Part shown: positions 1 to 64,000 of the stretch, one piece after another
Numbering within the stretch: the stretch's first letter is position 1
Layout of the letters: each line of letters begins with the position of its first letter
Virus record (IMG/VR): IMGVR_UViG_3300022848_000005
DNA: 64,000 nt
Reading direction: 5' to 3' (one strand)
From: a virus
Taxonomy: Duplodnaviria; Caudoviricetes
Translations under genes and position numbers: made by a program
Notes under the pieces: generated by a model
Database searches by the model: none
Told to the model about the DNA's origin: nothing
Seen by the model: only the letters and a program-made list of their open reading frames with translations

Positions 1-1
1 A

Positions 2-481
2 CAAGGCACAGCGTATACTGAAGAAAAACCTAAACTTGACGACAAAGGGTTAGGTATTGTGGAACGTTATATTAGCAGTAATGCCAGTAAAATAGATGAC
101 TTTATTGGTGGCCAGTCAGGATTAAAAAGACCAGGCGATGTGTTATATAAGTTCTACAATCAGTCGCTTAGAATACCAGGTGCAAAGAAAGGTTTTACAG
201 ACTGGGTACAAAATAACTTAAGTGCTGAGCAAGCACAAAAAGTTTTAAACCATCCTGGATTAGACGCTACGCTTAACGCAGTTGAAATGATAACAGGACA
301 AAAGAATCTGGTATTACAGCAGTTAGGGTCAGCAACACACGGTGATATCAGACAGACTAAACCAGAAGGTTATGTGCAAGCTCATCCAGGTAAAGAGTTT
401 AAGGCTGACTTACCGGGACAGTTTATTAAAATGATTGATCAACCGACTTGGACGCCTAACAGAGGCTTTAAAGATAAGTAG
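2..481 (+). CDS. 5'-truncated conserved phage protein (C-terminal part only)
   Basis: Frame is open from base 2 (QGTAYTEEKPKL...). C-terminal PEGYV...IKMID motif resembles the protein found upstream of cytidyltransferase genes in T4-like phages. Confidence 0.55.
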   Translation, partial: QGTAYTEEKPKLDDKGLGIVERYISSNASKIDDFIGGQSGLKRPGDVLYKFYNQSLRIPGAKKGFTDWVQNNLSAEQAQKVLNHPGLDATLNAVEMITGQKNLVLQQLGSATHGDIRQTKPEGYVQAHPGKEFKADLPGQFIKMIDQPTWTPNRGFKDK

Positions 482-485
482 TACT

Positions 486-1076
486 ATGAGAGCAAAAGAA
501 ATATTAAGAGAAGCACCAGAACAACGTGTAGCCTTTAGTTGGGGTAGGTTTCAGCCACCACACTTAGGACACGCAGAGGTGTTTAAGAAACTGGAGTCAG
601 TAGGAAACTATGGTTTCTGGATAGGCACGGGACAAACAACCGATCCTAAAAAGAATCCATTGCAGTATGCAGACAAAGTTGCTATACTGAAACAGATGTT
701 TCCTGGGCACAGCGACAACATATTATCTGACCCCAGTATTAAGACAGTATACAATGCTATTGTAGCAATATATAACAAATACGATCCCAAAGAAGCAGAG
801 AACATTACTTTAGTTTTTGTTGGTGATCCAGAAAGAATTAACGACTTCGTTGGTAGTTTTAAAAAGTTTAATGGTGTTGAAGCACGTCATGGTTATTACA
901 AGTTTAAAGATGTAACCGGATTTGCTAACACCGATAAAGGTGATGTGAGAGCAACAGATGTTCGAGGTGCAGTGCAGGCTAAGGACATGACAAAATTTCA
1001 ACAACTTACTGGTTTAACTGGTGAGTTGGCTCAGACAGTTTTTAACAAGGTAGCAAAGGGAATGGGCGTTGTTTGA
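486..1076 (+). CDS. Cytidyltransferase-like (HxGH) nucleotidyltransferase
   Basis: WGRFQPPHLGH motif, KNPL..DK motif and C-terminal RATDVR motif. ATG at 486 (MRAKEILREA) is a more plausible start than 435. Confidence 0.8.
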   Translation: MRAKEILREAPEQRVAFSWGRFQPPHLGHAEVFKKLESVGNYGFWIGTGQTTDPKKNPLQYADKVAILKQMFPGHSDNILSDPSIKTVYNAIVAIYNKYDPKEAENITLVFVGDPERINDFVGSFKKFNGVEARHGYYKFKDVTGFANTDKGDVRATDVRGAVQAKDMTKFQQLTGLTGELAQTVFNKVAKGMGVV

Positions 1077-1626
1077 CTTTATTCAAGAATTAAATGAAAG
1101 CAGGATTTTTAGGTACGAACACGACTTCGAGGGGATGTCTGCTCGTGACCTAGGTCATCTACTGTATCAAATTGTTATGATGTTGGAAATTATTAGACAT
1201 TATGACAAAAACTGGGTTAAACAGTATGCTAAGAAGACATATCAGTTTGGGGGGTTTCCAGGAATGAAGGCTGCCCAAACTGATATGTACAATCTTATAA
1301 GTGTTGTTAATAACCAAGACAAATATGACACGTATTTAAAGACTGACAAGTCAGTGTATGTTCCTGACTTTGGCATCAAACGTTATTTGTTAGACATTAT
1401 TAACGATAATAGACACATCACCAGAGACAGAGCACTATTCACTAAACTAGAAGACACATTAAAAGTACAGGATAGTGCTCTTAAAAACATCAGACGCTTA
1501 GTAAGTTACTGGGACAACTACAGTGACGCACAAAAGAAAACAACAGTAGTAAATCTTAGACAGAACGTTCGTTCTGACACTCCTTATATTGACGTATACT
1601 GGTCAAAATTTAAAGAACTAGCATAA
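1069..1626 (+). CDS. Hypothetical protein, probably head-associated
   Basis: 185-aa ORF with TTG start; N-terminus MFDFIQELNESR. Confidence 0.6.
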   Translation: MFDFIQELNESRIFRYEHDFEGMSARDLGHLLYQIVMMLEIIRHYDKNWVKQYAKKTYQFGGFPGMKAAQTDMYNLISVVNNQDKYDTYLKTDKSVYVPDFGIKRYLLDIINDNRHITRDRALFTKLEDTLKVQDSALKNIRRLVSYWDNYSDAQKKTTVVNLRQNVRSDTPYIDVYWSKFKELA

Positions 1627-1629
1627 ATA
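1623..1629 (+). promoter_or_regulatory. T4-like late promoter core (ATAAATA)
   Basis: CATAAATA upstream of an AAGGAG RBS and the ORF at 1678. Confidence 0.55.
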
Positions 1630-1677
1630 ATAGTAAGTTAGCGAACAGGCTAATAATAAAATTTAAGGAGTTTTAAA

Positions 1678-2136
1678 ATGGCAGACGTAACAAGAGTACA
1701 TGGTAACGCACATGGTGTGGTTCATCAGGACAGAGGCCTCTCTGGTAGTGGAGCATTAAGTGGTGACGAGTTAGTAGTTAACATTGGTAGAAGTGCTAAG
1801 TTCTTTGGAATCGTTATTTACAACGCATCTGGATCAGGCGGCGCAGGTAATGTCGATCTACAAAACGAATTAGACGCTGGCGAATCAGTTGAAGCAATTC
1901 TTAAAGCAGTTGCGGCATCTACCGTTTCTAGCGTACAATACGGTGGTGAGATTTTAGCATATCAGGTACAAGACGATGCTAACGGTCAAATCAGCGTTAT
2001 GGTTGCTGGTTCAAATTGGACAGGCGCAACATTGCAAACAGCAATTCGTGCATTAGGCGCAACAGTTGGTGGCAATTCAAAAGACGTAACAGGCACACTC
2101 GTAACAGATACAGGCATGAAGTTAGCACTATCATAA
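1678..2136 (+). CDS. Small virion structural protein, paralog 1
   Basis: Begins MADVTRVHG; Gly/Ala/Ser-rich; strong RBS, late promoter and terminator; clear paralog of 2236..2667. Confidence 0.6.
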   Translation: MADVTRVHGNAHGVVHQDRGLSGSGALSGDELVVNIGRSAKFFGIVIYNASGSGGAGNVDLQNELDAGESVEAILKAVAASTVSSVQYGGEILAYQVQDDANGQISVMVAGSNWTGATLQTAIRALGATVGGNSKDVTGTLVTDTGMKLALS

Positions 2137-2155
2137 TTTAGAGTTTTAGTAACTT

Positions 2156-2189
2156 AAAAAAGGGCGCATATTATTTGCGCCTTTTTTTT
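2156..2189 (+). terminator. Rho-independent (bidirectional) terminator
   Basis: AAAAAAGGGCGCA-tattatt-TGCGCCTTTTTTTT hairpin with A-tract and T-tract. Confidence 0.85.
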
Positions 2190-2197
2190 ATAACCAG

Positions 2198-2205
2198 TAT
2201 AAATA
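2198..2205 (+). promoter_or_regulatory. T4-like late promoter TATAAATA
   Basis: Exact T4 late consensus, 30 nt upstream of ORF 2236. Confidence 0.75.
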
Positions 2206-2235
2206 CTACAAATACATTTAATTAAGGAGTGACAA

Positions 2236-2667
2236 ATGGCAGATTTAACAAGAGTACACGGTAGCCCATCAGGTAACGTGTCATATGACAGATCAGTAGC
2301 AAACGTTGGTAACATCTCAGCAGACGAACTAGTAGATGTTGTAGGTCGTAAGTTAGACTTTTTCAAAATTGTTATTCAAAACGGTTCTAGTACTAACCAA
2401 GACTTGCGTTCAGAAATGGGACCTAACGAGTGTGTAGAAAAAGTTTTACAAATTATCCAAAACTACACAGACGGTACTAACGAAGGAACTGCAACTCTCG
2501 TAGCATATCAGGTAGAAGGCGACGACACAGGACAAATCAGTGTTGCAGTTGAAGGTTCTAGCTGGACAGCGTCAGCATTGCAGGCGTCCATTCGTGCTAC
2601 TACAACATTGAACTCAATCAATGTTACAGGTACAGACGTTACAGCACCTGGGTTAGATTTAGCATAA
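2236..2667 (+). CDS. Small virion structural protein, paralog 2
   Basis: Begins MADLTRVHG; shares AYQV..D..GQISV.V.GS.WT...LQ.AIRA with 1678..2136. Confidence 0.6.
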   Translation: MADLTRVHGSPSGNVSYDRSVANVGNISADELVDVVGRKLDFFKIVIQNGSSTNQDLRSEMGPNECVEKVLQIIQNYTDGTNEGTATLVAYQVEGDDTGQISVAVEGSSWTASALQASIRATTTLNSINVTGTDVTAPGLDLA

Positions 2668-2688
2668 TACTAAATTAACACTATAAAT

Positions 2689-2719
2689 AAAAAGGCATAC
2701 ATTTTGTGTGCCTTTTTTT
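2689..2719 (+). terminator. Rho-independent terminator overlapping a late promoter (TATAAATA 2682-2689)
   Basis: AAAAGGCATAC-attt-TGTGTGCCTTTTTT hairpin. Confidence 0.7.
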
Positions 2720-3136
2720 ATGCACTGTCAAAGTTTACATAGAGATTTAAGAATACAGCAAGTGCCCTTAACACAATTAAGTTCACTTTTTATACACCCC
2801 AACGAACGTTTTAAATGGAAGGTTCTCCCAACGATGCGGGATCAAGGTATGTATTACCCATTAGCAGTGTGTAAGATAACAACGGAGTTGTTTAGTAAAC
2901 AATTCTGGGGTAAACTTAAAGTAGATCCTGTAGTAAACGAGGATAATTTAGTCTGGGCAATTAAAATGGGAGCTAATAGATATGATGCCGCCCTTCATCT
3001 TGGATATACATCTATAGATGTAATTATACATCCCAATCTAAATGATTGTATTACCTGGGACCGTTACTTTAAGTATGTTAATCCTTTATTCAATAAAGAT
3101 CCTGAGCCTTACCAGGCAAAGTTTACATATGAGTAA
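2708..3136 (+). CDS. ParB/sulfiredoxin-fold-like hypothetical protein
   Basis: GANRYDAALHLGYTSIDVII resembles the ParB/Srx G.HR..A...LG...I.V motif. The true start is probably a few codons downstream. Confidence 0.4.
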   Translation: MPFFMHCQSLHRDLRIQQVPLTQLSSLFIHPNERFKWKVLPTMRDQGMYYPLAVCKITTELFSKQFWGKLKVDPVVNEDNLVWAIKMGANRYDAALHLGYTSIDVIIHPNLNDCITWDRYFKYVNPLFNKDPEPYQAKFTYE

Positions 3137-3635
3137 AATACACGGTCATAGTGCAGGCAGTGTGGAAGGCAGAGGCAGTTGTGTAATTGATTGTTATACA
3201 CTAGTGGATATGACTAGAACAGGCGTAGTAGCATACTACAAAGAAGGCATGCCTATGTTCAATGATGATGCAGATCAACTAATTAATGACGAGAAGTCCT
3301 GGATTAGAAGCCGTAATCAACAACGTAACTACGAAACCTGCATACAAGTAATTAGTTTAAGGGCCCAACCTGTGTATCTGGAAGATCCTAAACGATTGCG
3401 TAAACAGGACATGTCGCTCTATAATTTTACTGATATCACAGGCACCCACGACATCTGGCATTTTAGTTTTAGTCCAGAACAGCCGGATGTATACAGAATA
3501 GGTGACGATCCTGTTGCCGCTCTTAATAATGATACACACAATATACCTATAATAACTGGTTTACACGAAACAGCAGTAGTAGAAATACCCATACTACATA
3601 TAGGTATAAATATATATTACAAACTCAGGTGGTAA
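3129..3635 (+). CDS. Conserved hypothetical phage protein
   Basis: ATG at 3129 overlaps the previous stop (MSKIHGHSAG...). Confidence 0.6.
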   Translation: MSKIHGHSAGSVEGRGSCVIDCYTLVDMTRTGVVAYYKEGMPMFNDDADQLINDEKSWIRSRNQQRNYETCIQVISLRAQPVYLEDPKRLRKQDMSLYNFTDITGTHDIWHFSFSPEQPDVYRIGDDPVAALNNDTHNIPIITGLHETAVVEIPILHIGINIYYKLRW

Positions 3636-3740
3636 AAGGAATAAATACTTGGGTAATAAACGGCACATATACTAGGCACTCACTACTCTGGCACTATCAA
3701 CAGGCATAGCTCTATCAGTTTTAACTTACATAGGAAGAGA

Positions 3741-4031
3741 GTGGTGACAATTAAACAACAAACAATCGAGAAGAAAAATCTTTCCGCCCACGTAGATTTA
3801 TGTGCCGAAAGGTACAAAGAATTGAACATTAATTTTAAAATCCTAGAGAACCGATTAGATTCTTTATCTACCCACTTGTTGGGTCTGAAAGAGGACATGA
3901 ATAAGGTCACAGCCCGCATTAATAACCGCATCTTAACTATTGCAGGTACTACTATTGCTGTTATGACCACTGCTGTTATAGCCTTAGTGCTGAAACTAAT
4001 TGATGTTATTTCAATCATGCCTGTATCCTAA
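3741..4031 (+). CDS. Small coiled-coil protein with C-terminal transmembrane helix
   Basis: IEKKNLSAHVDLCAERY, a coiled-coil stretch, then hydrophobic ILTIAGTTIAVMTTAVIALVL. Confidence 0.6.
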   Translation: MVTIKQQTIEKKNLSAHVDLCAERYKELNINFKILENRLDSLSTHLLGLKEDMNKVTARINNRILTIAGTTIAVMTTAVIALVLKLIDVISIMPVS

Positions 4032-4033
4032 AT

Positions 4034-4510
4034 GTGAAAACTCAAACAGCAATAAAACTTAAACAGTCAGCAAAAAAACTTAAACAGTTTACTACTAAGC
4101 ATCTGCCAGATATATTATTCAATAGCCCTGATATAATTTGGGCCAAGGAAGATAATAGTCTTATGGTAGGAGAACTGCGTGTTTATAAGAATAAACACGG
4201 TACCTACTCAGTAAATCTAGCTGGTGGCAAGGTATGTAATTTCTATAAACAAAAACATGCGGTATGTTATGCCAGTTATTACCAACTATGCAACCTCAAT
4301 CGCTGTAGTAATATTGCTATTTTAGACAGTAAATTAGAAAATTACACACAAGATGTAGAGTACTACAAACAACAACTAACACTACACTACAAAAACAACA
4401 ATAAGGATAAGTTTTTGCTATACTATGCTAGATATAGTCAAGCTCTTCCAATCAAGAAACAAACCGAACAGGAATGTAAGAAAAGTATCTTTCTGGCTAA
4501 ATATAATTAA
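4034..4510 (+). CDS. Hypothetical protein
   Basis: 158-aa ORF inside the late operon. Confidence 0.55.
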   Translation: MKTQTAIKLKQSAKKLKQFTTKHLPDILFNSPDIIWAKEDNSLMVGELRVYKNKHGTYSVNLAGGKVCNFYKQKHAVCYASYYQLCNLNRCSNIAILDSKLENYTQDVEYYKQQLTLHYKNNNKDKFLLYYARYSQALPIKKQTEQECKKSIFLAKYN

Positions 4511-4527
4511 ATTTAGGAATTCTTAAT

Positions 4528-5160
4528 ATGCAACTTAACGACTTAAAGAGAAAAAACACAAAAAAAGTAATGGAAAGCAGATTTGGCTTTGCTGTTAACT
4601 TTGATAGAATGACAGTGGAAAAAGCGGAAGGGTTGTTAGAAACAATTTCTTCTGGTATGGAGAACGTCCGTAACAGCAGTTCTTTCCACACAGCCGAAAA
4701 GAACCCACGTTATATGGAACTTTTAATGGTTAAAGAGAGTCTAACTGACTGGTTAGATGACACAGTTGAAGTAGTGGTAGAAGGTGAAGTACAAACTGCT
4801 GAAGTTCTGTTAGCTGCCAAGGACATTACAGATAGATTACAAGGTATGGTAGAGGATTTGGGAGAAATTCTAAACGAAGATCTTCCACCATTAGGCGATA
4901 GCATTAATGACCAGATGGGCGGAGGCAAAGGCACACAGTATGTTAATTCAGCAAGCGCCACAATCCAGGGGTTATTAGATGCAATGACGGCCGCACGAAT
5001 GTCATTAGACGATGCAAGTAAAATCGTTACTGGTGAAGGTCCTGATCCTGCAATGGCAGGTGAGATGCCCGTAGAAGAGCCTGCAATGGCAGATATGCCA
5101 GAAGAAGAGCCTATGATAGAGCCTGAAGAGGACGAGCCAGTCGGCAGAGAAATGCGCTAA
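4528..5160 (+). CDS. Acidic helical protein, probable prohead core/scaffold component
   Basis: Helical and very acidic with an E/P/M-rich tail; TAAATA at 4498 upstream. Confidence 0.5.
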   Translation: MQLNDLKRKNTKKVMESRFGFAVNFDRMTVEKAEGLLETISSGMENVRNSSSFHTAEKNPRYMELLMVKESLTDWLDDTVEVVVEGEVQTAEVLLAAKDITDRLQGMVEDLGEILNEDLPPLGDSINDQMGGGKGTQYVNSASATIQGLLDAMTAARMSLDDASKIVTGEGPDPAMAGEMPVEEPAMADMPEEEPMIEPEEDEPVGREMR

Positions 5161-5507
5161 TGCGTTTTTCAGAGTTACATGAAGATCAACAGGAGCTAGT
5201 CTCAAAGCTGGCTTCTGTCCTTGAGTTCCTTAAAGGTCGATCTCAAGATAGCGGCTTACAGCCAAATATCACTTTAAACAGTCTAGTAAAAATGGTTGGC
5301 AATACAGGAACACAAATTGATCCTAATACAATACAACAGTTGTTTAACGAGCCAACAATACGAAACCTAATTAAAAATATAGACGGTAACATGGTTACTC
5401 TTAATTTAGATGGTGGAATGACCCAATTACAGCCTGGTGGTGGCAACATGCCTCCTGAGGTTAAAGTTAACCAAATGGCAAAAAGAGCATTGAGTCGTAG
5501 ACAATAA
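5160..5507 (+). CDS. Hypothetical protein, probably head-associated
   Basis: TAATG-coupled to the previous gene; N-terminus MRFSELHED. Confidence 0.55.
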   Translation: MRFSELHEDQQELVSKLASVLEFLKGRSQDSGLQPNITLNSLVKMVGNTGTQIDPNTIQQLFNEPTIRNLIKNIDGNMVTLNLDGGMTQLQPGGGNMPPEVKVNQMAKRALSRRQ

Positions 5508-5524
5508 TCTGTTATAATACACAC

Positions 5525-5839
5525 ATGATTACATTTACCCCCCGAGCATACGATCACTTTTACAAGTACGTAAGTGATAATAAAACCCTACGAATAAGTT
5601 TTAAACAACAAGGCTGTACTGGTTATAGTTATCAACTTGACTGGCTCGATCACATACCAGAAGGCTTCAAGGTTAGTAAGCAAGGTGATGTAACTTATAC
5701 ATGGGACCCTGTGCATGAAGACTGGCTTACCGGCACAACTGTAGACATGCAAGTTAAAGGTCTTAATAATTTATTAGTATTCCTAAACCCTAACGAAATA
5801 GCTAGTTGTGGGTGCGGGGAAAGTGTTACTTTTAAATAA
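5525..5839 (+). CDS. iscA: A-type Fe-S cluster carrier (HesB/IscA/ErpA family)
   Basis: GCTGYSY and C-terminal NPN...SCGCGESV signature. Confidence 0.9.
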   Translation: MITFTPRAYDHFYKYVSDNKTLRISFKQQGCTGYSYQLDWLDHIPEGFKVSKQGDVTYTWDPVHEDWLTGTTVDMQVKGLNNLLVFLNPNEIASCGCGESVTFK

Positions 5840-5859
5840 ATACACTAAAGGATACTAGC

Positions 5860-6219
5860 ATGGCATTTTTACCAACATCAGCAAACGCAAGAGAACAATC
5901 GCAAGGCAACGCCGTAGTTGCTGGCGAGATTGCAATCTTAACACAGCGTGTACTAATCGCAATTAGTTCGGGTGTGTTTACTATTACTGCCACAAGTGCA
6001 ACCACTATTACTATTAACGGTACCACTATTACTGGCAGTGTAATGACCAACGCTGATGCAACAGGTAGAGAATATTACACAGCCTGGCAAGGCACAACGA
6101 CAGATGCAGTAAAAACCGAGCAGATGACAGAAGTTATCTCGCATTTTCAAAAACTAGGATATGCTATTGTCCGCAAATCAACAACAGGTACTGAGCTATA
6201 TTGGCAAATGTCCTGGTAA
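5860..6219 (+). CDS. Small Thr-rich protein, probably virion structural
   Basis: ATAAATA at 5836-5842 and AAGGA RBS upstream. Confidence 0.5.
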   Translation: MAFLPTSANAREQSQGNAVVAGEIAILTQRVLIAISSGVFTITATSATTITINGTTITGSVMTNADATGREYYTAWQGTTTDAVKTEQMTEVISHFQKLGYAIVRKSTTGTELYWQMSW

Positions 6220-6222
6220 TCG

Positions 6223-6897
6223 ATGATCACAGACCGATACGAATACGTAAGAATCAATAGAAAAAACATAGACGGAAAAAGACATTACCTCACACCAGAG
6301 GGAGATGCTGTTCCATCTGTAACTACTGTTCTTGATAAAACTAAACCTGCTGAAAAAATGCAGGCACTAATGAACTGGCGAAAGCGTGTAGGTGAAACCA
6401 AAGCACAACAGATAGTAACTGAAGCCGCCAACGTTGGTACAGTTCTACACAAAAAACTAGAAGAATACTGTTTAGGTACACTGGAAGCACCAGGTAGTAA
6501 CCTTATACAACAACAAGCAGACAAGATGGCTCGTGTGGTTATTGACACTGGGCTAACGGATATGAATGAGTGTTGGGGGGTAGAGGTTCCTTTGTACTAC
6601 TCGGGGCTATATGCTGGCACAACAGACTGTGTGTGCATGTTTAAAGGTGAGCCTGCTGTCTTAGACTTTAAACAAACGAACAAGCCTAAAAAACGTGAAT
6701 GGATTGAGGATTACTTCCTGCAATTAAGTGCGTATATTTTAGCACACGACAAAACACACAACACCGAGATTAAACGTGGTGTGATTTTAATGTGTTCAAG
6801 AGATTTAACCTACCAACAGTTTGAGATCGAAGGTGACGAACTAGAGTTCTGGAAACAGAAATGGTGGGATAGAGTAGAGCAATATTATAATAAATAA
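6223..6897 (+). CDS. PD-(D/E)XK exonuclease (Cas4/MGME1-like phage exonuclease)
   Basis: PSVTTVL, GTVLH, EVPLY, GTTD, LDFKQTNK and LQLSAY motifs. Confidence 0.85.
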   Translation: MITDRYEYVRINRKNIDGKRHYLTPEGDAVPSVTTVLDKTKPAEKMQALMNWRKRVGETKAQQIVTEAANVGTVLHKKLEEYCLGTLEAPGSNLIQQQADKMARVVIDTGLTDMNECWGVEVPLYYSGLYAGTTDCVCMFKGEPAVLDFKQTNKPKKREWIEDYFLQLSAYILAHDKTHNTEIKRGVILMCSRDLTYQQFEIEGDELEFWKQKWWDRVEQYYNK

Positions 6898-6925
6898 GTA
6901 AAATACATTAGTAAGGACTCCTAAC

Positions 6926-8509
6926 GTGGCAATTTTACAAATATCTCGAATACAACACAGACGTGGAACATCAGATAACCTACCGCAGTTATCAGCGGCA
7001 GAACTTGGCTGGTCGGTAGACAACAGAAGGTTATACATTGGTAACGGCACACTTGAAGAGGGTGCGCCTGCACTAGGCAACACACAGATCCTGACAGAGT
7101 TTAGTGATTTACTAAACACGAGCCAAGTGTACACTTATGTGGGCGAACAGTCTGGTTACGTAGTAACAACAGGCACAAGTTCAAGCACCCCTGTTGAGAG
7201 ATCACTACAGAAAAAGTTTGATGACTTTATAAATGTTAGAGACTTTGGCGCAGTGGGTGATGGTGAGTCAGACGACACAGCCGCTATTAATAGAGCACTC
7301 TTTCAGTTGTATTGTAGAGAAGTTAACGAAGAAATCCGCAGATCTCTTTACTTTCCAGCAGGGATTTATAAAATTACAGGCGATGTAATTAAGATTCCTA
7401 CTTACGCTAAACTAATCGGCGAAGGCGCAGAAAGCACAATCTTTAAGCAAACAGATTCAGGACAATCTTATGTGTTTAAGACGGCAGATAGTTTACAACA
7501 AATAGATGCCAGTATTGCAACTAATGCAGCCACAAGACCAGAATTTATTGAAGTGTCTGGGTGTACATTCTGGAACAGCACAACTGAACACGTTGGTTTA
7601 GTTTCCTCTGCCCAGCACATACATTTTGATGATGTTAAATTTAAAGGCAATCTAACGTTGCCAATATCAGTTAGTGACGCAAAGGCATGCCTTCAGATAG
7701 AATCAACAGCAGTATTAGTTACAGAGCACGTTACATTTGATAATTGCTACTTTACAAACAACACATTTGGTATTGAGGTAGACTACAATTGTAGAAACGT
7801 TGTTGTGCAGAATAGTTACTTCGACGAACTCTATAAAGGAGTTAAGTTGGGCGAAAGTCTAACAGGATCTTCTCCCCAGGACGAAGGACCACGTGGTTTT
7901 AAAGTAACAGGTAGTTACTTTGATAGAATTGCTAACATGGGTATTCACACATATTCCTCTATTAAACACGTAGTGTCTGCTTACAACTATTTTTACGAGG
8001 TAGGTAACAACTTTAACGGTGCTGGTAACCAGGCTGCTCCAGTAATATTCTTTGCAAGCGGTGGTAACTTTAGTATAGGTGATGCATTCGAACGTAACGA
8101 CACAGACGATTTAGATCAGCCTAGAATTAGTATAGCCAATGTTTCTAATTATGGCCAGGTTGCTGGCAATAGCATCCAATATGGTGCGCATAGACAGGAA
8201 GCAGGTCTGTCAGTAACTCTTAATGATAATCAGTCAACAACGTTAACAGGCATTACACTTGCAGACAACAAATATACACACGGTGCTATTATTGACTACA
8301 GCATTGTTCGTGCAACAACTTTTAGAACAGGAACATTACACATAGCCCATGGCACAACTGTTGGTTACAGCGAGGATTTTTCAGAAGATTCTGCAACTGG
8401 TGTAACACTCACTGTTACATTTGCTACCAACACAAGTACCATTAACTATGCAACAACATCAACCGGCAGTAACGCCACAATGAAATATTCAATTAGATAC
8501 CTATATTAA
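6926..8509 (+). CDS. Tail fibre/spike-like protein with beta-helix (pectate lyase 3-like) domain
   Basis: N-terminal RRGT...PQL..AELG...D.RRLYIG (Mtd_N-like); NVRDFGAVGDGESDDTAAINRAL and YFPAGIY motifs; beta-helix repeats; ATAAATA at 6890. Confidence 0.8.
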   Translation: MAILQISRIQHRRGTSDNLPQLSAAELGWSVDNRRLYIGNGTLEEGAPALGNTQILTEFSDLLNTSQVYTYVGEQSGYVVTTGTSSSTPVERSLQKKFDDFINVRDFGAVGDGESDDTAAINRALFQLYCREVNEEIRRSLYFPAGIYKITGDVIKIPTYAKLIGEGAESTIFKQTDSGQSYVFKTADSLQQIDASIATNAATRPEFIEVSGCTFWNSTTEHVGLVSSAQHIHFDDVKFKGNLTLPISVSDAKACLQIESTAVLVTEHVTFDNCYFTNNTFGIEVDYNCRNVVVQNSYFDELYKGVKLGESLTGSSPQDEGPRGFKVTGSYFDRIANMGIHTYSSIKHVVSAYNYFYEVGNNFNGAGNQAAPVIFFASGGNFSIGDAFERNDTDDLDQPRISIANVSNYGQVAGNSIQYGAHRQEAGLSVTLNDNQSTTLTGITLADNKYTHGAIIDYSIVRATTFRTGTLHIAHGTTVGYSEDFSEDSATGVTLTVTFATNTSTINYATTSTGSNATMKYSIRYLY

Positions 8510-8518
8510 TAGATCAAA

Positions 8519-9064
8519 ATGATCTGGCAGCACCAAAAAATTTCAGAGTGCGTGAGTGATCTTCCTTTAGGCGCAAGATTCAAAAGAAAACATTTGATGA
8601 TGCACTACGGAAAACAGTCAGCCTATGGTCATATGCTCCTATAATAAACACCTGTATGGACTTTACGGGTCATAAGTCCTGGCCTGATCCCTGGGAACTA
8701 TTAGAGGACTCTGGCTATGATGAATTTGCTAAAGCTCTTGGTATGCTGTATACTTTGTTTTTAAGTGGACACGATGATCATAGCAGCTATGTTATAATAA
8801 TATTACTTAATTGGGTTATAGTAACATTTAAGCCGCATCTTTTGGATAGTATCCAAAAAAACTTGTATATAACCCACTATGTATTATTAATAGGGTTAAA
8901 CAGGGACCAGGGAAAATATTACTATATAGTATCTGTCAGACGATGGAAAATATATACTTAATTATGAGTGGGACAGTGTAGTAAATACTCAACAAATAGA
9001 TCCAGGGGTTAAAATAATGTACCAATACACTCCTCAAGATTTACATTTAGACCAATATATGTGA
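8519..9064 (+). pseudogene. Disrupted conserved hypothetical gene upstream of nrdA
   Basis: Pieces read MIWQHQK / RVRE*SSFRRKI...LWSYAP...WPDPWELL...ALGMLYTL / DDGKYILNY...DLHLDQYM. Joining them needs a frameshift at the A6 run (8535-8540), TGA 8557 read as Trp, and a frameshift near 8938. A likely 90-bp insertion lies at 8793-8882. Confidence 0.7.
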
Positions 9065-9071
9065 GGCATCA

Positions 9072-11366
9072 ATGAGCAAAATTTTAGTAACGAAACGAGA
9101 AGGTCACAAAGAACCTCTAAACATAGAAAAAATGCATAAAGTTGTCATGTGGGCAACCGACGGAATTACAGGCGTAAGTGCCAGCGAAGTGGAAATAAAA
9201 TCAAGCCTACAGTTTTATGATGGTATTAAGACATCAGATGTCCAGGAAACACTTATTAAAAGTGCCGCTGATCTTATTTCAGAGGAGAACCCTAACTACC
9301 AGTATGTTGCTGGTAGGCTAATAAACTATCATATCAGAAAACAAGTTTATAACGATTACGATCCCTGGGACCTAAAGCGTATTGTGGAAGCAAACGTGAA
9401 ACGTGGCTATTATGATAGTGAATTGTTAGAGGTATACTCAACTGAAGAATGGAAAAAGTTAAACAGTTACATTAATCACGAGCGAGATGAAAACTTTACC
9501 TATGTTGCTATGGAACAGTTTAGGGGAAAATATCTTGTACAGAATCGTGTAACTAAAGATTTGTACGAAACTCCACAAGTGTGTTACATGTTAATTGCGG
9601 CAACCCTGTTCCAAAACTATCCTAAAGAAACAAGATTACAATGGGTACATGATTATTACGATGCTATTAGTACCCACTTGATTAGTTTACCAACTCCTGT
9701 TATGGCAGGTGTACGCACACCGCAAAAACAATTCAGCAGTTGTGTATTAATCGAAACAGATGACAGTCTAGATAGTATTAATGCAACAGCGAGTGCTATT
9801 GTAAAATATGTTTCGCAAAAGGCAGGTATTGGCATCGGCGCAGGTCGCATCCGTGCTATTAACTCACCAGTGCGTAATGGTGATGCGTCCCACACAGGTG
9901 TTATCCCGTTTCTTAAATTATTCCAGAGTGCAGTGAAGTCATGTAGTCAGGGCGGGGTTCGTGGTGGAGCGGCAACAATATACTATCCATTATGGCACCT
10001 AGAAGTAGAAGATTTGTTAGTATTAAAGAACAACAAAGGCACAGAAGATAACAGAGTACGCCACATGGATTATGGGGTTCAATTTAACAAATTAATGTAC
10101 GAAAGACTTATCCAAGGGGGAGATATTACCCTGTTTTCGCCCAACGATGTACCGGAATTGTACGAAGCATTCTATGTTAACGCCGACAAGTTTAAAGAGT
10201 TGTATGAGCAAGCAGAGCGTAAAACAAGTATACGCAAAAAGAAAGTTAAAGCAATTGATCTGTTTACTGCCTTTATGCAAGAACGCAAGGATACAGGGCG
10301 TGTCTACTTAATGAACGTTGACCATGCTAATACACACTCACCGTTTAAACCAGATGTAGCACCTATTAGGCAGAGTAACTTATGTTGCGAAATTGACTTG
10401 CCTACTAAACCTCTTAAAAGTTTTGAGGATCCAGACGGTAGAATAGCATTATGTACACTAAGTGCAATTAACTGGGGTGCTATTAAGACACCTGAAGATT
10501 TTGAGAAACCCTGTAGGTTAGCAGTACGTGGATTAGATGCCTTACTGAGCTATCAGGGATATCCAGTAAAGGCGGCAGAAGAAGCAACCCGAGAATACAG
10601 ACCACTAGGTGTGGGTATTATTAATCTTGCTTACTGGTTAGCAAAGAACGACACGAGCTACAGTGATCCTCGAGCATTGGAATTAGTAGATCAATATGCA
10701 GAAGCATGGAGTTACTATTTAATTAGAGCAAGCATGGAACTTGCTAAAGAATTTGGTCGATGTGATGGGTTCCAAAACTTAAAGTATGCAGATGGCATAC
10801 TACCAATCGATACTTACAAACGTGATGTGGATGAACTTGTTAAGCCCAAAAAACGACAGTTTGATTGGGACTACTTGCGCAAAGAGATTAAAGAACATGG
10901 TATACGTAATGCAACCCTAATGGCATTGATGCCTGCAGAAACGAGTGCTCAGATTAGTAATGCTACTAATGGTATTGAGCCACCACGTAGTTTTGTTAGC
11001 GTTAAGCAGAGCAAGGACGGGGTACTTAAGCAGGTAGTGCCTGAGTATCGTCGACTTAAGAATAAATATGAATTGCTGTGGGATCAAAGAGATCCAACTG
11101 GTTACATAAAAATCATGGCAGTATTACAGAAGTACATCGATCAAGGTATTAGTGTTAACACCAGTTACAATCCACAGTGGTATGAAGATGAAAAGATACC
11201 AATGAGTGATATGCTAAAACATCTTATGATGTTTTATAAGTACGGTGGCAAGCAGTTGTATTACTTCAACACCTATGATGGTCAAGGTGAAATAGATGTT
11301 AATAAACTAGAAGAACTACAACCTGGTGAGTTAGATGACGAAGCCTGCGAAAGTTGCGTAATATAA
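9072..11366 (+). CDS. nrdA: Ribonucleotide reductase class Ia alpha subunit with ATP cone
   Basis: VTKREG ATP cone, FSSCVL, QGGVRGG, SNLCCEI, PAETSAQ and C-terminal CESC; uninterrupted 764 aa. Confidence 0.98.
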   Translation: MSKILVTKREGHKEPLNIEKMHKVVMWATDGITGVSASEVEIKSSLQFYDGIKTSDVQETLIKSAADLISEENPNYQYVAGRLINYHIRKQVYNDYDPWDLKRIVEANVKRGYYDSELLEVYSTEEWKKLNSYINHERDENFTYVAMEQFRGKYLVQNRVTKDLYETPQVCYMLIAATLFQNYPKETRLQWVHDYYDAISTHLISLPTPVMAGVRTPQKQFSSCVLIETDDSLDSINATASAIVKYVSQKAGIGIGAGRIRAINSPVRNGDASHTGVIPFLKLFQSAVKSCSQGGVRGGAATIYYPLWHLEVEDLLVLKNNKGTEDNRVRHMDYGVQFNKLMYERLIQGGDITLFSPNDVPELYEAFYVNADKFKELYEQAERKTSIRKKKVKAIDLFTAFMQERKDTGRVYLMNVDHANTHSPFKPDVAPIRQSNLCCEIDLPTKPLKSFEDPDGRIALCTLSAINWGAIKTPEDFEKPCRLAVRGLDALLSYQGYPVKAAEEATREYRPLGVGIINLAYWLAKNDTSYSDPRALELVDQYAEAWSYYLIRASMELAKEFGRCDGFQNLKYADGILPIDTYKRDVDELVKPKKRQFDWDYLRKEIKEHGIRNATLMALMPAETSAQISNATNGIEPPRSFVSVKQSKDGVLKQVVPEYRRLKNKYELLWDQRDPTGYIKIMAVLQKYIDQGISVNTSYNPQWYEDEKIPMSDMLKHLMMFYKYGGKQLYYFNTYDGQGEIDVNKLEELQPGELDDEACESCVI

Positions 11367-11379
11367 CCCGAGTGTAATT

Positions 11380-12510
11380 ATGAGCGTTTTTAATATACAG
11401 AAAAAAGATAACCACCTTAAGGCTTTGGCATTCTTAGACCCCAACGGTGGCAGTAGTGTGCAACGATATGACACCGTAAAATATAGACAGTTTGAAAAGT
11501 TAACTGATAAGCAGTTAGGGTTCTTCTGGCGCCCAGAAGAAGTTGATGTAATGCGTGACTCCAAAGACTTTAAAGACTTAACATCACACGAGCAACACAT
11601 CTTTACCAGTAATCTTAAGAGGCAAATTTTATTAGACAGTGTTCAAGGACGCTCTCCTAATTTAGCATTCCTGCCACTATGCACAATTCCAGAACTTGAA
11701 ACCTGGATCCAGACATGGGCGTTTAACGAAACAATTCACAGCCGTAGTTACACACATATTATTCGCAATGTGTACAGCGATCCTGCGAAAGTGTTTGATA
11801 GTATAACTGACATTAAGGAGATTGTGACCTGCGCAGAAGCAATTACAGGTTACTACGATGACCTTATTAACTACTCACAGTTTTATGGTTTACTGGGAGA
11901 AGGAAACCATATTGTTAATGGTAAGAAATATGACATTAACAAGTATGAACTTAAGAAGAAACTATGGTTAGCCATTAACAGTGTTAATGCGCTGGAAGGC
12001 ATACGCTTCTATGTATCGTTTGCATGCAGTTGGGCATTTGCTGAACTTAAAAAGATGGAAGGTAATGCTAAAATTATTAAGTTTATCGCCCGTGATGAGA
12101 ATGTCCACTTGGCAAGTACACAGACTTTACTTAAGATATTGCCTACAGATGACAAAGACTTTGCTAAAATTAAAAAAGAGTGTGAGCATCTAGTAACAGA
12201 TATTTTTGTTAGTGCAGTGGAACAAGAGACTTCCTGGGCAGAATATTTGTTTAAAGACGGATCAATGATAGGTCTTAATAAACAACTACTAACAGAATAT
12301 GTTGAGTGGTTGGCAAACAAACGCATGACTTCTATTGGTGTATATTCACCATACAAAGTAGGACAAAGTAATCCTTTACCTTGGACACAAAAATGGATTG
12401 CAGGAGCAGAAGTACAAGTAGCACCGCAAGAAGTTGAACTGAGTAGTTATGTTATTGGTGGTACTAAACAAGACGTTGACGAAGATACCTTTAAGGGCAT
12501 AACTCTGTGA
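11380..12510 (+). CDS. nrdB: Ribonucleotide reductase class Ia beta subunit
   Basis: FFWRPEEVD, ETIHSRSY, LEGIRFYVSFACS, IARDENVH and VAPQEVE..SY motifs. Confidence 0.98.
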   Translation: MSVFNIQKKDNHLKALAFLDPNGGSSVQRYDTVKYRQFEKLTDKQLGFFWRPEEVDVMRDSKDFKDLTSHEQHIFTSNLKRQILLDSVQGRSPNLAFLPLCTIPELETWIQTWAFNETIHSRSYTHIIRNVYSDPAKVFDSITDIKEIVTCAEAITGYYDDLINYSQFYGLLGEGNHIVNGKKYDINKYELKKKLWLAINSVNALEGIRFYVSFACSWAFAELKKMEGNAKIIKFIARDENVHLASTQTLLKILPTDDKDFAKIKKECEHLVTDIFVSAVEQETSWAEYLFKDGSMIGLNKQLLTEYVEWLANKRMTSIGVYSPYKVGQSNPLPWTQKWIAGAEVQVAPQEVELSSYVIGGTKQDVDEDTFKGITL

Positions 12511-13373
12511 AGGTTGCTCGAGCGTTATTTGTTGCGTGGTATAGGATACCACACGCTTGTCTAAGTCTACAGTTTGATCACTATATCAAAGGTATAGATG
12601 AAACATACATATTCACAAATTGTGAAAATACTGAGGCTAACCCATTCTTAGATAGAGTTTTATCCAAGTATCTAGACACATCAAAATTTAAATATGTGTT
12701 TGATGGCGAAATGGATAGTCTATATCCCAGTGTGCGTAACTGGTGGATACCTGGTGATTATAGGAACAGTTGGTTGTACCAACAAGCATTAAAACTTGCC
12801 AGTTTAGATTACATAGATGCAGACGTAATCCTTATACAAGATCCAGATACATTCTGTATTAATCCATATAACTTGTGGGAAGGTGACCTACTTAAGTATT
12901 TTATACTACCCAACGAGACTCACAGTCTTGCTTACTACCAAACACTGCAAAATGCATTAGGTATTGAGAGACAAGTGCCACACAGTTTTGTTACAGAATT
13001 CATGCCAGTATATAAAGAGGACTGGCTAAGTCTCAAGCATGAGCTCATAGCAAGAAATAACTGCGATCCGTTTGATGCGATAATTAATAATGTTCCTGAG
13101 GATCCACTCAGTGTTCCTACTCCAAACATAAAATGGTTTAGTGAGTATGAGCTACTGGGTAACTGGATTATGACACAACGTGAAGTTGCTCTAATGGAAC
13201 AAAAACGTTATAGTTACACACATATAGACGATATTGCTAACACAACAGCGGAAGATCACAATTGTATATGTGATGCTTGTCCAAATTTAGAAGACAGTAT
13301 CGTATTTGACAATAACGAAGAAATAGTCATAAATTTTGATGAAATATTTGGAAAGGTTAAAAAATTCTTATGA
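12507..13373 (+). CDS. Glycosyltransferase-like protein (DUF6492-like)
   Basis: WLYQQALKLA, a D.D-type QDPD motif and FSEYELLGNW. Confidence 0.55.
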   Translation: MKVARALFVAWYRIPHACLSLQFDHYIKGIDETYIFTNCENTEANPFLDRVLSKYLDTSKFKYVFDGEMDSLYPSVRNWWIPGDYRNSWLYQQALKLASLDYIDADVILIQDPDTFCINPYNLWEGDLLKYFILPNETHSLAYYQTLQNALGIERQVPHSFVTEFMPVYKEDWLSLKHELIARNNCDPFDAIINNVPEDPLSVPTPNIKWFSEYELLGNWIMTQREVALMEQKRYSYTHIDDIANTTAEDHNCICDACPNLEDSIVFDNNEEIVINFDEIFGKVKKFL

Positions 13374-13630
13374 TAACAATGTACACAAAAGATCATTGCC
13401 CTTTTTGTCAGTATGCGAAAGCCTGGCTAGAGAAGGCAGATATCACATTCGAAGAGAAAAATATTAGTCATAGTCAAGAACTAAGTTCTTGGTTAAAGGA
13501 ACAGGGCCATAGAACAGTGCCACAACTATACGTAAAAGATACATTGCTGGTAGAAGGTGGTTACCAAGGACTAGCAAAGTTAGATGAAAACACAGTTAAA
13601 CAGAAAATTAAGGAAATAAATGCTAATTAA
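13370..13630 (+). CDS. grx: Glutaredoxin
   Basis: CPFC active site, TVPQ and GGY motifs; next to nrdAB. Confidence 0.92.
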   Translation: MITMYTKDHCPFCQYAKAWLEKADITFEEKNISHSQELSSWLKEQGHRTVPQLYVKDTLLVEGGYQGLAKLDENTVKQKIKEINAN

Positions 13631-13919
13631 TACGCCAGAATATAACAAAGGTGACATCGCTACATTTATGTTAGTTACCGGTCAGGAATGCATCGCACGA
13701 GTAGAAGAGTGCCAGGACGACGGATTTTTAGTAGCAAAACCACTGACCTTAATGCCTAGCGGGCAAGGGATGGCTATGGTACAATTGGGTATGACAGCGC
13801 AAATAAATACAGTAGTGCTAAAGAATCAGCATATTGTGTTTCATGGACCAACAGCCAAAGAAGCCGCTGACGGATATTTACAAAGCACCTCGGGTATACA
13901 AATAGTTAAAGGAGTATAG
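13620..13919 (+). CDS. Sm/LSm-like fold conserved phage protein
   Basis: LVTGQECIARVE...KPLTL pattern typical of this T4-like phage family. Confidence 0.5.
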   Translation: MLINTPEYNKGDIATFMLVTGQECIARVEECQDDGFLVAKPLTLMPSGQGMAMVQLGMTAQINTVVLKNQHIVFHGPTAKEAADGYLQSTSGIQIVKGV

Positions 13920-14207
13920 ATGCCAGCAACATCTAGAAGGTCAGATGTTAATTCACACGGCGGCACAATTGTGGGTGTAGTGGTTGAATCTGTAATTGTT
14001 GAAGGACAAGCCTGTGCAGTTATAGGATCTACATTAACACCTGATTCTCTATGCCCACCAGTCGGTGGCGCCCATTGTGGTCCTGTGGTTGTATCAGGTA
14101 GTGGCACAGTAAATGCAGGCGGCCGACCGGTAACAAGAATAGGTGATTCGAATAACTGTGGTGCATCAAATGCAAGTGGTGCGGGCTCAGTAATTACAGG
14201 CGGATAA
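13920..14207 (+). CDS. PAAR-motif spike-tip protein (gp5.4-like)
   Basis: SHGG, G.PV.RIGD, H and C ligands; 95 aa. Confidence 0.85.
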   Translation: MPATSRRSDVNSHGGTIVGVVVESVIVEGQACAVIGSTLTPDSLCPPVGGAHCGPVVVSGSGTVNAGGRPVTRIGDSNNCGASNASGAGSVITGG

Positions 14208-15866
14208 ATGACACAACCAAGCACATTAACAGCAACGCAAGGATTGTTAGCCGATGGCGGCTTAGACAATGCTTTTGTGAATACGCTGTTTGCTGCCATG
14301 TACAGTACTGATATTATATCTAAAGCACAGGCGGCTATAACAGATGCTAATGCAGTGAGCGTAGATATAAGTGACCTAGGCAATAATATTATGCCAGGGC
14401 TAGTGGGAAATATACCAAGTGCATACACTACCGTAACACCCACAGGTAGTTTACGTACGGCATATTATAACCATGCTACAACACTATTTGCTTCAGGTGA
14501 CATCTCAGGCTTTGGACAGTTTTTTATGCAAGCGTCTGGGTATGCAACTCAGTGCTTTCGCATAATCAAGGACGCAACAAAAAAGAATACAACTGATTTG
14601 TCTGACTACGGCGCCAAGGTTTCAAAGCAAAGTGACATCAGTACAGGTGGATTAACTGGGTTTTTAACTGTGAACTCGCAAGAAAACTTAACAAAACTAG
14701 GCAATGATTTTATTGCTATGGGAACTGTATTTGATTACAAGGATTTGGAGTTATACGGCACAGCAAGAGGATTAGCAAAACAATTAATAGACGCAGAATT
14801 GCCTCTGTCAGACCCAATTAAAACCTGGATATCTGGTCTTAATCTAGTTGATGAAATAGATTATTATGATGAACAATATGAAGACATACTCTATGATGTA
14901 CTATCTCTGATAGCAATAGACTCCTCTTTTTATCAGACATTTCAGTACACTCCCAACGAACGATTGGAAAACGTAGTTGATGTATTGTTGCCTTCGACGG
15001 CTCTACGTACATCTTCAGATTTAGTAACATTTAGTAGTTTTACCGAAGTGGCACAAGCATTAAACACATTTACATTTTTAAAACTTCAAGATAATATTGC
15101 ATTTGGAAACACCATTAGGCAAGTTACCACTTCAGGACCACTTGCTAATTTAGATGTTGTTACTACTCCTATACAAACAACAACTTTTACTGCCCTGTTA
15201 GCACAACTAGGAACAGGTAGTGGGCTGTATGGACAACCAACTTTAAGAGATATTATAGGTCCTGTATCAGGCTGGCTACTTGAAGCACGTTTAACTCGTA
15301 TTGCCACCGCCTTAACTGTTATAAGTGCAAGCTCAGATGGACTTAATCTAATATCAGGATATGAGCGCATCACTAATGTAGCAACAGATGTATATGGGGA
15401 ACCAGACGGGTCAACACTGTCAGTAATAGTACCAGCAGGTGTTGGTGCAGGATCATATGGCTCTTATTCGGATGCTATAAGTGCTATCGAAACAGGGCTA
15501 GACGCCTACTACAACAACTTGCGTTCTTTTCTTGCGATTGGCAGTCTGGAACTCAGAGAAGCCTGCGAAACTGTACACACAGATTACGATGCTATAGCAA
15601 AACAAGTTTCAGACTCAAAGTCATTATTGTCTAAAGCTGGTATAGATACAGCACAATTCTCATCAAATAAAAACACTATTCTTGCGTTTGCCGGGTCACT
15701 TGAATCTTTCGGTGTTGATCTTGATGATCTGGGAACTAGGGATATATTGTTAGGCATGGTCGAATCAAACATAACAGGTGATGCAATCAAATCAAGTGTA
15801 TACTCTGGACAAAATCAGACAGTTCTGACGACTGCGGGCATAATACCAAACGCAATGCAAGGTTGA
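14208..15866 (+). CDS. Large hypothetical virion (baseplate/tail) protein
   Basis: 552 aa, Thr/Ser/Ala/Gly-rich, directly after the PAAR gene. Confidence 0.5.
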   Translation: MTQPSTLTATQGLLADGGLDNAFVNTLFAAMYSTDIISKAQAAITDANAVSVDISDLGNNIMPGLVGNIPSAYTTVTPTGSLRTAYYNHATTLFASGDISGFGQFFMQASGYATQCFRIIKDATKKNTTDLSDYGAKVSKQSDISTGGLTGFLTVNSQENLTKLGNDFIAMGTVFDYKDLELYGTARGLAKQLIDAELPLSDPIKTWISGLNLVDEIDYYDEQYEDILYDVLSLIAIDSSFYQTFQYTPNERLENVVDVLLPSTALRTSSDLVTFSSFTEVAQALNTFTFLKLQDNIAFGNTIRQVTTSGPLANLDVVTTPIQTTTFTALLAQLGTGSGLYGQPTLRDIIGPVSGWLLEARLTRIATALTVISASSDGLNLISGYERITNVATDVYGEPDGSTLSVIVPAGVGAGSYGSYSDAISAIETGLDAYYNNLRSFLAIGSLELREACETVHTDYDAIAKQVSDSKSLLSKAGIDTAQFSSNKNTILAFAGSLESFGVDLDDLGTRDILLGMVESNITGDAIKSSVYSGQNQTVLTTAGIIPNAMQG

Positions 15867-15891
15867 CAAGCTAGCCGAGCGGTTATATAAT
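15863..15891 (+). promoter_or_regulatory. sigma70-type early promoter
   Basis: TTGACA-N17-TATAAT. Confidence 0.75.
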
Positions 15892-15921
15892 TACACTATA
15901 TACTTACAAAAGGATGCGGAG

Positions 15922-16482
15922 ATGAGGGTTTACGCTACACTTAGTGCAGGAATATTGAGTTTACTGGCTTTCTTAGTAGTAGTACAACAACAACAAGTAC
16001 AGCATGTGGTATCACATGTACCGGTAGTCGACTTAAAGTATTATAACAAAGAGCAATTAGGGTGCCTCTACCAAAACATATACCACGAAGCACGTAATCA
16101 ACCCAGAGCAGGGCAGTTGGCAGTAATGTATGTAACACTTAACCGTGTTACTGACCATCGGTATCCTAACACAATATGTGAAGTAGTGATGCAAGGTCCT
16201 CATCAACCTAGTTGGAAAAGCATAAAAAAACTAGTACCCGTCAAACATCAGTGCCAATTTAGTTGGTACTGTGATGGCAAGTCAGATACATTAATTAATT
16301 CTGCATCATTTGGTGCTATTAAGATGTTAGTGGGCGACGTATTATTGGGTAAAACACAGATGATAGACATAACTGACGGTGCAACCCATTACCATGCTAC
16401 CTATGTGAGTCCATCGTGGGCCCGTACTATAACAAAGACGGTAGCAATCGAGGATCATATTTTTTACCGTTGGGAAAACTAG
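15922..16482 (+). CDS. SleB-like cell wall hydrolase (Hydrolase_2) with N-terminal membrane anchor
   Basis: CL..NIYHEAR, V.LNRV, YPNTICEVV, CQFSW, GATHYHA and IEDHIFY motifs. Confidence 0.9.
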   Translation: MRVYATLSAGILSLLAFLVVVQQQQVQHVVSHVPVVDLKYYNKEQLGCLYQNIYHEARNQPRAGQLAVMYVTLNRVTDHRYPNTICEVVMQGPHQPSWKSIKKLVPVKHQCQFSWYCDGKSDTLINSASFGAIKMLVGDVLLGKTQMIDITDGATHYHATYVSPSWARTITKTVAIEDHIFYRWEN

Positions 16483-16745
16483 TACGTCAAAGTAAAGTAC
16501 AAGATGTCGTCCTCATCATCTAAAAATATCAGGTATTCGCCCTGGGATCGCCAGGGAGTGTGTTGCCATGCCCAACGACCGTTGGCATGTTCCATAAACC
16601 ATTTAAAGCACTTTATGGATTTTTCTTCGCCTTGTATTAAACGACAGAATCGGTAACCACCTTCGCTTGTTCTAATTCGGTGGTCTGCGAGATGCCCGGC
16701 ACGTAATGTGTTAAGTATTGACATATGAATAGAATGACTGTACAC
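16479..16745 (-). CDS. Hypothetical protein
   Basis: Convergent ORF with a TAAATA-type element upstream on the - strand (near 16746-16751). Confidence 0.5.
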   Translation of the reverse strand: MYSHSIHMSILNTLRAGHLADHRIRTSEGGYRFCRLIQGEEKSIKCFKWFMEHANGRWAWQHTPWRSQGEYLIFLDDEDDILYFTLTY

Positions 16746-16777
16746 TATTTACATATAAAAACTATTAGAGGGGAAAA

Positions 16778-16921
16778 ATGACTTCAGTAATTAACAGGCT
16801 AAAAAAACGTAATCCGTATGCAAAAGAATTGCTAAATCGGCAGGGTCCTTACAAGGCTAAAGTAGAGCAAGATCGTACCAAGCATACTCGTAAAACTAAG
16901 CATAAGAACCAGGAGCTCTAA
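16778..16921 (+). CDS. 47-aa basic peptide, ArfA-like
   Basis: Not in the ORF track. MTSVINRLKKRNPYAKELLNRQGPYKAKVEQDRTKHTRKTKHKNQEL, with GAGGGG RBS. Confidence 0.55.
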   Translation: MTSVINRLKKRNPYAKELLNRQGPYKAKVEQDRTKHTRKTKHKNQEL

Positions 16922-17028
16922 TGTCAGATCAATGGGCATGTAGTGGTGGCAAAGAATCATGGGATGGACATCCATTGGTGTATATACCAAATGGTGAGTC
17001 TTGTCCTTACTGTGGAGAGAAAAAATGA
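16921..17028 (+). CDS. 35-aa zinc-finger (zf-CHCC-like) peptide
   Basis: Not in the ORF track. C-S-G-G...GHPLVY...CPYCG; coupled to its neighbours by TAATG/ATGA overlaps. Confidence 0.65.
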   Translation: MSDQWACSGGKESWDGHPLVYIPNGESCPYCGEKK

Positions 17029-17231
17029 CTGATAAAAAACTAGATGAAGATTGGGACGATGAAGAACTTGTAGACTTTGACGAAGAACTATTGCCAGGAC
17101 TACAGGACATGCTTGCCAGCATTGCGGCAAACACATACGATACTCACAAGAAGTTTTGGTATGCAGATAATATATCTCAAGAGCAACGAGACCTATACAT
17201 GTATTTGCCAAGAAATCGACAAGAACATTAA
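17025..17231 (+). CDS. Small acidic hypothetical protein
   Basis: MTDKKLDEDWDDEEL...; ATGA overlap with the previous ORF. Confidence 0.5.
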   Translation: MTDKKLDEDWDDEELVDFDEELLPGLQDMLASIAANTYDTHKKFWYADNISQEQRDLYMYLPRNRQEH

Positions 17232-17242
17232 ATACTCATACT

Positions 17243-18610
17243 ATGATTTTTGCCGCATTTATATTAACTGTTGCACTTGCTATTAGCGGTATTGCCGCTT
17301 TTTATAGCATTATCGGGCTTATAGCAATATTTGCCGCGGCTGCCGTACCTGTTATTGTTATGGGCGGAGCACTTGAAACTGGTAAGATTGTTGCTACAGT
17401 TTGGTTACACCAAAATTGGAAACGAATGCCGGTGGCATTCAAACTTTATCTAATACCTGCAATTGCTATATTGATGTTTGTTACCAGTATGGGTATCTTT
17501 GGTTTCTTATCCAAAGCACATATCGAACAGACTGCAATGAGCGATGAGCAACGTGCAGAAGTAACTCAGTTAGCAAGTAAAATAATCAGAAGTGAGGCTA
17601 AGATTGCTAGATGGAACACAGAACTTGGCAGACTCAGTAAAGGTGAAGATCAGCGTGTAGATAATCTGGTAGACCGGAACCAAGACACACTTAACGAAGT
17701 ACGGGGACAGATTACTCAGGAAAAAGCAAATGCTCGTACTGATGCAGAGAAACAAATAGCATTACAGCAAAAGCGTTTAGAGCAAGCCTTAGATCGTAAA
17801 GACGCAGACATCAAAGCGGCACAGGTCAGAAAGACAGCAGACATTGCGGCCGCACAGGCTAGATATCAAAACTCCTTTAATAAAAAAGGGCTAGACGACG
17901 CAATAAAAGAAGCCCAGACAACTGAACTAGCAACAACAGAAACAGCAAAACGCAACGAACTAAGTGTTGCCAGCGCCGCCCAACGTGAAATTAAAAACAT
18001 CAACACAACACTGAATACTCGTCTTAATACGATCGACCAAAAGTATGCTGATGGTTTAGCATCAACAAATGCTAGAATACAAAATTTGCGTAATGCCGCT
18101 ACTACTAAAACAGATGACATAGACGGCAAAATAGATGAATTTGAAAACCTAGTAGATTCTGAACAGTTGGAAATAGACAAACTTAATGAAGAAATTGCTG
18201 TCTACGAAAAGGAATATCGTAAACTAGAAGCAGAAGTAGGTCCAATTAAGTATGTTGCCGCAGTAATTTACGGTGACAATCCTGATGTTAATATGTTGGA
18301 ACGTGCTGTTCGTTGGGTAATTTTACTGCTGGTTGTGGTATTTGATCCATTGGCACTTACACTGATACTTGCCGCAACCAAACAATTCCAATGGGCTAGA
18401 GAGGAAAAACAGAGTCCCACACATGCACACAGAGAGTACACTAAAGAAGATGATGATCTTATGAATGAAATGTACCCTCCGAATATAGAACCTGAAGTAA
18501 AAATTGAAAGGGTCTATGTTGAGGCAAACGTAGACACTTCCATGCCTGCAGATGTAGCAGATCTAGAGGGTAACGTTAATGATAAACTAAGGAAAAAGAA
18601 TAATGGCTAA
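17243..18610 (+). CDS. Membrane-anchored long coiled-coil protein
   Basis: N-terminal TM helices, a long coiled coil, then LEAEVGPIKY and VVVFDPLAL TM motif. Confidence 0.7.
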   Translation: MIFAAFILTVALAISGIAAFYSIIGLIAIFAAAAVPVIVMGGALETGKIVATVWLHQNWKRMPVAFKLYLIPAIAILMFVTSMGIFGFLSKAHIEQTAMSDEQRAEVTQLASKIIRSEAKIARWNTELGRLSKGEDQRVDNLVDRNQDTLNEVRGQITQEKANARTDAEKQIALQQKRLEQALDRKDADIKAAQVRKTADIAAAQARYQNSFNKKGLDDAIKEAQTTELATTETAKRNELSVASAAQREIKNINTTLNTRLNTIDQKYADGLASTNARIQNLRNAATTKTDDIDGKIDEFENLVDSEQLEIDKLNEEIAVYEKEYRKLEAEVGPIKYVAAVIYGDNPDVNMLERAVRWVILLLVVVFDPLALTLILAATKQFQWAREEKQSPTHAHREYTKEDDDLMNEMYPPNIEPEVKIERVYVEANVDTSMPADVADLEGNVNDKLRKKNNG

Positions 18611-18830
18611 GCCACAACAGGAAATTGATGGAATTTGGGCAAAGTATAAGAATACCCTGGCACAACTCAACGAGGTATTGGACGATAATGAAGCACTGAA
18701 AAATGAACTCAACGAGGCTTTGGACGAGAATGAAGCACTGAAAAGTGAACTTGATCTTGACTTTACAATGCCAGCAGATATTGCAGAACTAGAAGCAAAA
18801 ATCAATTCACGTTTAGGAACAGATGCATAA
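18603..18830 (+). CDS. Small coiled-coil protein with internal 14-aa duplication
   Basis: LNEVLDDNEALKNE / LNEALDENEALKSE. Confidence 0.55.
   Translation: MAKPQQEIDGIWAKYKNTLAQLNEVLDDNEALKNELNEALDENEALKSELDLDFTMPADIAELEAKINSRLGTDA
18664..18747 (+). repeat. Two 42-bp tandem repeats
   Basis: aactcaacgaggtattggacgataatgaagcactgaaaaatg and aactcaacgaggctttggacgagaatgaagcactgaaaagtg. Confidence 0.9.
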
Positions 18831-19362
18831 GCATCAAGAAACAGTAGAGAGCATTTGGCGCAAATATCAAATAGCTCTACAGCGATTAGATAAGGCTTTA
18901 GACGAACTAGAGCGTAAGCCTAAAGAAGTCGTTGTTGAAAAGGTAGTAGAGGTGTTTGTAGAGATCGAAAAGTTTGTTGAGGTAGAAGTAGAAAAAATAA
19001 AAGAGGTTGTTAAACCTGAATACTTTAGACTAGTTAAAGAAGAACTAGGTCTACAAGCAGACAATAACGATGCTCGGTACGCTAGTAAAACAGGCTTTGG
19101 TATTAAATTTCCAGAGCACCCCAACAAAGGCGACATGTTTTTACGTGTCGACAGTAAACCAACTAAATTATTCAAATACAATGGTAATAAATGGATAGAA
19201 GTTGACAAAGATAACACAGACATTTATACTTACGATGAAGAATATTTAAAGCACTTAATAGATCGTATTAACAAAGGCGATTATACACTAGAAGAACTAA
19301 CTGTAACTGAACAAGAACAACTCAAACGTTATCTAAAAAAGGAGACAGTCCTTGGTAAGTGA
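18823..19362 (+). CDS. Conserved hypothetical protein
   Basis: GFGIKFP..P.KGDMFLRVD..P.KLFKYNG.KWIE motif. Confidence 0.6.
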   Translation: MHKHQETVESIWRKYQIALQRLDKALDELERKPKEVVVEKVVEVFVEIEKFVEVEVEKIKEVVKPEYFRLVKEELGLQADNNDARYASKTGFGIKFPEHPNKGDMFLRVDSKPTKLFKYNGNKWIEVDKDNTDIYTYDEEYLKHLIDRINKGDYTLEELTVTEQEQLKRYLKKETVLGK

Positions 19363-19684
19363 AATTAATATTATATCGGCACCAGACAGACTGGACAGAG
19401 ACAGTAAAAAGTTTTTGTTGTTTGATATAAACATGGACGAGCTCATGGGAGTTAAGGAAACCTTTACTAACTTCGATATGAATATTGATTTTTATATATA
19501 CGGAAGTTATAGCGATGATGTAAAATGGCTAAGTAAAGTTGCTGAGATTGTGGACTACACTATAGTAAACAATACACAGTTAACAGAACATATAGATTTA
19601 AAAACAGAGTTACTTAAGAGTAAAAAAGCAATCTCAACAGACAGCCAAACCGTTTTAGAACTAATTTTAGAAAGATGCCAATGA
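19352..19684 (+). CDS. Hypothetical protein
   Basis: 110-aa ORF coupled to clpX. Confidence 0.5.
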   Translation: MVSEINIISAPDRLDRDSKKFLLFDINMDELMGVKETFTNFDMNIDFYIYGSYSDDVKWLSKVAEIVDYTIVNNTQLTEHIDLKTELLKSKKAISTDSQTVLELILERCQ

Positions 19685-20904
19685 ACACCAAGGATAAGCC
19701 AGAAGTAGTATGTAATTTCTGCGGCAAAAATAAAAGTGAAGTAGAAACGTTAATAATAAGCAATGATGTTGGTATTTGTGATGAATGTACAGAATTATGT
19801 ACTAATATCTTAGCGAAAGAAAAACAAGATAAAATCATACCAGAATTAAAGATCGCTGAGACCCTAGACCCTGTGGGAATAAAGAAACATTTAGACGAAC
19901 ACATTATTGGGCAGGATGAGGCAAAAACAGCTATTGCTGTAGCCGTGGTCAATCATTATAAAAGAGTGTTTAACAATACCAACATCAAGTTGGATAAGAG
20001 TAATTTATTATTGTTTGGTCCTACGGGAACAGGCAAAACATTATTAGCTAAGACTATCGCAGAATACCTCAAGGTGCCATTTGTTATTACTGATGCAACT
20101 AGTTTAACCGAAGCTGGTTACGTGGGCGAAGATGTAGAGAACGTTATAGAGCGTTTATTAGCAGAAGCAGGATTCGATCCCAGGAAATGTGAACAGGGTA
20201 TTGTGTTTATTGATGAGATAGATAAAATTGCACGTAAAGGCGAATCAAGTACTACTAGCAAGGACGTCTCAGGAGAGGGCGTTCAACAAGCACTTTTAAA
20301 GCTCGTTGAGGGCACCAAATGCAAAATATCAGTAAAAGCAAGCAAGAAAATGGTCGTTAGTGAGAGTGTAGACATAGACACAAGTAATATACTCTTTATC
20401 GCTGGTGGTGCATTTGTGGACTTAGAGAAAATTATCGAAAAACGTATCAATGCCACTGCTATTGGTTTTGGCAGCAAACTTAAAAGTAAAGGAACAGATA
20501 GAAGTCAGATTATACACGAGGACTTTGTTAAGTTTGGTATGATACCAGAATTTACGGGCAGATTTCCTGTTATAGTGCATACAAATGACTTGACACTAGA
20601 CGACTATGTTGCTATACTTAAAGAGCCTAAACACAATTTATTAGCACAAATGAAATTTTACTTTGGTGTTGATAACATTAAATTAAACTTTGATAGTGGT
20701 TCATTAAGAGCCATTGCCGAAGAAGCAGTAAAATTAAAAGTAGGTGCTCGAGGACTTAAGGCTGTGTTAGAACGAATATTACAGCCTTATATGTTTGACA
20801 TGGCCGAAATTAAAAAGAATCACATTAAGAGTATTACTATTACCGAAAAAGTTATTAAGGACAACAAAAAAGCAAACTTTAAATATGAAATACCAAAAAA
20901 ATAA
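19681..20904 (+). CDS. clpX: ClpX AAA+ unfoldase
   Basis: C4 zinc finger (CNFCGK...CDEC), Walker A GPTGTGKT, EAGYVGEDVE, IDEIDK, DVSGEGVQQALLK, IGF loop and GARGL. Confidence 0.97.
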   Translation: MNTKDKPEVVCNFCGKNKSEVETLIISNDVGICDECTELCTNILAKEKQDKIIPELKIAETLDPVGIKKHLDEHIIGQDEAKTAIAVAVVNHYKRVFNNTNIKLDKSNLLLFGPTGTGKTLLAKTIAEYLKVPFVITDATSLTEAGYVGEDVENVIERLLAEAGFDPRKCEQGIVFIDEIDKIARKGESSTTSKDVSGEGVQQALLKLVEGTKCKISVKASKKMVVSESVDIDTSNILFIAGGAFVDLEKIIEKRINATAIGFGSKLKSKGTDRSQIIHEDFVKFGMIPEFTGRFPVIVHTNDLTLDDYVAILKEPKHNLLAQMKFYFGVDNIKLNFDSGSLRAIAEEAVKLKVGARGLKAVLERILQPYMFDMAEIKKNHIKSITITEKVIKDNKKANFKYEIPKK

Positions 20905-21136
20905 TCAATTTGATGCACACCTATCAGGCACATCAGTGTTCGTTAAAGATGGTAATGTGGAAACAGCATTACGCAAACTAAAGAAAAAAGTGCAAGAAAG
21001 CGGAAAATTACAACAGGTGCAGGATAAAACTGAGTATATTAAACCAACAACTCTCCGCAAACGAAAAGCCGCCCAAGCACGTAAACGTTGGCTTAAACAA
21101 CTTGCTTTGGAAAAATTACCCGAAAAGAAATATTGA
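20885..21136 (+). CDS. rpsU: Ribosomal protein bS21
   Basis: V.VKDGNVETALRKLKKKV...EYIKPTTLRKRK..QARKRW; ATG at 20885. Confidence 0.88.
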   Translation: MKYQKNNQFDAHLSGTSVFVKDGNVETALRKLKKKVQESGKLQQVQDKTEYIKPTTLRKRKAAQARKRWLKQLALEKLPEKKY

Positions 21137-21163
21137 CTTATACAGAAAGACCCTGTATAAATA
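21133..21163 (+). promoter_or_regulatory. Composite early (TTGACT-N17-TATAAA) and late (TATAAATA) promoter for hsp20
   Basis: TTGACT at 21133-21138 and TATAAATA at 21156-21163. Confidence 0.65.
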
Positions 21164-21179
21164 AATGTGTACAAAGGAT

Positions 21180-21254
21180 GAACCGGAGTACATTTACCGG
21201 CACGCCGAAAGGGTGCTACAATTAATCTTGCTTAATATTAAGGAGAAAACAATG
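21180..21254 (+). promoter_or_regulatory. ROSE-like RNA thermometer in the hsp20 leader
   Basis: TCTTGCTT-aatatt-AAGGAGA hairpin pairs the UUGCU motif with the SD; upstream GCAC-g-CC-GAAA-GG-GTGC hairpin. Confidence 0.6.
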
Positions 21255-21704
21255 ACAAGACTAACAACTCTAGACCTACCACACTTCCACAGAGCCACTA
21301 TTGGCTTTGATAGACTGTTTAACGAAATGGAAAGACAATTTGCAAATAGTCCAAATGGAAATGGTTACCCCCCATACAACATAGCACAAATTAACGAAGA
21401 TGAGTATATGATTTCGTTAGCAGTTGCTGGCTTTGGTATGGAGAATCTTGAGGTTACTACAGATGGTGATCAACTAAAGATTGAAGGAACTGCTCCTAAA
21501 GGAGACGAAGATGTCAACTACCTACACAAAGGTATTGGCGGCCGCAACTTCCGCAGAGAGTTCACACTCGCTGACCATGTTAAGGTAGCAAACGCTACAC
21601 TTGAGTTGGGTATGTTGAATGTGCATTTAGTGCGTGAAGTACCAGACGCATTAAAACCTAAAACAATCAAGATCACTGATTCAACAGTAACCGACAGCAA
21701 ATAA
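21252..21704 (+). CDS. hsp20: Small heat-shock protein (Hsp20/IbpA-like)
   Basis: IGFDRLF, YPPYNI, LAVAGF, YLHKGIGGRNF and G.L.V.L motifs; ATG 21252 after AAGGAG. Confidence 0.95.
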   Translation: MTRLTTLDLPHFHRATIGFDRLFNEMERQFANSPNGNGYPPYNIAQINEDEYMISLAVAGFGMENLEVTTDGDQLKIEGTAPKGDEDVNYLHKGIGGRNFRREFTLADHVKVANATLELGMLNVHLVREVPDALKPKTIKITDSTVTDSK

Positions 21705-21712
21705 ACAGTCTA

Positions 21713-21734
21713 GGGGGAGTGAAATATCTCCCCC
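21713..21734 (+). terminator. Stem-loop after hsp20
   Basis: GGGGGAG-tgaaatat-CTCCCCC; weak U-tract. Confidence 0.5.
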
Positions 21735-21749
21735 ACATATAGAAAGACA

Positions 21750-22058
21750 GTGATGCCAGACATAAAAGAAGTAGATTCAAAACCAGCAGTAAATGAGAAG
21801 GTTAAAGAACCGTCAATGTTTAATGTTATCTATCTAAATGATAACGAAACCACTGTAGAATTTGTAATTACCACTTTAATCTCAATATTTTCTTACGACC
21901 CAACTGATGCTACCGATATAACACAAAAAATACACGAGTATGGCAGTGCAATTGTAGCAACTTATCCATACGAAATTGCAGAACAAAAAGGCGTGGAAGT
22001 AACACTACTTGCACGTAATCATAATTTTCCGTTACAAGTAAAACTAGAAGCAGATTAA
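21750..22058 (+). CDS. clpS: ClpS N-degron adaptor
   Basis: P.MFNVIYLNDNETTVEFV...IH..G.A.V..YP.EIAE.K...FPL motif. Confidence 0.92.
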   Translation: MMPDIKEVDSKPAVNEKVKEPSMFNVIYLNDNETTVEFVITTLISIFSYDPTDATDITQKIHEYGSAIVATYPYEIAEQKGVEVTLLARNHNFPLQVKLEAD

Positions 22059-22059
22059 T

Positions 22060-22587
22060 ATGGATGTAATGATAGATATCGAAACTCTGGCAACTCAGCC
22101 CGACGCAGTTATACTCACAATAGGTGCGTTGAAGTTTGATCCCAAATCAAACGCTGAAGGTAACACCATTTACCATAGGCTAGATGTAGATTCTCAAATT
22201 AAAATGGGACGTCGTGTCGACGAAGACACTTGTGCTTGGTGGGGCAAACAAACACTGGCAGTTAGAGAAGAAGCTTTGGGAACGAGTAACAGAGATCCAC
22301 TCGATGTGGTATTTGACAGCATATCAAGATTTATGGTTGGCGTAGATAATATATGGGCACAAGGCCCGGTATTTGATATTGCATTAATGGAGAACCTATT
22401 GCGTCAAGTTAAAAGACCTTGTCCATGGCACTACTGGCAAATTAGAGATTCTAGAACATTATTCAAATTACTCAACGAAGATCCAAGACCCAAAAATTTT
22501 GAAGGTGCGCATAATGCACTAACTGACTGTTACTATCAGGCCAAGGCAGTTCAAAAAGTTTTTAGACAACTAGGCCTTAATCGTTAA
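22060..22587 (+). CDS. DEDD 3'-5' exo(ribo)nuclease (Rv2179c/DUF5051-like)
   Basis: MIDIETL, WAQG..FD, IRDSRT and HNALTD motifs. Confidence 0.88.
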   Translation: MDVMIDIETLATQPDAVILTIGALKFDPKSNAEGNTIYHRLDVDSQIKMGRRVDEDTCAWWGKQTLAVREEALGTSNRDPLDVVFDSISRFMVGVDNIWAQGPVFDIALMENLLRQVKRPCPWHYWQIRDSRTLFKLLNEDPRPKNFEGAHNALTDCYYQAKAVQKVFRQLGLNR

Positions 22588-22615
22588 ATATTGTATTAAT
22601 ATATAGGAAAAAACA

Positions 22616-23209
22616 ATGACTAAGTCGCAAAAGAAAGTTGGATTTGCACTGTTAATCGCATTTTTTATATCAGCGTTAATGTTTATTGGCTGGTTAATTA
22701 CTACGTCAGTGTTGGCACAAGAGTACACAGAAGATAACCCTCTTCAATTAGAAGATGGGACGGAACTAACAGGTGACATATTAGATATTACCCCACACCC
22801 TACCAGTAGATACGGCCAACTGGAGAACGACACCAAAGGCTGGCGACAAGTGGGTCATGTAGATAATAGACGATTGTATCTTAACATAGATAAAATTGAG
22901 AAAGTCACAATATATAGACACGTTTGGGTAATGTTTGAATTTACAGATGGTCCAAAAGTAATACCAGGATACGCCGTGGGTGTTATCAAAGTAGTTAGTG
23001 AAGCAACTATTGAGTGCTCAAGTGGGCTAGTGCAACCTTTGCGAGATTATTATGTTGACAAAGACTGGGTTATCAGAACACAAACAATTTATGAAACTGG
23101 ACAAGCAAGGAGTTTTGCTAAAGCCAAAGGCAGTATTGCATGGGCAATGAAAGCGGTGGCATGTCATGGTGCTTCAATAGAAGATGTACAGATAGGAAAA
23201 GGCGCATGA
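22616..23209 (+). CDS. Exported/membrane-anchored hypothetical protein
   Basis: N-terminal hydrophobic helix and a Cys pair. Confidence 0.5.
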   Translation: MTKSQKKVGFALLIAFFISALMFIGWLITTSVLAQEYTEDNPLQLEDGTELTGDILDITPHPTSRYGQLENDTKGWRQVGHVDNRRLYLNIDKIEKVTIYRHVWVMFEFTDGPKVIPGYAVGVIKVVSEATIECSSGLVQPLRDYYVDKDWVIRTQTIYETGQARSFAKAKGSIAWAMKAVACHGASIEDVQIGKGA

Positions 23210-23541
23210 ATGTAGTTTTTACTAAGGAATCGGCAGACAAGTTAGCGGAAACTTACACAGTATTACCGTTACCCCCAATCACACAAACAGAGGGAGAAAA
23301 AACTGTCACAGTGGAACCTCACGTTATTATAGACATGGATAAAGTACCATTGCAAGAAATATCAAGTCTAGAAGAATGGTGTGGTCTACACAGAGAGGTG
23401 GTTAAGAACCATATTAAACAGGATTATAGTTTTTGTGAACAAGCCATAAGTCATCTGATGGGGAAATTTAAAGGCGAACTAGACAGTTATTATAAACACA
23501 TACTAACAGAGGCGGGGAATTCATCTGATGATGTATATTGA
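23206..23541 (+). CDS. Conserved hypothetical protein
   Basis: ATGA-coupled start at 23206 (MNVVFTKESADKL). Confidence 0.55.
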   Translation: MNVVFTKESADKLAETYTVLPLPPITQTEGEKTVTVEPHVIIDMDKVPLQEISSLEEWCGLHREVVKNHIKQDYSFCEQAISHLMGKFKGELDSYYKHILTEAGNSSDDVY

Positions 23542-24067
23542 GCAATTAGATATCCCCAGTATACCTAAGGAAGTAATATCAGAACTGTTACAAACAAATC
23601 CAGATACCGGTATATACTCTTATAAGTTTGATCCAGAGTTCAGTAATGTGGCAACGTTTAAAATTTACAACGTGGATTTGTCTCGTCTTAAAACAACGTG
23701 GTTTAAAGATAATGGACAGGACAAGTTTAACTGGATAATACAGATACTGGAAAAAGGTTCCTATCTTGTGCCTCACAGAGACGACCATAGAGACTTTACT
23801 ATATCGTATATTATTGATCCTGGTGGGGATAATGTTAGTACTTGTTTTTATAAAAAATTGTTAGATAAACAATATCTACCAATTAAAGCAGTACCCAGAG
23901 ACGAGATAGAACTAGTGTATTCTAAAGTATTAAAGCGTGATAAATGGTATAAGTTATCAGTACAGGAGATACACAGTGTTGAAAACTTAGAGTCTATTAG
24001 AGTATGTTTAATAAGGCAATTACCTGAAGAACCTATATTCTATGGAAATGTGCCTATTTCAAAATAG
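23528..24067 (+). CDS. 2OG-Fe(II) oxygenase/cupin-like protein
   Basis: LVPHRDDHR (HxD) and distal IHSVEN. Confidence 0.6.
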   Translation: MMYIEQLDIPSIPKEVISELLQTNPDTGIYSYKFDPEFSNVATFKIYNVDLSRLKTTWFKDNGQDKFNWIIQILEKGSYLVPHRDDHRDFTISYIIDPGGDNVSTCFYKKLLDKQYLPIKAVPRDEIELVYSKVLKRDKWYKLSVQEIHSVENLESIRVCLIRQLPEEPIFYGNVPISK

Positions 24068-24107
24068 GCATAAATACATTGAATAACTAATTTAAGGATT
24101 GACCGAC

Positions 24108-24731
24108 ATGGCAAAGCAAGTATTAAGTTTAGGGGAAGGTGTTACGGTTCGTAATGTAGATTACGATTTCGAAAGTCAGACTACAAGTCAGGAAGGTGCA
24201 AACGGACATACCTACTTGGCCTTAGGGGCTGGCCCCACCGATGGGATGACCAAGACAATTACAGATAATGCTGTTGTTAGTAATGCGTTATCATATGAAT
24301 TCTTGCAATTGATATATGGCGTAGGATTAAGTGTTGACTCTATAGAAATATATAAGATTCCTCAAAACTACGATGGATATCCACAAAATTCAACAACTGC
24401 TGGTGAAATGTGTGTTATTGTAGAACAATGGGGCGGGGATGCCCTGGTCACAGGATCTTATGATGTAACTGGTAAGACTGCTACTGAGCAGGGCGGCGCC
24501 TGCAATGTTTATGTTAACGATGGCGCAGGCACAGAAGAAGCAAACTGGAAATACTGTAGTGAACTTACAGCAATAGACTCAGTAACTGATAGCACACCTA
24601 CCATAATGCAATTTAATCTGCCTACTAACAGCACAAATGGCGCTGGTGCAGTAGGCTGGGCAGTATGTGTGTTCCTAATAGGGGCGACTACACTGGCAGA
24701 ACATCAAACAGCATTAGCTGATTACATTTAA
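24108..24731 (+). CDS. Late-expressed hypothetical protein, probably structural
   Basis: ATAAATA at 24070-24076, AAGGA RBS and a terminator downstream. Confidence 0.55.
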   Translation: MAKQVLSLGEGVTVRNVDYDFESQTTSQEGANGHTYLALGAGPTDGMTKTITDNAVVSNALSYEFLQLIYGVGLSVDSIEIYKIPQNYDGYPQNSTTAGEMCVIVEQWGGDALVTGSYDVTGKTATEQGGACNVYVNDGAGTEEANWKYCSELTAIDSVTDSTPTIMQFNLPTNSTNGAGAVGWAVCVFLIGATTLAEHQTALADYI

Positions 24732-24745
24732 CCGTTGTTAACAAA

Positions 24746-24774
24746 ATAAAAAGGCACGTGATGTGTCTTTTTAT
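24746..24774 (+). terminator. Rho-independent terminator
   Basis: ATAAAAAGGCAC-gtgat-GTGTCTTTTTAT. Confidence 0.7.
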
Positions 24775-24782
24775 TCTTTGCG

Positions 24783-25439
24783 ATGAGATATACCAGATAT
24801 AAATTTCCATACCTTGACAATATAATCGATCCTGATGTTGACTTAGACAGTTTACACATTGTTTGGTCTGAGAAATATAAATCTAGGTTTGTGGTTGATT
24901 CAAAAAACCGTGCAAACCTGCCAGCCGAATACGCCTATAAAATACTTAGTGCAGACTTTTTGTCTTTTATACATAATGAGTTACCTTGGCAAATAAGTCA
25001 TTTAGAGATATATCCCTTACCACCCAACACAAATTGTGTTATTGTACAAGAGGTCGTCGAAGAAAACAGAAATAATATAGGGTTGTATATGACAACAGGT
25101 GGCGTGTCATGGAATATACATGACATAACTGGTTTTAGACGTCGACAGGTTAGTAGGCCAGACTATACAACAGAAGCATGGCCCACATTTTGTGCCTTTT
25201 CTAAACCAGTAACAGATGCTGAGCCATCTGACAAGTGGCTTGATAGTAGCGAAATGCCAATTTTAGAGACATATAAAAATTGTGGTTTTATAGGGAACGG
25301 TTCTGTTCCGCATTCGTTGCGCTCAGACAACTCAGAAAAATCTGTATTTTTTATAATATCGTTTGAGATTGCTTTTGATAATAATATACCATTGCTGTAT
25401 AAACAACTTGGTGATGTATTTAAAAAGTGGGCTATTTAA
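24783..25439 (+). CDS. Hypothetical protein (possible cupin-like)
   Basis: 218-aa ORF with a distal PHS motif. Confidence 0.4.
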   Translation: MRYTRYKFPYLDNIIDPDVDLDSLHIVWSEKYKSRFVVDSKNRANLPAEYAYKILSADFLSFIHNELPWQISHLEIYPLPPNTNCVIVQEVVEENRNNIGLYMTTGGVSWNIHDITGFRRRQVSRPDYTTEAWPTFCAFSKPVTDAEPSDKWLDSSEMPILETYKNCGFIGNGSVPHSLRSDNSEKSVFFIISFEIAFDNNIPLLYKQLGDVFKKWAI

Positions 25440-26625
25440 ATTTCCATCTTTCTCTAAACTGTTTCCCTGCATTACCTGGTAATGTGTTAACACTCCCCAG
25501 TTCACCATCTATTACTTTTAAGTCAGGGTGTCTTGCATAATGCTGTTGCTTATTCTGTAACAGATTATCCGCTATTTCAAAGTTATCCAATAGCTCTTGC
25601 CAACATATATCAAATAATGTATTATAAAAGTGATTAAAGTTATAATCTAAAATAGGCAACATTTCTAGATACATCCTACGTTTGTCTGTTGCTGACAAGT
25701 TACATATACTTTTTATCTGTTTAATTACCATATCTAATCTAATAGCGGGATCTGTTTCTGTATCGTAACTCTCATCAATAAATCCGTCAAATGTCTTAAA
25801 ACCATATGAACGTAAGTACTCTAAGTTGCCTGTACAGCCTAATAGCATAAACGGTTGTCTAGCAACGATAGGTTTAAATATTTTTTCGGTAAGATGATTT
25901 GTTTTTTCGTAAAAGCAGGTCTCACTGACTATATGCCAAAAACCACTTGTCCAGAGATCGTACTCTAGTTCAGCACTTGCATTGTCACGTAGGTAATTGG
26001 TCTTTTGTATCCTAAAAGTGGGACTACGCTCTGACATCTTTTTAATAAGTTTTTTATCTTGCTCTGAAATAAATGTGTTATTGTCATAGTCCTTAAGATT
26101 GTATGAAACAACACCTTCCCCTAACAGCCCTTGATCATACAGTTTTGCCACAAACAACGATCTATAAATTCTTGATTCAGAGCACAGGTTATTTAAACTT
26201 ATATAACTTGCTCCTTGACTGACATCGACCCTGGGGGAAAATTTTGCACTTCTAAACCAGTCAAGACTAGCAAATGCATGATAAAAATAATACCATTTAA
26301 TTAAGTTATTCTTGTTACAAAATGCATCTAACAAGGGATTATTAACCTCGCTAGTTGCCCATATATTATACTTTAAATCCCACCTGCCATCTTGTAGTTT
26401 ACGCACGACGTCATACATACTTTGCGGTATCTGCGTACTAATCCCAAAAGGTTCTTGGTCATAAAAATACACATCTTCAAGTTGAAACAGTGAAGAATCT
26501 GGATACTTTAGCATGTCGTTATTTGATTCACACGTATCAAAGCTCTTTAAAGCATGCCCTTGTAAATGCTTATTTGATAACAAGTTGGCGTATAGGATGT
26601 CATAATGGTGGTCAATATTAAACAT
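25432..26625 (-). CDS. Putative glycosyltransferase (exostosin/GT-B-like phage family)
   Basis: HIVSETCFY...HLTEKIFKPI...PFMLLG...LRSYGFKTF...DESYD; paralog of 32020..33141. Confidence 0.55.
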   Translation of the reverse strand: MFNIDHHYDILYANLLSNKHLQGHALKSFDTCESNNDMLKYPDSSLFQLEDVYFYDQEPFGISTQIPQSMYDVVRKLQDGRWDLKYNIWATSEVNNPLLDAFCNKNNLIKWYYFYHAFASLDWFRSAKFSPRVDVSQGASYISLNNLCSESRIYRSLFVAKLYDQGLLGEGVVSYNLKDYDNNTFISEQDKKLIKKMSERSPTFRIQKTNYLRDNASAELEYDLWTSGFWHIVSETCFYEKTNHLTEKIFKPIVARQPFMLLGCTGNLEYLRSYGFKTFDGFIDESYDTETDPAIRLDMVIKQIKSICNLSATDKRRMYLEMLPILDYNFNHFYNTLFDICWQELLDNFEIADNLLQNKQQHYARHPDLKVIDGELGSVNTLPGNAGKQFRERWKFK

Positions 26626-26673
26626 ACAAGTGTTTGGGGCCTATTAAGTAGTAAATACAAATAAGTAGTATAT

Positions 26674-27135
26674 TTGAGGATAAAAGTGAAGTACCTATTA
26701 ATGTTTTTATTTATGGCCTCAGTGGCATCTGCAGACAATTTAACGTTTAATTATAAGAGCCCTGCGTTTACAGGAAACGGGTATAGTGCGCATGTGCTAA
26801 CTATTGAACAGTTAGAGTCTAATAGAAGAACTGAAAACGATAAAAAAGCAAAGGCTTCGTCTGATGAATCAGAGCGAGATTTGCGAGCCACAAATACCTG
26901 GAAGTTTCAGAATAACCTGGAATCTAGGATCTACAGTCAGCTCAGTAAGCAAATTAGTGATAGCCTTTTTGGTGAGGCGGCGGCGGCAGCTGATGCTGAA
27001 GGAATAGTAACAACACCGTTTGGTGACACAGTAGCATGGTCTCGTATTGATGGTGTTATATCTGTAACAGTGTCTGACAGTAATGGGTCGATATTATCCA
27101 CATTTTCTGTACCTGTAGGAGACTTTTCTTTCTAA
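26674..27135 (+). CDS. csgF: CsgF-like curli assembly factor
   Basis: Signal peptide, then LTFNYKSPAFTGNGY...IEQLE (CsgF N-terminal F.NP.F.G motif); directly upstream of csgG. Confidence 0.75.
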   Translation: MRIKVKYLLMFLFMASVASADNLTFNYKSPAFTGNGYSAHVLTIEQLESNRRTENDKKAKASSDESERDLRATNTWKFQNNLESRIYSQLSKQISDSLFGEAAAAADAEGIVTTPFGDTVAWSRIDGVISVTVSDSNGSILSTFSVPVGDFSF

Positions 27136-27136
27136 T

Positions 27137-28027
27137 ATGAAAATCTTGATGATGTTAATGGCAACACTGTTAGTTTCAGGATGTGCAACTGTCGCTGGTA
27201 AAACATCCTTTGAAGCACCTACAATTGTACAGAGCCAAGACGAAATGTTTTATAATATCCCGCCTCCTGCACAAGGACCTATATACATTGCTGTTTATTC
27301 GTTTGAAGACAAAACAGGTCAACGTAAACCCAGTGAGCGTTTTTCAAACATATCTACAGCAGTAACACAGGGGTCGGTTGAATGGGTAATTAAAAGTCTT
27401 AAAGAAGTAGGCAACGGTGAGTGGTTTAAGGTTATTGAGCGTGTTGGCTTAGACAACCTAACTAAAGAGAGACAGATTATTAGGCAACAAAGACAAGCAG
27501 TTGACGATCAAAGTACACTTAAGCCATTAAAATATGCAGGAATTTTACTGGAAGGTGCTATAGTAGGGTACGATAGTAATATAAAAACAGGCGGTAGTGG
27601 TGCAAGATATTTAGGAATAGGATTACACCAGGAGTATAGGGAGGATGTAGTAACAGTTGCGATGCGAGTTATTTCTACTCAGACTGGTGAGGTATTAGTG
27701 GCAGTTACTGCTAGTAAGACTATTATAAGTTATGGCACTAGTCTATCAGCATTTAGATTTATTGATATGGGAACACGTGCCGTAGAGATAGAAGCTGGTA
27801 ACTACACAAACGAGCCTACCACAGTTGCAGTTCAACGAGTTATTGACGCCGCAGTAATAGAAATGATTATGCAAGGCAAAGCAAATGGGTACTGGGACTT
27901 TAAAAACTCAGAGGTCACTGTATCATCTGACAGAATAGAAAATGTGTCAAAACAGCTGTCAGAGGTCGAAATGTTACAAGAAGAGTATGAAAAACAGCTA
28001 AAACTAATAGAAAAGAACCCACTTTGA
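27137..28027 (+). CDS. csgG: CsgG curli secretion channel lipoprotein
   Basis: Lipobox LVSGC; IAVYSFEDKTGQRKP, STAVTQG, FKVIERVGLDNLTKERQIIR and LEGAIVGYD motifs. Confidence 0.92.
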   Translation: MKILMMLMATLLVSGCATVAGKTSFEAPTIVQSQDEMFYNIPPPAQGPIYIAVYSFEDKTGQRKPSERFSNISTAVTQGSVEWVIKSLKEVGNGEWFKVIERVGLDNLTKERQIIRQQRQAVDDQSTLKPLKYAGILLEGAIVGYDSNIKTGGSGARYLGIGLHQEYREDVVTVAMRVISTQTGEVLVAVTASKTIISYGTSLSAFRFIDMGTRAVEIEAGNYTNEPTTVAVQRVIDAAVIEMIMQGKANGYWDFKNSEVTVSSDRIENVSKQLSEVEMLQEEYEKQLKLIEKNPL

Positions 28028-28133
28028 AATAGTGCTATGTATTTATTTGTGCAGTATTATTTAAATAGCAATAAGTGTTATATCATCACTATGATCTGAT
28101 ATGTGTGGCTACATGGCCAAGGGAAGAGGAAAA

Positions 28134-28775
28134 ATGAAAATTTTAAGAACTATTGTAGGTGCAATATTACTGATAACTTGTGGCACGGTTTTTGCGAATG
28201 ACGTGTATATTGATCAGGCAGGTGATAGTTCAACAATCACAGTTATACAACAGAACGGGACTAACACAGTAAACTCGTCGGGAGATGCCGCAACACTCAG
28301 TGGTGATAGTATTACATTAAGTATTACCCAAGACGGTAATTTGAATAATGCAGACATTGAATTAGAAAATAGCGCAACTTCATCAAATGTTGATATTGAT
28401 GTTCTGGGTAGCAGTAACGAAACTAACGTTAGTGTTGACGGTGCATCCAGTACAACTGTTGATATTGACATTACGGGTGATACAAACTGGGCAACAGTTT
28501 GTGGATCTAACGACAGTGCATCAGGGGTTGCAATGACTTGTACAGGCGGTATTACTGACAGTACAACTTCAAATACTATTTCGATAACAGGTGATACCAA
28601 CGCTGTTAACATTGAAGCAACAGGTGCAAGTCAAACTAACACAGTAACTATTGGAGCAGATTCGTTAGACCTAAGCGATGCTAATACTGTTGACATCTTA
28701 AATGATGTTACAGGTTCAAATGTTATTCTTAACATCGACGGGCAAGACAACGATGTTGACATCACAGTTCAGTAG
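28134..28775 (+). CDS. Secreted curlin-repeat/beta-solenoid protein (CsgA/B-like)
   Basis: Signal peptide (VFA|ND), NDVYIDQAG, then repeated N/D-x-I-x-I-x-G-x-x-N units. Confidence 0.75.
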   Translation: MKILRTIVGAILLITCGTVFANDVYIDQAGDSSTITVIQQNGTNTVNSSGDAATLSGDSITLSITQDGNLNNADIELENSATSSNVDIDVLGSSNETNVSVDGASSTTVDIDITGDTNWATVCGSNDSASGVAMTCTGGITDSTTSNTISITGDTNAVNIEATGASQTNTVTIGADSLDLSDANTVDILNDVTGSNVILNIDGQDNDVDITVQ

Positions 28776-29850
28776 GACTCTATTTGCTGTAACATTTCTT
28801 ATATCCTCTACAGTATTTGCAAAAGGTATAGGGAATGTTACAGAACAAACTGGGCCTGCGGAGATAAGCAGAGCAAAATCAAAACTACCTAGCGAAAAAG
28901 GTGCTGACATCTTTATGCAAGATGTTATACAGACAGCAAAGTCAAAAGTAGGCATAACTTTTGCAGATAACACCAAAATCCGCATTATCGAACAAAGTAA
29001 ATTAATAGTAGATGAATTTATCTACGATCCAGGGAGTGAAACGCCAGGTAAACTAGGCATGAAAGTAGTGTTAGGCACAGTACGCTACGCATCTGGTAAA
29101 ATAGCAAAAGACAATGCTGAGAATGTTAACATTCAAACACCAACTGCTACTATTGCTGTTCGAGGAACAGACTTCACAATGACTGTAGACGAGATAGGAC
29201 GTAGTCTTGTTATTCTACTACCTAGTTGCCCAACTGACAATGAAGTAGACTGTTATGTGGGGGAGATTGAAGTTCTAACAGACGTGGGTGCTGTTATTAT
29301 GAATCAGGCATTTCAGGCTACATTGGTAACTAGCAGTGATTCAATGCCTACTGAACCAACAATTGTTAACATTACAGAAGCATTGATTGACAATTTTCTT
29401 ATTATTAGTCCACCAGAAGAAGTTAGGATAGCTCAAGAAGAGCAAGAGCGCAGTAAAGATCCACTAGACAAAGACTTATTAAAATTTGATGATTTAGACA
29501 CTAACCAGTTAGACGAAGAAGATGAACTAGCAAATAATTACGAACTTGACATAAATTACTTAGATTTTGATTTCTTAGGCAATATGCTGGACTTGACCAC
29601 AGTGGACTTAAACAGAGACCAATTGGAAACAAACGAGACGCTACCAACAATACAACAGTACAGTTGGATATTATGGTATGCAAACGAAGAAGAGATTTTT
29701 ATGAGAAGTGAGAGACCACCTCATGTTGCTGAGATAAGTCTGGAACGAGTTATGGAAGGCAACGTAAATATTACACAGGATGACGTCCCAGCTCAAATAC
29801 AAGTTCAAGGTGGTTCAGGAACAGAAATAACTATTATACAGAGTCAATAA
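28753..29850 (+). CDS. FecR-domain protein
   Basis: Signal or anchor; D.IQT.K....ITF.D.T......SKL; I.TPTATIAVRGTDF motif. Confidence 0.85.
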   Translation: MLTSQFSRTLFAVTFLISSTVFAKGIGNVTEQTGPAEISRAKSKLPSEKGADIFMQDVIQTAKSKVGITFADNTKIRIIEQSKLIVDEFIYDPGSETPGKLGMKVVLGTVRYASGKIAKDNAENVNIQTPTATIAVRGTDFTMTVDEIGRSLVILLPSCPTDNEVDCYVGEIEVLTDVGAVIMNQAFQATLVTSSDSMPTEPTIVNITEALIDNFLIISPPEEVRIAQEEQERSKDPLDKDLLKFDDLDTNQLDEEDELANNYELDINYLDFDFLGNMLDLTTVDLNRDQLETNETLPTIQQYSWILWYANEEEIFMRSERPPHVAEISLERVMEGNVNITQDDVPAQIQVQGGSGTEITIIQSQ

Positions 29851-31076
29851 TGTTTAAAAGACTTGTCTTAATACTCTTTAGTTGGTTAATATTTGTTGCT
29901 ACTCCTACATGGGCAGATTTAGATTATACCTCATATTACATAACCTCATATGCACCCAGTCTTGAATTTCCATACTACGATAACGTAGCAGGCTATAATA
30001 GTGATGGATCGAACTCAAGTCCATCTTATCTAAGCAGTGTACTCAGCACAGGAACGATGTCAGGCATAAGTGGGTATAATTGGGGTAGTGTATTAGACAG
30101 TGGTCGTTCAGATTATGTAGCATTAGAAATAACAGGATACATCACATGGCCAGGCACAGCAGGTGTATCAACAACTGTGTACTTTGGTGTAAGAGCAGAT
30201 GATGGCGTGTTTATGAACATAGATGGCACTAACGTAATCCAGGACTGGCAACAACAAGGTGGTGCCACTTGGAATGCTCAAGGTTCTATTACACTTACGG
30301 GCGGGCAAGAATATCCAATTACAGTTTGGTGGTACGAGTGGGGAGGCGGTGCAGAACTTGATATCAATTACAGTTTAACTGATTATCAGTATTCTAATCA
30401 AGCAAACATACCCACAAGTTGGCTCAGTACAACTTCTACATCGAGTAGTTCTTCAGCAACGCCATCATATTCTTCTGGGCCAACTTCTGCACAACAAACT
30501 AGAATAAACTCTAATAGATCAGCTATAAGTTCAGGCTCTAGTAACGATATAGATATTAATATAACAGGTGATAGCAATGATATTTTTATTTCGCAGGCAG
30601 GTGAACCAAGTCTTTTGTTGCTAAATGTTACAGGAAACCTTAACGACATCGACATAGATCAAGATGCTAGTACGTCAGCAACCAGCTATGGGCATTATAC
30701 AGAAGCTGAAATTTTAGGCGACAGTAATATACTAGACTTAACTCAAACAGGCAGTGGGAACCATACAGCATTTATTGATGTTAACGGAGATAGTAACTCA
30801 GCAACACTGATTCAGAAAGATGGGGGCAACCATTATCTACAATTGGATTTAATTGGTGACAACAATACTGCTACAATAACACAGCAAGGTGCTGGTGACC
30901 ATGCGGCTACTGTTGAACTAACAGAGAGCGGTGGTAGTTGGACATTTAGTCTAGATCAGAACGGCACCAACGATAAAACATATAGTTTACCACATAGTAT
31001 GAGTGATGAATCAACAACAAGCGGAACATGCTATACCAGTGCAGGATGCTCATTGACTGTAACACAAGGCGACTAA
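29850..31076 (+). CDS. Secreted PA14-domain plus curlin-repeat protein
   Basis: Signal peptide; PA14 motif (ITGYI...FGVRADDG...IDG..VI.DW...YPI.VWWYE.GG); Ser-rich linker; C-terminal GDSN.A.L.Q.G.GNH repeats. Confidence 0.8.
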   Translation: MFKRLVLILFSWLIFVATPTWADLDYTSYYITSYAPSLEFPYYDNVAGYNSDGSNSSPSYLSSVLSTGTMSGISGYNWGSVLDSGRSDYVALEITGYITWPGTAGVSTTVYFGVRADDGVFMNIDGTNVIQDWQQQGGATWNAQGSITLTGGQEYPITVWWYEWGGGAELDINYSLTDYQYSNQANIPTSWLSTTSTSSSSSATPSYSSGPTSAQQTRINSNRSAISSGSSNDIDINITGDSNDIFISQAGEPSLLLLNVTGNLNDIDIDQDASTSATSYGHYTEAEILGDSNILDLTQTGSGNHTAFIDVNGDSNSATLIQKDGGNHYLQLDLIGDNNTATITQQGAGDHAATVELTESGGSWTFSLDQNGTNDKTYSLPHSMSDESTTSGTCYTSAGCSLTVTQGD

Positions 31077-31238
31077 ACGTCTTGACTACACGGATCTAGT
31101 GTGTTATAGTAATGCATGTCTAAAAGTTTTACAAACATTGGAGCAATAAATAGTTGCAACCGGCCTTTTCTGGCATTCAACCCGGTATACAAATTCTGCA
31201 AGTCTATGTTATAATTACTTTTAATATAGGACATAATA

Positions 31239-31739
31239 ATGAACGAACCAAGACAATACAAGTACGTGAGCACAAAAGAATACGTTGATCAGTTTCCGTG
31301 TGCATATAGACAATGGAGAGCTGACAGTCACTGCAACGTAATACACGGTTATGCGTTTACAATGCGTTTCTTTTTTGGAACAGACGACCTAGATGTTAGA
31401 AACTGGGTTGCCGATTACGGCGGATTAACGGAACTAAAGCAAATATTACAGGATCAGTTTGACCATACGCTACTGGTTGCTGAAGACGACCCAGAAATAG
31501 AAATGTACAAGCAACTGCAAGCAAAGAAGTTGGCTAAACTAACTATCTTACCAAAACTTGGTTGCGAAGGCCTTGCAGACCAACTGTACAAATATGTAAA
31601 TGGTGTGTATATCCCAGACATGTGGGGGCAAAGCGAAGCAGATAGACTTTGGTGTTACAGAGTAGAAGTACGTGAAACACAAAGCAACATGGCTTGGCGT
31701 GAGGGACACAGAGAATGGAACGAGGACTTGTATGAGTAA
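31239..31739 (+). CDS. queD: 6-carboxytetrahydropterin synthase (QueD/PTPS)
   Basis: C...HGY, VADYGGL..LK..L.DQFDH, CEGLA..LY and VEVRET motifs. Confidence 0.88.
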   Translation: MNEPRQYKYVSTKEYVDQFPCAYRQWRADSHCNVIHGYAFTMRFFFGTDDLDVRNWVADYGGLTELKQILQDQFDHTLLVAEDDPEIEMYKQLQAKKLAKLTILPKLGCEGLADQLYKYVNGVYIPDMWGQSEADRLWCYRVEVRETQSNMAWREGHREWNEDLYE

Positions 31740-31888
31740 TGCAATCACCTTGTCAGAAAATTTGTGTTATGGAAAATGGCTATTGTTTGGGCTGTAATCG
31801 TACACAAGAAGAAATAGCCAACTGGATTAGCTATACAGATGCACAACGTGACAGCATAGTACAACAACTAGAAGACAGAGAAGTATGA
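31739..31888 (+). CDS. DUF1289-family small Cys protein
   Basis: Not in the ORF track. MQSPCQKICVMENGYCLGCNRTQEEIANW...QR..I. Confidence 0.75.
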   Translation: MQSPCQKICVMENGYCLGCNRTQEEIANWISYTDAQRDSIVQQLEDREV

Positions 31889-31893
31889 ATCAT

Positions 31894-32023
31894 TTTATTA
31901 GTGGATATGGATTCGATGAAATTGGACGACAGACAGTTTCATGTATAAGGAGGTGACACCATATTGATTCCGGATGGTGCGTTTCATCGAGTCCATAACA
32001 CTAGTGACGATGGTGTTCTTTGA
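31894..32023 (+). pseudogene. Cupin-domain gene remnant
   Basis: FISG.G / MKLDDRQFHV*GGDTILIPDGAFHRVHNTSD; frameshift plus in-frame TAA at 31946. Confidence 0.65.
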
Positions 32024-33141
32024 AAATATCTGAACACAAAATATTTAATTTTGTTACCCCAACCAGTGCAATAAATGTTGCTAGTGACTGGTTAGGCCAC
32101 GATCACGTAAACTGGCAGTTTACTGATGATTACACAGAAGCACTAGCACAACCGTGTAAGATTGCTATGATGCCTGCATTGTTTAATTGTCCAGGCAGTT
32201 ATACGTATAGAGAGAAGTTTAAAAAATACGACTTTAGCAAGTTTGATCTGGTGGTGTTAAGTGATATAGAATGTCATAGCCAAGACTATATTATAGAAGA
32301 ATGCATTCAACCTGCTGGAATTAAAAACTATCTGGTTGCGGCTGGTGGGGTTACAACTGAACTAACAGACCCCGACTTTATATACAGACCTTGGTGGATG
32401 TTTCACCATCGTAACCTAAACTCTATTCAAGTGAGTAGTTATAATAAGCGTGAGTTTCTGTTTGATGCGTTATTGGGATCCCGTAAATTGCATCGTAGTT
32501 ATGTAATGGCACGTTTACAACAGCGTCCAGATTTACTCTCAAACTCTATTGTAAACTATAGAGACACGTTTATTAATCATTGGGGAGACAACCCTAAGTA
32601 CTTGTACGATCATGTACGAAAAACACTAGATGGCAAAGAGTTGCTGTGGCCTTACGTAAGCAAAAACTTTACAGAAGAACAACCACAAGATTTAGAACCA
32701 CATCAAATAAGTGAAGTCACACCCTGGGACATATACGAAAAGACACACTACAGTATATGTTGTGAAAGTTTTGGCAACAACCCAGATGACACAAATCCTG
32801 GACCTTTCTTCCTGACAGAGAAGACTGCTAAGATGTTTATGGCGCAACGTATGTTTATAATGTTTGCACCACAGCATACGTTACGATTCATAAAAAGTCT
32901 AGGATTTGAAACTTTTGACTCGGTTATAGATGAAAGTTATGACGACATAGCAGATCCTAGAAAAAGATTTGATAGAGCATTTGACCAAGTTGAATATCTA
33001 GCTAAACAAGATCCTGCAGGAGTCTACGAAAAAGTTATGTTTATAACACAATATAACTTTTTTATGTTTATGGACCTTATTAAAAAGACCAAAGAAGCCA
33101 TGCTTAACAAGTTGCTACAAAAAATAGATAACATAGAGTAA
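32020..33141 (+). CDS. Putative glycosyltransferase (paralog of 25432..26625)
   Basis: YSICCES...FLTEKTAK......FIMF......IKSLGFETF.SVIDESYD. Confidence 0.55.
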   Translation: MKISEHKIFNFVTPTSAINVASDWLGHDHVNWQFTDDYTEALAQPCKIAMMPALFNCPGSYTYREKFKKYDFSKFDLVVLSDIECHSQDYIIEECIQPAGIKNYLVAAGGVTTELTDPDFIYRPWWMFHHRNLNSIQVSSYNKREFLFDALLGSRKLHRSYVMARLQQRPDLLSNSIVNYRDTFINHWGDNPKYLYDHVRKTLDGKELLWPYVSKNFTEEQPQDLEPHQISEVTPWDIYEKTHYSICCESFGNNPDDTNPGPFFLTEKTAKMFMAQRMFIMFAPQHTLRFIKSLGFETFDSVIDESYDDIADPRKRFDRAFDQVEYLAKQDPAGVYEKVMFITQYNFFMFMDLIKKTKEAMLNKLLQKIDNIE

Positions 33142-33148
33142 ATACGTT

Positions 33149-35179
33149 ATGTTCAAAAAAATATTGCTGAGTCCCTGGACAGCAATAATCACATTATTAA
33201 TATGCGCATATATTAAAATGTCGGATCCAGGATTTGTGGAAAGTGTTAGGCTACGTTACTTCGATACTCTAATTACAAGCCAAGAACCAGTACAAAATAA
33301 CATACACACTGTTAATATAGACGACCTTGCACTAACCGAAATAGGCGCATGGCCCGTGCCCAGAGACTATTATGCAGACTTAATTGTAGACCTATATAAC
33401 AGGAATGCAGGGCTGGTTGTGTTAAATGTTCTCATGCCAGAAGCATCAGATCAGGACCTAGCACTAGCAGAGGCAATGGAGTCTTATCCTGTCATACTAA
33501 CAAGTGTACCTAGCCAATGGAGCAAAAACACACCTAAGAAACCAGGTGCAGTGATTTTAAATCCAGAGTACATGAACACAATTATCAACTATCCTGGCAT
33601 AATAGCAAACACTGAAGAGCTAGAACAACGTGCATACGGTGTTGGTATTGCTAACACATTACCAGAGATAGATGGTGTTACTAGACGCATTCCATTAGTT
33701 GCCGCAGTGGGCGAAAACTTATACCCAGGCGTACCGTTAGAGATATTAAGATCAGCCGCAGGAGACACAACCTTTCAGATCAAACTGTTTGAATACGGTG
33801 TTGAGAAAATGCGTATACCAGCCTTTGGTACTATAACTACTGATGCACTGGGACGTATCTGGATAGACTGGAGCCAACAAAGTTATAAACATAGTCTAAC
33901 TAATCTGCCAGAAGATTTTGGTGGAGGCGTAGTTATTATTGGCCCAACAGCGGCAGGTACTAACCAGCCTGTAGCAACAGCATTAGGTGGCAGTTGGCCA
34001 CATGAAGTACAAGCCGCAGTAGTAGGTACAATGTTCAATGGTGTAAACATTGTACGTGCTGATTGGGCAGACGGTGCAGAACTACTGGCAATTGTAGTAT
34101 TAGGCTTGCTTGCTATTTTTATATCAAGTTGGACATATGGCTTTGTGCCTGTAATAGCGGTTGTTGTAGGCATTTATTATGCGGCTCAATACTATTACAC
34201 AGAACAACGACTATTGTTTGACATAACAGCAATTATATTTGCCTTGGTGTTAACTTATGTGCATGCATATACAGTTAAGTTCTTAAGCGAATTTTATCAG
34301 AAGCAACAGATTAAGAAACAGTTTGGAACTTACATCAGTAAAGAGCTGGTAGCAGAATTACAGAAGCATCCTGAGAAGATGCAGTTAGGTGGTGTTACCA
34401 GAGTCATGACATTCTTGTTTTGTGATATCAGAGGATTTACCCCTATTAGTGAACAGTATAAAACAGATCCACAAGGTCTAACACGACTTATTAATAAGTT
34501 CTTAACTCCCATGACTAACATAATTATGGAGCATAGGGGAACCATAGATAAGTATATGGGAGACTGTATTATGGCGTTCTGGAATGCGCCACTGGAGATA
34601 GAAGGTCATGAACAAAAAGCAGTACTGGCGGCGCAAGACATGGTTGATGGAGTTAGGCGACTTAATGAAGAACTATCCAAAGATAATCTACTACCTATTA
34701 ATATTGGTATTGGTATTAACACTGGTGCCTGCGTCGTGGGTAATATGGGTTCTGATCAAAGGTTTGATTACAGTGTACTCGGTGATGCTGTCAATCTTGG
34801 AAGCAGGCTTGAAGGCCAATCCAAATCGTACGGAGTCATCACAATCATTGGTGAAGAAACAGCAAAGTCGGTAACCGACACACAATTAATCGAACTAGAC
34901 TTAATTGCTGTTAAAGGCAAAGAAGATCCAGTAACAATATACACTCCTGTAACTTCATCATTTGATGTCGAGATAAAGAAACATCAGGAGTATCTCGACG
35001 CATATAGAAACAGAGACTGGAACGAAGCTAAGAGGATTGCTGGCGGTAATAAGTTGGCCTTTTCAGGAGAACTTGAACAGTATTATGTGTTAATGAGCGA
35101 GCGTATTACGGAACTTGAAAAGTCTGACATTAACGACTTAGAGATCTGGGACGGAATTTTTAGAGCGCAAACTAAGTAG
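33149..35179 (+). CDS. CHASE2-sensor class III adenylate cyclase
   Basis: CHASE2 motifs (V.IDD.AL..IG.WP.PR, DGVTRRIPL); 3 TM helices; FCDIRGFT, TIDKYMGDCIMAFW and YSVLGDAVNLGSRLEG motifs. Confidence 0.92.
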   Translation: MFKKILLSPWTAIITLLICAYIKMSDPGFVESVRLRYFDTLITSQEPVQNNIHTVNIDDLALTEIGAWPVPRDYYADLIVDLYNRNAGLVVLNVLMPEASDQDLALAEAMESYPVILTSVPSQWSKNTPKKPGAVILNPEYMNTIINYPGIIANTEELEQRAYGVGIANTLPEIDGVTRRIPLVAAVGENLYPGVPLEILRSAAGDTTFQIKLFEYGVEKMRIPAFGTITTDALGRIWIDWSQQSYKHSLTNLPEDFGGGVVIIGPTAAGTNQPVATALGGSWPHEVQAAVVGTMFNGVNIVRADWADGAELLAIVVLGLLAIFISSWTYGFVPVIAVVVGIYYAAQYYYTEQRLLFDITAIIFALVLTYVHAYTVKFLSEFYQKQQIKKQFGTYISKELVAELQKHPEKMQLGGVTRVMTFLFCDIRGFTPISEQYKTDPQGLTRLINKFLTPMTNIIMEHRGTIDKYMGDCIMAFWNAPLEIEGHEQKAVLAAQDMVDGVRRLNEELSKDNLLPINIGIGINTGACVVGNMGSDQRFDYSVLGDAVNLGSRLEGQSKSYGVITIIGEETAKSVTDTQLIELDLIAVKGKEDPVTIYTPVTSSFDVEIKKHQEYLDAYRNRDWNEAKRIAGGNKLAFSGELEQYYVLMSERITELEKSDINDLEIWDGIFRAQTK

Positions 35180-35181
35180 TA

Positions 35182-35964
35182 CTACTTAAACTCTATACTT
35201 TCTAATTCTAGCGGTACTGGGTACGATAGAAACTTGTTTAACAAGTCTAAATTTAACACTTGTCCTATAATCGGATAACCAGTATACAGTTCTATCTTAT
35301 CTAACCCATGTTGCTCTACAAACTCAGGAGCATGTTTAGTAAAATCAGATGTCAGTTTGTCTATATCGGCAAACTCTTCATAATTAATAGTAGCAATGTT
35401 TATACCTGGTTTAACAAACGTATGAAACTTACAGGTTTGACTGATGTTTTTGTAATCGTTTTCTAGGTAAATTTGCAAAGGCCCGTGACCCACAAACGGA
35501 TTCTGCAACTTTAAATCTCCCACAGACATGCTAGTACTAAATTCTATATCGACACTGTCGAACCCGCTATCGTTGTACCACTCTATTTGTAGCCAACCCA
35601 ACCTACTAGGTGCTGTGTCGTCTTGTAGTAAATGTAACCCGTAATGCAAGTCGTGTACAGTGTTATCTAGGTGTTCTGGTACACTATCAAAATCTTTGCC
35701 AACAAGACGTTCTATGTCCTTGTGCATTCGAGCAGTGTTCTCTAATGATAAGTTACTGGCATCCCATGACCAATTAAAATGTTTGTTAACCTGTTCTGCC
35801 AGTTCGCTGAGATATGCAGGTGTAAATTTTAGCCTATCTCGGTAAATGGGGAACTGTTGTTGATAGTTTGTCTGCACTAAATCGTAGTATTTTGTACCAA
35901 GTTCGGTATTAAAAATGTTACAATGTAAGGCAGGAAAGTTTTTATACTTTATGCTTAATTCCAT
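35182..35964 (-). CDS. Hypothetical protein
   Basis: 260-aa ORF, coupled with 35955..36587. Confidence 0.55.
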   Translation of the reverse strand: MELSIKYKNFPALHCNIFNTELGTKYYDLVQTNYQQQFPIYRDRLKFTPAYLSELAEQVNKHFNWSWDASNLSLENTARMHKDIERLVGKDFDSVPEHLDNTVHDLHYGLHLLQDDTAPSRLGWLQIEWYNDSGFDSVDIEFSTSMSVGDLKLQNPFVGHGPLQIYLENDYKNISQTCKFHTFVKPGINIATINYEEFADIDKLTSDFTKHAPEFVEQHGLDKIELYTGYPIIGQVLNLDLLNKFLSYPVPLELESIEFK

Positions 35965-36587
35965 AAAAAACGACCGTAGTTTTCTCCTACAAATCCAAAG
36001 TAATTAGTTTTATATTTGTTTTGTTCTTTCATGTGTAAGTGATGCCATTCGTCTTTGCGTTTAAGTAGTTGTTTCGCACCATCTTCCCAGTCTGTATTCA
36101 GTATTACTGGTTCGTATTGTTGTCGATATTGTTCTATCTCATCGTAGTTATCACTGTCATACTCCCAGTGTAATATTTCAAACATGTCACCTTGTCTACT
36201 TATGTACTCCAAACTAATATCTAGTCCCCATCTAGGACGTTGTTGTAGCACACGATGTATTCTACCGTCTTGTTCTGCTAAACGCCATAATTGTTTTCTG
36301 GCTTCTCCCTGATACCCTCTCCTATATAGTACGTTGCTGTGATTTAACACAACTCCAAACTTAGTTTCTGCCTGGATAAACCAGTCCGCTTTTTCGCTGG
36401 GATAACGTTCGCTGTAGATATCACCTGTATTTGCTTTAACAAGTGCTATCTCTAATTCGACAAGATCAAAACTGTTTGGATCCATTAGGTCCGTGGGATT
36501 GTCAGAAAGCATTGATGCATCACAGGGTTTTGTGTAATATCCCACGGGGTCGAGTGGTTTACTGTAAACCAGTTCTAATGTTGTCAC
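35955..36587 (-). CDS. Hypothetical protein
   Basis: 210-aa ORF in the - strand operon. Confidence 0.55.
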   Translation of the reverse strand: MTTLELVYSKPLDPVGYYTKPCDASMLSDNPTDLMDPNSFDLVELEIALVKANTGDIYSERYPSEKADWFIQAETKFGVVLNHSNVLYRRGYQGEARKQLWRLAEQDGRIHRVLQQRPRWGLDISLEYISRQGDMFEILHWEYDSDNYDEIEQYRQQYEPVILNTDWEDGAKQLLKRKDEWHHLHMKEQNKYKTNYFGFVGENYGRFLWN

Positions 36588-36877
36588 TTCTGCGTACTGC
36601 CGTCTTTCTCTATTTCTCTTATCCTGTCTTCATTTTTACGTCTCTGTTCTTCTTCACGCATCTGTAATACAACATTTAGTTTTTGATTGAGCCTAATTAA
36701 GTCATTGTCAAGCATACGAATTCTATCAATCAACGCAATCAGCGTCGTTTGTGCTTCGCTTAGTACAGGCTTAACTTGTTCGGTCGCCCACTTCCAGACG
36801 TAAACTACAAAATATCCAAGACCAACTGCCGCAACTACGGGAAATCCGTATTGCTTTATAAGTTCTACTATATCCAT
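36584..36877 (-). CDS. Small single-TM coiled-coil protein, paralog B
   Basis: GFPVVAAVGLGYFV...IALIDRIRMLDNDLIR. Confidence 0.65.
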   Translation of the reverse strand: MDIVELIKQYGFPVVAAVGLGYFVVYVWKWATEQVKPVLSEAQTTLIALIDRIRMLDNDLIRLNQKLNVVLQMREEEQRRKNEDRIREIEKDGSTQK

Positions 36878-37155
36878 TAATCTCTCCTGGCATCATTTTT
36901 CCCATCAGCTCGTGCAATGCGATCTAAGTCAGGTTTGACATGTAGAGCGTTTGACATAAGAGTATCAATTCTTATGACGTCGTGATTCATTGTACGCACA
37001 CGGTTATCTAAGGCGTTAATAATACCAGTTAATCCTCGCACACTGCCCATAACTCCCTCAAGTATGAAACGTAGGCTTAGAAAAACAAAATATCCACCAG
37101 CGATAGCCGCCGCTATTGGAAAACCAAGCTCCCCAATTACTTCGAATATTTCCAT
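36877..37155 (-). CDS. Small single-TM coiled-coil protein, paralog A
   Basis: GFPIAAAIAGGYFV...INALDNRVRTMNHDVIR. Confidence 0.65.
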   Translation of the reverse strand: MEIFEVIGELGFPIAAAIAGGYFVFLSLRFILEGVMGSVRGLTGIINALDNRVRTMNHDVIRIDTLMSNALHVKPDLDRIARADGKNDARRD

Positions 37156-37173
37156 TTGTAATTCCCTCACAAG

Positions 37174-37194
37174 TATTTAGCTGTCAGCTAAATA
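37174..37194. promoter_or_regulatory. Palindromic divergent late-promoter element
   Basis: TATTTAGCT-gtc-AGCTAAATA gives TAAATA on both strands between divergent operons. Confidence 0.55.
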
Positions 37195-37221
37195 AAATAT
37201 AGCAACTTTCAAATACAACAA

Positions 37222-38727
37222 ATGTTAAACAAAGTACTGTTCCTAGGAACAAACGACACCAGTACAGATCAATTAGTAACAGACATAGCCAAAAACAACA
37301 ACACAACTAATTATGGGTTGGTGTCTGACAGCAAATTTGTACCAGACAATTCGGGATACTATCATACCACTATAGTAGATATCTGGGCGGGTGGTATTGT
37401 TGAGGTTGCTAAGAACTTTGATAGGATTGTGTTGCTAGACCAACCTGTTGCAGTATGGAGCCATTGGAAAGCTCTACTAAGCACATATAAAATCATGGTA
37501 GAGTTAGAGAAGTTAGCGCATACCACAGAATTTAGAGATAACGAAAATATAAAAAGCATACAGTTTATGTGGGACCTGTTACAGGATAACAAGGCATTTT
37601 GTACCTATCCCTGGATGCACCTATTAGAAGAATACGGTGATGTGTTAATATGCAGTAAAAGTAAAATACCAATTAAGAAACTTGAAGACCTTGGTGATTG
37701 GCGCACTGATCCTGAGTTTGTGGAGATCAGGAACAAACTGAAAAGTGGCGAAAGAATACATAACTGTAACTTGTGTTATAAGGAAGAAGAGCTAGGCTTT
37801 GTTAGTACTAGAGTTCATGAAAGCATGGACTGGGCAGTAAAAATGAATATACAAAGTATGGAAGATTTGGAAGTAGCCCTGCCTACATATTACGAAGTTA
37901 GACCTAGTAACAAGTGTAACTTGCAATGTAGGATGTGCTGTCCTGAAAACAGTCACTTGATTGAGAAAGAATTTAAAGAAATAAAGTTTGAATATCCCAG
38001 TTATAAAAAACAATGGGGCAACTACGAACATATTGATGTAGAGAACTTGTTGCCAGGTACTAGGATATACAGCACAGGCGGTGAGCCAACTATCATACCA
38101 GAGTTCTATAACTTCTTAGACAAATGTATTACACTAGGAAGAACAGACTTAGATATCACACTAAACACAAATGGACAAAAAGTAAATGACAAGTTAATTA
38201 ATCTTATGCACAAGTTTGATGAGGTAAATTTTAGTTTTAGTATTGATGGGTATGGTAAAGTAAACGATTACATACGTTGGAACAGTGTTTGGGACAAAAC
38301 CGTTGCCAATGCTAAACGACTTGGAGCAGAAGGTTTCTATGTAAGTTTAGAATGTATACCTAGTCCTTGGAACATTACTAACTTACATTTACTTTATGAG
38401 TTTTATGACAGAGAGTTTCCAGGCAGTACAGTTTTCCTACAGCAGGTATACTGGCCAGACAAAACCGTTAATGTGTTTAATCATCCATTTCCAGAGTTGG
38501 TAGTAGACAGTTTAACACGAGTAACAAAAACAAATGCATATTACACAGACGCAAGAGACAACAAAAGTATAATAGACTCGTTGCTAGAGTATTATAGTAA
38601 CGATCCCAAGACAGACTTGCACTGGCTAGGTAAATTTTATGAGTTTAACGACTTGCTAGATAAGTCAAGAAATGTTAAACTAGTTGATTATGTTCCTGAA
38701 TTAGAAGAGGGCAGAAAATTATTATGA
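37222..38727 (+). CDS. Radical SAM protein with twitch/SPASM-like domain
   Basis: FCTYPW.H, C..CY..E, CNLQCRMC (CxxxCxxC), GGEP and SIDG motifs. Confidence 0.9.
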   Translation: MLNKVLFLGTNDTSTDQLVTDIAKNNNTTNYGLVSDSKFVPDNSGYYHTTIVDIWAGGIVEVAKNFDRIVLLDQPVAVWSHWKALLSTYKIMVELEKLAHTTEFRDNENIKSIQFMWDLLQDNKAFCTYPWMHLLEEYGDVLICSKSKIPIKKLEDLGDWRTDPEFVEIRNKLKSGERIHNCNLCYKEEELGFVSTRVHESMDWAVKMNIQSMEDLEVALPTYYEVRPSNKCNLQCRMCCPENSHLIEKEFKEIKFEYPSYKKQWGNYEHIDVENLLPGTRIYSTGGEPTIIPEFYNFLDKCITLGRTDLDITLNTNGQKVNDKLINLMHKFDEVNFSFSIDGYGKVNDYIRWNSVWDKTVANAKRLGAEGFYVSLECIPSPWNITNLHLLYEFYDREFPGSTVFLQQVYWPDKTVNVFNHPFPELVVDSLTRVTKTNAYYTDARDNKSIIDSLLEYYSNDPKTDLHWLGKFYEFNDLLDKSRNVKLVDYVPELEEGRKLL

Positions 38728-39956
38728 AGAAGATAGGGTTTATTGGATTAGGTAAATTAGGATTACCATGTGCAGAGGCCTTTGCTACGAAGTATGAAAC
38801 TTCAGGCTATGATGTTGCATCTGTAACAAGTGATACTGTAACAGTGAAGGACAACATTAAGGATGTAGTAGAATCTAGCGATATAGTTTTTATTGCTGTC
38901 CCTACTCCACATGACCCTAAGTATGATGGCAGTCAACCTATTAGCCATTTAGAAAACAAAGATTTTGATTATAGTATTGTTATTGACGTATGTAAAGAAG
39001 TTAATGAACACGCTACCAAACAGCAATTGGTTGTGTTAATTAGCACAGTTTTACCCGGTACAACACGTAAAAACTTTATAAATCTGCTCTCGAACACACG
39101 CTTTATATACAACCCCTACCTTATTGCTATGGGATCAGTATCATGGGACATGGTTAACCCTGAAATGGTTATTATTGGCACAGAAGACGGGTCAGAAACT
39201 ACAGACGCAAAAGAACTTATAGATGTTTATAAAGAAATAATGGAAAATGATCCACGTTACGTGGTAGGCACATGGGACGAAGCAGAAGCAATTAAAATAT
39301 TTTACAATACGTTTATTAGTGTTAAGATTGGACTAGTAAACATGATACAGGATGTAGCAGAAAAGTCTGGCAACATCAATGTTGACGTTGTTACTAATGC
39401 ACTAAAGCATTCTACAATGCGTATAACAGGACACAAGTATCTTACAGCAGGTATGGGAGACGCCGGACCTTGTCATCCACGTGATAACATTGCACTACGT
39501 TATATGGCACAAGAACTTGGCTTAAACTATGATTTGTTTAATGCTATCATGGATGCAAGGGAAATACAAGCACGGAATATATCAACAAGACTATGTAGAC
39601 TTGCAGGAGAATATAATTTACCTATCTATATACATGGTAAGGCTTACAAGCCCAACGTACCTTACGTAGACGGTAGTTACAGTCTACTAATTGGGCATTA
39701 TATTGAAAATGAGTACAACAATAAGGTAACTTACATAGATCCTCTTACCGAAGGCGATAACCCAACCAGTGTGCATGGAGTTGTCCTACTAGCACATAAT
39801 CAAATAGTAACATATGGTTATGCAGGAGTTATAGAGGAACAAAAATTATATTGTGAGATAGAAGATGGCAGTATCGTAGTTGATCCTTGGCGTTCATACA
39901 CAACAGACAATCCTAAAATTATGGTAGTACACTATGGCAACAGCAGAGGCAGGTAG
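38724..39956 (+). CDS. ugd: UDP-glucose/GDP-mannose 6-dehydrogenase
   Basis: GLGKLG Rossmann motif, FIAVPTP, STVLPG, AEAIKIFYN and catalytic GPCHPRD. Confidence 0.9.
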   Translation: MKKIGFIGLGKLGLPCAEAFATKYETSGYDVASVTSDTVTVKDNIKDVVESSDIVFIAVPTPHDPKYDGSQPISHLENKDFDYSIVIDVCKEVNEHATKQQLVVLISTVLPGTTRKNFINLLSNTRFIYNPYLIAMGSVSWDMVNPEMVIIGTEDGSETTDAKELIDVYKEIMENDPRYVVGTWDEAEAIKIFYNTFISVKIGLVNMIQDVAEKSGNINVDVVTNALKHSTMRITGHKYLTAGMGDAGPCHPRDNIALRYMAQELGLNYDLFNAIMDAREIQARNISTRLCRLAGEYNLPIYIHGKAYKPNVPYVDGSYSLLIGHYIENEYNNKVTYIDPLTEGDNPTSVHGVVLLAHNQIVTYGYAGVIEEQKLYCEIEDGSIVVDPWRSYTTDNPKIMVVHYGNSRGR

Positions 39957-40545
39957 TTCCAACATATTTTTTGTTACCCGGTTTGATAGAACGTGGTCCA
40001 CAGAGCATACCATTCTTAACTATGAGAATGAATGTTTTAATGACAAATTAACAGTACAACGCTGGCAAGATCAAGGGCATATTTATAGATACTATACAGG
40101 TGACATGCACGACTCACGGAAGCCACAGCCCACGTTCGTTGAAGGACTATGCGAACAATTAGGCTGGGCGCACTGCCTAAGTAGTTTTTACTGTATGCCT
40201 CCAGGGCGTATCTTGCCAGAGCACAGAGACACCTATAAGAAGTACAGAGAACTTTTTAATGTAGATAATCCTTACAGCATATGGCGAGCAGTTATATTCT
40301 TAGAGGATTGGCAGTCAGGACACTACTTGGAAGTAGCAGATTGTCCTATTACCGGTTGGCGAGCAGGTGATTGTATTACGTGGCAGTACGATACTTCACA
40401 TATAGCCGCAAATCTAGGCAGACAAAACAGATATACATTACAATTAACAGGAATCACGAATGATAGTAAACTCACACAACGAATGGGACCAGCTGAAATC
40501 GGTCATAGTTGGAACAGCGGAAAATTTACACTACCCCAACAATGA
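39934..40545 (+). CDS. 2OG-Fe(II)/aspartyl beta-hydroxylase-like oxygenase
   Basis: PPGRILPEHRD (HxD), W.AGD...W and distal H.AAN.G. Confidence 0.7.
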   Translation: MATAEAGSSNIFFVTRFDRTWSTEHTILNYENECFNDKLTVQRWQDQGHIYRYYTGDMHDSRKPQPTFVEGLCEQLGWAHCLSSFYCMPPGRILPEHRDTYKKYRELFNVDNPYSIWRAVIFLEDWQSGHYLEVADCPITGWRAGDCITWQYDTSHIAANLGRQNRYTLQLTGITNDSKLTQRMGPAEIGHSWNSGKFTLPQQ

Positions 40546-41476
40546 CAAAGTATTCTCATTATGTGATACAATAAGCACCTGGGATAAATCTAAACAATGG
40601 CGTGGTTATATACCAGAACATGTCAGAGCTGAAACAGAAGAGGATCTGCAAGGACTAGTTGATGAGTTAGAGAAACTGGGTGTAACTGTATACAGACCCA
40701 AAGCACTAGAGTTCAGTAAGATAACTGTGGGCCATGACTGGGTTGCTGATGGGTTTAATGCGTACAACCCCAGAGACAGTCTATTAGTTGTAGGAGATAC
40801 TGTTATAGAGTGTCCTATGGCGATGAGAAGTAGACAACAAGAAGTATTGTGTTATGATCACATAAGACGAGAAGCGATTAAGGATGGATGTCGTTGGATA
40901 TCTGCACCTAAACCTAGATTGTTAGACAGTGAAATATTTGTAAAAAATAAAACACTACACATACCACAAGACGAACCTATATTCGATGCCGCAAATATTT
41001 TACGTTTAGGCAAAGACTTACTTTACCTTGTCAGCAACACAGGCAATAAACTTGGTGGGCAATGGTTGCAAAACATTTTAGGTAAAGATTATAGGGTACA
41101 ATTTTGCCATAACCTCTATGCTTTTGCGCACATTGATAGTACAATAACAGCACTTAACGAAGAGCAGTTTGTCGTAAATGCTTCTAGAGTAAATGATGCT
41201 AACCTACCGCCTGTCTTACAAGACAAAGATATCATTTACGTAACAGAAGATATGATTGAACCTCAGACTTTCTGGCACTACCCCTACGCAAGTGCCTGGA
41301 TTGCGATGAACATGCTCTCCGTTAACCCCTCTACTGTAATTATAGAAAAAACACAAACAAAATTAATGAAACTACTTAACAAACGAGGTATCGATACGGT
41401 GCCCGTGAGCTTTAGACACGCACGCACATTAGGCGGAGGGTTGCACTGTGCTACACTAGATTTATACAGGAGGTAA
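40460..41476 (+). CDS. Pentein-family amidinotransferase (glycine/inosamine-phosphate type)
   Basis: NSHNEWDQLKSVIVG, PRDSLLVVG, FDAAN, HIDST and GGGLHCATLD motifs (Asp-His-Cys triad). Confidence 0.9.
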   Translation: MIVNSHNEWDQLKSVIVGTAENLHYPNNDKVFSLCDTISTWDKSKQWRGYIPEHVRAETEEDLQGLVDELEKLGVTVYRPKALEFSKITVGHDWVADGFNAYNPRDSLLVVGDTVIECPMAMRSRQQEVLCYDHIRREAIKDGCRWISAPKPRLLDSEIFVKNKTLHIPQDEPIFDAANILRLGKDLLYLVSNTGNKLGGQWLQNILGKDYRVQFCHNLYAFAHIDSTITALNEEQFVVNASRVNDANLPPVLQDKDIIYVTEDMIEPQTFWHYPYASAWIAMNMLSVNPSTVIIEKTQTKLMKLLNKRGIDTVPVSFRHARTLGGGLHCATLDLYRR

Positions 41477-41483
41477 ATATATT

Positions 41484-42185
41484 ATGAACGATTTTACGAA
41501 ATATAACGCTCTCCTGCTTAAAGCATATCAAAAATATGCAAATACAAGAGACCTTGTTTCAAAAAAACAAGACATAATTAGATCTCTGGTTACAGCACCA
41601 GAGCCTACAATTTTATTTGCTGGATTTAATCCTCTGTGTTTATTAGTAGACAACTTTGGTATTATGGAAGCAGATGAAAGTGTATTAAAGTTTTTAACAG
41701 AGCAAGATAAGACATATACAGAAGTTGATCCCACTAATACTACCCTCTGGGATTATGTTATTGCAACTGACGAATATTATACATTTGCAAAAGATGAACA
41801 GGACCAACAACAAAAAATAAATATATTAAGCGCAATAACAAAGCGTAGTCTAATAACTACTTTGCGTGATTATAAAAACATGAATCACAGAGATAAAGAA
41901 TTTTCAATGCCTATTTCTGTTGTCAATGATACAGATAGAACTATATACTTAGAGTATCATATACATTGTGGAACCAAGCACTGGGACAGTCTAGTATATG
42001 AATTAGATGGTGAAGACAATCAAACACATGGGCCGTACAAGCGTATGCCTATGTATTTTAAACAGTTAGCAAAGTTTAGCATCGACGGAGGTGCTACGTC
42101 CTTTCAGGTACAGAAGAACATGATGTGGAAAGGTCTTATTCGACGAAACTTTGAACATGTAATATCAATAAACTATGATAAATGA
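41484..42185 (+). CDS. Class I SAM-methyltransferase-like fold protein (degenerate)
   Basis: Weak motif similarity only (ILFAGF, WDYVIA.DE). Confidence 0.35.
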   Translation: MNDFTKYNALLLKAYQKYANTRDLVSKKQDIIRSLVTAPEPTILFAGFNPLCLLVDNFGIMEADESVLKFLTEQDKTYTEVDPTNTTLWDYVIATDEYYTFAKDEQDQQQKINILSAITKRSLITTLRDYKNMNHRDKEFSMPISVVNDTDRTIYLEYHIHCGTKHWDSLVYELDGEDNQTHGPYKRMPMYFKQLAKFSIDGGATSFQVQKNMMWKGLIRRNFEHVISINYDK

Positions 42186-43386
42186 AAATGAAATAAATCA
42201 ACTATTAGCCAATGAAATAACCAAAGCAGTAAAACAAAAGATACTTCATAATGAAAATGAAATAGATCTTCTATTGGCCAATGAAGTAGCCAACGTAGTA
42301 AAACAAAAGATGCTTCTATTGGCCAATGAAGTACCCAAAGCAGTAAAACAAAAGTTACTTCAAAATGAAAATGAAATAAACCAACAGTTAGCCAATGAAA
42401 TAACCAAAGCAGTAAAACAAAAGATGCTTCACGTTGACATACCACACCTGGTGTCAGAAGCAACAACACGTGAACTGGCCGACAAAATCACACATATAAA
42501 ATTTCCAGAAGGCAGTATTCCTTTTGACAGCATTAGGAACAACACTGTAACGATATCTGGGAACCAAGTTAATGGTGGTATACACAAAAAATTTAAGTCT
42601 AGAGGCATAGAGGATCATGCTATAAATTGTGAACTTAGTGTCTTAGATGATAACGTAGTAGTAGAGAACACATTAGTTGCACGAAATGCCAACATAAAAG
42701 AAAATTTAATAGTGGATGGTAACTTAATTGTTCACGGAACTATTCCAGCAGACTGTAATTTCTTTATTGACATCGTGGAAGGTGTTATTTGTAGATTAGG
42801 TGAAGAATTTGACAAAGTGTTTAAACAGAGTATAGTTGATGGTGTCTTGTTTACACTTAAGAACCAAGGTATAGACGTTAGCAAAATAAGTCTGAATGGT
42901 AACGTGTTTACAGACGGGACCAGCATTGCTGGTACAGTAACGACTAGCAACTTACAGAAAGTTGGACAACTTAAAGAACTACAAGTAAAAGGTGAATCAC
43001 TCTTAGCAGACACATTGTATGTTACCAAAGGTCGCATCGGAATAAACACAGTCGAACCTAGCGCATCACTGTCAGTCTGGGACGAAGAAACTGAGGTAGT
43101 AATAAAGAAGCATTCTAGACATAAAGCGTATATCGGTAGCTCAAGAGATACCACCGTGGTCTTGGGTGCTAACCGTAACGATAACATAGTACTAAACCAA
43201 GACGGCTCTGCGTCAATAGATAATTTAAAAATAGGCGGTAATAAATTCACAAGCAATCCTATACTGCCCAATGTTGAATCAGTTAAAGGGCATATTGTGT
43301 TTAACAGTCATCCAGACATAGGGAGACCAGTGGGCTGGGTTTGTTTGGGAGGAGATCGTTGGTCATCTTTCGGTAATTGTGAATGA
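42175..43386 (+). CDS. Hypothetical fibre-like protein with N-terminal tandem repeats
   Basis: 23-aa repeats; RIGINT.EP..SL.V and GRPVGWVC motifs seen in phage fibre-type proteins. Confidence 0.55.
   Translation: MINENEINQLLANEITKAVKQKILHNENEIDLLLANEVANVVKQKMLLLANEVPKAVKQKLLQNENEINQQLANEITKAVKQKMLHVDIPHLVSEATTRELADKITHIKFPEGSIPFDSIRNNTVTISGNQVNGGIHKKFKSRGIEDHAINCELSVLDDNVVVENTLVARNANIKENLIVDGNLIVHGTIPADCNFFIDIVEGVICRLGEEFDKVFKQSIVDGVLFTLKNQGIDVSKISLNGNVFTDGTSIAGTVTTSNLQKVGQLKELQVKGESLLADTLYVTKGRIGINTVEPSASLSVWDEETEVVIKKHSRHKAYIGSSRDTTVVLGANRNDNIVLNQDGSASIDNLKIGGNKFTSNPILPNVESVKGHIVFNSHPDIGRPVGWVCLGGDRWSSFGNCE
42181..42431 (+). repeat. In-frame 69-bp tandem repeat (3 near-full units plus 1 truncated)
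   Basis: NENEINQLLANEITKAVKQKILH and variants. Confidence 0.9.
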
Positions 43387-44009
43387 ACTTAACCTTTATT
43401 ATAGGTAACGGTCAAAGTCGAAGTAACATCAGTATAGATAGACTCAGAGACTTTGGTCCAGTCTGGGGGTGTAATAGGATATACAAGGACTGGCATGTAG
43501 ATAACCTTGTTGCTATTGATCAAGCCCAAGTAGAACTTATTCTCAGAGACGAGTACCATACTAAAGCAAACGTCTATACTAGAAAAAGATGGTCACCGTT
43601 GTACAATGGGGTGCCTGGGGTAAATTACATTCCTGAATTTAAAGAAGAAGGAACAAACAAGTGGCAGAAGCAGTGGCATTGGAACTCAGGACCACTTGCC
43701 ATGTTCGTAGCATGTGAGCAAGGCGCAGAAATACTGTGTATGTTTGGATTTGATTTTTACGGTGTTGCTGGCAAGTCCAACAACGTTTACAAGGGATCAC
43801 CAGGCTATGACAAAGCAGATCACAGAGCAGTTGATCCAGGCTTTTGGATACAGCAATTTGTTCAATTAGCTCAATGGTACCCTGATACGCAATTTGTGCA
43901 GGTACAGCCCGCTGGATGGCAAGTACCAGCTGCCTGGCACGGTGTAAGCAATCTGTCGATAGATACCCCTGAAACTTTTTTTGATACCTTAGTAGCAACT
44001 GATGCCTGA
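43383..44009 (+). CDS. MAF/DUF115-like (sugar-transferase-associated) protein
   Basis: IIGNGQSR, GCNRIY.D...D.LVAID, NSG..A and GFDF motifs. Confidence 0.55.
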   Translation: MNLTFIIGNGQSRSNISIDRLRDFGPVWGCNRIYKDWHVDNLVAIDQAQVELILRDEYHTKANVYTRKRWSPLYNGVPGVNYIPEFKEEGTNKWQKQWHWNSGPLAMFVACEQGAEILCMFGFDFYGVAGKSNNVYKGSPGYDKADHRAVDPGFWIQQFVQLAQWYPDTQFVQVQPAGWQVPAAWHGVSNLSIDTPETFFDTLVATDA

Positions 44010-45267
44010 TAAAGATATATTCTGCAATGTACCTTGGTACCAGGGGCATGTGTTCTGGGACGGTACCTATGGACACTGTTGTTTTTCCAACAAAGATACC
44101 ACACACGGATATAATGTAAAAACTCATACAGTAAAACAATGGATAGAGTCCGACAGCATGGTGGACTTTAAGAAAGAACTACTGGGTAGTAAAAAAAGCA
44201 ATAGGTGTCATGGCTGTTATCTAGAGGAAGATCAAGGACATACAAGTAAACGTCAGAACGAAAACTTAAAAAGTGCTATATGGTCAACTAAGTTTGATCA
44301 GAGTTTTAACGAGGCTCATACTAGAGACAAGTTCTTAAACCTAGACCACAGTATGTACAGAGAGTGGCATATAGACTTAGGCAATGAGTGTAACTTAGCC
44401 TGTAAGATGTGCAACTCTGATGCTAGTAGCAAAATAGAGACACTGTACAGACGTTGGGGAATGCCTGTAGAGTACACAAGCAAGAAGCTCTGGATTAACG
44501 ATCCTAGAGCAGACCAATTTATAGAACAAATATGCACTACCACTAAACTAAAGCGTATACACATAATGGGAGGAGAACCTCTTATACAACCAAAGTTTAA
44601 ACATTTACTAAAGACACTTAGTGAACGCAGACCAGACATCAGTTTTAGTTTTGTAAGTAATGCAACTAAATTTGACAGCAGTATACTAGAATATTTACAA
44701 AAATTTAGTAGTGTAGATGTCGAACTTAGTATAGAAACAACTGATCCAGTAAACGATTATATCAGACAAGGCAGTCGAACACAGGATGTAATTAAAGTAA
44801 TAGAGCAGTGGGTAGAGCATAGATCAGAAAACTTTAATATAATTTTGCGTCCTACTCCAAGTATCTTAAGTGTTAGTAGGTATAAGAGCCTGTTAGATTT
44901 TGCATATAAACATAGACTTATTGTTATGAGTGTTATACTCAGTGATCCAGGCTATTTACGAATAAGCCTACTTCCTAAACAGTACAGACTATCTATTATA
45001 AAAGAGTTACGACAATGGAGCGACAATATAACTGTAGACATCAACGAACAAGTTGGTAACAGAGATGCTACTAGGTGGCAAGCACAACTAAAACAGGAGT
45101 GCGAGGGTATAATTAACTGTTTAGAACAGGAGCACAAACCAGGCAACGAAAAAGAATTAATAACATGGTTGCAACGTTGGGACAATGAGTATAAACTTAA
45201 TGTGTTAGACTACTTGCCGGAGTTCGCAGATTTCTTTCGAGAACATGGATACAAAATACCAAACTGA
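44002..45267 (+). CDS. Radical SAM protein with twitch/SPASM-like domain
   Basis: FCNVPW, C.GC...E, CNLACKMC and GGEPL motifs. Confidence 0.9.
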   Translation: MPDKDIFCNVPWYQGHVFWDGTYGHCCFSNKDTTHGYNVKTHTVKQWIESDSMVDFKKELLGSKKSNRCHGCYLEEDQGHTSKRQNENLKSAIWSTKFDQSFNEAHTRDKFLNLDHSMYREWHIDLGNECNLACKMCNSDASSKIETLYRRWGMPVEYTSKKLWINDPRADQFIEQICTTTKLKRIHIMGGEPLIQPKFKHLLKTLSERRPDISFSFVSNATKFDSSILEYLQKFSSVDVELSIETTDPVNDYIRQGSRTQDVIKVIEQWVEHRSENFNIILRPTPSILSVSRYKSLLDFAYKHRLIVMSVILSDPGYLRISLLPKQYRLSIIKELRQWSDNITVDINEQVGNRDATRWQAQLKQECEGIINCLEQEHKPGNEKELITWLQRWDNEYKLNVLDYLPEFADFFREHGYKIPN

Positions 45268-45703
45268 AATACAAGTGACACTTGAACCTCACTATAAAAC
45301 TGTGATTCCATATGTGTTTGTTAAGTTAGATGGGGAAGAACGTAGTATGGTATTAAAAGATATAGAAACTGTGACGTTCGACACACTGTTGGACATTGGT
45401 CCACATCAACTAAGCGTATGGTTTGAGAATAAAGAAAACTCAGACAGCACCACAGCAGTAGAGATAAAAGACATTACAATTCAAGGACTTACTCTAAATA
45501 GAGTAAAGTGGGCAGGTAATTATACTCCTCAATATCCTGAACCATGGGCAACAGAACAACATCAACAAGGCAATCCACTGCCTAAAGTTATACCAGGTGG
45601 ACACTTCTTAGGCTGGTTAGGTACATACACACTAGACTTTGAAGTACCCACATTCACTTGGCTACACAAACTAGAAAACTTAGGTTGGCTATACACTGAT
45701 TGA
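45245..45703 (+). CDS. Hypothetical protein
   Basis: 152-aa ORF at the end of the modification cluster. Confidence 0.55.
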   Translation: MDTKYQTEIQVTLEPHYKTVIPYVFVKLDGEERSMVLKDIETVTFDTLLDIGPHQLSVWFENKENSDSTTAVEIKDITIQGLTLNRVKWAGNYTPQYPEPWATEQHQQGNPLPKVIPGGHFLGWLGTYTLDFEVPTFTWLHKLENLGWLYTD

Positions 45704-45735
45704 CATAAGCAGTGAGGTGAGCACATAATAACCGT

Positions 45736-46851
45736 ATGTTTACACAAAATCTAAAACGTATTGGGTTTGCTTGCAAGTACTTGCATCCGGACCAAACACA
45801 ACCCAAAAAGTTACTGGAGGAAATCCAGCGTCCGTTGAATACCAAATCAACAACAGTTGCATGGCTTAATAGGCAAACAAAGGAAGTTGCAGAACAACGA
45901 CTGTGGGATATTATGGTACACAATATACAGTCGTACTATAACCTAATAGAATACGTAGGAGGATTACCCGATGCATTACGAATGGTCAGACTTGGCAGTG
46001 ATTGCCTTCCAGTATATACTCATGATCAATGGTCTTATTACTGGCGGTTACCTGACGTACGTCAGTACTGTGGAACTTATTTGGCAAAAGTCGGTGACTT
46101 GGCTCGTCTTTTGGATGTTAGGCTTAGTATGCACCCTGGCCAGTTTACTGTACTTGCTAGCGATAACCCGGATATTGTTGATCGCAGTATAGAAGAATTT
46201 GAATATCACGCTGACATGATACGGTGGATGGGGTACGGTAAACAGTTTCAAGACTTTAAATGTAATGTACACATTGCAGGCCGCAACGGTCCAGCTGGCA
46301 TCAAAGCATCCCTCAAGCGACTCTCGCAAGAAGCTCGAAACGTAATTACAATCGAAAACGACGAAAACAAATGGGGAATCGCAGACAGCCTCGAACTTGC
46401 AGACGACCTCGCTTTGGTGCTAGATGTACACCATCACCTGTGCCGTGAAAACGAATACATTTTACCAAACGACGATAGATTTAAACGCATAGTAGATTCT
46501 TGGAGAGGGGTACGCCCTGCAATACATTATTCGTATAGTAGAGATACTGCACTATCCGACGGATTTGCACACGACACTGTGCCTGACTTTTCAGCGTTAC
46601 TAGAAGCTGGCCACAAGAAAAGCAAACTACGAGCACATAGTGATTGGTATCCTAATGCAAAGGTAAATGATTATGCACTTGGCTTCCTAGAACATGCAGA
46701 TATTATGGCGGAGGTAAAATATAAAAACCTTGCATCTATTGATTTATACAACTATGCTGTTAAGACTGGAGTCTTTTCTTTGCCCAGTACACCAGCGACG
46801 CTTGACGTCTTTTCTCAAGAGTCGCAGGAGACTGCTTCCGCCCTTTGTTAG
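45736..46851 (+). CDS. uvsE: UV damage endonuclease (UvdE/UVDE, TIM barrel)
   Basis: IGFACK, RLGSD, RLSMHPGQF, ENDE, LDVHHH, HYS, LRAHSD and E.K.KNLA motifs. Confidence 0.93.
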   Translation: MFTQNLKRIGFACKYLHPDQTQPKKLLEEIQRPLNTKSTTVAWLNRQTKEVAEQRLWDIMVHNIQSYYNLIEYVGGLPDALRMVRLGSDCLPVYTHDQWSYYWRLPDVRQYCGTYLAKVGDLARLLDVRLSMHPGQFTVLASDNPDIVDRSIEEFEYHADMIRWMGYGKQFQDFKCNVHIAGRNGPAGIKASLKRLSQEARNVITIENDENKWGIADSLELADDLALVLDVHHHLCRENEYILPNDDRFKRIVDSWRGVRPAIHYSYSRDTALSDGFAHDTVPDFSALLEAGHKKSKLRAHSDWYPNAKVNDYALGFLEHADIMAEVKYKNLASIDLYNYAVKTGVFSLPSTPATLDVFSQESQETASALC

Positions 46852-46891
46852 CGTTACCGTAGTACGAACTTGCTTCTTTTGACAAGAACAT
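46760..46891 (-). CDS. 43-aa basic peptide with NUMOD3-like motif (possible homing-endonuclease remnant)
   Basis: MFLSKEASSYYGNANKGRKQSPATLEKRRQASLVYWAKKRLQS; antisense to the UVDE tail. Confidence 0.4.
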   Translation of the reverse strand: MFLSKEASSYYGNANKGRKQSPATLEKRRQASLVYWAKKRLQS

Positions 46892-47041
46892 ATGTTATGT
46901 GCTATAACTATGTATAATATTTATTTATTGCGGTACAGAATAATGCTGTACTACAGGGTTCTTTTATTACAATAACTATAAGGAGGATACAAACAAAAGG
47001 AAGTTGCAGAACAAGGCACAAACAAATAAGGAGAAAACAAC

Positions 47042-47158
47042 ATGAACAAAGATATGAACTTTGAAAACATGAACATCGAAGAAACAAAGAAAGAAGCAGA
47101 TCAAGGTCATGCCACGGCTAAACAATCTTTAAAAGGAATGCCCGGTGAATTTATATGA
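47042..47158 (+). pseudogene. 38-aa fragment resembling part of a Sel1 repeat
   Basis: KKEADQGHATAKQSL; good AAGGAG RBS. Confidence 0.3.
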
Positions 47159-47182
47159 GATACACAAAACAATGAGGAAAAA

Positions 47183-47461
47183 ATGAATATGTTTAAATAT
47201 CCAGTCACTTTAACGAAAGATGGCGACACCATCTTGGCGACATTTCGGGATGTTCCAGAAGCCATTACTTTTGGTGCTGATAAAGAAGAGGCGTTACTCA
47301 ATGCCGTTGATGCTTTAGAGGCTGGGTTATCTTTTTACGTTGAGGCGAATAAAACTCTACCCGTACCGAGCAAGGTCAAGCGCAACGAGGTGACGGTGTG
47401 CCCATCCGCTTTAGCGTGTGCAAAATTGGGTGTATACCAAGCCATGACTGCGGATAGATAG
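47183..47461 (+). CDS. hicB: HicB-family antitoxin, N-terminal domain only
   Basis: YPVTL...ILATFRDVPEAITFG.DKEEAL.NA.DAL......P.PS; ends soon after KLGVYQAM, with no C-terminal HTH. Confidence 0.85.
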   Translation: MNMFKYPVTLTKDGDTILATFRDVPEAITFGADKEEALLNAVDALEAGLSFYVEANKTLPVPSKVKRNEVTVCPSALACAKLGVYQAMTADR

Positions 47462-47562
47462 CGGTCTGGTGCTCAATACAATTTAAGACCAGGAGAAGCT
47501 AGGGCAATCGAGAAGCACTTAAATACCTAGACTAAAAATTATTAACCTTACTAAGTATTATT

Positions 47563-47874
47563 ATGCAGATATTATACAAAAAAGAACTAGAGCAATTGCT
47601 GGATAAAATTGCTACAGGAAAAACTGACGTTAACCGGCTCCAAGAGGACGAACTAGAGGAGTTGATGGACTACATTCACGAGCGAGCTGAGGAGTTGGAT
47701 GATCCTGACTATGACGAGTTTAAGCAACAGTTACTCCAGTTGTTTGACCTGCTCGGACATGTTATTGATAACAGGATTGAAGCGGAAGATAATGAAAAGT
47801 TTATAGACTCTATACGAGGAAGTATACAAAGAGGCAATTTTTACTTTGAATTGGGCAGTTTTATAGTGCATTAA
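47563..47874 (+). CDS. Highly acidic hypothetical protein
   Basis: About 26 D/E against 11 K/R in 103 aa. Confidence 0.55.
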   Translation: MQILYKKELEQLLDKIATGKTDVNRLQEDELEELMDYIHERAEELDDPDYDEFKQQLLQLFDLLGHVIDNRIEAEDNEKFIDSIRGSIQRGNFYFELGSFIVH

Positions 47875-48060
47875 CTTCCCGATATGGAACAACTCTTAGA
47901 GTCTGGTCACAAAAAACAAAAACTAAGAGCCCACTCATTCACTTTCCGGGTAGGATAGCAGTCTGAGTGGGCTCTTAGTTTTCTAGATAACTTTGACGTC
48001 ATGTGCGAAGCCAAATCAAAGAACTTGGCTAGTGCAAAACTAGCCAAACAAATTGCTTAG
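47875..48060 (+). pseudogene. Second, diverged UVDE C-terminal remnant containing an inverted 26-bp loop
   Basis: LPDMEQLLESGHKKQKLRAHS-[FTFRVG*QS]-EWALSFLDNFDVMCEAKSKNLAS aligns to the C-terminus of 45736..46851. Confidence 0.85.
47919..47982. repeat. Perfect 19-bp inverted repeat with 26-bp spacer
   Basis: aaaactaagagcccactca (47919-47937) and tgagtgggctcttagtttt (47964-47982). Confidence 0.95.
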
Positions 48061-48061
48061 C

Positions 48062-48280
48062 CTAAGACTTTTTAGTAGTTGTCTTCTTTTTTGTTGATGT
48101 GGCCTTCTTCTTAGCAGGCGACTTTTTTGTTGTTGTGGCCTTCTTCTTAGCTGGTGCATTGTCAGCAAGAGGGAACGTTGTTCCCTTAGGGAACGGCCAA
48201 GCGGCTGGTTCTTTAACTTCAGGGTTGTTGTTTCCAAATAACCAGTTAATTAATTTTGACAGCATGTTATCGATCTCCAT
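48062..48280 (-). CDS. Small Lys/Thr-rich (histone H1-like PAKKK repeat) protein
   Basis: PAKKKATTTKKSPAKKKATSTKKK; exact TATAAATA on the - strand at 48296-48303. Confidence 0.65.
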   Translation of the reverse strand: MEIDNMLSKLINWLFGNNNPEVKEPAAWPFPKGTTFPLADNAPAKKKATTTKKSPAKKKATSTKKKTTTKKS

Positions 48281-48310
48281 TGTATAATATACATATATTT
48301 ATATTAGGTA

Positions 48311-48339
48311 TTGACAAACGAACAGAAAGGCCCTATAAT
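48311..48339 (+). promoter_or_regulatory. sigma70-type early promoter
   Basis: TTGACA-N17-TATAAT. Confidence 0.75.
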
Positions 48340-48368
48340 AACACTATTAATAACGATATAGGATTGAT

Positions 48369-48704
48369 ATGAAGCAATTTATTATGATTTTTACTATGTT
48401 GGGTATTACTGGATGTGCGGGCCTAAACACGCACTCTAAGCCAGATATTGAATATGTTAGGAACTTTAAAATAGATTGCAGTCAAGCACATGCGCAGTAC
48501 CAGTATATTGACAGTTTAACACCCACGCATTGGGAAAAACAAAGTGCTAAGATTATTACCTCATCAGTAACTGGTAGTATTGGTGGTGCTATTTCTGGTG
48601 ATCATAGAAACAGGGCACATATTAGTTCTGGAGTATACGAAGCAAACATCAGTATGATTAAACATGATATTAGAAGTCAATGTGGATATAAGGATTATAC
48701 ATGA
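48369..48704 (+). CDS. Predicted lipoprotein
   Basis: Lipobox ITGC. Confidence 0.65.
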   Translation: MKQFIMIFTMLGITGCAGLNTHSKPDIEYVRNFKIDCSQAHAQYQYIDSLTPTHWEKQSAKIITSSVTGSIGGAISGDHRNRAHISSGVYEANISMIKHDIRSQCGYKDYT

Positions 48705-48982
48705 AATATTTCGCAATATTTTCAATGCTGTTTTTAACTGCATGTGGATCTGTATACAAGGCACCATTACATCAGGTTGAGAGAATGTATGTGGACTGTG
48801 CCAATAAGGAACAACAGGAGCGATACCTAGAAAGTTTATTAACGAAACAACATGACGATGGTATTGAATACTGGAACGACTGGTTGTTAAATTTAAACTC
48901 TGAGGAAAGACATCAAGACGAGGCGTTATATCGTAACCGTGTTAGATCATTACTGTGGGAGGTTAGATCAACATGCGGTTAA
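48701..48982 (+). CDS. Predicted lipoprotein
   Basis: Lipobox LTAC; shares ..DC...E.Q..Y..SL with the previous ORF. Confidence 0.65.
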   Translation: MKYFAIFSMLFLTACGSVYKAPLHQVERMYVDCANKEQQERYLESLLTKQHDDGIEYWNDWLLNLNSEERHQDEALYRNRVRSLLWEVRSTCG

Positions 48983-49527
48983 TTACTCTACTATTAATTG
49001 TTCCTGGTTTAGTGTTTGCTGAATGCAGGGTCGTGCAAAACAATCACAGTAACGCAGTAGGCACGATTAATCAGATCAGAAACATACAATCACAAGTACT
49101 GGAGTTTAGAAATAAAACCAGACAGTGCGAAGTTACATTTGAAGGCAACATTGCTAATGGCTGGCACATTGGGTCTGGAGTGTACAAATGGCGTAATGAC
49201 ATGCCAGATGATGTAGCGTGTGGCAATGCATTTGAGCTCGCCAAAGGTAACTTAATTAAAACAGTGGGTAAGATGCAGATTAGTTCTGAGACTTCATTAA
49301 TCTGTGATGAGAGCAACGACCCTGCACTTAAAGTATTAACACCAGGACAAGTTCTCGCATATGGTCAATGGAGACCACATCCCAAAAAGCCACAAGTGTT
49401 TTGGTATCAAGGCACAAGTTGCATGTGGTTTGTGGAAACCAATCTAGCAGGCAACAGTATGCGGCAATGGGAAGGTATTGTATGTGAAGCCAACGACAAC
49501 AACTGGGTTGTGGTTGACAAATTTTAA
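48973..49527 (+). CDS. Secreted Cys-containing hypothetical protein
   Basis: Signal peptide ending VFA; six Cys. Confidence 0.6.
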   Translation: MRLITLLLIVPGLVFAECRVVQNNHSNAVGTINQIRNIQSQVLEFRNKTRQCEVTFEGNIANGWHIGSGVYKWRNDMPDDVACGNAFELAKGNLIKTVGKMQISSETSLICDESNDPALKVLTPGQVLAYGQWRPHPKKPQVFWYQGTSCMWFVETNLAGNSMRQWEGIVCEANDNNWVVVDKF

Positions 49528-49572
49528 AAGTGATGTTAATGTATGTTATATTATTTGCGTAGGAGGTATAAT

Positions 49573-49737
49573 ATGAAAGGTTTTATCGTAGGAGTAATAC
49601 TAACACTAGCGGTAGTGTTTCCAGACAAAACCAAAGATGTGTTTACTTGGTCAGTAGAAGCAATGGAAAACGTTATTGCTGGCAGTGAAACAACTTTAGA
49701 TACAGTTAGTAGTTCAATAGAAGAGAGGACATTATGA
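49573..49737 (+). CDS. Small membrane protein
   Basis: AGGAGG RBS; MKGFIVGVILTLAVVFP. Confidence 0.5.
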   Translation: MKGFIVGVILTLAVVFPDKTKDVFTWSVEAMENVIAGSETTLDTVSSSIEERTL

Positions 49738-50288
49738 AAACCCTTGTGATTGCGTTGACAGCACTGTCCTTAGTGGCGTGCAACTCAACAGGCAAGTATG
49801 CTAAGATTGAGCAGAAAAAGTTTGAGCAAGACGCCAAGTATGCAGAGAAGGCACTGGATAAAATGCCAAAATGGATGACTGAGATGCCAGAAGATCAAGC
49901 CGCAGTATATGCAAACGGAACGGCAACCAGCTTTGACATCAATATGGCAGATACGAAAGCCATGGTAATGGCACTAGGCAAAATCTGTATTAGTGCAGGT
50001 GGCACAGTAGACGAGCGTTCCAGGGTCTTTATGCAGGATACTCCTGATGGCACAATAGAACGCAGTGAGTTAGCAATTCAGAGTGTATGTGATACCGTTG
50101 ATGTTAGTGGGGCAGAGATTGCCGACATTAAACGTATAACACAAGGCACAAAGTATAGAACATATGTGCTAATGGTGTTGCCTTTTGGTAATGCTAATTA
50201 TCTAGCAACCAAGCGAAGAACCGCACAAAATCAAGCACTAGCAGAAGAACGTATGGAAGATGTATTTGAAGAAATGGAGTCTAATTAA
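49734..50288 (+). CDS. Predicted lipoprotein (LPP20-like)
   Basis: Lipobox LVAC; P.WM...P and G.A.S.D...A..KA...A motifs. Confidence 0.6.
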
Positions 50289-50911
50289 TGCCAAATTTAG
50301 TACCAATAGTTATTGAGCAAACTAGTAAAGGTGAACGCAGTTTTGACATCTACTCTAGATTACTTAAAGACAGAGTTGTGATACTGGACACAGAAGTATC
50401 GAGTCACTCAGCAAGTTTGATTGTGGCTCAACTACTGTATCTAGAGTCTGAAGATCCAGGGCAAGACATCTTGCTCTATATTAACAGTCCAGGAGGACTT
50501 GTGTCAGCAGGCTTATCTATATATGATACCATGCAGTACATCAAACCAGATGTATCTACTATTGTATTAGGACAAGCCGCAAGTATGGGATCGTTCCTAG
50601 CAATGGCTGGTGCTGAAGGCAAGCGTATGGTATTACCAGAAGCTCGCACAATGATACACAGAGTGTCGTCTGGCACTCCAGGAACTAAAGGCAGTGTGCA
50701 TGTACAGGCACTAGAGTTTGAGGATGCTAAACGTTCATTTGAAGAAAGTCAACACATTAACAAGCGTCTAACAGAACTCTACGTTAGACACAACACCGCT
50801 GGCAAATCGTATAAGGATCTGTATGAAGCAATGAAGTTTGATACATATCTATCAGCTGAAGAAGCAGTCGATTATGGACTGGCAGATACAGTTATTACAA
50901 ACAGAGAATAA
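50288..50911 (+). CDS. clpP: ClpP protease
   Basis: [25 protein letters not shown] (Ser), MIHR (His) and [15 protein letters not shown] motifs. Confidence 0.97.
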
Positions 50912-50955
50912 GCGCAATACCGCTGTCCAAATAAATACACTATTAAGGACAGCAA

Positions 50956-51879
50956 ATGCAGTTATTTGAATTACGTAAAGGTCAACCCGAAGTCTATGTA
51001 GACATGGATGGCGTGTTGGCCGACTTTTTTGGCGCACTTAGCCAACAACACCAAGTTGATCATTGGACGGATATACCAGACAGTGACGATACTGTAGTTA
51101 AAAGTGCAAACCAAAAAGGTTTCTTTGAGAACTTACCAAAACTGCCCAATGCAGACAGTTTAATCGATAGTGTTGTTGCCATGGTGGGCACATACAACAT
51201 TCTCAGCAGTCCTCTTCAAAGTAACAAAGAACAAAGTGCTAGTGAAAAGTCTGCTTGGATAGACAGGAATATAAACCCTAAGCCAGCACAACGTATATTT
51301 GACCATAACAAATACAAGTATGCCACACAATCAGATGGCACACCTAACATATTAATAGACGATTATCCCTACAATATTAAACTCTGGCAGTCTAGAGGAG
51401 GTATAGGTATACAGTACAAGGATAGATGGTCCGCAGACGTCATTAAAGAGCTAGAAACAGCCTTAAAGAACGTTAAACAAGCAGAAATAAGCGAAGAATT
51501 TGAAATTACAGTACCAGTCAACGATGCACTATACACTAACAAAGATGTGTTAAAATACGTAAAAGACACACATCACAAGTATAATTTACCCGAGCCAATA
51601 TTAAAACACAATGCATGGGTACTAGTTAACTTTCCGGTAGCAGAGTTACACATAAGACAAAACGGCAAGGGCGAAGATCCTTACGGTAGAGATAACGAAA
51701 TAGATTTCGATACAGTAGCCGATGTAAACATGAAAAAATTTGCAACAAACCCTATTGTAATCGACGATAATAATTGGATAATCGATGGTAACCACAGAGC
51801 CACAGCGGCTCGGATGTTTGGAATGAAAAAGATACCAGCCTTCTGTCCATATACTCATGCACAGAAGGTTTTGTTGTGA
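50956..51879 (+). CDS. HAD 5'(3')-deoxyribonucleotidase fused to a ParB-like domain
   Basis: YVDMDGVLADF, ILSSP and NILIDD motifs; C-terminal PIVID...IIDGNHRATAA; ATAAATA at 50931. Confidence 0.8.
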   Translation: MQLFELRKGQPEVYVDMDGVLADFFGALSQQHQVDHWTDIPDSDDTVVKSANQKGFFENLPKLPNADSLIDSVVAMVGTYNILSSPLQSNKEQSASEKSAWIDRNINPKPAQRIFDHNKYKYATQSDGTPNILIDDYPYNIKLWQSRGGIGIQYKDRWSADVIKELETALKNVKQAEISEEFEITVPVNDALYTNKDVLKYVKDTHHKYNLPEPILKHNAWVLVNFPVAELHIRQNGKGEDPYGRDNEIDFDTVADVNMKKFATNPIVIDDNNWIIDGNHRATAARMFGMKKIPAFCPYTHAQKVLL

Positions 51880-52067
51880 AATCAATGAGTAATATATGTG
51901 TAATCTGTAACAGACCAATTAATGATAAATGTACATGGTCAACCTGTGTTTTAGCAAATAAAATTAGCACCCACAGAACAATACAATCTACCATTGATGT
52001 ACAGTATGACAGCAAGTTCAATCCAGAATGGAAACAAGAAATTGAAAAATACACAGGGAGACATTAA
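51876..52067 (+). CDS. Small Cys-motif hypothetical protein
   Basis: C..C...C...C motif. Confidence 0.4.
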   Translation: MKSMSNICVICNRPINDKCTWSTCVLANKISTHRTIQSTIDVQYDSKFNPEWKQEIEKYTGRH

Positions 52068-52156
52068 TGTTTAACATGTTTAAAAAGAAGAAGGTTAGAA
52101 ATCATTAATGATAATCATTTGTAGTGCAGTATCAACAATAAAAAGGGAAATGTTAG

Positions 52157-52600
52157 ATGTACGAGTATAAAGCAAAAATCGTCAGAGTTATAGATGGCGA
52201 CACAGTAGACATAGATATTGATTTAGGGTTTGGTGTTATGATTGTTAACGAACGTGTTCGTATTATGGGTATTGATACACCAGAGTCGAGAACAAAAGAC
52301 AATGTAGAAAAACTTTTTGGTTTGGCTAGTAAGGTTAGGTTAAAAGAGCTACTAGGAAAAGGTGCTAAATTAGTATGTAAGGAATATGACGCAAAAGGTA
52401 AGTTTGGTCGTATATTAGGAGACTTTGAACTTGAAGACGGTAGAATGGTAACAGACATTTTAATCGGCGAAGGTCAATGTGTTCCTTACTTTGGCGGATC
52501 GAAAGATGATACACAAGCCGCACATAAGGTAAACAGAACTCGATTACTTGCTGAAGGTGTAGTAAGTCAAATTGAGTACGATAAATTAACAAAGGAATAA
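52157..52600 (+). CDS. Thermonuclease (SNase-like)
   Basis: RVIDGDT, RVRIMGIDTPE and KFGRILG motifs. Confidence 0.9.
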   Translation: MYEYKAKIVRVIDGDTVDIDIDLGFGVMIVNERVRIMGIDTPESRTKDNVEKLFGLASKVRLKELLGKGAKLVCKEYDAKGKFGRILGDFELEDGRMVTDILIGEGQCVPYFGGSKDDTQAAHKVNRTRLLAEGVVSQIEYDKLTKE

Positions 52601-52603
52601 TAA

Positions 52604-52807
52604 ATGAAAGACTTGATAATCAACAACTTAAAAAACAAGTATCAAAATCAAATTGATATTGCAAAAACAAACATTGCTGTGTTTCTAGCAAGTCCACAAG
52701 GCATAGCAGAACATATTGATTTTTCAGCAACAGTTGAAACAGAACTAGAAAAAATTGCACATGCAACCGATATGCTAGAAGCACTAAAAGTTGTGGTAAA
52801 CGGATAA
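52604..52807 (+). CDS. Conserved small phage protein
   Basis: P.GIAEH.D....VE.EL.KIA...D.LEAL motif. Confidence 0.6.
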   Translation: MKDLIINNLKNKYQNQIDIAKTNIAVFLASPQGIAEHIDFSATVETELEKIAHATDMLEALKVVVNG

Positions 52808-52815
52808 ATACTGGT

Positions 52816-53202
52816 ATGAAAATACAAGAACTTGGAGAAGGCAACAGTCCGCACAAAAAAGGTACTAAGAAGTACAAGAAGCACATGGCAGCCATGCATG
52901 CTGGCATGTCTGAAGAACTGTCACAATTCGATTATGAACGTCCTGAGAACAGTGAAGTCACTGTTCAGGGAATAGGTCGATACAGTATAGGGACGCTAAA
53001 GCAAAGTATCCAACGCCAGTTATCCTTGTTGGCAACACAAGCAGAACGTGGTGATTATGACAACATTAGATACGCATTAGACCCCAATAGTATTGGAGGA
53101 ACACTAATACCCAAAGTAAATGCATTAGTTAAAGCATTAGATCAACTTGAAGCTGAACGTAAAAAGGGCGGGGCTCGTAGTGGAAACATCGAGCCGAGGT
53201 AA
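52816..53202 (+). CDS. Late hypothetical protein with head-targeting-like N-terminus
   Basis: ATAAATA at 52804-52810; begins MKIQELGEG. Confidence 0.55.
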   Translation: MKIQELGEGNSPHKKGTKKYKKHMAAMHAGMSEELSQFDYERPENSEVTVQGIGRYSIGTLKQSIQRQLSLLATQAERGDYDNIRYALDPNSIGGTLIPKVNALVKALDQLEAERKKGGARSGNIEPR

Positions 53203-53262
53203 GGCAGATATGAAGTCCAGCCGCAAATAAAATCCAAATAAATTAATAACTTACAAAAACGG

Positions 53263-53291
53263 TTGACATTATGGCTGATTGAGTCTATAAT
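53263..53291 (+). promoter_or_regulatory. sigma70-type early promoter
   Basis: GGTTGACA-N17-TATAAT. Confidence 0.75.
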
Positions 53292-53408
53292 AACAACATG
53301 AACACATTGGTCGAAGTTGATAAAGATGCATTCAAATATTACGGCGGTAATGTTCGTGTGCAACAAGGTCGTTTTTTTGTGCCACTACACATAGCATTAA
53401 AATTTCGG

Positions 53409-53437
53409 TTGACAACTGGTGCAAATGGTTCTATAAT
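53409..53437 (+). promoter_or_regulatory. sigma70-type early promoter
   Basis: GGTTGACA-N17-TATAAT. Confidence 0.75.
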
Positions 53438-53469
53438 TAATCAGGTAGGTTAGTTAATTTTTAATTTTT

Positions 53470-53796
53470 ATGAGAGGTTCAATCATGTTTACAGTAGCTG
53501 GAGTTTCACAAAAGAGTGGTGTACACAAAGTTCGTTTTGCAAACGATATGGTAACCCGTGTTAAGAATTTAATTAAGGATGGTCAAGCAGATATTAATCT
53601 TATTACCCTCCCTAATGCAATGGAGAAAGGTGAAGCAGTAAAATATCTTATGTCGCAAGAGTCATTAGTGGCTAAGCCAGAATGGCGTGCCGCTATCGAG
53701 ACTGCCGACGCAAAGTACAATCATACTAAGATTATCAGAATCGCTGGTGTTAAGGTAAAAACATCTGTTTCTACTCCAGAAGTAGTTGCTGGTTAA
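53470..53796 (+). CDS. Conserved hypothetical protein
   Basis: KVRFAND...R.K.L.K.G..DI.L..LP..M.K.EA motif. Confidence 0.6.
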   Translation: MRGSIMFTVAGVSQKSGVHKVRFANDMVTRVKNLIKDGQADINLITLPNAMEKGEAVKYLMSQESLVAKPEWRAAIETADAKYNHTKIIRIAGVKVKTSVSTPEVVAG

Positions 53797-53807
53797 TACT
53801 AGCAAAT

Positions 53808-53842
53808 GCATTTAAGGGCCCTTAGGGCTCTTAAATGTTTTT
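53808..53842 (+). terminator. Rho-independent terminator
   Basis: CATTTAAGGGCC-ctta-GGCTCTTAAATG followed by a T-tract. Confidence 0.65.
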
Positions 53843-53985
53843 AACCGTTATTTAGTGTATGTGGAATGGTATATAAAGTACTTGCTTATTGTCCCTACAT
53901 ATGTTTAAATAATACTACGATTTTTGAAAGTGTCAAAAAACACGATTAGACTGTTCGTAAATCAAATCTTATTAAGGAGATTATT

Positions 53986-54219
53986 TTGATGAAAATGTTA
54001 AGCATAGCAAAAGACTGGCTCAAAGAGATCTTAGATCTTGGTATTGTGGTCATCGCCGTTGCAGTTATCCTTCAACTCATATTTGGAGACGCTGTACCGT
54101 TTATAGGTGGTGATGTTGTTGCTAACGTAATTGAACTTGTTAACGCATTAGGTTCACAAGGATTGGTTGGTTTAGTAGCACTTGGTGTTATTGTTTGGGC
54201 TTTTAACAAAGGCAAATAA
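53986..54219 (+). CDS. Small two-TM membrane protein
   Basis: Two hydrophobic helices; strong RBS; terminator follows. Confidence 0.65.
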   Translation: MMKMLSIAKDWLKEILDLGIVVIAVAVILQLIFGDAVPFIGGDVVANVIELVNALGSQGLVGLVALGVIVWAFNKGK

Positions 54220-54255
54220 GTTACTACCTTACACGTTGCATATAACGTAGCAAAT

Positions 54256-54286
54256 ATGGGGGAGTGTTATACTCCCCCATTTTTTT
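54256..54286 (+). terminator. Rho-independent terminator
   Basis: ATGGGGGAGT-gttat-ACTCCCCCAT-TTTTTT. Confidence 0.9.
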
Positions 54287-54288
54287 GG

Positions 54289-54317
54289 TTGACGTTTGGC
54301 TCGACTGGCACTATAAT
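54289..54317 (+). promoter_or_regulatory. sigma70-type early promoter
   Basis: GGTTGACG-N17-TATAAT; shares ttttggttgacgtttgg with the 55848 copy. Confidence 0.75.
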
Positions 54318-54340
54318 TAAGTTTTTATCAGGAGCATTCA

Positions 54341-54676
54341 ATGAAAGCATATCGAGAAATAGACACGTATAAAGACTTTGATTTACCTGACAGCATTTTA
54401 TATCTTAAAGGCGACATGCTTTATGCTACTAAATCAGGTAACAGTGATATTAGAGTTCTAACTACCCCATTAAGAATAGATAAACGTGGTAGAAAGTTTG
54501 TCGAACTAACAGGCGTTGAGATGCCTGACTTAAATAGTCAAGTACAAGTAATTGAAGTAGAAGGTAGCAAAGGCAACACCTACTATATTACAATGTCGGA
54601 TACACCAAATTGCAGTTGTCCTGGCTATCAGTTCAGAGGTAATTGTAGCCACATTAAAGAACTAGATGCCCAATAA
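54341..54676 (+). CDS. SWIM zinc-finger protein
   Basis: V.GSKGNTY.......CSCPGYQFRGNCSHI (CxC-x8-CxH). Confidence 0.75.
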   Translation: MKAYREIDTYKDFDLPDSILYLKGDMLYATKSGNSDIRVLTTPLRIDKRGRKFVELTGVEMPDLNSQVQVIEVEGSKGNTYYITMSDTPNCSCPGYQFRGNCSHIKELDAQ

Positions 54677-55853
54677 AACATTCTGTATCCTACCCTGGAC
54701 ACATTTCTTCCATGACCCAACTGGCAGAGTAATGCCATGTTGTAGTGCGCATTGTAAACAGCCAGGCAATCAACAACCTGATTATGGCAACATGAAACAG
54801 TTTACATCGCACACAGATATAATTAATCAACAAAACTTTAATGATCTTAGGTTAAAGATGTTGGCTGGTGAAGAAGCAATAGAATGTCACTATTGTTATG
54901 AGACAGAACGACACGGTGGTGAAAGTTTTAGACAAAGCAAGAATAGCATGCTAGACCAAATGATCACCATGGATGAGATCGAGAACATGACTAATCCAGA
55001 CGGCAGTCTCAACAACTTTACAATGCGTTATTGGGACGTTAGATTTAACAATATATGTAACCTAGCGTGTCGTATGTGCGGTCCAGAATACAGTCATACC
55101 TGGGCAAAAGAACTTCAGATGAAGTTCCCAGACACATACATTGCCAGGGCAAATAAGTCTGACAATTGGCAAGAAATAATGCAAGGATATGGTCCATTAG
55201 ATGATCTATATGAGATATACTTTGCTGGTGGTGAAGTTATGTTCCAGAAAGAACACTGGCAGATGCTGGATCACCTAATAAGCATAGGCAAGACTGATGC
55301 CATGATAATGTATGTAACTAACTTAACCAAGTTAGACTACGACAGCTACAAGTTACTAGATTACCTACCCAAATTTAGAGATGTCACATTCACTGTGAGT
55401 CTAGATGGTACTGGCGACTTGCTGGAATATATTAGATGGGGGGCCAAGTGGGATCAAATAGTTAAGAACATGGATGCAATTAAAGAGTTACCTAACGTGC
55501 ATCTTAGAGTTAACCATGTCACCATGTGGTATAACGTTTTAGCACTGCCTGAGACATTAGACTTCCTATACGGTATGGGATACCTTTCAAACGCCAATCA
55601 TATTGATCTGATGGTAGCCAATGAAGAGGTTAATCACGTGGGAGCCTTGCCTGATGACCTTAAAGCAGAAGCCTGTGAGTCTATACGCTCTAGTAAGTAC
55701 TACCCAATGCTCAAAGACAAGTTAGAAGCAGTTATAAGTGCCATGACAGAAAATAATTTTCCCCTTCCAAAACAACGAGTTACCGCACTCGACAAAAGAC
55801 GTGGCTGTAACGTCTTGAATCATATACCAAAATTATCTAAACATTTTGGTTGA
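54666..55853 (+). CDS. Radical SAM protein with twitch/SPASM-like domain
   Basis: FCILPWTH, C..CY..E, CNLACRMC, FAGGE and SLDG motifs. Confidence 0.9.
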   Translation: MPNKTFCILPWTHFFHDPTGRVMPCCSAHCKQPGNQQPDYGNMKQFTSHTDIINQQNFNDLRLKMLAGEEAIECHYCYETERHGGESFRQSKNSMLDQMITMDEIENMTNPDGSLNNFTMRYWDVRFNNICNLACRMCGPEYSHTWAKELQMKFPDTYIARANKSDNWQEIMQGYGPLDDLYEIYFAGGEVMFQKEHWQMLDHLISIGKTDAMIMYVTNLTKLDYDSYKLLDYLPKFRDVTFTVSLDGTGDLLEYIRWGAKWDQIVKNMDAIKELPNVHLRVNHVTMWYNVLALPETLDFLYGMGYLSNANHIDLMVANEEVNHVGALPDDLKAEACESIRSSKYYPMLKDKLEAVISAMTENNFPLPKQRVTALDKRRGCNVLNHIPKLSKHFG

Positions 55854-55920
55854 CGTTTGGTCCGAGTGAACCTATAATATAGTTATACTGTTAATAAAGA
55901 AGAGGGGAAACAAGATGACT
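55848..55920 (+). repeat. 73-bp promoter-RBS-ATG cassette, copy 1
   Basis: Matches 59512-59584 with 3 mismatches (57 bp identical); contains TTGACG-N17-TATAAT, a GAGGGG RBS and ATGACT. Confidence 0.95.
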
Positions 55921-56265
55921 GCAACGATCGAAACATACAATGTAGAGCTGGTACACCAAGAAGCCATGCAAGCGGCTAACACAGCGGCTCAGGAGTTTGC
56001 TAACAGTCACTTTAACGGTGGCGACGGTGGGGCGTGTGGCTTCAGCTGGGTTGATGTATACGGTGTACGTAGCAACAGCAAGCTGGGCAAGGCCCTGCAG
56101 ACAGTGGGCTTCCGTAAGAGCTACTCAGGCTCCTTGCAACTGTGGAACAAGTGGTACATGGGCCAGAGCATTGATGCTAGCGGAGCAGGTGCAGACGCCT
56201 ACGCTACATTGTTGAAAGACAAGCTGGGCTTGGACAAGTGCTACGCAGGAAGCAGGTTAGATTAA
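55915..56265 (+). CDS. Early hypothetical protein
   Basis: GACGFSWV motif. Confidence 0.6.
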   Translation: MTATIETYNVELVHQEAMQAANTAAQEFANSHFNGGDGGACGFSWVDVYGVRSNSKLGKALQTVGFRKSYSGSLQLWNKWYMGQSIDASGAGADAYATLLKDKLGLDKCYAGSRLD

Positions 56266-56270
56266 ATTGG

Positions 56271-56299
56271 TTGACAGTTTGTCCAAAATATCATATAAT
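56271..56299 (+). promoter_or_regulatory. sigma70-type early promoter
   Basis: GGTTGACA-N17-TATAAT. Confidence 0.75.
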
Positions 56300-56333
56300 A
56301 CGTAGTATATTAACTAGTAAGGAGCTAAACAAG

Positions 56334-56726
56334 ATGGCTTACATTTCCAAAGAAGACGTTAAAGCAATTAGAGACGAGCTTAAAGCAACCTTCCCTAAGT
56401 TCAAGTTTGGTGTACGTAAAGCGACAGGTAGCATGAGCGTTAATGTTACTGTTAAGCAAGGCCCAACAGACTTTAGCGGGTTTTTTGCTCATGGTAACGG
56501 CTATGCTCAGATTAATCATTACCACACTGGTAACTACGGTGAGCATGCAAAGTTCTTTGAGGAGATTGTTAAGATTATCAAGACTGCTCCTATTAACGGT
56601 AACGGATACCACAAAGGACGTGGTCACTATGATAACAGTGACGCACAATTTGACTACTACGACACTGCCTACTACATGAGTTTAGATGTAGGTAAGTGGA
56701 ACGACCCATATACAGTTTCAGCTTAA
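56334..56726 (+). CDS. Early hypothetical protein (LPD29-like)
   Basis: IS...VKAIR..LKA.FP..KF.VR motif; AAGGAG RBS before ATG 56334. Confidence 0.5.
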   Translation: MAYISKEDVKAIRDELKATFPKFKFGVRKATGSMSVNVTVKQGPTDFSGFFAHGNGYAQINHYHTGNYGEHAKFFEEIVKIIKTAPINGNGYHKGRGHYDNSDAQFDYYDTAYYMSLDVGKWNDPYTVSA

Positions 56727-56736
56727 GGAGAATCAT

Positions 56737-57283
56737 ATGTTAAAAGACTACATAGATTTAATGCACATTAGGTTTGATGACGATACCAGTTACTATTTTA
56801 AGCCAGGTACTTTCTGTTTACTCGAAGCAGGTTGGGACACAGTTCGAGACTACGAAAGAGTTACTGTTCCTAACAATGAGTACGAAGCAAAGAACGCAGG
56901 GGTCGCAATATAATGATTAGATTTATTCTTGGACTAGTAGTTGTATTTGGCGCATTGGGCGGTGCGGATCAAGGCACATTGGGTCTACTACAATCTACGC
57001 TGACAGCAGTAGGTGGCTTGCTCTTAATGCTCTGGGCATTGCCTAAAATCAAACAGCAATACGGTGACTACAGATGAAGGCTATTCTAATAGCAACTATG
57101 TTGTCAACTGGTAATGTGCAGACTATGGCGTTCCAGGATTACTTTAGTTGTGTTGAGTATGCTAACAGAAACAGTGGTCAGATATATCAAATGGAATGTG
57201 TGCCTGCTTCAGATGGTGCGGCAGAACATGGTGTTAAAGGCTTCTATAAATTAACCAAAATTATTGGTATATTTAGAAAATAA
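56737..57283 (+). CDS. Three small coupled early ORFs (58 aa; 54-aa membrane peptide; 69 aa)
   Basis: ATG 56737 after AAGGAG; TAATG and ATGA overlaps; only the last ORF is in the track. Confidence 0.45.
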
Positions 57284-57287
57284 CCGT

Positions 57288-57316
57288 TTGACATTTTATT
57301 AGAGTGGCTTTATAAT
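57288..57316 (+). promoter_or_regulatory. sigma70-type early promoter
   Basis: TTGACA-N17-TATAAT, then AAGGAGG RBS. Confidence 0.75.
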
Positions 57317-57347
57317 TCAATAACATTTTAATTTAAGGAGGCATATT

Positions 57348-58679
57348 ATGGCACTCTCGATGAAGGTCATAGAAAAAAAGTTCGACTTAGACTATACCGC
57401 AAGGGTACTTGATAAGAAGTTTAAAATAGCTGCCAAAACCGTAAAACCAGTTACTAATATTATTAAGGCTCGACCTTACACTGACGAGGAAAGAGACGCA
57501 TACGTTAAGACCAATCCTACCCCAAGTAGAGAGGATAAACTTGTACAGGTGTTGTATACACGTGGTGCCAGTGATGTCGATCAGATTATTGCGTTCCTAT
57601 TATTACAGGGAGATGGTAAGATCGAAGTACCTCCTGTTGAACAAGGGGCGATGCAATACGATGCTGTCAATAATTTAAAATACAAGGGCAACCCTAAATG
57701 GACTAAACTTGCTAAGTTGGTTAACATGGCAGCCAAATACGATTGTTATCCAGTTGCGGCTAAAAGACAAGGCGGTACTGATTTTAATAAGCCTGGCGCC
57801 ATCGATCATTGGGGCAAGTTCCAAGCTCTAAAAGACCAGAGCAAAGATTTACAGGAATACGTATTTAAAACTCATTATACATATTGGCATCACAAAAAAG
57901 TTGATCAGGCGGAGATTGTCTTTCTTAGTGATATAAGAAAGGAAACAAATAATCCTGCCGATGAAATTATTCAATTCGTTTATGGCGTAGTGCAAAAGAA
58001 GTATGGGTCCTGGGACAAGGCATATAAACACCTACGTAAGGCTTATGAAAACTGGTTCCGTCATGTACGTTATGACGGTAACAAAATGAAGAAGGTGGAA
58101 AACAATGATCAGGCTATTGTAGGTGCATTGTTGCAGATGTATGTAGATGAATATGGTGGTAAGGAGTATCCAGGTAATTTACACAAAAAATATATTGAAA
58201 GCGGCTACAAAATAATAGACTTTGTTGATCCTAAAATTATTAAGGATGTAGAAAATAAAAACAAGATCAACTTAGAGCTCAATGACCGTGAGCATAATGA
58301 GATTATAGATACCAATATTTTCACCAACAGACCCAAGTCTAAAAGACGTATTGTAGACCTGATTGACAGTGTGATTGCTTCTAGTGCGGCTAGGAAAGCA
58401 ATGGATGCAATCATTGAAGAGAAGGGTAAGTTGTCAGAGCCTCCAAGAAGATATTTACATTGGTTCAGACTAGGTGACCTTATCATAAAAGAGGATCGTC
58501 AACGACGTCATCAAGTTAAAAATAATGTTAGTATTTTCCAGAACGATTATCATACAAAACATTCTGCCCCGGCTATTGGTGTTATGACCGACCAAGGTGA
58601 GATGCATATATTAGATTCACAACATACGTTAACAGGCAATCAAGCGGCAACTGAGTATGGAGTAATTGAGAATGTCTAA
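57348..58679 (+). CDS. ParB-like (D[G/S]QHT) protein with apparently permuted domain order
   Basis: LII.ED.QR...AIG...ILDSQHT lies at the C-terminus; AFLLLQGDGK...PGAI...AYENW lies in the N-terminal half. Confidence 0.55.
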   Translation: MALSMKVIEKKFDLDYTARVLDKKFKIAAKTVKPVTNIIKARPYTDEERDAYVKTNPTPSREDKLVQVLYTRGASDVDQIIAFLLLQGDGKIEVPPVEQGAMQYDAVNNLKYKGNPKWTKLAKLVNMAAKYDCYPVAAKRQGGTDFNKPGAIDHWGKFQALKDQSKDLQEYVFKTHYTYWHHKKVDQAEIVFLSDIRKETNNPADEIIQFVYGVVQKKYGSWDKAYKHLRKAYENWFRHVRYDGNKMKKVENNDQAIVGALLQMYVDEYGGKEYPGNLHKKYIESGYKIIDFVDPKIIKDVENKNKINLELNDREHNEIIDTNIFTNRPKSKRRIVDLIDSVIASSAARKAMDAIIEEKGKLSEPPRRYLHWFRLGDLIIKEDRQRRHQVKNNVSIFQNDYHTKHSAPAIGVMTDQGEMHILDSQHTLTGNQAATEYGVIENV

Positions 58680-59040
58680 TAGTTTGTTATACATATTTGC
58701 ATCACCGGGACTATATTCTAGTTCTGGTTTTGGCATAACAACTAATATTAACAGGAGAATACAAGCCTATATGAGCCATATAGGCCCACTTGCAGACAAC
58801 TTTGAGATGAAGTATGTATATAAAGGTTTATCAGGTCTGATAGAAACTTTAGAAGATGACATTAAAGGGCTATTGTCTCACGACGTTTGGCAACCAGAGC
58901 ATCAGAGTACAGGCAATATATGGTATACTGAATGGACAATTACTACACCGTATAATAATTTGAAAGAGTTAGTTGATAAAACTATTAGCGATAACTTCTA
59001 TGACATATCGCTTTATAAAACGAACTTAAAATTGCAATGA
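58666..59040 (+). CDS. GIY-YIG/T5orf172-like protein
   Basis: LYI.......GFGITTN..RR...Y and distal LE..IK motifs. Confidence 0.45.
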   Translation: MRMSNSLLYIFASPGLYSSSGFGITTNINRRIQAYMSHIGPLADNFEMKYVYKGLSGLIETLEDDIKGLLSHDVWQPEHQSTGNIWYTEWTITTPYNNLKELVDKTISDNFYDISLYKTNLKLQ

Positions 59041-59071
59041 TTACTAAATTTACATATATAGACTACAGACT

Positions 59072-59479
59072 ATGGACTATAATATACTTAAACGAGTAGA
59101 CGAGCGTATTGAGCATCGTTGCACTAGCGAAAATATAAAACTCACGACAATAGAGTGTAAGAGCTGGTTAGAGGGTAGGAAAGGCTATAATCGCCGTAGA
59201 GGTGTCTATGTTATCACAGACCCTGTCAGGGTCATATACGTGGGTAAGGGATTCTTTAGTGCTCGTAACAAGAGCCATTACGATAAAGCCATTAACAAGG
59301 CTAACTACAACCCCAAGGGCTGGATTTACCTTAAAGAAACAATAGATTACGACATCACAAACTGGGTGCTCACTATAGTTGAGCTTGATTCTGAAGTAGA
59401 TATCACGTTCCTAGAGGGCGCCTTAATTAAGGATTTGCAACCCTACGCAAACGATGAAGTGCATGCAGATCGTAAGTAA
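59072..59479 (+). CDS. GIY-YIG nuclease-like protein
   Basis: GVYVI....VIYVGKG....R...H and LE..LI..LQP..N motifs. Confidence 0.65.
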   Translation: MDYNILKRVDERIEHRCTSENIKLTTIECKSWLEGRKGYNRRRGVYVITDPVRVIYVGKGFFSARNKSHYDKAINKANYNPKGWIYLKETIDYDITNWVLTIVELDSEVDITFLEGALIKDLQPYANDEVHADRK

Positions 59480-59511
59480 TTAATTTTATTGAACTTCTTT
59501 TTTGCCCAAAA

Positions 59512-59584
59512 GGTTGACATATGGTCGGAGTGAACCTATAATATAGTTATACTGTTAATAAAGAAGAGGGGAAACAAGATGACT
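59512..59584 (+). repeat. 73-bp promoter-RBS-ATG cassette, copy 2
   Basis: See copy 1 at 55848-55920. Confidence 0.95.
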
Positions 59585-59821
59585 AATAACTACTTTGAAA
59601 ACTTAGTTGAACAAGAAGTTGATATAGTACTTGATACTGCTGTTAAGAGTTCTTTCTACCAGAAAGAATGGTGCTCGGGCACATTGTTTATTAACGGCGT
59701 GGCCCAAAGTGAAATGGATCAAGTGCTCAGCAGACTCAGTGAAGTTTACGGTAATGTGTTAATGAACAGAATGGGCGACACTGACGAATACGCATTTGAC
59801 TTTGCATTACAAGGAGAATAA
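59579..59821 (+). CDS. Early hypothetical protein
   Basis: Starts inside the repeated cassette. Confidence 0.55.
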   Translation: MTNNYFENLVEQEVDIVLDTAVKSSFYQKEWCSGTLFINGVAQSEMDQVLSRLSEVYGNVLMNRMGDTDEYAFDFALQGE

Positions 59822-60116
59822 AATGGAACAACAATTAGAAATCCTAAAGCAAAAAATGATTCAAGACTACAACAGTCGTTGCGATAATGTAGACATGCAG
59901 AAAGAGTTTGCTGACGGTATTGAGATCCGTGAAGGCAAGAAGTATTACAAAGTTACCAGCAACCGCTGTGTTCACAGTTTTATTGTTAAGCAGGACGGGG
60001 TAAAGTTTCGCAAGGGTGACATACTCAAAGCCGCATGTTATGCCGCACCAGCAACCAACTTTGCACGTGGTAACATATTAGAAGATTTTGAGATTAGATG
60101 GACAGGAGCAATTTAA
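59821..60116 (+). CDS. Conserved early hypothetical protein
   Basis: KYYKV...VHSFI.K.D..KF.KGDILKAA...APA.N.ARGNI motif. Confidence 0.6.
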
Positions 60117-60122
60117 ACGAAC

Positions 60123-60278
60123 ATGTTAGAAAACCCAGGTGCTAACATAATCAAAGTAACAGGTAGCAGTGGTAACACATACGAAGTGGACACTGATAGC
60201 AAGACCTGTAGTTGTCCTGGATTTCAATTCCGTGGTAAATGTAAACATGTATTTAATACATGTTTACATTTACTGTAA
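60123..60278 (+). CDS. Small SWIM zinc-finger protein with rearranged C-terminus
   Basis: Not in the ORF track. [11 protein letters not shown]......[15 protein letters not shown]; paralog of the 54341 domain. Confidence 0.7.
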
Positions 60279-60293
60279 ATGTAAACATGTATT
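60235..60293. repeat. Inverted triplication of a 19-bp unit (A-t-A'-t-A)
   Basis: gtaaatgtaaacatgtatt / aatacatgtttacatttac / gtaaatgtaaacatgtatt. Confidence 0.95.
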
Positions 60294-60302
60294 GGAGGCA
60301 AC

Positions 60303-60559
60303 ATGAACGAACGAATTAGACTACTTGCTCTACAGTCCGGCATGCTTGAAATACTCAAAGACCACGCCGCAGAATATGGAAACGGTACGCTTGAGAATAC
60401 CCCATATTTAGAATTAGAAAAGTTCGCCGAGTTGATTGTTCGGGAATGTGTCATGTTTATTGATGTAGGTGCGTCAAAATTCAGTGACGGCAATGGCTGA
60501 GATCCAGTATTAGAGATATTGGTGACATGATTAAAGAACATCTTGGAGTTGAAGAATGA
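60303..60559 (+). pseudogene. Probable frameshifted small phage gene (MNERI...LEKFAELIVREC family)
   Basis: ORF stops at 60500, but the typical tail SIRDIGDMIKEHLGVEE continues in another frame to 60559. Confidence 0.45.
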
Positions 60560-60648
60560 GAACAGACGTTGTTATTGGCATGTTTCTAAGTAACACGCAA
60601 ATAGATGGCACATACTAAAGCGGCATGTAGACATGTATTGGAAATAGC

Positions 60649-60840
60649 ATGATCAAGGGCCTCGACCATGTAGGTGACGAACATGAATGCAATGTTTGCT
60701 CTTGCGAGTTTACAGATGATGAAGGTGGGATACTGGGGTATTTTGGTATAATACCAGTATCCTTTTGTCCTACCTGTTACAGTAGCATGGTTGACATGGT
60801 TACCCAAGACTTTGAATTAGCACACGGAGACGAGGTATGA
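60649..60840 (+). CDS. Small Cys-rich protein
   Basis: CNVC...G..G.IPV.FCPTC motif. Confidence 0.55.
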   Translation: MIKGLDHVGDEHECNVCSCEFTDDEGGILGYFGIIPVSFCPTCYSSMVDMVTQDFELAHGDEV

Positions 60841-60843
60841 ATA

Positions 60844-61143
60844 ATGGCTGATACACCAATAATTTATAGTAGTAACAGTACTATTACTAGTCATAATTAT
60901 GACCCATCCAATCATACTAAGAGTAGCACGCCAATAAATGGCACATTTAAAACATTAGCAATAAATGGTAGAGATGTTATGCAAGAGCTTGATGAAATTC
61001 GTAATTCACTACTGTTACTAAAGCGGCACGTAGATATGGAAGCTAAGTATCCTCGTCTTAAGGAAATAAAAGATGAGTACGAACAAACCTTAGCAAAATA
61101 CAAAACATTCGACATACTAGCGACAAAAGGAGTTGAAGAATGA
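60844..61143 (+). CDS. Hypothetical protein
   Basis: L.ING.DV...L.....LL.L.R...E.KYP.LK motif. Confidence 0.55.
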   Translation: MADTPIIYSSNSTITSHNYDPSNHTKSSTPINGTFKTLAINGRDVMQELDEIRNSLLLLKRHVDMEAKYPRLKEIKDEYEQTLAKYKTFDILATKGVEE

Positions 61144-61328
61144 GAACACCTAGATTCTATGTCGCTGATGAAATAAAATACTGGGAGGTCACTAGTCCTG
61201 ACAGTCTTGGTTTTATTAAATGTGTGAGACCCGGGTCCTGGCCAGGAATCAATATTAGAAAACGATTGAAAATGGCATGGTGGGCATTCACTGGCAAAGG
61301 CGATGTTCTTATGTGGGAGATTGAATAA
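61140..61328 (+). CDS. Small hypothetical protein
   Basis: R..MAW..FTGK.D.L.W motif. Confidence 0.5.
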   Translation: MRTPRFYVADEIKYWEVTSPDSLGFIKCVRPGSWPGINIRKRLKMAWWAFTGKGDVLMWEIE

Positions 61329-61372
61329 TGAGCGGCGATCATAATCAATATCAAAAATCAACTGGATGTGAA

Positions 61373-62698
61373 ATGATGAGAACACAACCGCAAGATATAA
61401 TTGCTAGACTAGAAGCAGACAATAGCAGACTTGCCAAAGAGGCTGTACTTGCAGACGCAATGACGGAAGGGTTAGATGAGTTCTTTGCGGGTCTTAACAT
61501 GTGTTTGGACAAGTTATACACATTTGGTGTTAAACAGGTTCCTGAAAAAAGCCATGAGTACTTGGGCTTATCGCAAGGGTTGGCATGGTCGGTATTCACA
61601 ACTCTAGCACACCAATTAAACTCTAGAGAGTTAACTGGCCACGCCGCCCGAGATGCTATCGAACTGGCATTGAGTGCCGCCACAGTGGAGCAATGGAACA
61701 AGTTCTACAGACGTATACTTATTAAGGATCTTCGTTGTGGTGTGAGTGAAAAGACTGTAAACAGTGTAGCCAAAAAACTTAAAAAGCCTGAGTATGCAGT
61801 GCCAGTGTTCAGTTGCCAACTGGCACACGATAGTGCTAACCATGAAAGCAAAGTGGCTGGTGAGAAGATGGTGGAGGTTAAACTGGATGGGGTCAGGGTG
61901 CTTACTATATGTTACCCAGATGGTACTGTGTCACAGTTCAGTCGCAACGGCAAGGAGTTCTACAACTTTGAACACATCAAACAACAGATCAGCAAGATAG
62001 AATTTACACAAGCAATGGTACTGGATGGTGAAGTAATGTCCAGCAGTTTCCAGGACTTGATGAAACAGGTCCATCGTAAAGACAATGTTGAAGCAAGTGA
62101 CGCAGTATTACACTTATTTGACATCGTGCCCCTGAGCGAATTTAATGGGGGTAGTAGTACCAAGACACAACTGGCTCGCAGTCAAGAGCTTGCAGACTGG
62201 TATACCGCTCACAAAACAGCACTACCTAATGTTAAAATCTTAGACTATGAAATATTGGATTTAAATACCGATAGTGGCACCAACAGATTCCAAGAGATCA
62301 ATAAACTTGCAATTGCTGGTGGTTACGAAGGTATAATGATCAAGGATGTGGACGCAGTATACGAATGTAAACGCACACATAGTTGGTTAAAATTAAAGCC
62401 ATTTATTGAAGTAACACTCGAGGTAACAGGTGTCGAACAAGGCACGGGGAGAAATGAAGGTAAGCTCGGAGCGTTGGTATGCTCTGGGACTGATGATGGA
62501 AAAGAGATTCAAGTTAATGTTGGTAGTGGTTTTTCAGACGACGACCGACAAGAATTTTGGAGTTATCGCATTTCTATCATTGGTCATTTAGTGGAAGTAC
62601 GTGCTGATGCTGTAACACAAAATCAGGATGGTACTTTCAGTTTACGATTCCCACGGTTCTTAAGATTCCGTGGATTTAACATTAAGGAAAAAGTATGA
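61373..62698 (+). CDS. lig: ATP-dependent DNA ligase
   Basis: EVKLDGVR (KxDG), LDGE, FDI, EGIMIK, WLKLK and SLRFPRF..FR motifs. Confidence 0.95.
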   Translation: MMRTQPQDIIARLEADNSRLAKEAVLADAMTEGLDEFFAGLNMCLDKLYTFGVKQVPEKSHEYLGLSQGLAWSVFTTLAHQLNSRELTGHAARDAIELALSAATVEQWNKFYRRILIKDLRCGVSEKTVNSVAKKLKKPEYAVPVFSCQLAHDSANHESKVAGEKMVEVKLDGVRVLTICYPDGTVSQFSRNGKEFYNFEHIKQQISKIEFTQAMVLDGEVMSSSFQDLMKQVHRKDNVEASDAVLHLFDIVPLSEFNGGSSTKTQLARSQELADWYTAHKTALPNVKILDYEILDLNTDSGTNRFQEINKLAIAGGYEGIMIKDVDAVYECKRTHSWLKLKPFIEVTLEVTGVEQGTGRNEGKLGALVCSGTDDGKEIQVNVGSGFSDDDRQEFWSYRISIIGHLVEVRADAVTQNQDGTFSLRFPRFLRFRGFNIKEKV

Positions 62699-62937
62699 AA
62701 AATTATATTGAATTTATTAAATGGTATGCAAGTGGATTTAATCTTAAAGATGAGATAACCAGGTGGTTCTTATGGCTTCTTTTGGTGATTGTTGGATCGG
62801 CTGTATTTGGGCATCCAGAGTATTGGTTTTTTGGAATGCTACTATTGATACTGCTTGATCTTTGTGTTGGTATGATACACTGGAAGTATAAAGAATTCAA
62901 AAGTGAAACTTCAACGAGCGGCAATAAGGAATCCTAA
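62695..62937 (+). CDS. Small two-TM membrane protein
   Basis: Two hydrophobic segments. Confidence 0.5.
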   Translation: MKNYIEFIKWYASGFNLKDEITRWFLWLLLVIVGSAVFGHPEYWFFGMLLLILLDLCVGMIHWKYKEFKSETSTSGNKES

Positions 62938-62958
62938 CAGTTAAGGGCACACTCTTAA

Positions 62959-63225
62959 ATGGAACACGATAAAGATTCGTTAGCACGAAGGCGCCAATTA
63001 TTGAAGGATAAGATATATGGCAGTCTTAATGAAATTAGCCGTGAGGGATACAAGTTTTATTATGGACTTACTATTGAGTATTCAAAATTTCATGAAGAGT
63101 ATCATAATGACCTGTTAATTATTCTTTCACAATGGACAGCAGAGCTACGCAAAATAGAAAAAGATCAAGCAGATTACGACAGTAAGGAACACTTATTAAA
63201 ACAATTGAGTAAAAAAGAATATTAA
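62959..63225 (+). CDS. Hypothetical protein
   Basis: 88-aa ORF. Confidence 0.45.
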   Translation: MEHDKDSLARRRQLLKDKIYGSLNEISREGYKFYYGLTIEYSKFHEEYHNDLLIILSQWTAELRKIEKDQADYDSKEHLLKQLSKKEY

Positions 63226-63327
63226 TTGGTAACATAGACTATTGCATAAGTTAACAGATGTGTATATACTGTTATCATGTTGTTTAAAAAAACAACTACG
63301 TTTATTTTAATTAAGGAGAAATGCTAA

Positions 63328-63573
63328 ATGGCAAATCTATCAAAAGTACGAGGACAAAATAAATTCCTCGAAACACATTTACGTGGTACCGGCAGAACAT
63401 TGTCAACTGCACAAGCAAGCGCAAACTATGGTATTCAGCGTCTAGCCGCTCGAGTTTACGAACTCAGATCAGCTGGGCTTAACGTTACCACAGCTCGCAA
63501 CAAATCAGGCGCCACAGTATACAAGATCTCTGCACGAGATACAAAAGGCAGCCGAGCACGAGTATTTGCTTAA
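63328..63573 (+). CDS. Winged-HTH DNA-binding protein
   Basis: L..HL...G..LS...A...YGI.RLAARVYELR..G..V motif; AAGGAG RBS; terminator follows. Confidence 0.7.
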   Translation: MANLSKVRGQNKFLETHLRGTGRTLSTAQASANYGIQRLAARVYELRSAGLNVTTARNKSGATVYKISARDTKGSRARVFA

Positions 63574-63596
63574 TCTAGCAGTACTCTAAGACATAG

Positions 63597-63625
63597 GGCT
63601 AGTCGCAATGACTAGCCTTTTTTAC
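63597..63625 (+). terminator. Rho-independent terminator
   Basis: GGCTAGTC-gcaat-GACTAGCC-TTTTTT. Confidence 0.9.
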
Positions 63626-63795
63626 GGACAATCTTCCAGTATTACAAGCAAGCGATTTAGAATAAAGATATTAAAATGGACTGTAGCATTTTTACAACAT
63701 TTTAGTTAACTTGTTATATTTTAGCAACATTTACTGAACTAAATAAAATTACTGAAAATATTGTTCAGTAACATAATAAAAGGAAATTTTTAAAC

Positions 63796-64000
63796 ATGAA
63801 ATTATTAACAACTTTAGTAGCAACATTCTTCTTAGTAGCATGTGGCACAAACGAAGCAGAAGCAGATGACAATTGGAATACATCTGAACACAACTACAAC
63901 CTCAACAGTGGTAACTGGGGTGTAGAAGTTAGAACCATGGGCAACGATGATTACGATCACGTTGAAGGAAAGTACAAGTTATCTGACAGCTTAGAGCTTG
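63796..64000 (+). CDS. 3'-truncated exported protein (possible outer-membrane beta-barrel or lipoprotein)
   Basis: MKLLTTLVATFFLVACGTNEAEADD..., then alternating beta-strand-like sequence; runs off the window. Confidence 0.5.
   Translation, partial: MKLLTTLVATFFLVACGTNEAEADDNWNTSEHNYNLNSGNWGVEVRTMGNDDYDHVEGKYKLSDSLEL

Follow-up and report, generated by a model that had tools for sequence, protein, structure and literature searches.

The five genes at positions 26,674 to 31,076 of the stretch analysed (the window, 64,000 nucleotides of a tailed virus of the Caudoviricetes, IMG/VR record IMGVR_UViG_3300022848_000005), together with a downstream cyclase gene, are the already published marine phage curli-FecR-cyclase module, here with a PA14 head of sugar-binding type. 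The phage is a large marine one, and the module lies in a variable part of its genome that is rich in auxiliary genes; the module consists of a curli-type secretion pore in the outer membrane, two subunits of a fibre, a FecR-type protein in the periplasm and a membrane-bound adenylate cyclase. The best explanation of the whole is a phage type VIII (curli) module that would combine fibre export with co-sensing by FecR and CHASE2 leading to cAMP, a reading to which we give about an even chance. Pfam and PHROG domain calls and, for CurA, a family profile confirmed the five genes, all on the plus strand, and the region comprises the following features.

26674..27135, plus strand: csgF-like gene, 153 aa (Pfam CsgF 1.4e-13, phrog_35372 9e-37)
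27137..28027, plus strand: csgG, outer-membrane lipoprotein pore, 296 aa (Pfam CsgG 1.1e-54)
28134..28775, plus strand: CurA, secreted curlin-repeat protein, 213 aa (recognised by its family profile)
28753..29850 (ORF 28702-29850), plus strand: periplasmic FecR-domain protein, 365 aa (Pfam FecR 3.6e-10, phrog_37870 2.8e-91)
29850..31076, plus strand: CurB, secreted protein with PA14 head and curlin solenoid, 408 aa (Pfam PA14 2.6e-10, Curlin_rpt 2.6e-11)
31239..31739, plus strand: QueD-like 6-pyruvoyl-tetrahydropterin synthase, an insert outside the module (Pfam PTPS 2.3e-13, phrog_2389)
32020..33141, plus strand: 373-aa protein, an insert, paralogue of the minus-strand gene 25432-26625
33149..35179, plus strand: receptor-type adenylate cyclase, 676 aa (Pfam CHASE2 2.4e-32, Guanylate_cyc 4.1e-18, phrog_35576 5e-217)
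36584..37170, minus strand: two paralogous 97-aa proteins, the 'HK' genes of Wittmers et al. (phrog_18771 1.6e-34 and 1.4e-31)

These calls, with the CurA family profile, bear out the gene identities given in a first-pass annotation of the sequence (csgF-like, csgG, curlin, FecR, PA14 plus curlin), and the CHASE2 cyclase that it invoked is real. Its view that only csgF and csgG had been reported before does not hold, as FecR, both curlin genes and the cyclase were all published in 2022: the arrangement 'HK'-CsgF-CsgG-CsgA/B-FecR-CsgA/B-AC was described in SAR11 podo- and myophages by Wittmers et al. 2022 (PMC9599517), who also published the environmental expression and abundance of the viral module. 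The pelagiphage viral T8SS (curli) likewise appears in Zaragoza-Solas et al. 2020 (PMC7029224), and neither of these two papers mentions CHASE2, PA14 or lectin-type heads.

Gene coupling and the secretion pore

The csgF-like gene and csgG are separated by a single nucleotide, the CurA gene overlaps fecR by 23 nt, and fecR and the CurB gene overlap at TAATG, in keeping with the earlier description of one coupled operon; because a 106-nt AT-rich gap lies between csgG and the CurA gene, however, the block is tightly packed but a single transcript is not provable. The most likely starts are ATG 28134 for CurA, where a GGAAGAGG ribosome-binding site lies upstream (the ORF list starts at 28101), and ATG 28753 for the FecR protein, and each of them yields a clear signal peptide.

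In the CsgF-like protein the signal peptide ends ...VASA|DN and is followed by the conserved N-terminal motif TFNYKSPAFTGNGYS. The family profile matches E. coli CsgF weakly (E 0.04), and this match falls exactly on the signal peptide and the TFQFRNPNFGG CsgG-binding peptide. CsgG is homologous to its E. coli counterpart across the full length (residues 2-258 align to 3x2r at 4e-53) and carries an additional 40-aa coiled-coil-like C-terminal tail. The lipobox, LVSG|C, is present as first annotated, but the channel motifs, also called intact, are only partly conserved: the constriction motif QFKPYPASNFSTAV of E. coli reads QRKPSERFSNISTAV here, with Asn55 retained, Phe56 replaced by Ile and Tyr51 lost, which counts against the best explanation. 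Compared with the E. coli csgBAC-csgDEFG system, the phage module shares a CsgF family protein with the N-terminal CsgG-binding motif and curlin-repeat subunits, whereas its constriction residues are altered, CsgC and CsgD are absent, one subunit bears a large non-curlin head, and a FecR protein and a cyclase are added. CsgE was also absent from the module in both the domain calls and the locus comparison, a further point against the best explanation.

The two curlin subunits

Mature CurA begins NDVYIDQAGDSS... and has no Pfam match in this window, while 12 of 27 CurA homologues match Curlin_rpt, and the family profile matches the solved curlins 8c50 (1.9e-6) and CsgA 8enq (4e-5). CurB consists of a signal peptide, a PA14 domain (about 60-175, with DDG at 117-119), a disordered, Ser/Thr-rich linker (180-230), curlin repeats (232-379) and a C-terminal Cys pair; in its AlphaFold2 model the mean pLDDT is 71 and that of the solenoid about 90. 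Foldseek matched the PA14 fold to the RsgI sensor domains (6qe7), the Flo1/Flo5/Epa1 lectins and the PA14 domain of a Marinomonas RTX adhesin. A new observation is that the CurB family couples a conserved curlin solenoid to an N-terminal head that can be swapped: it may be PA14, discoidin or of an unknown type, or be missing altogether. PA14 is found in five of the 30 homologues compared, the window's own included. A PA14 domain that is already folded cannot get through CsgG, so it would need to fold extracellularly, and this also counts against the best explanation.

The FecR-domain protein

Behind its signal peptide the FecR protein has a FecR-type beta domain (about 27-205) with an invariant Cys pair, an acidic, disordered linker (about 209-295) and a small six-strand beta domain (306-363; mean pLDDT of the AlphaFold2 model, 72). 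Foldseek related it to the cell-surface-signalling domain of PupR (6ovk, 4e-4) and to E. coli FecR residues 112-236, and its C-terminal domain to 5ix9 (TM by target 0.73, E 0.03). Thus the FecA-FecR-FecI and PupB-PupR systems share with it the fold of the periplasmic beta domain, as well as the idea that a domain in the periplasm can serve as the relay leading from a protein of the outer membrane to the inner membrane. In contrast to these systems, the phage protein lacks, in sequence and AlphaFold2 model, the N-terminal anti-sigma domain and the transmembrane helix of iron-signalling FecR; the phage locus has no ECF sigma factor or TonB-dependent transducer, and the presumed inner-membrane partner is the cyclase. 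With bacterial FecR homologues the alignment stops at about residue 221, and the acidic linker and small C-terminal domain are confined to curli-linked FecR proteins; this build, a free periplasmic FecR domain extended by two curli-specific parts, is also new here.

The absence of CsgE, also recorded in PMC9599517, may be read differently: the FecR protein would take the place of CsgE on CsgG, as its adaptor or cap in the periplasm, and would signal to the cyclase when unsecreted curlin builds up, which would make this a quality-control loop and not a case of outside-in sensing. The protein is indeed periplasmic, with a signal peptide, and hhalign matches its C-terminal end, end-to-end, to the pair of curlin strands at the C terminus of CurA (E 0.0022), but that alignment has 13% probability, Foldseek revealed no CsgE fold likeness, and alphaproteobacterial curli function without CsgE (PMC9599517, citing Dueholm 2012). 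We regard such a loop as quite unlikely.

The cyclase and the inheritance of the module

The cyclase comprises one transmembrane helix, a periplasmic CHASE2 domain, three further transmembrane helices, a class III cyclase domain and a C-terminal tail. Its catalytic domain aligns to P. aeruginosa CyaB (3r5g) at 3.7e-34 and retains FCDIRGF, DKYMGDC and DYSVLGDAVNLGSRLE, so that at the sequence level the catalytic motifs are intact. Module cyclases form a single clade with 100% SH-aLRT support, within which that of the window branches deep (at most 50% identity to any other).

Relatives of the FecR protein were found on 313 viral contigs. csgG was present in all 69 viral loci that extend 3 kb or more upstream of fecR, and the cyclase in all 45 that extend 4.5 kb or more downstream, although the latter figure is biased since the loci were selected through FecR; Wittmers et al. 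found FecR and the cyclase missing from some phage curli regions (PMC9599517). In FecR-selected loci, csgF, csgG, a curlin, the FecR protein and the CHASE2 cyclase are strictly co-inherited, and the cyclase thus does accompany the csg genes in relatives, in line with the reading of the first-pass annotation. The module is annotated, in the same gene order, in Pelagibacter phage HTVC008M (KC465899) and Methylophilales phage Melnitz (MZ577097). Relative to the pelagiphage T8SS module, the six core genes are alike in order and orientation, the proteins are 35-50% identical and every export signal is retained; the window differs by its deep-branching cyclase, the PA14 head on CurB, the QueD-like and unknown genes before the cyclase, and the two small 'HK' genes, which are inverted and relocated past it. 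Curli genes are missing from the known hosts of those relatives that have been isolated (PMC9004378, PMC9599517).

In bacteria, FecR and CHASE2 genes repeatedly occur as neighbours with no csg genes (19 of the 67 loci reached via FecR, at least six of the 30 reached via CHASE2), and in two Caulobacteraceae assemblies the module forms a low-GC island; both observations are new here. Examples from the literature are the Burkholderia 'BiofilmReg' operon (RR-LysM/FecR-CHASE2 histidine kinase-DUF4136) and P. aeruginosa PA4035/PA4036 (PMC5192318). In common with the phage module, the gene of an exported FecR-domain protein adjoins that of a membrane protein with periplasmic CHASE2, but the bacterial pairs lack csg genes, the acidic linker and the C-terminal domain, and their outputs vary (histidine kinase or cyclase). 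Bacteria thus provide an independent precedent for FecR domains partnered with CHASE2 sensors, and a FecR to CHASE2 relay is plausible; the complex prediction for FecR:CHASE2 scored 0.00, which on the tool's own scale speaks neither for nor against it. In S. meliloti, outer-membrane NsrA is needed for an external signal to reach the inner-membrane CHASE2 cyclases CyaK/CyaD1/CyaD2 (PMC7529298), a precedent for an outer-membrane protein feeding such cyclases, though NsrA and CsgG are different proteins, the pathway is not known to involve a FecR protein, and the system is cellular rather than viral.

The same bacterial pairs (PMC5192318) suggest that FecR and the cyclase could sense an environmental or envelope cue of their own, independently of any fibre, with cAMP regulating host metabolism or type VIII expression, as Wittmers et al. 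proposed, and the curli genes being co-transferred output rather than input. FecR, AC and 'HK' are regarded as putative regulators in PMC9599517, and the two inserted, unrelated genes uncouple the window's cyclase from the operon, which also counts against the best explanation. However, co-inheritance with csgFG is complete among the loci examined, the extra linker and C-terminal domain, missing from bacterial CHASE2-linked FecR, speak for a physical link with the secretion system, and five related genomes yielded no phage cNMP-binding protein, cNMP receptor or transcription factor. A fibre-independent pair therefore seems rather unlikely.

Proposed mechanism

Under the preferred reading of fibre export coupled to cAMP signalling, Sec would export the products during infection, and the lipoprotein CsgG would form the outer-membrane pore with CsgF as its cap. 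CurA and CurB would cross the pore unfolded and stack as a curli-like beta-solenoid fibre displayed on the infected cell, to which CurB would contribute its changeable head, here PA14, on the flexible Ser/Thr linker, the head possibly binding a glycan or other surface ligand. The FecR protein may stay in or span the periplasm as co-sensor of the CHASE2 domain, so that the state of secretion, or of the fibre and its ligand, would be converted to cAMP by the inner-membrane cyclase. Its acidic linker and small C-terminal domain are likely the adaptor to the pore or the curlins, since both occur only in curli-linked FecR proteins, and, as the five genomes yielded no cNMP-binding protein of the phage, the targets of cAMP would be receptors of the host. 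Candidate benefits to the phage are aggregation or 'sibling capture', exclusion of other phages and host reprogramming. Against the best explanation, OM43 cells infected with Melnitz did not clump in the work of Buchholz et al. (PMC9004378).

Displaced and inserted genes

Each 97-aa 'HK' protein has one transmembrane helix and a coiled coil. Their genes lie inverted 1.4 kb past the cyclase in the window, while in HTVC008M, in Melnitz and in most of the copies borne by MAGs their homologues immediately precede csgF. Among named Atlas clusters, YvrJ and BhlA-type holins come nearest to the 'HK' proteins (0.85-0.87, a lead only).

That position just 5' of csgF in most relatives, the holin-type lead and the altered constriction of CsgG agree with proposals (PMC7029224, Zaragoza-Solas 2020; PMC9599517, Wittmers 2022; PMC9004378, Buchholz 2022) that CsgG/CsgF is an open channel for the uptake of nutrients, cofactors or iron compounds, or a gated pore timing lysis. 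We consider this very unlikely: such a pore would need no substrates, yet two conserved curlin-repeat proteins with signal peptides are always present; an outer-membrane lipoprotein could not depolarise the inner membrane; the FecR protein is not built like that of iron signalling; and the small membrane proteins, displaced in this window, have no Pfam holin or kinase match even at E 10.

The QueD-like gene occurs at the same position only in one close relative (L003) and is absent from HTVC008M, Melnitz and most loci. The 373-aa protein, which has no Pfam or PHROG match, shares the motif GF.TFD..IDESYD with the product of 25432-26625, and its nearest named Atlas clusters are GT10 fucosyltransferases (0.80, a lead only).

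Gene content of the curli block and its published counterparts

The gene order csgF-csgG-curlin-FecR-curlin-cyclase found in the window is already published, being annotated in the Pelagibacter phage HTVC008M and the Methylophilales phage Melnitz. The whole unit of 'HK' (two small membrane-protein genes), CsgF, CsgG, CsgA/B, FecR, second CsgA/B and adenylate cyclase (AC) was described in podo- and myophages together with trees for CsgG, CsgF, FecR and AC (Wittmers et al. 2022, PMC9599517). According to that study, phage curli modules were present at each of the 65 GOV2.0 ocean stations and accounted for about 0.1% of assembled viral proteins; evidence that they are expressed was also given. 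Phages carrying the modules infect the most abundant marine bacteria, and the cells of these hosts themselves lack curli genes. Proposed roles comprise 'sibling capture' for the pelagimyophage 'curli operon' (Zaragoza-Solas et al. 2020, PMC7029224), a lysis pore, in a study where no clumping was seen (Buchholz et al. 2022, PMC9004378), and defence against superinfection, sibling capture or import of cofactors (PMC9599517). CHASE2, PA14, lectins and signal peptides are not mentioned in PMC9599517, and a literature search returned no publication combining CHASE2, phage and curli. The window shares the CsgF-CsgG-curlin-FecR-(curlin)-AC set and order with the pelagiphage module for type VIII (curli) secretion (T8SS), but has two inserted genes and a displaced 'HK' pair. 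It is a divergent copy, with its PA14 head, its insert and a rearranged small membrane-protein gene pair.

Genes of the curli block and the associated small membrane-protein pair in the window
26674-27135, +: csgF (Pfam CsgF, 1.4e-13)
27137-28027, +: csgG (Pfam CsgG, 1.1e-54)
28101-28775 (ORF; likely start ATG 28134), +: curlin-like gene curA (Curlin_rpt and curlin structures at family level)
28702-29850 (ORF; likely start ATG 28753), +: FecR-domain gene (Pfam FecR, 3.6e-10)
29850-31076, +: PA14-plus-curlin gene curB (Pfam PA14, 2.6e-10; Curlin_rpt, 2.6e-11)
31239-31739, +: QueD-like gene (6-pyruvoyl-tetrahydropterin synthase, phrog_2389)
32020-33141, +: 373-aa gene with no Pfam or PHROG match, a paralogue of 25432-26625 (-)
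33149-35179, +: CHASE2 class III cyclase (Pfam CHASE2, 2.4e-32; Guanylate_cyc, 4.1e-18)
36584-36877 and 36877-37170, -: paralogous 97-aa proteins (phrog_18771) with a coiled coil and a single transmembrane helix each

The genes are tightly packed, with a gap of 1 nt between csgF and csgG, an overlap of 23 nt between the curlin-like gene and fecR when the latter starts at ATG 28753, and a TAATG overlap between fecR and the PA14-curlin gene. A 106-nt AT-rich gap lies upstream of the curlin-like gene, where a GGAAGAGG site precedes the likely start. With corrected starts, signal peptides were recognized in all four soluble products (...VASA-DN, ...TVFA-ND, ...TVFA-KG, ...PTWA-DL; hyphens mark cleavage). 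Sigma-70-like promoters numbered 38 against an expectation of 38.3, terminators 6 against 7.0 and copies of the T4 late motif TATAAATA 6 against 7.75; none is enriched, and these scans yield no transcript boundaries. CsgF, CsgG, FecR and the cyclase fall into PHROG phage families of unknown function, and phage genes elsewhere in the window include NrdA/NrdB, DNA ligase and a tail-spike-like gene. The csgF, csgG, curlin, FecR and PA14-curlin genes named in the first-pass annotation were all confirmed.

Secretion pore and curlin subunits

Judged from sequence, the block holds a complete set of T8SS parts with their export signals. The alignment of CsgG to its E. coli counterpart spans residues 2-258 (4e-53), and a lipobox read from the sequence (LVSG-C) is as expected of an outer-membrane lipoprotein pore. 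The channel motifs had been called intact, which holds only in part: in the constriction loop, QRKPSERFSNISTAV aligned to QFKPYPASNFSTAV of E. coli CsgG, the Asn corresponding to Asn55 is kept, but Phe56 is replaced by Ile and Tyr51 is not kept; a Phe is present two residues before the kept Asn. In the CsgF family, a conserved N-terminal F-x-x-P-x-F-x-G corresponds, at a weak E of 0.04, to TFQFRNPNFGG, the peptide with which E. coli CsgF binds CsgG, and the CsgF of the window is counted as having this barrel-inserting N-terminal peptide.

The secreted curlin-like protein CurA of the window has no Pfam match of its own. Its identification as a curlin-repeat protein proved right at the family level, as 12 of 27 homologues match Curlin_rpt and the family profile matches two curlins of known structure, 8c50 (1.9e-6) and the CsgA of E. 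coli, 8enq (4e-5). Profiles and models together predict that the block encodes secreted curlin-repeat subunits of the CsgA/CsgB type. No csgE, csgC or csgD was found among the ORFs of the curli block or of 80 related loci, and their absence from the module was likewise stated previously (PMC9599517).

Exchangeable heads of the second curlin

For CurB, the secreted PA14-plus-curlin protein, an AlphaFold2 model was obtained (mean pLDDT 71, about 90 in the beta-solenoid) in which a PA14 sandwich is joined by a disordered Ser/Thr linker (residues 180-230) to a solenoid with some 13 strands. Besides its Pfam PA14 match, the head matches GLEYA (1.3e-4), and Foldseek relates it with probability 1.0 to the PA14 domain of RsgI sensors, the yeast Flo1/Flo5 and Epa1 lectins and the PA14 domain of the Marinomonas adhesin MpIBP. 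A DDG motif at residues 117-119 is a candidate counterpart of the Asp-cis-Asp calcium/sugar loop of these lectins. The curlin part is conserved (Curlin_rpt in 25 of 30 homologues), and the head is not conserved among the same 30 homologues.

Head types of CurB homologues (L numbers denote loci of relatives)
PA14-type head: window, L003, L057, L059, L069
F5/8 type C head: L047
Common head of unrecognised type: L029 and others
Short head of unrecognised type: L005 and others
Different head despite 80% identical FecR: L004
Headless: L013, L016, L030, L087

The comparison of the window gene (29850-31076) with its counterpart in L004 (9068-10405) points to recent swapping of heads, as the N-terminal heads are unrelated while the curlin domains are 74% and the FecR proteins 80% identical. 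That heads differ between relatives this close points to a role in surface recognition. The second curlin is a carrier of exchangeable heads, which may bind ligands.

Conservation of the module among phages

Querying IMG/VR with the FecR protein gave 313 contigs, from which 80 loci were kept. Synteny of csgF-csgG-curlin-fecR-CHASE2/AC across phages, the first check proposed for the module, was borne out: every one of the 69 loci that extend 3 kb or more upstream of fecR has csgG, and every one of the 45 that extend 4.5 kb or more downstream of it has the cyclase (41 downstream, 4 upstream of csgF). The module genes are thus strictly co-inherited in these FecR-selected loci, a sample that, being chosen through FecR, cannot tell how many curli regions are without FecR or cyclase; some such regions were reported by Wittmers et al. 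(PMC9599517). Close relatives are L003 and L004 (FecR 80% identical); L003 also carries the insert of QueD and the 373-aa gene. Rearranged relatives include L013/L014 (3201-4492), in which csgF-csgG is inverted and lies 2.8 kb from the curlin gene, and L056, L058, L068 and L070, in which the cyclase was relocated upstream of csgF.

In HTVC008M, Melnitz and most relatives, the phrog_18771 pair immediately precedes csgF; in the window it is inverted and displaced. Small membrane proteins of this type were labelled 'HK' (PMC9599517). They have no Pfam kinase or holin match even at E 10, and their only Atlas leads, YvrJ and Holin_BhlA, are sub-threshold. The kinase label finds no support here, a length of 97 aa being insufficient for such an enzyme, and neither does a holin label.

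FecR protein and receptor cyclase

The AlphaFold2 model of the FecR protein (48 sequences, mean pLDDT 72) shows three parts, namely a beta domain (27-205), a disordered acidic stretch (209-295) and a six-strand beta domain (306-363). Fold matches of the first of these are the PupR cell-surface-signalling domain (6ovk, 4e-4) and residues 112-236 of E. coli FecR; its Cys 159 and Cys 167 reach at least 90% conservation among the 48 aligned sequences and are invariant in a 12-sequence alignment. The third part is similar to 5ix9 (TM by target 0.73, E 0.03), an entry with the title 'cell surface anchoring domain'; we take 5ix9 to be the retention domain of the Marinomonas RTX adhesin and treat this as a lead only. 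The end of the family (...GG....ITI.Q.Q) looks like the final strand pair of CurA, but a profile comparison with the CurA family aligns only the last 42 columns (E 0.0022, probability 13%), too weak for a curlin repeat. The periplasmic FecR domain is shared with FecR-type anti-sigma regulators, whereas their N-terminal cytoplasmic domain and transmembrane helix are missing from the window protein, in which a cleavable signal peptide is directly followed by the FecR domain. As neither the anti-sigma domain nor the membrane helix is present, 'iron regulator' is a misnomer; genes for an ECF sigma factor or a TonB-dependent transducer were not found in the block.

The receptor cyclase is intact. 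Its catalytic domain aligns with P. aeruginosa CyaB (3r5g) at 3.7e-34 and keeps both metal-binding Asp, the substrate Lys and the Asn/Arg pair (FCDIRGF, DKYMGDC, DYSVLGDAVNLGSRLE), with Ser where class IIIb cyclases have Thr, and its CHASE2 domain lies between transmembrane helices. In a quick tree, to which long-branch warnings apply, the module cyclases form one clade (100% SH-aLRT) apart from bacterial FecR-adjacent CHASE2 cyclases, and the window cyclase branches deep, with at most 50% identity to any other.

Bacterial counterparts

A search with the FecR family alignment, covering a single genome for each species, yielded two classes of match. The full module was found in 13 loci, in 'MAGs' of at least five phyla. 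As evidence of a wide bacterial distribution, most of these copies are rejected, since they have phage-like flanks; they are probably mis-binned phage contigs. Flanks that are not phage-like were seen only in the Caulobacteraceae contigs L088 (82 kb) and L090, and the flanking genes found to be bacterial are those of L088 (CANGCO010000005.1), with HbpS-like, Vgb-lyase-like, metallophosphoesterase, amidohydrolase and acyl-CoA dehydrogenase genes as neighbours. There, csgF-csgG-curlin-curlin-fecR-CHASE2 cyclase occupies about 9 kb (4500-13500) at 46-53% GC versus 57-60% GC in the flanks. Only these two of 201 Caulobacteraceae genomes sampled carry the full-length FecR protein, and both cyclases nest among phage sequences in the tree. 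The Caulobacteraceae module looks like a horizontally acquired island, and assembly chimerism may be an alternative explanation.

The other 67 bacterial loci match the FecR domain only, at about 30% identity, with alignments ending by residue 221; csgG is missing from all of them, and a CHASE2 protein is encoded adjacently in 19. The CHASE2 domain is present in 190 of 301 Pseudomonadota genomes, and a FecR-domain ORF was found within 1.5 kb in at least 6 of the best 30 CHASE2 loci, a lower bound because the downstream flank is short. The pairing of FecR with CHASE2 therefore recurs outside the module; the same pairing is seen in the Burkholderia RR-LysM/FecR-CHASE2 kinase-DUF4136 operon and in PA4035/PA4036 (PMC5192318). 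In addition, perception of an external signal by CHASE2 cyclases of S. meliloti depends on the outer-membrane protein NsrA (PMC7529298).

Proposed mechanism

The first-pass annotation had envisaged a carbohydrate-binding fibre on the infected cell, sensed via FecR and relayed to the cyclase. The T8SS parts, the cyclase, their co-inheritance and the FecR-CHASE2 pairing elsewhere support this proposal in part, of which the fibre, the binding and the relay are what we infer. CurA and CurB would be secreted and assemble into a fibre whose CurB head binds a ligand. The FecR protein may be the periplasmic partner and co-sensor of CHASE2, tied to the pore or the fibre through an extra adaptor region that only curli-linked copies possess. 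The resulting cAMP would act on host receptors, as no cNMP_binding domain (PF00027) was found in five related phage genomes (HTVC008M, Melnitz and three large IMG/VR relatives). A complex prediction for CHASE2 (24-320) and mature FecR (24-365), made with custom alignments and without controls, gave 0.00 in both runs and counts neither way.

A bolder arrangement, to which we give little credence, is that the FecR protein forms a tether threaded across the envelope, from the periplasm to the fibre through the CsgG/CsgF channel. The disulfide-locked FecR domain would stay periplasmic on the CHASE2 sensor, the acidic linker of about 85 residues would thread the channel, and the small C-terminal beta domain, with the curlin-like strand pair at its end, would attach to the fibre, so that pulling or binding at the lectin-headed fibre would lead directly to cAMP. 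If true, the virus would encode a type of outside-in surface sensor that has been described neither from cells nor from viruses. The exchangeable heads, the non-iron FecR with its extra region and the island in two bacterial assemblies make concrete surrogate-host experiments possible.

Genes neighbouring the module

The QueD-like gene between the curlin genes and the cyclase probably belongs to the 7-deazaguanine pathway and not to the module. Between the cyclase and the small membrane-protein pair lie two overlapping genes, 35182-35964 (-, 260 aa) and 35955-36587 (-, 210 aa), with no Pfam or PHROG match. ORF 23140-23541 was considered as a free-standing copy of the cyclase tail, and the pairwise BLASTP match (E 0.036, 35 residues) is unconvincing. 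The curli block is bracketed by two paralogues in opposite orientation, 25432-26625 (-) and 32020-33141 (+), which share the motif GF.TFD..IDESYD and have no match in Pfam or PHROG. Homologues of this pair adjoin the module in L003, L004 and L014, and among named Atlas clusters GT10 fucosyltransferases come closest to the pair (0.80), a lead only.

Follow-up and report, generated by a model that had tools for sequence, protein, structure and literature searches.

The window, by which we mean the whole 64,000-nucleotide stretch of phage DNA analysed here, carries a non-coding remnant of the phage's original UvdE gene in which two hairpin loops very probably underwent historical inversions of the template-switch type. 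Both inversions are the sole form in the assemblies of the sampled salt-lake population, and they have no coding consequence today. The remnant is separated by a small three-gene cassette from a full-length UvdE gene that is a chimera, and its history can be read against contig L081, which carries a close relative of the gene, and contig L083, which serves as an outgroup. The features concerned are the following.

45736-46851, plus strand: full-length UvdE gene, 371 aa, chimeric (PF03851, E 2.6e-38)
46852-47027, no strand assigned: spacer with no supported gene (Pfam negative on both strands), acquired together with the foreign UvdE 3' half
47028-47876, plus strand: 849-bp three-gene cassette (small ORF, HicB-like gene, ORF103)
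47183-47461, plus strand: HicB-like gene (phrog_497, E 4e-19; PF15919, E 1e-4)
47563-47874, plus strand: ORF103, stop codon TAA at 47872-47874
47877-48060, plus strand: orphaned UvdE 3' tail, equivalent to L081 UvdE residues ~282-342, stop codon TAG at 48058-48060
47919-47937, plus strand: left arm of hairpin 1, coding for KLRAHS and identical in L081
47938-47963, plus strand: spacer of hairpin 1, 26 nt, inverted with respect to the ancestral gene, with an in-frame TAG
47964-47982, plus strand: right arm of hairpin 1, coding for EWALSF; outgroup L083 agrees with it at both bases by which L081 departs from it
48025-48047, plus strand: hairpin 2, with 9-bp arms (48025-48033 and 48039-48047) and a 5-nt loop (48034-48038)
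48062-48280, minus strand: 72-aa lysine-rich gene from the ORF list, convergent, whose transcript would enter the tail and both hairpins

A perfect inverted repeat in the end of a UvdE gene

Read as a 61-aa peptide with the loop as written, the tail gave 640 matches, and the 120 listed were all UvdE-like, nearly all of them carrying PF03851 in precomputed annotation; with the loop flipped, the read is 63-74% identical to 80 homologues. The tail is therefore homologous to the C-terminal part of UvdE but is not a functional enzyme: it has no start codon, the first ~281 codons are absent, and it follows the TAA of ORF103. A preliminary description of this DNA had placed the remnant at 47875-48060 and taken it for a second UvdE copy. 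The end of that span stands and its start is corrected to 47876/47877, right after the cassette; the remnant is indeed one of UvdE, but not of an independent copy, since the 5' half that once belonged to the tail survives within the intact gene, as its 5' half.

The same description had reported a 26-nt loop between perfect 19-bp inverted repeats, and we find the arms at 47919-47937 (AAAACTAAGAGCCCACTCA) and 47964-47982 to be 100% complementary. As written, the plus-strand frame translates as ...GHKKQKLRAHS FTFRVG*QS EWALSFLDNF..., and the TAG contributed by the spacer lies 36 codons ahead of the natural UvdE stop. Flipping the loop alone (47938-47963) yields, as had been claimed, a stop-free frame, KLRAHS-DCYPTRKVN-EWALSF. 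The further claim that the flip restores the protein did not hold up, since only a start-less tail of 61 codons is regained. By our own arithmetic, a perfect inverted pair of 19 nt at a spacing of at most 120 nt is expected by chance ~3e-5 times per 64 kb. The whole window holds just three perfect 19-nt pairs, two of them in a single palindromic cluster at 60235-60293, where three abutting 19-nt units make up two perfect palindromes (GTAAATGTAAACATGTATT and its complement). Another long-loop perfect inverted repeat, with 15-bp arms and a 22-nt spacer, is found at 1237-1288.

The intact copy was said to lack such a repeat, and this is correct: the arm equivalents within 45736-46851 pair at 9 of 19 positions, and the 371-aa protein reads KLRAHSDWYPNAKVNDYALGF at the place equivalent to hairpin 1. 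Across 80 UvdE loci from IMG/VR, no more than 5-12 of the 19 positions pair in the corresponding segments, so that the repeat is not a by-product of coding constraint, and none of these homologues contains such an inverted repeat. Searches of IMG/VR with the exact arm pattern and with a degenerate DNFDVMCEAK pattern gave no match. A metagenome scan for the inner arms around any loop of 24-28 nt likewise gave neither further relatives nor a flipped form; its sole match, at 112-159 of contig L082, was rejected as a chance occurrence of the inner 12-bp arms in an unrelated terminator-like hairpin. That hairpin sits just after an apparent 5S rRNA gene, on a metagenome contig unrelated to the window. 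The survey of related UvdE genes for the repeat and for both loop orientations, which had been suggested as a check, thus stands at none of 80 in IMG/VR, together with the functional gene of L081, whose arms pair at 17 of 19 positions around a spacer in the coding orientation only. The repeat is accordingly peculiar to the remnant when compared with the intact copy, but not when compared with L081.

Polarity of the inversions

Among the matches listed for the remnant peptide with its loop stop read through, the best was P0001, a 342-aa UvdE encoded on L081, whose C-terminus reads ...FPDMEQLLESGHKKQKLRAHSDCYPNRKVNEWALRFLDNFDIMAECKSKNLASFALAKQIA and whose spacer peptide agrees with the flipped read at 8 of 9 residues. 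In L081 the intact UvdE lies directly upstream of a small minus-strand gene, after which come genes of 111 and 93 aa, and the window has this order on the right-hand side of the remnant. Positions 1-1141 of the contig align with 45403-46544 of the window, and positions 1177-2493 with 47876-49192 at 95.5% identity (blastn). A further, reverse-strand HSP of 64 nt at 95.3% covers exactly hairpin 1, and the spacer region also gives reverse-strand matches to L030 and L021.

In L081 the spacer reads GACTGCTATCCTAACCGGAAAGTGAA and codes for DCYPNRKVN, and the window carries its reverse complement with one substitution, so that agreement rises from 6 of 26 positions as written to 25 of 26 after reverse-complementing. 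The first arm of L081 is identical to that of the window, and the second differs at two adjacent bases, which reduces pairing to 17/19. The spacer of L081 being the reverse complement of the window's, the flipped orientation is the ancestral, coding one. As judged from one close relative (L081) and a few outgroups, then, it is the window that has the inverted spacer and L081 that has kept the ancestral one. Elsewhere in the tail, five of nine bases differ between 48004-48011 of the window and 1305-1312 of L081, giving M-C-E-A in the window and M-A-E-C in L081. M-C-E-A is also found in L083, L085 and L086, and the Cys and Ala codons of L081 seem to have been swapped around GAA; by this comparison the change is derived in L081, and it is not a reverse complement.

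The age of the repeat can be judged from L083 and L084, which represent a more distant phage with the order radical SAM gene, 152-aa gene, UvdE, minus-strand gene, 73-aa gene and 111-aa gene, the 73-aa gene being an extra one between the minus-strand gene and the 111-aa gene. The second arm of L083 is TGAGTGGGCTCTTAGTTTC, and it has CTT AGT (Leu-Ser, as in the family consensus ALSF) in common with the window and not with L081. This agreement places the perfect 19/19 repeat before the inversion, in the working gene of an ancestor, and we infer that the common ancestor of the window tail and L081 probably paired at 19/19. Pre-existing flanking repeats are thus seen for hairpin 1 in the form of arm 1 of L081 and arm 2 of L083. 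Pairing along the sub-lineage runs from 10 of 19 positions in L086 through 13 in L085, 14 in L083 and 17 in L081 to 19 in the window. On these sequences the arms would have been left unaltered by the inversion, with L081 later changing two bases and both flips falling on the window lineage. Two other routes to the perfect repeat were considered. Perfection of arm 2 by a conversion tract during the inversion is ruled out by L083, which shows the arm 2 of the window to be ancestral, and a one-step correction of a serine codon in arm 1 from AGT to TCA is weakened by L085 and L086, which already use TCT.

A second inversion, absent from the preliminary description, is found 60 nt downstream, in hairpin 2. 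Its loop (48034-48038) is GCAAA in the window and TTTGC in L081, an exact reverse complement at 5 of 5 positions. L081, L083, L024 and L086 all read NLASF... where the window reads NLASAK, which marks the loop of the window as the derived state, and L083 has the repeat of hairpin 2 too, in a short version. In both hairpins, therefore, a segment has been replaced by its reverse complement at unchanged length (25/26 in hairpin 1 and 5/5 in hairpin 2).

Over 47876-49192, the alignment with L081 outside the 185-nt tail holds 29 scattered differences in 1,132 bases and no inversion. The two inversions fall within 130 nt, and the remaining ~2.2 kb of the alignment with L081 contain none. This clustering could reflect relaxed constraint or an unusually high rate of flipping at these hairpins.

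Replacement of the resident gene

The full-length gene upstream of the cassette has two origins. Sliding identity to L081 is 97-100% over 45883-46242 and falls to 58-83% thereafter. The first 515 nt (45736-46250) are 95.5% identical to L081, with the next best locus at 84%, and the best matches of the following 600 nt (46251-46851) are other alleles at 79-81%, with which the protein comparison agrees. On the strength of these identities the intact gene is a chimera, with a resident 5' part up to ~46250 and a foreign 3' allele after it. Resident codons ~180-281 were replaced by foreign DNA and codons ~282-342 were stranded. It had been proposed that the rest of the remnant's gene was displaced by the intact allele and a HicB patch; the arrival of foreign DNA that includes the HicB-like patch is upheld, but the supposedly intact gene is itself part resident.

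Several further observations concern this gene. At its start, 45703-45880 is 80-93% identical to L081 as against 98-100% on both sides, and from its identity profile looks like another small mosaic or gene-conversion tract. The chimeric protein is ~29 residues longer than its 342-aa relatives (46763-46851), and for that stretch Pfam gave no support, even at E<=10, for an antisense NUMOD3 homing-endonuclease remnant. UvdE proteins on hundreds of IMG/VR contigs are 72-81% identical to that of the window, and the syntenic genes upstream of UvdE (42175-44009) are only 23-39% identical, a pattern that may mean either that UvdE is far more conserved than its neighbours or that it is often exchanged between these phages. 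Megablast and blastn comparisons of the locus with phage records gave no match. The protein-level UvdE matches fall in jumbo phages, and together with the gene order they point to a jumbo-type phage.

The cassette extends from a ribosome-binding site to two bases beyond a stop codon. It forms a unitig of its own (47028-47876), at ~3x the depth of its neighbours and with other flanks on both sides, and contigs L088 and L089 carry it at ~99% between different, unrelated genes. At the right junction, 47876/47877, where ...TTAACT meets TCCCGAT, a single T is common with the resident sequence. The unitigs to the left (46521-47057) and right (47847-49500) have depths of 27.9 and 28.7 in run X1 and of 4.5 and 4.1 in run X14, and this equality, together with the synteny to L081, speaks for one genome. 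The 72-aa minus-strand gene lies directly behind the intact UvdE in L081 and is also found behind UvdE in L083; its exact protein occurs in 11 contigs. The possibility that ORF103 is a diverged piece of UvdE was ruled out (BLASTP E 4.7). No homing endonuclease or other mobility gene was confirmed beside the cassette, and no recombinase family was found among the scanned ORFs between 42175 and 49527.

The cassette is also present in a more abundant genome, where it is flanked on one side by an Rpb6-like small-gene cluster and on the other by unrelated genes. In contig L087 this other left context is joined to the right context of the window (UvdE tail and minus-strand gene), and the contig may be a true recombinant or else a chimera produced by assembly through the 849-bp common block. 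A ~75-nt element that is repeated in the window (55843-55917 and 59512-59581) also occurs in L087, at 100% identity (284-358), upstream of a small gene.

These comparisons enable us to propose a history for the locus. In this model, the foreign UvdE 3' half, its downstream spacer and the 849-bp cassette would have replaced the middle of the resident gene through a left crossover that was homologous and lay inside UvdE near 46250, and a right junction at 47876/47877 that was illegitimate and would have left the last 61 codons stranded. The ancestral coding sequence would already have held the perfect 19-bp inverted repeat, and in the window lineage the 26-nt spacer and the 5-nt loop of hairpin 2 would each have been inverted in place. 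That template switching was the mechanism, and in which order the tail was orphaned and its loops inverted, is what we infer from the comparative data.

A doubtful but possible alternative to this order is that the inversion of hairpin 1 came first, that its premature stop killed the resident UvdE, and that selection subsequently favoured the foreign allele, which rescued the function. Such a sequence of events would fit the position of the TAG contributed by the inverted spacer, the presence of the perfect repeat in a functional ancestor, and the fact that the replacement left a full-length, Pfam-complete UvdE. However, neither the protein search nor the metagenome scan found a full-length gene with the inverted spacer, the cassette resembles a commonplace mobile patch of genes, found in other places too, and decay after orphaning would account just as well for the two inversions and for the N-to-T and I-to-V changes of the tail.

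A possible role in termination

A second alternative, which concerns why the hairpins persist and is compatible with hairpin-loop inversion as the account of how the inversions arose, is that they have been kept as terminators between the convergent ORF103 on the plus strand and the 72-aa gene on the minus strand, the tail having become exapted regulatory DNA in which loop orientation is irrelevant. We regard this as unlikely, and a terminator role, conceivable on sequence features, is nonetheless suggested by several observations. Read on the minus strand, hairpin 2 is classed as terminator-like, and on that strand hairpin 1 is followed by TTTTTGTTTTTT (47918-47904), a T5GT6 run. Both strands fold stably, with predicted energies of -41 and -43.5 kcal/mol and z-scores of -5.6 and -7.2. 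In both the window and L081, only 1-2 nt separate the end of the minus-strand gene from the UvdE stop, which leaves the 3' end of UvdE as the only place for a terminator, and the short hairpin 2 repeat is present in L083. Terminator loops usually measure 3-8 nt, and a 26-nt loop is far beyond this size; moreover, the T-tract on the plus strand is weak, and the repeat is missing from most of the family. Retention of the tail would need no selection if the junction is recent, and the flanks are ~97% identical to L081. Rfam returned only far sub-threshold matches to generic miRNA hairpins (33 bits, against a gathering score of 93).

A single orientation in the salt-lake population

DNA near-identical to the window was found, as contigs, in 24 salt-lake metagenome runs. 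Scored in contigs, which drop rare variants and from which low-frequency flips would escape, a single orientation of both loops is present in eight assemblies, comprising six metagenome contigs (L087, L090 and L095-L098, derived from JGI, ENA k141 and Logan assemblies) and the Logan contigs of runs X1 and X14. From 47847 onward, the contigs of these two runs match the window without a single difference and run unbroken through the hairpin, and the loop orientation is common to two haplotypes distinguished by 10 cassette sites. A joint from 46437 to 47909 in run X19, considered as a variant of the locus, was taken instead as a divergent UvdE homologue of another phage, its shorter side measuring 21 nt.

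This distribution bears on whether flipping is, or ever was, frequent. In the 185-nt tail, the comparison with L081 gives two flips as against about ten substitutions. A speculative reading would be that loop flips in long-armed hairpins of phage coding sequence are roughly as frequent as point substitutions, and that in the full-length ancestral allele the 26-nt flip acted as a recombinase-free, heritable toggle turning UV repair off and possibly on, or else that the repeat arose and was kept within the coding sequence as an antisense terminator of the convergent gene; we consider this improbable.

Still less probable is that the hairpin is a reversible, recombinase-free ON/OFF switch, with a loop that flips often and so toggles the in-frame stop. 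The preliminary description had offered a hairpin-mediated micro-inversion, either as a one-off event or as such a switch. L081 and L083 uphold the historical inversion, and the switch is not borne out by the eight assemblies, where the as-written orientation alone is present in the contigs. The geometry would be right, with perfect 19-bp arms and a TAG in frame in one orientation; hairpins of this kind would seem to flip easily, given two loop flips within 130 nt, and before the gene was broken up a flip would have left the ancestor with a truncated enzyme. However, there is nothing to toggle in the window, where the tail lies behind the stop of ORF103 without a start and without most of its codons. 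The unitigs are unbroken at the hairpin, and neither L081, with its coding orientation only, nor the IMG/VR homologues, with no such repeat, lend support to flipping. Of what characterises an inverton, coexisting orientations were not seen in the contigs of the eight assemblies, and no functional gene or promoter is under the control of the loop.

That the inverted loop is an assembly artefact of the inverted repeat can be dismissed, since De Bruijn assemblers cannot orient a loop if its arms are at least k long but the arms here are 19 bp against k=31 for Logan and ENA contigs named k141, the arms of hairpin 2 are only 9 bp, and JGI, ENA and Logan assemblies agree exactly.

Discussion

The mutation that best accounts for these observations is an inversion in place by template switching. 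A replicating strand would switch to the opposite strand within one arm, copy the loop backwards and return in the other arm and, with a perfect repeat, this would leave no footprint in the arms. For hairpin 1, recombination between the arms would yield the same product as template switching, which is thus only the likely mechanism of that event. Arms of 9 bp, such as those of hairpin 2, are too short for homologous recombination. Template switching is therefore favoured, and it would be an economical explanation of both events.

Mutations of this kind have precedents. Ripley reportedly put forward the quasipalindrome model, and small hairpin-associated inversions in chloroplast non-coding DNA are said to have been described by Kelchner and Wendel in 1996 and by Kim and Lee in 2005. 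Inversion of a spacer or loop by inter-strand template switching at perfect hairpins, with no footprint in the stem, is documented (Loytynoja and Goldman 2017, PMC5453318; Monttinen and Loytynoja 2022, PMC8794818), and plastomes abound in hairpin-associated inversions of 4-50 bp (reviewed in PMC12371153). The window resembles the short template-switch mutations of the former reports (PMC5453318, PMC8794818) in that a segment has become its exact reverse complement with its length kept and its arms without footprint, a pattern that occurs here twice, once with 19-bp arms and a 26-nt loop and once with 9-bp arms and a 5-nt loop. It differs from them in concerning a phage gene remnant rather than rRNA, miRNA or primate DNA, in having a 26-nt loop where rRNA loops of 4-8 nt were reported, and in the location of the repeat within protein-coding sequence, with arms that code for conserved residues. 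With the chloroplast inversions it has in common the size range of 4-50 bp and the short hairpin-forming inverted repeats near gene 3' ends. The chloroplast cases, however, are plastid intergenic hairpins and are often recurrent, whereas the window is known from a single orientation.

Like phase-variable invertons of the Hin, Gin and Fim type, the segment is bracketed by inverted repeats and its orientation alters the reading. Typical invertons are hundreds of base pairs long and carry promoters. Unlike them, the window has no invertase among the neighbours examined, shows one and the same orientation in every assembly, and has a gene fragment as the affected frame. The surrounding locus is reminiscent of mosaic allele replacement and moron-type cassette gain in phage genomes, with a cassette that is bounded at gene edges and ~99% common to different contexts, a conserved gene within which homologous crossover took place, and the end of a gene left orphaned, but differs from these systems in that no mobility gene was confirmed beside the cassette.

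Taken together, our results place a mutation of a known type in a new, tidy setting. They reveal no new regulatory mechanism. The locus provides a clean natural case in a phage of in-place hairpin-loop inversion, polarised by a relative and an outgroup, with two independent events in one tail, preserved beside the recombination scar of a repair gene half-replaced by a foreign allele and a small cassette. Template switches make multi-nucleotide mutation clusters, and an ordinary alignment would here count 20 substitutions where a single event may have occurred. The locus also illustrates that functional coding sequence can hold perfect repeats, and that pseudogene tails can pass for second gene copies.
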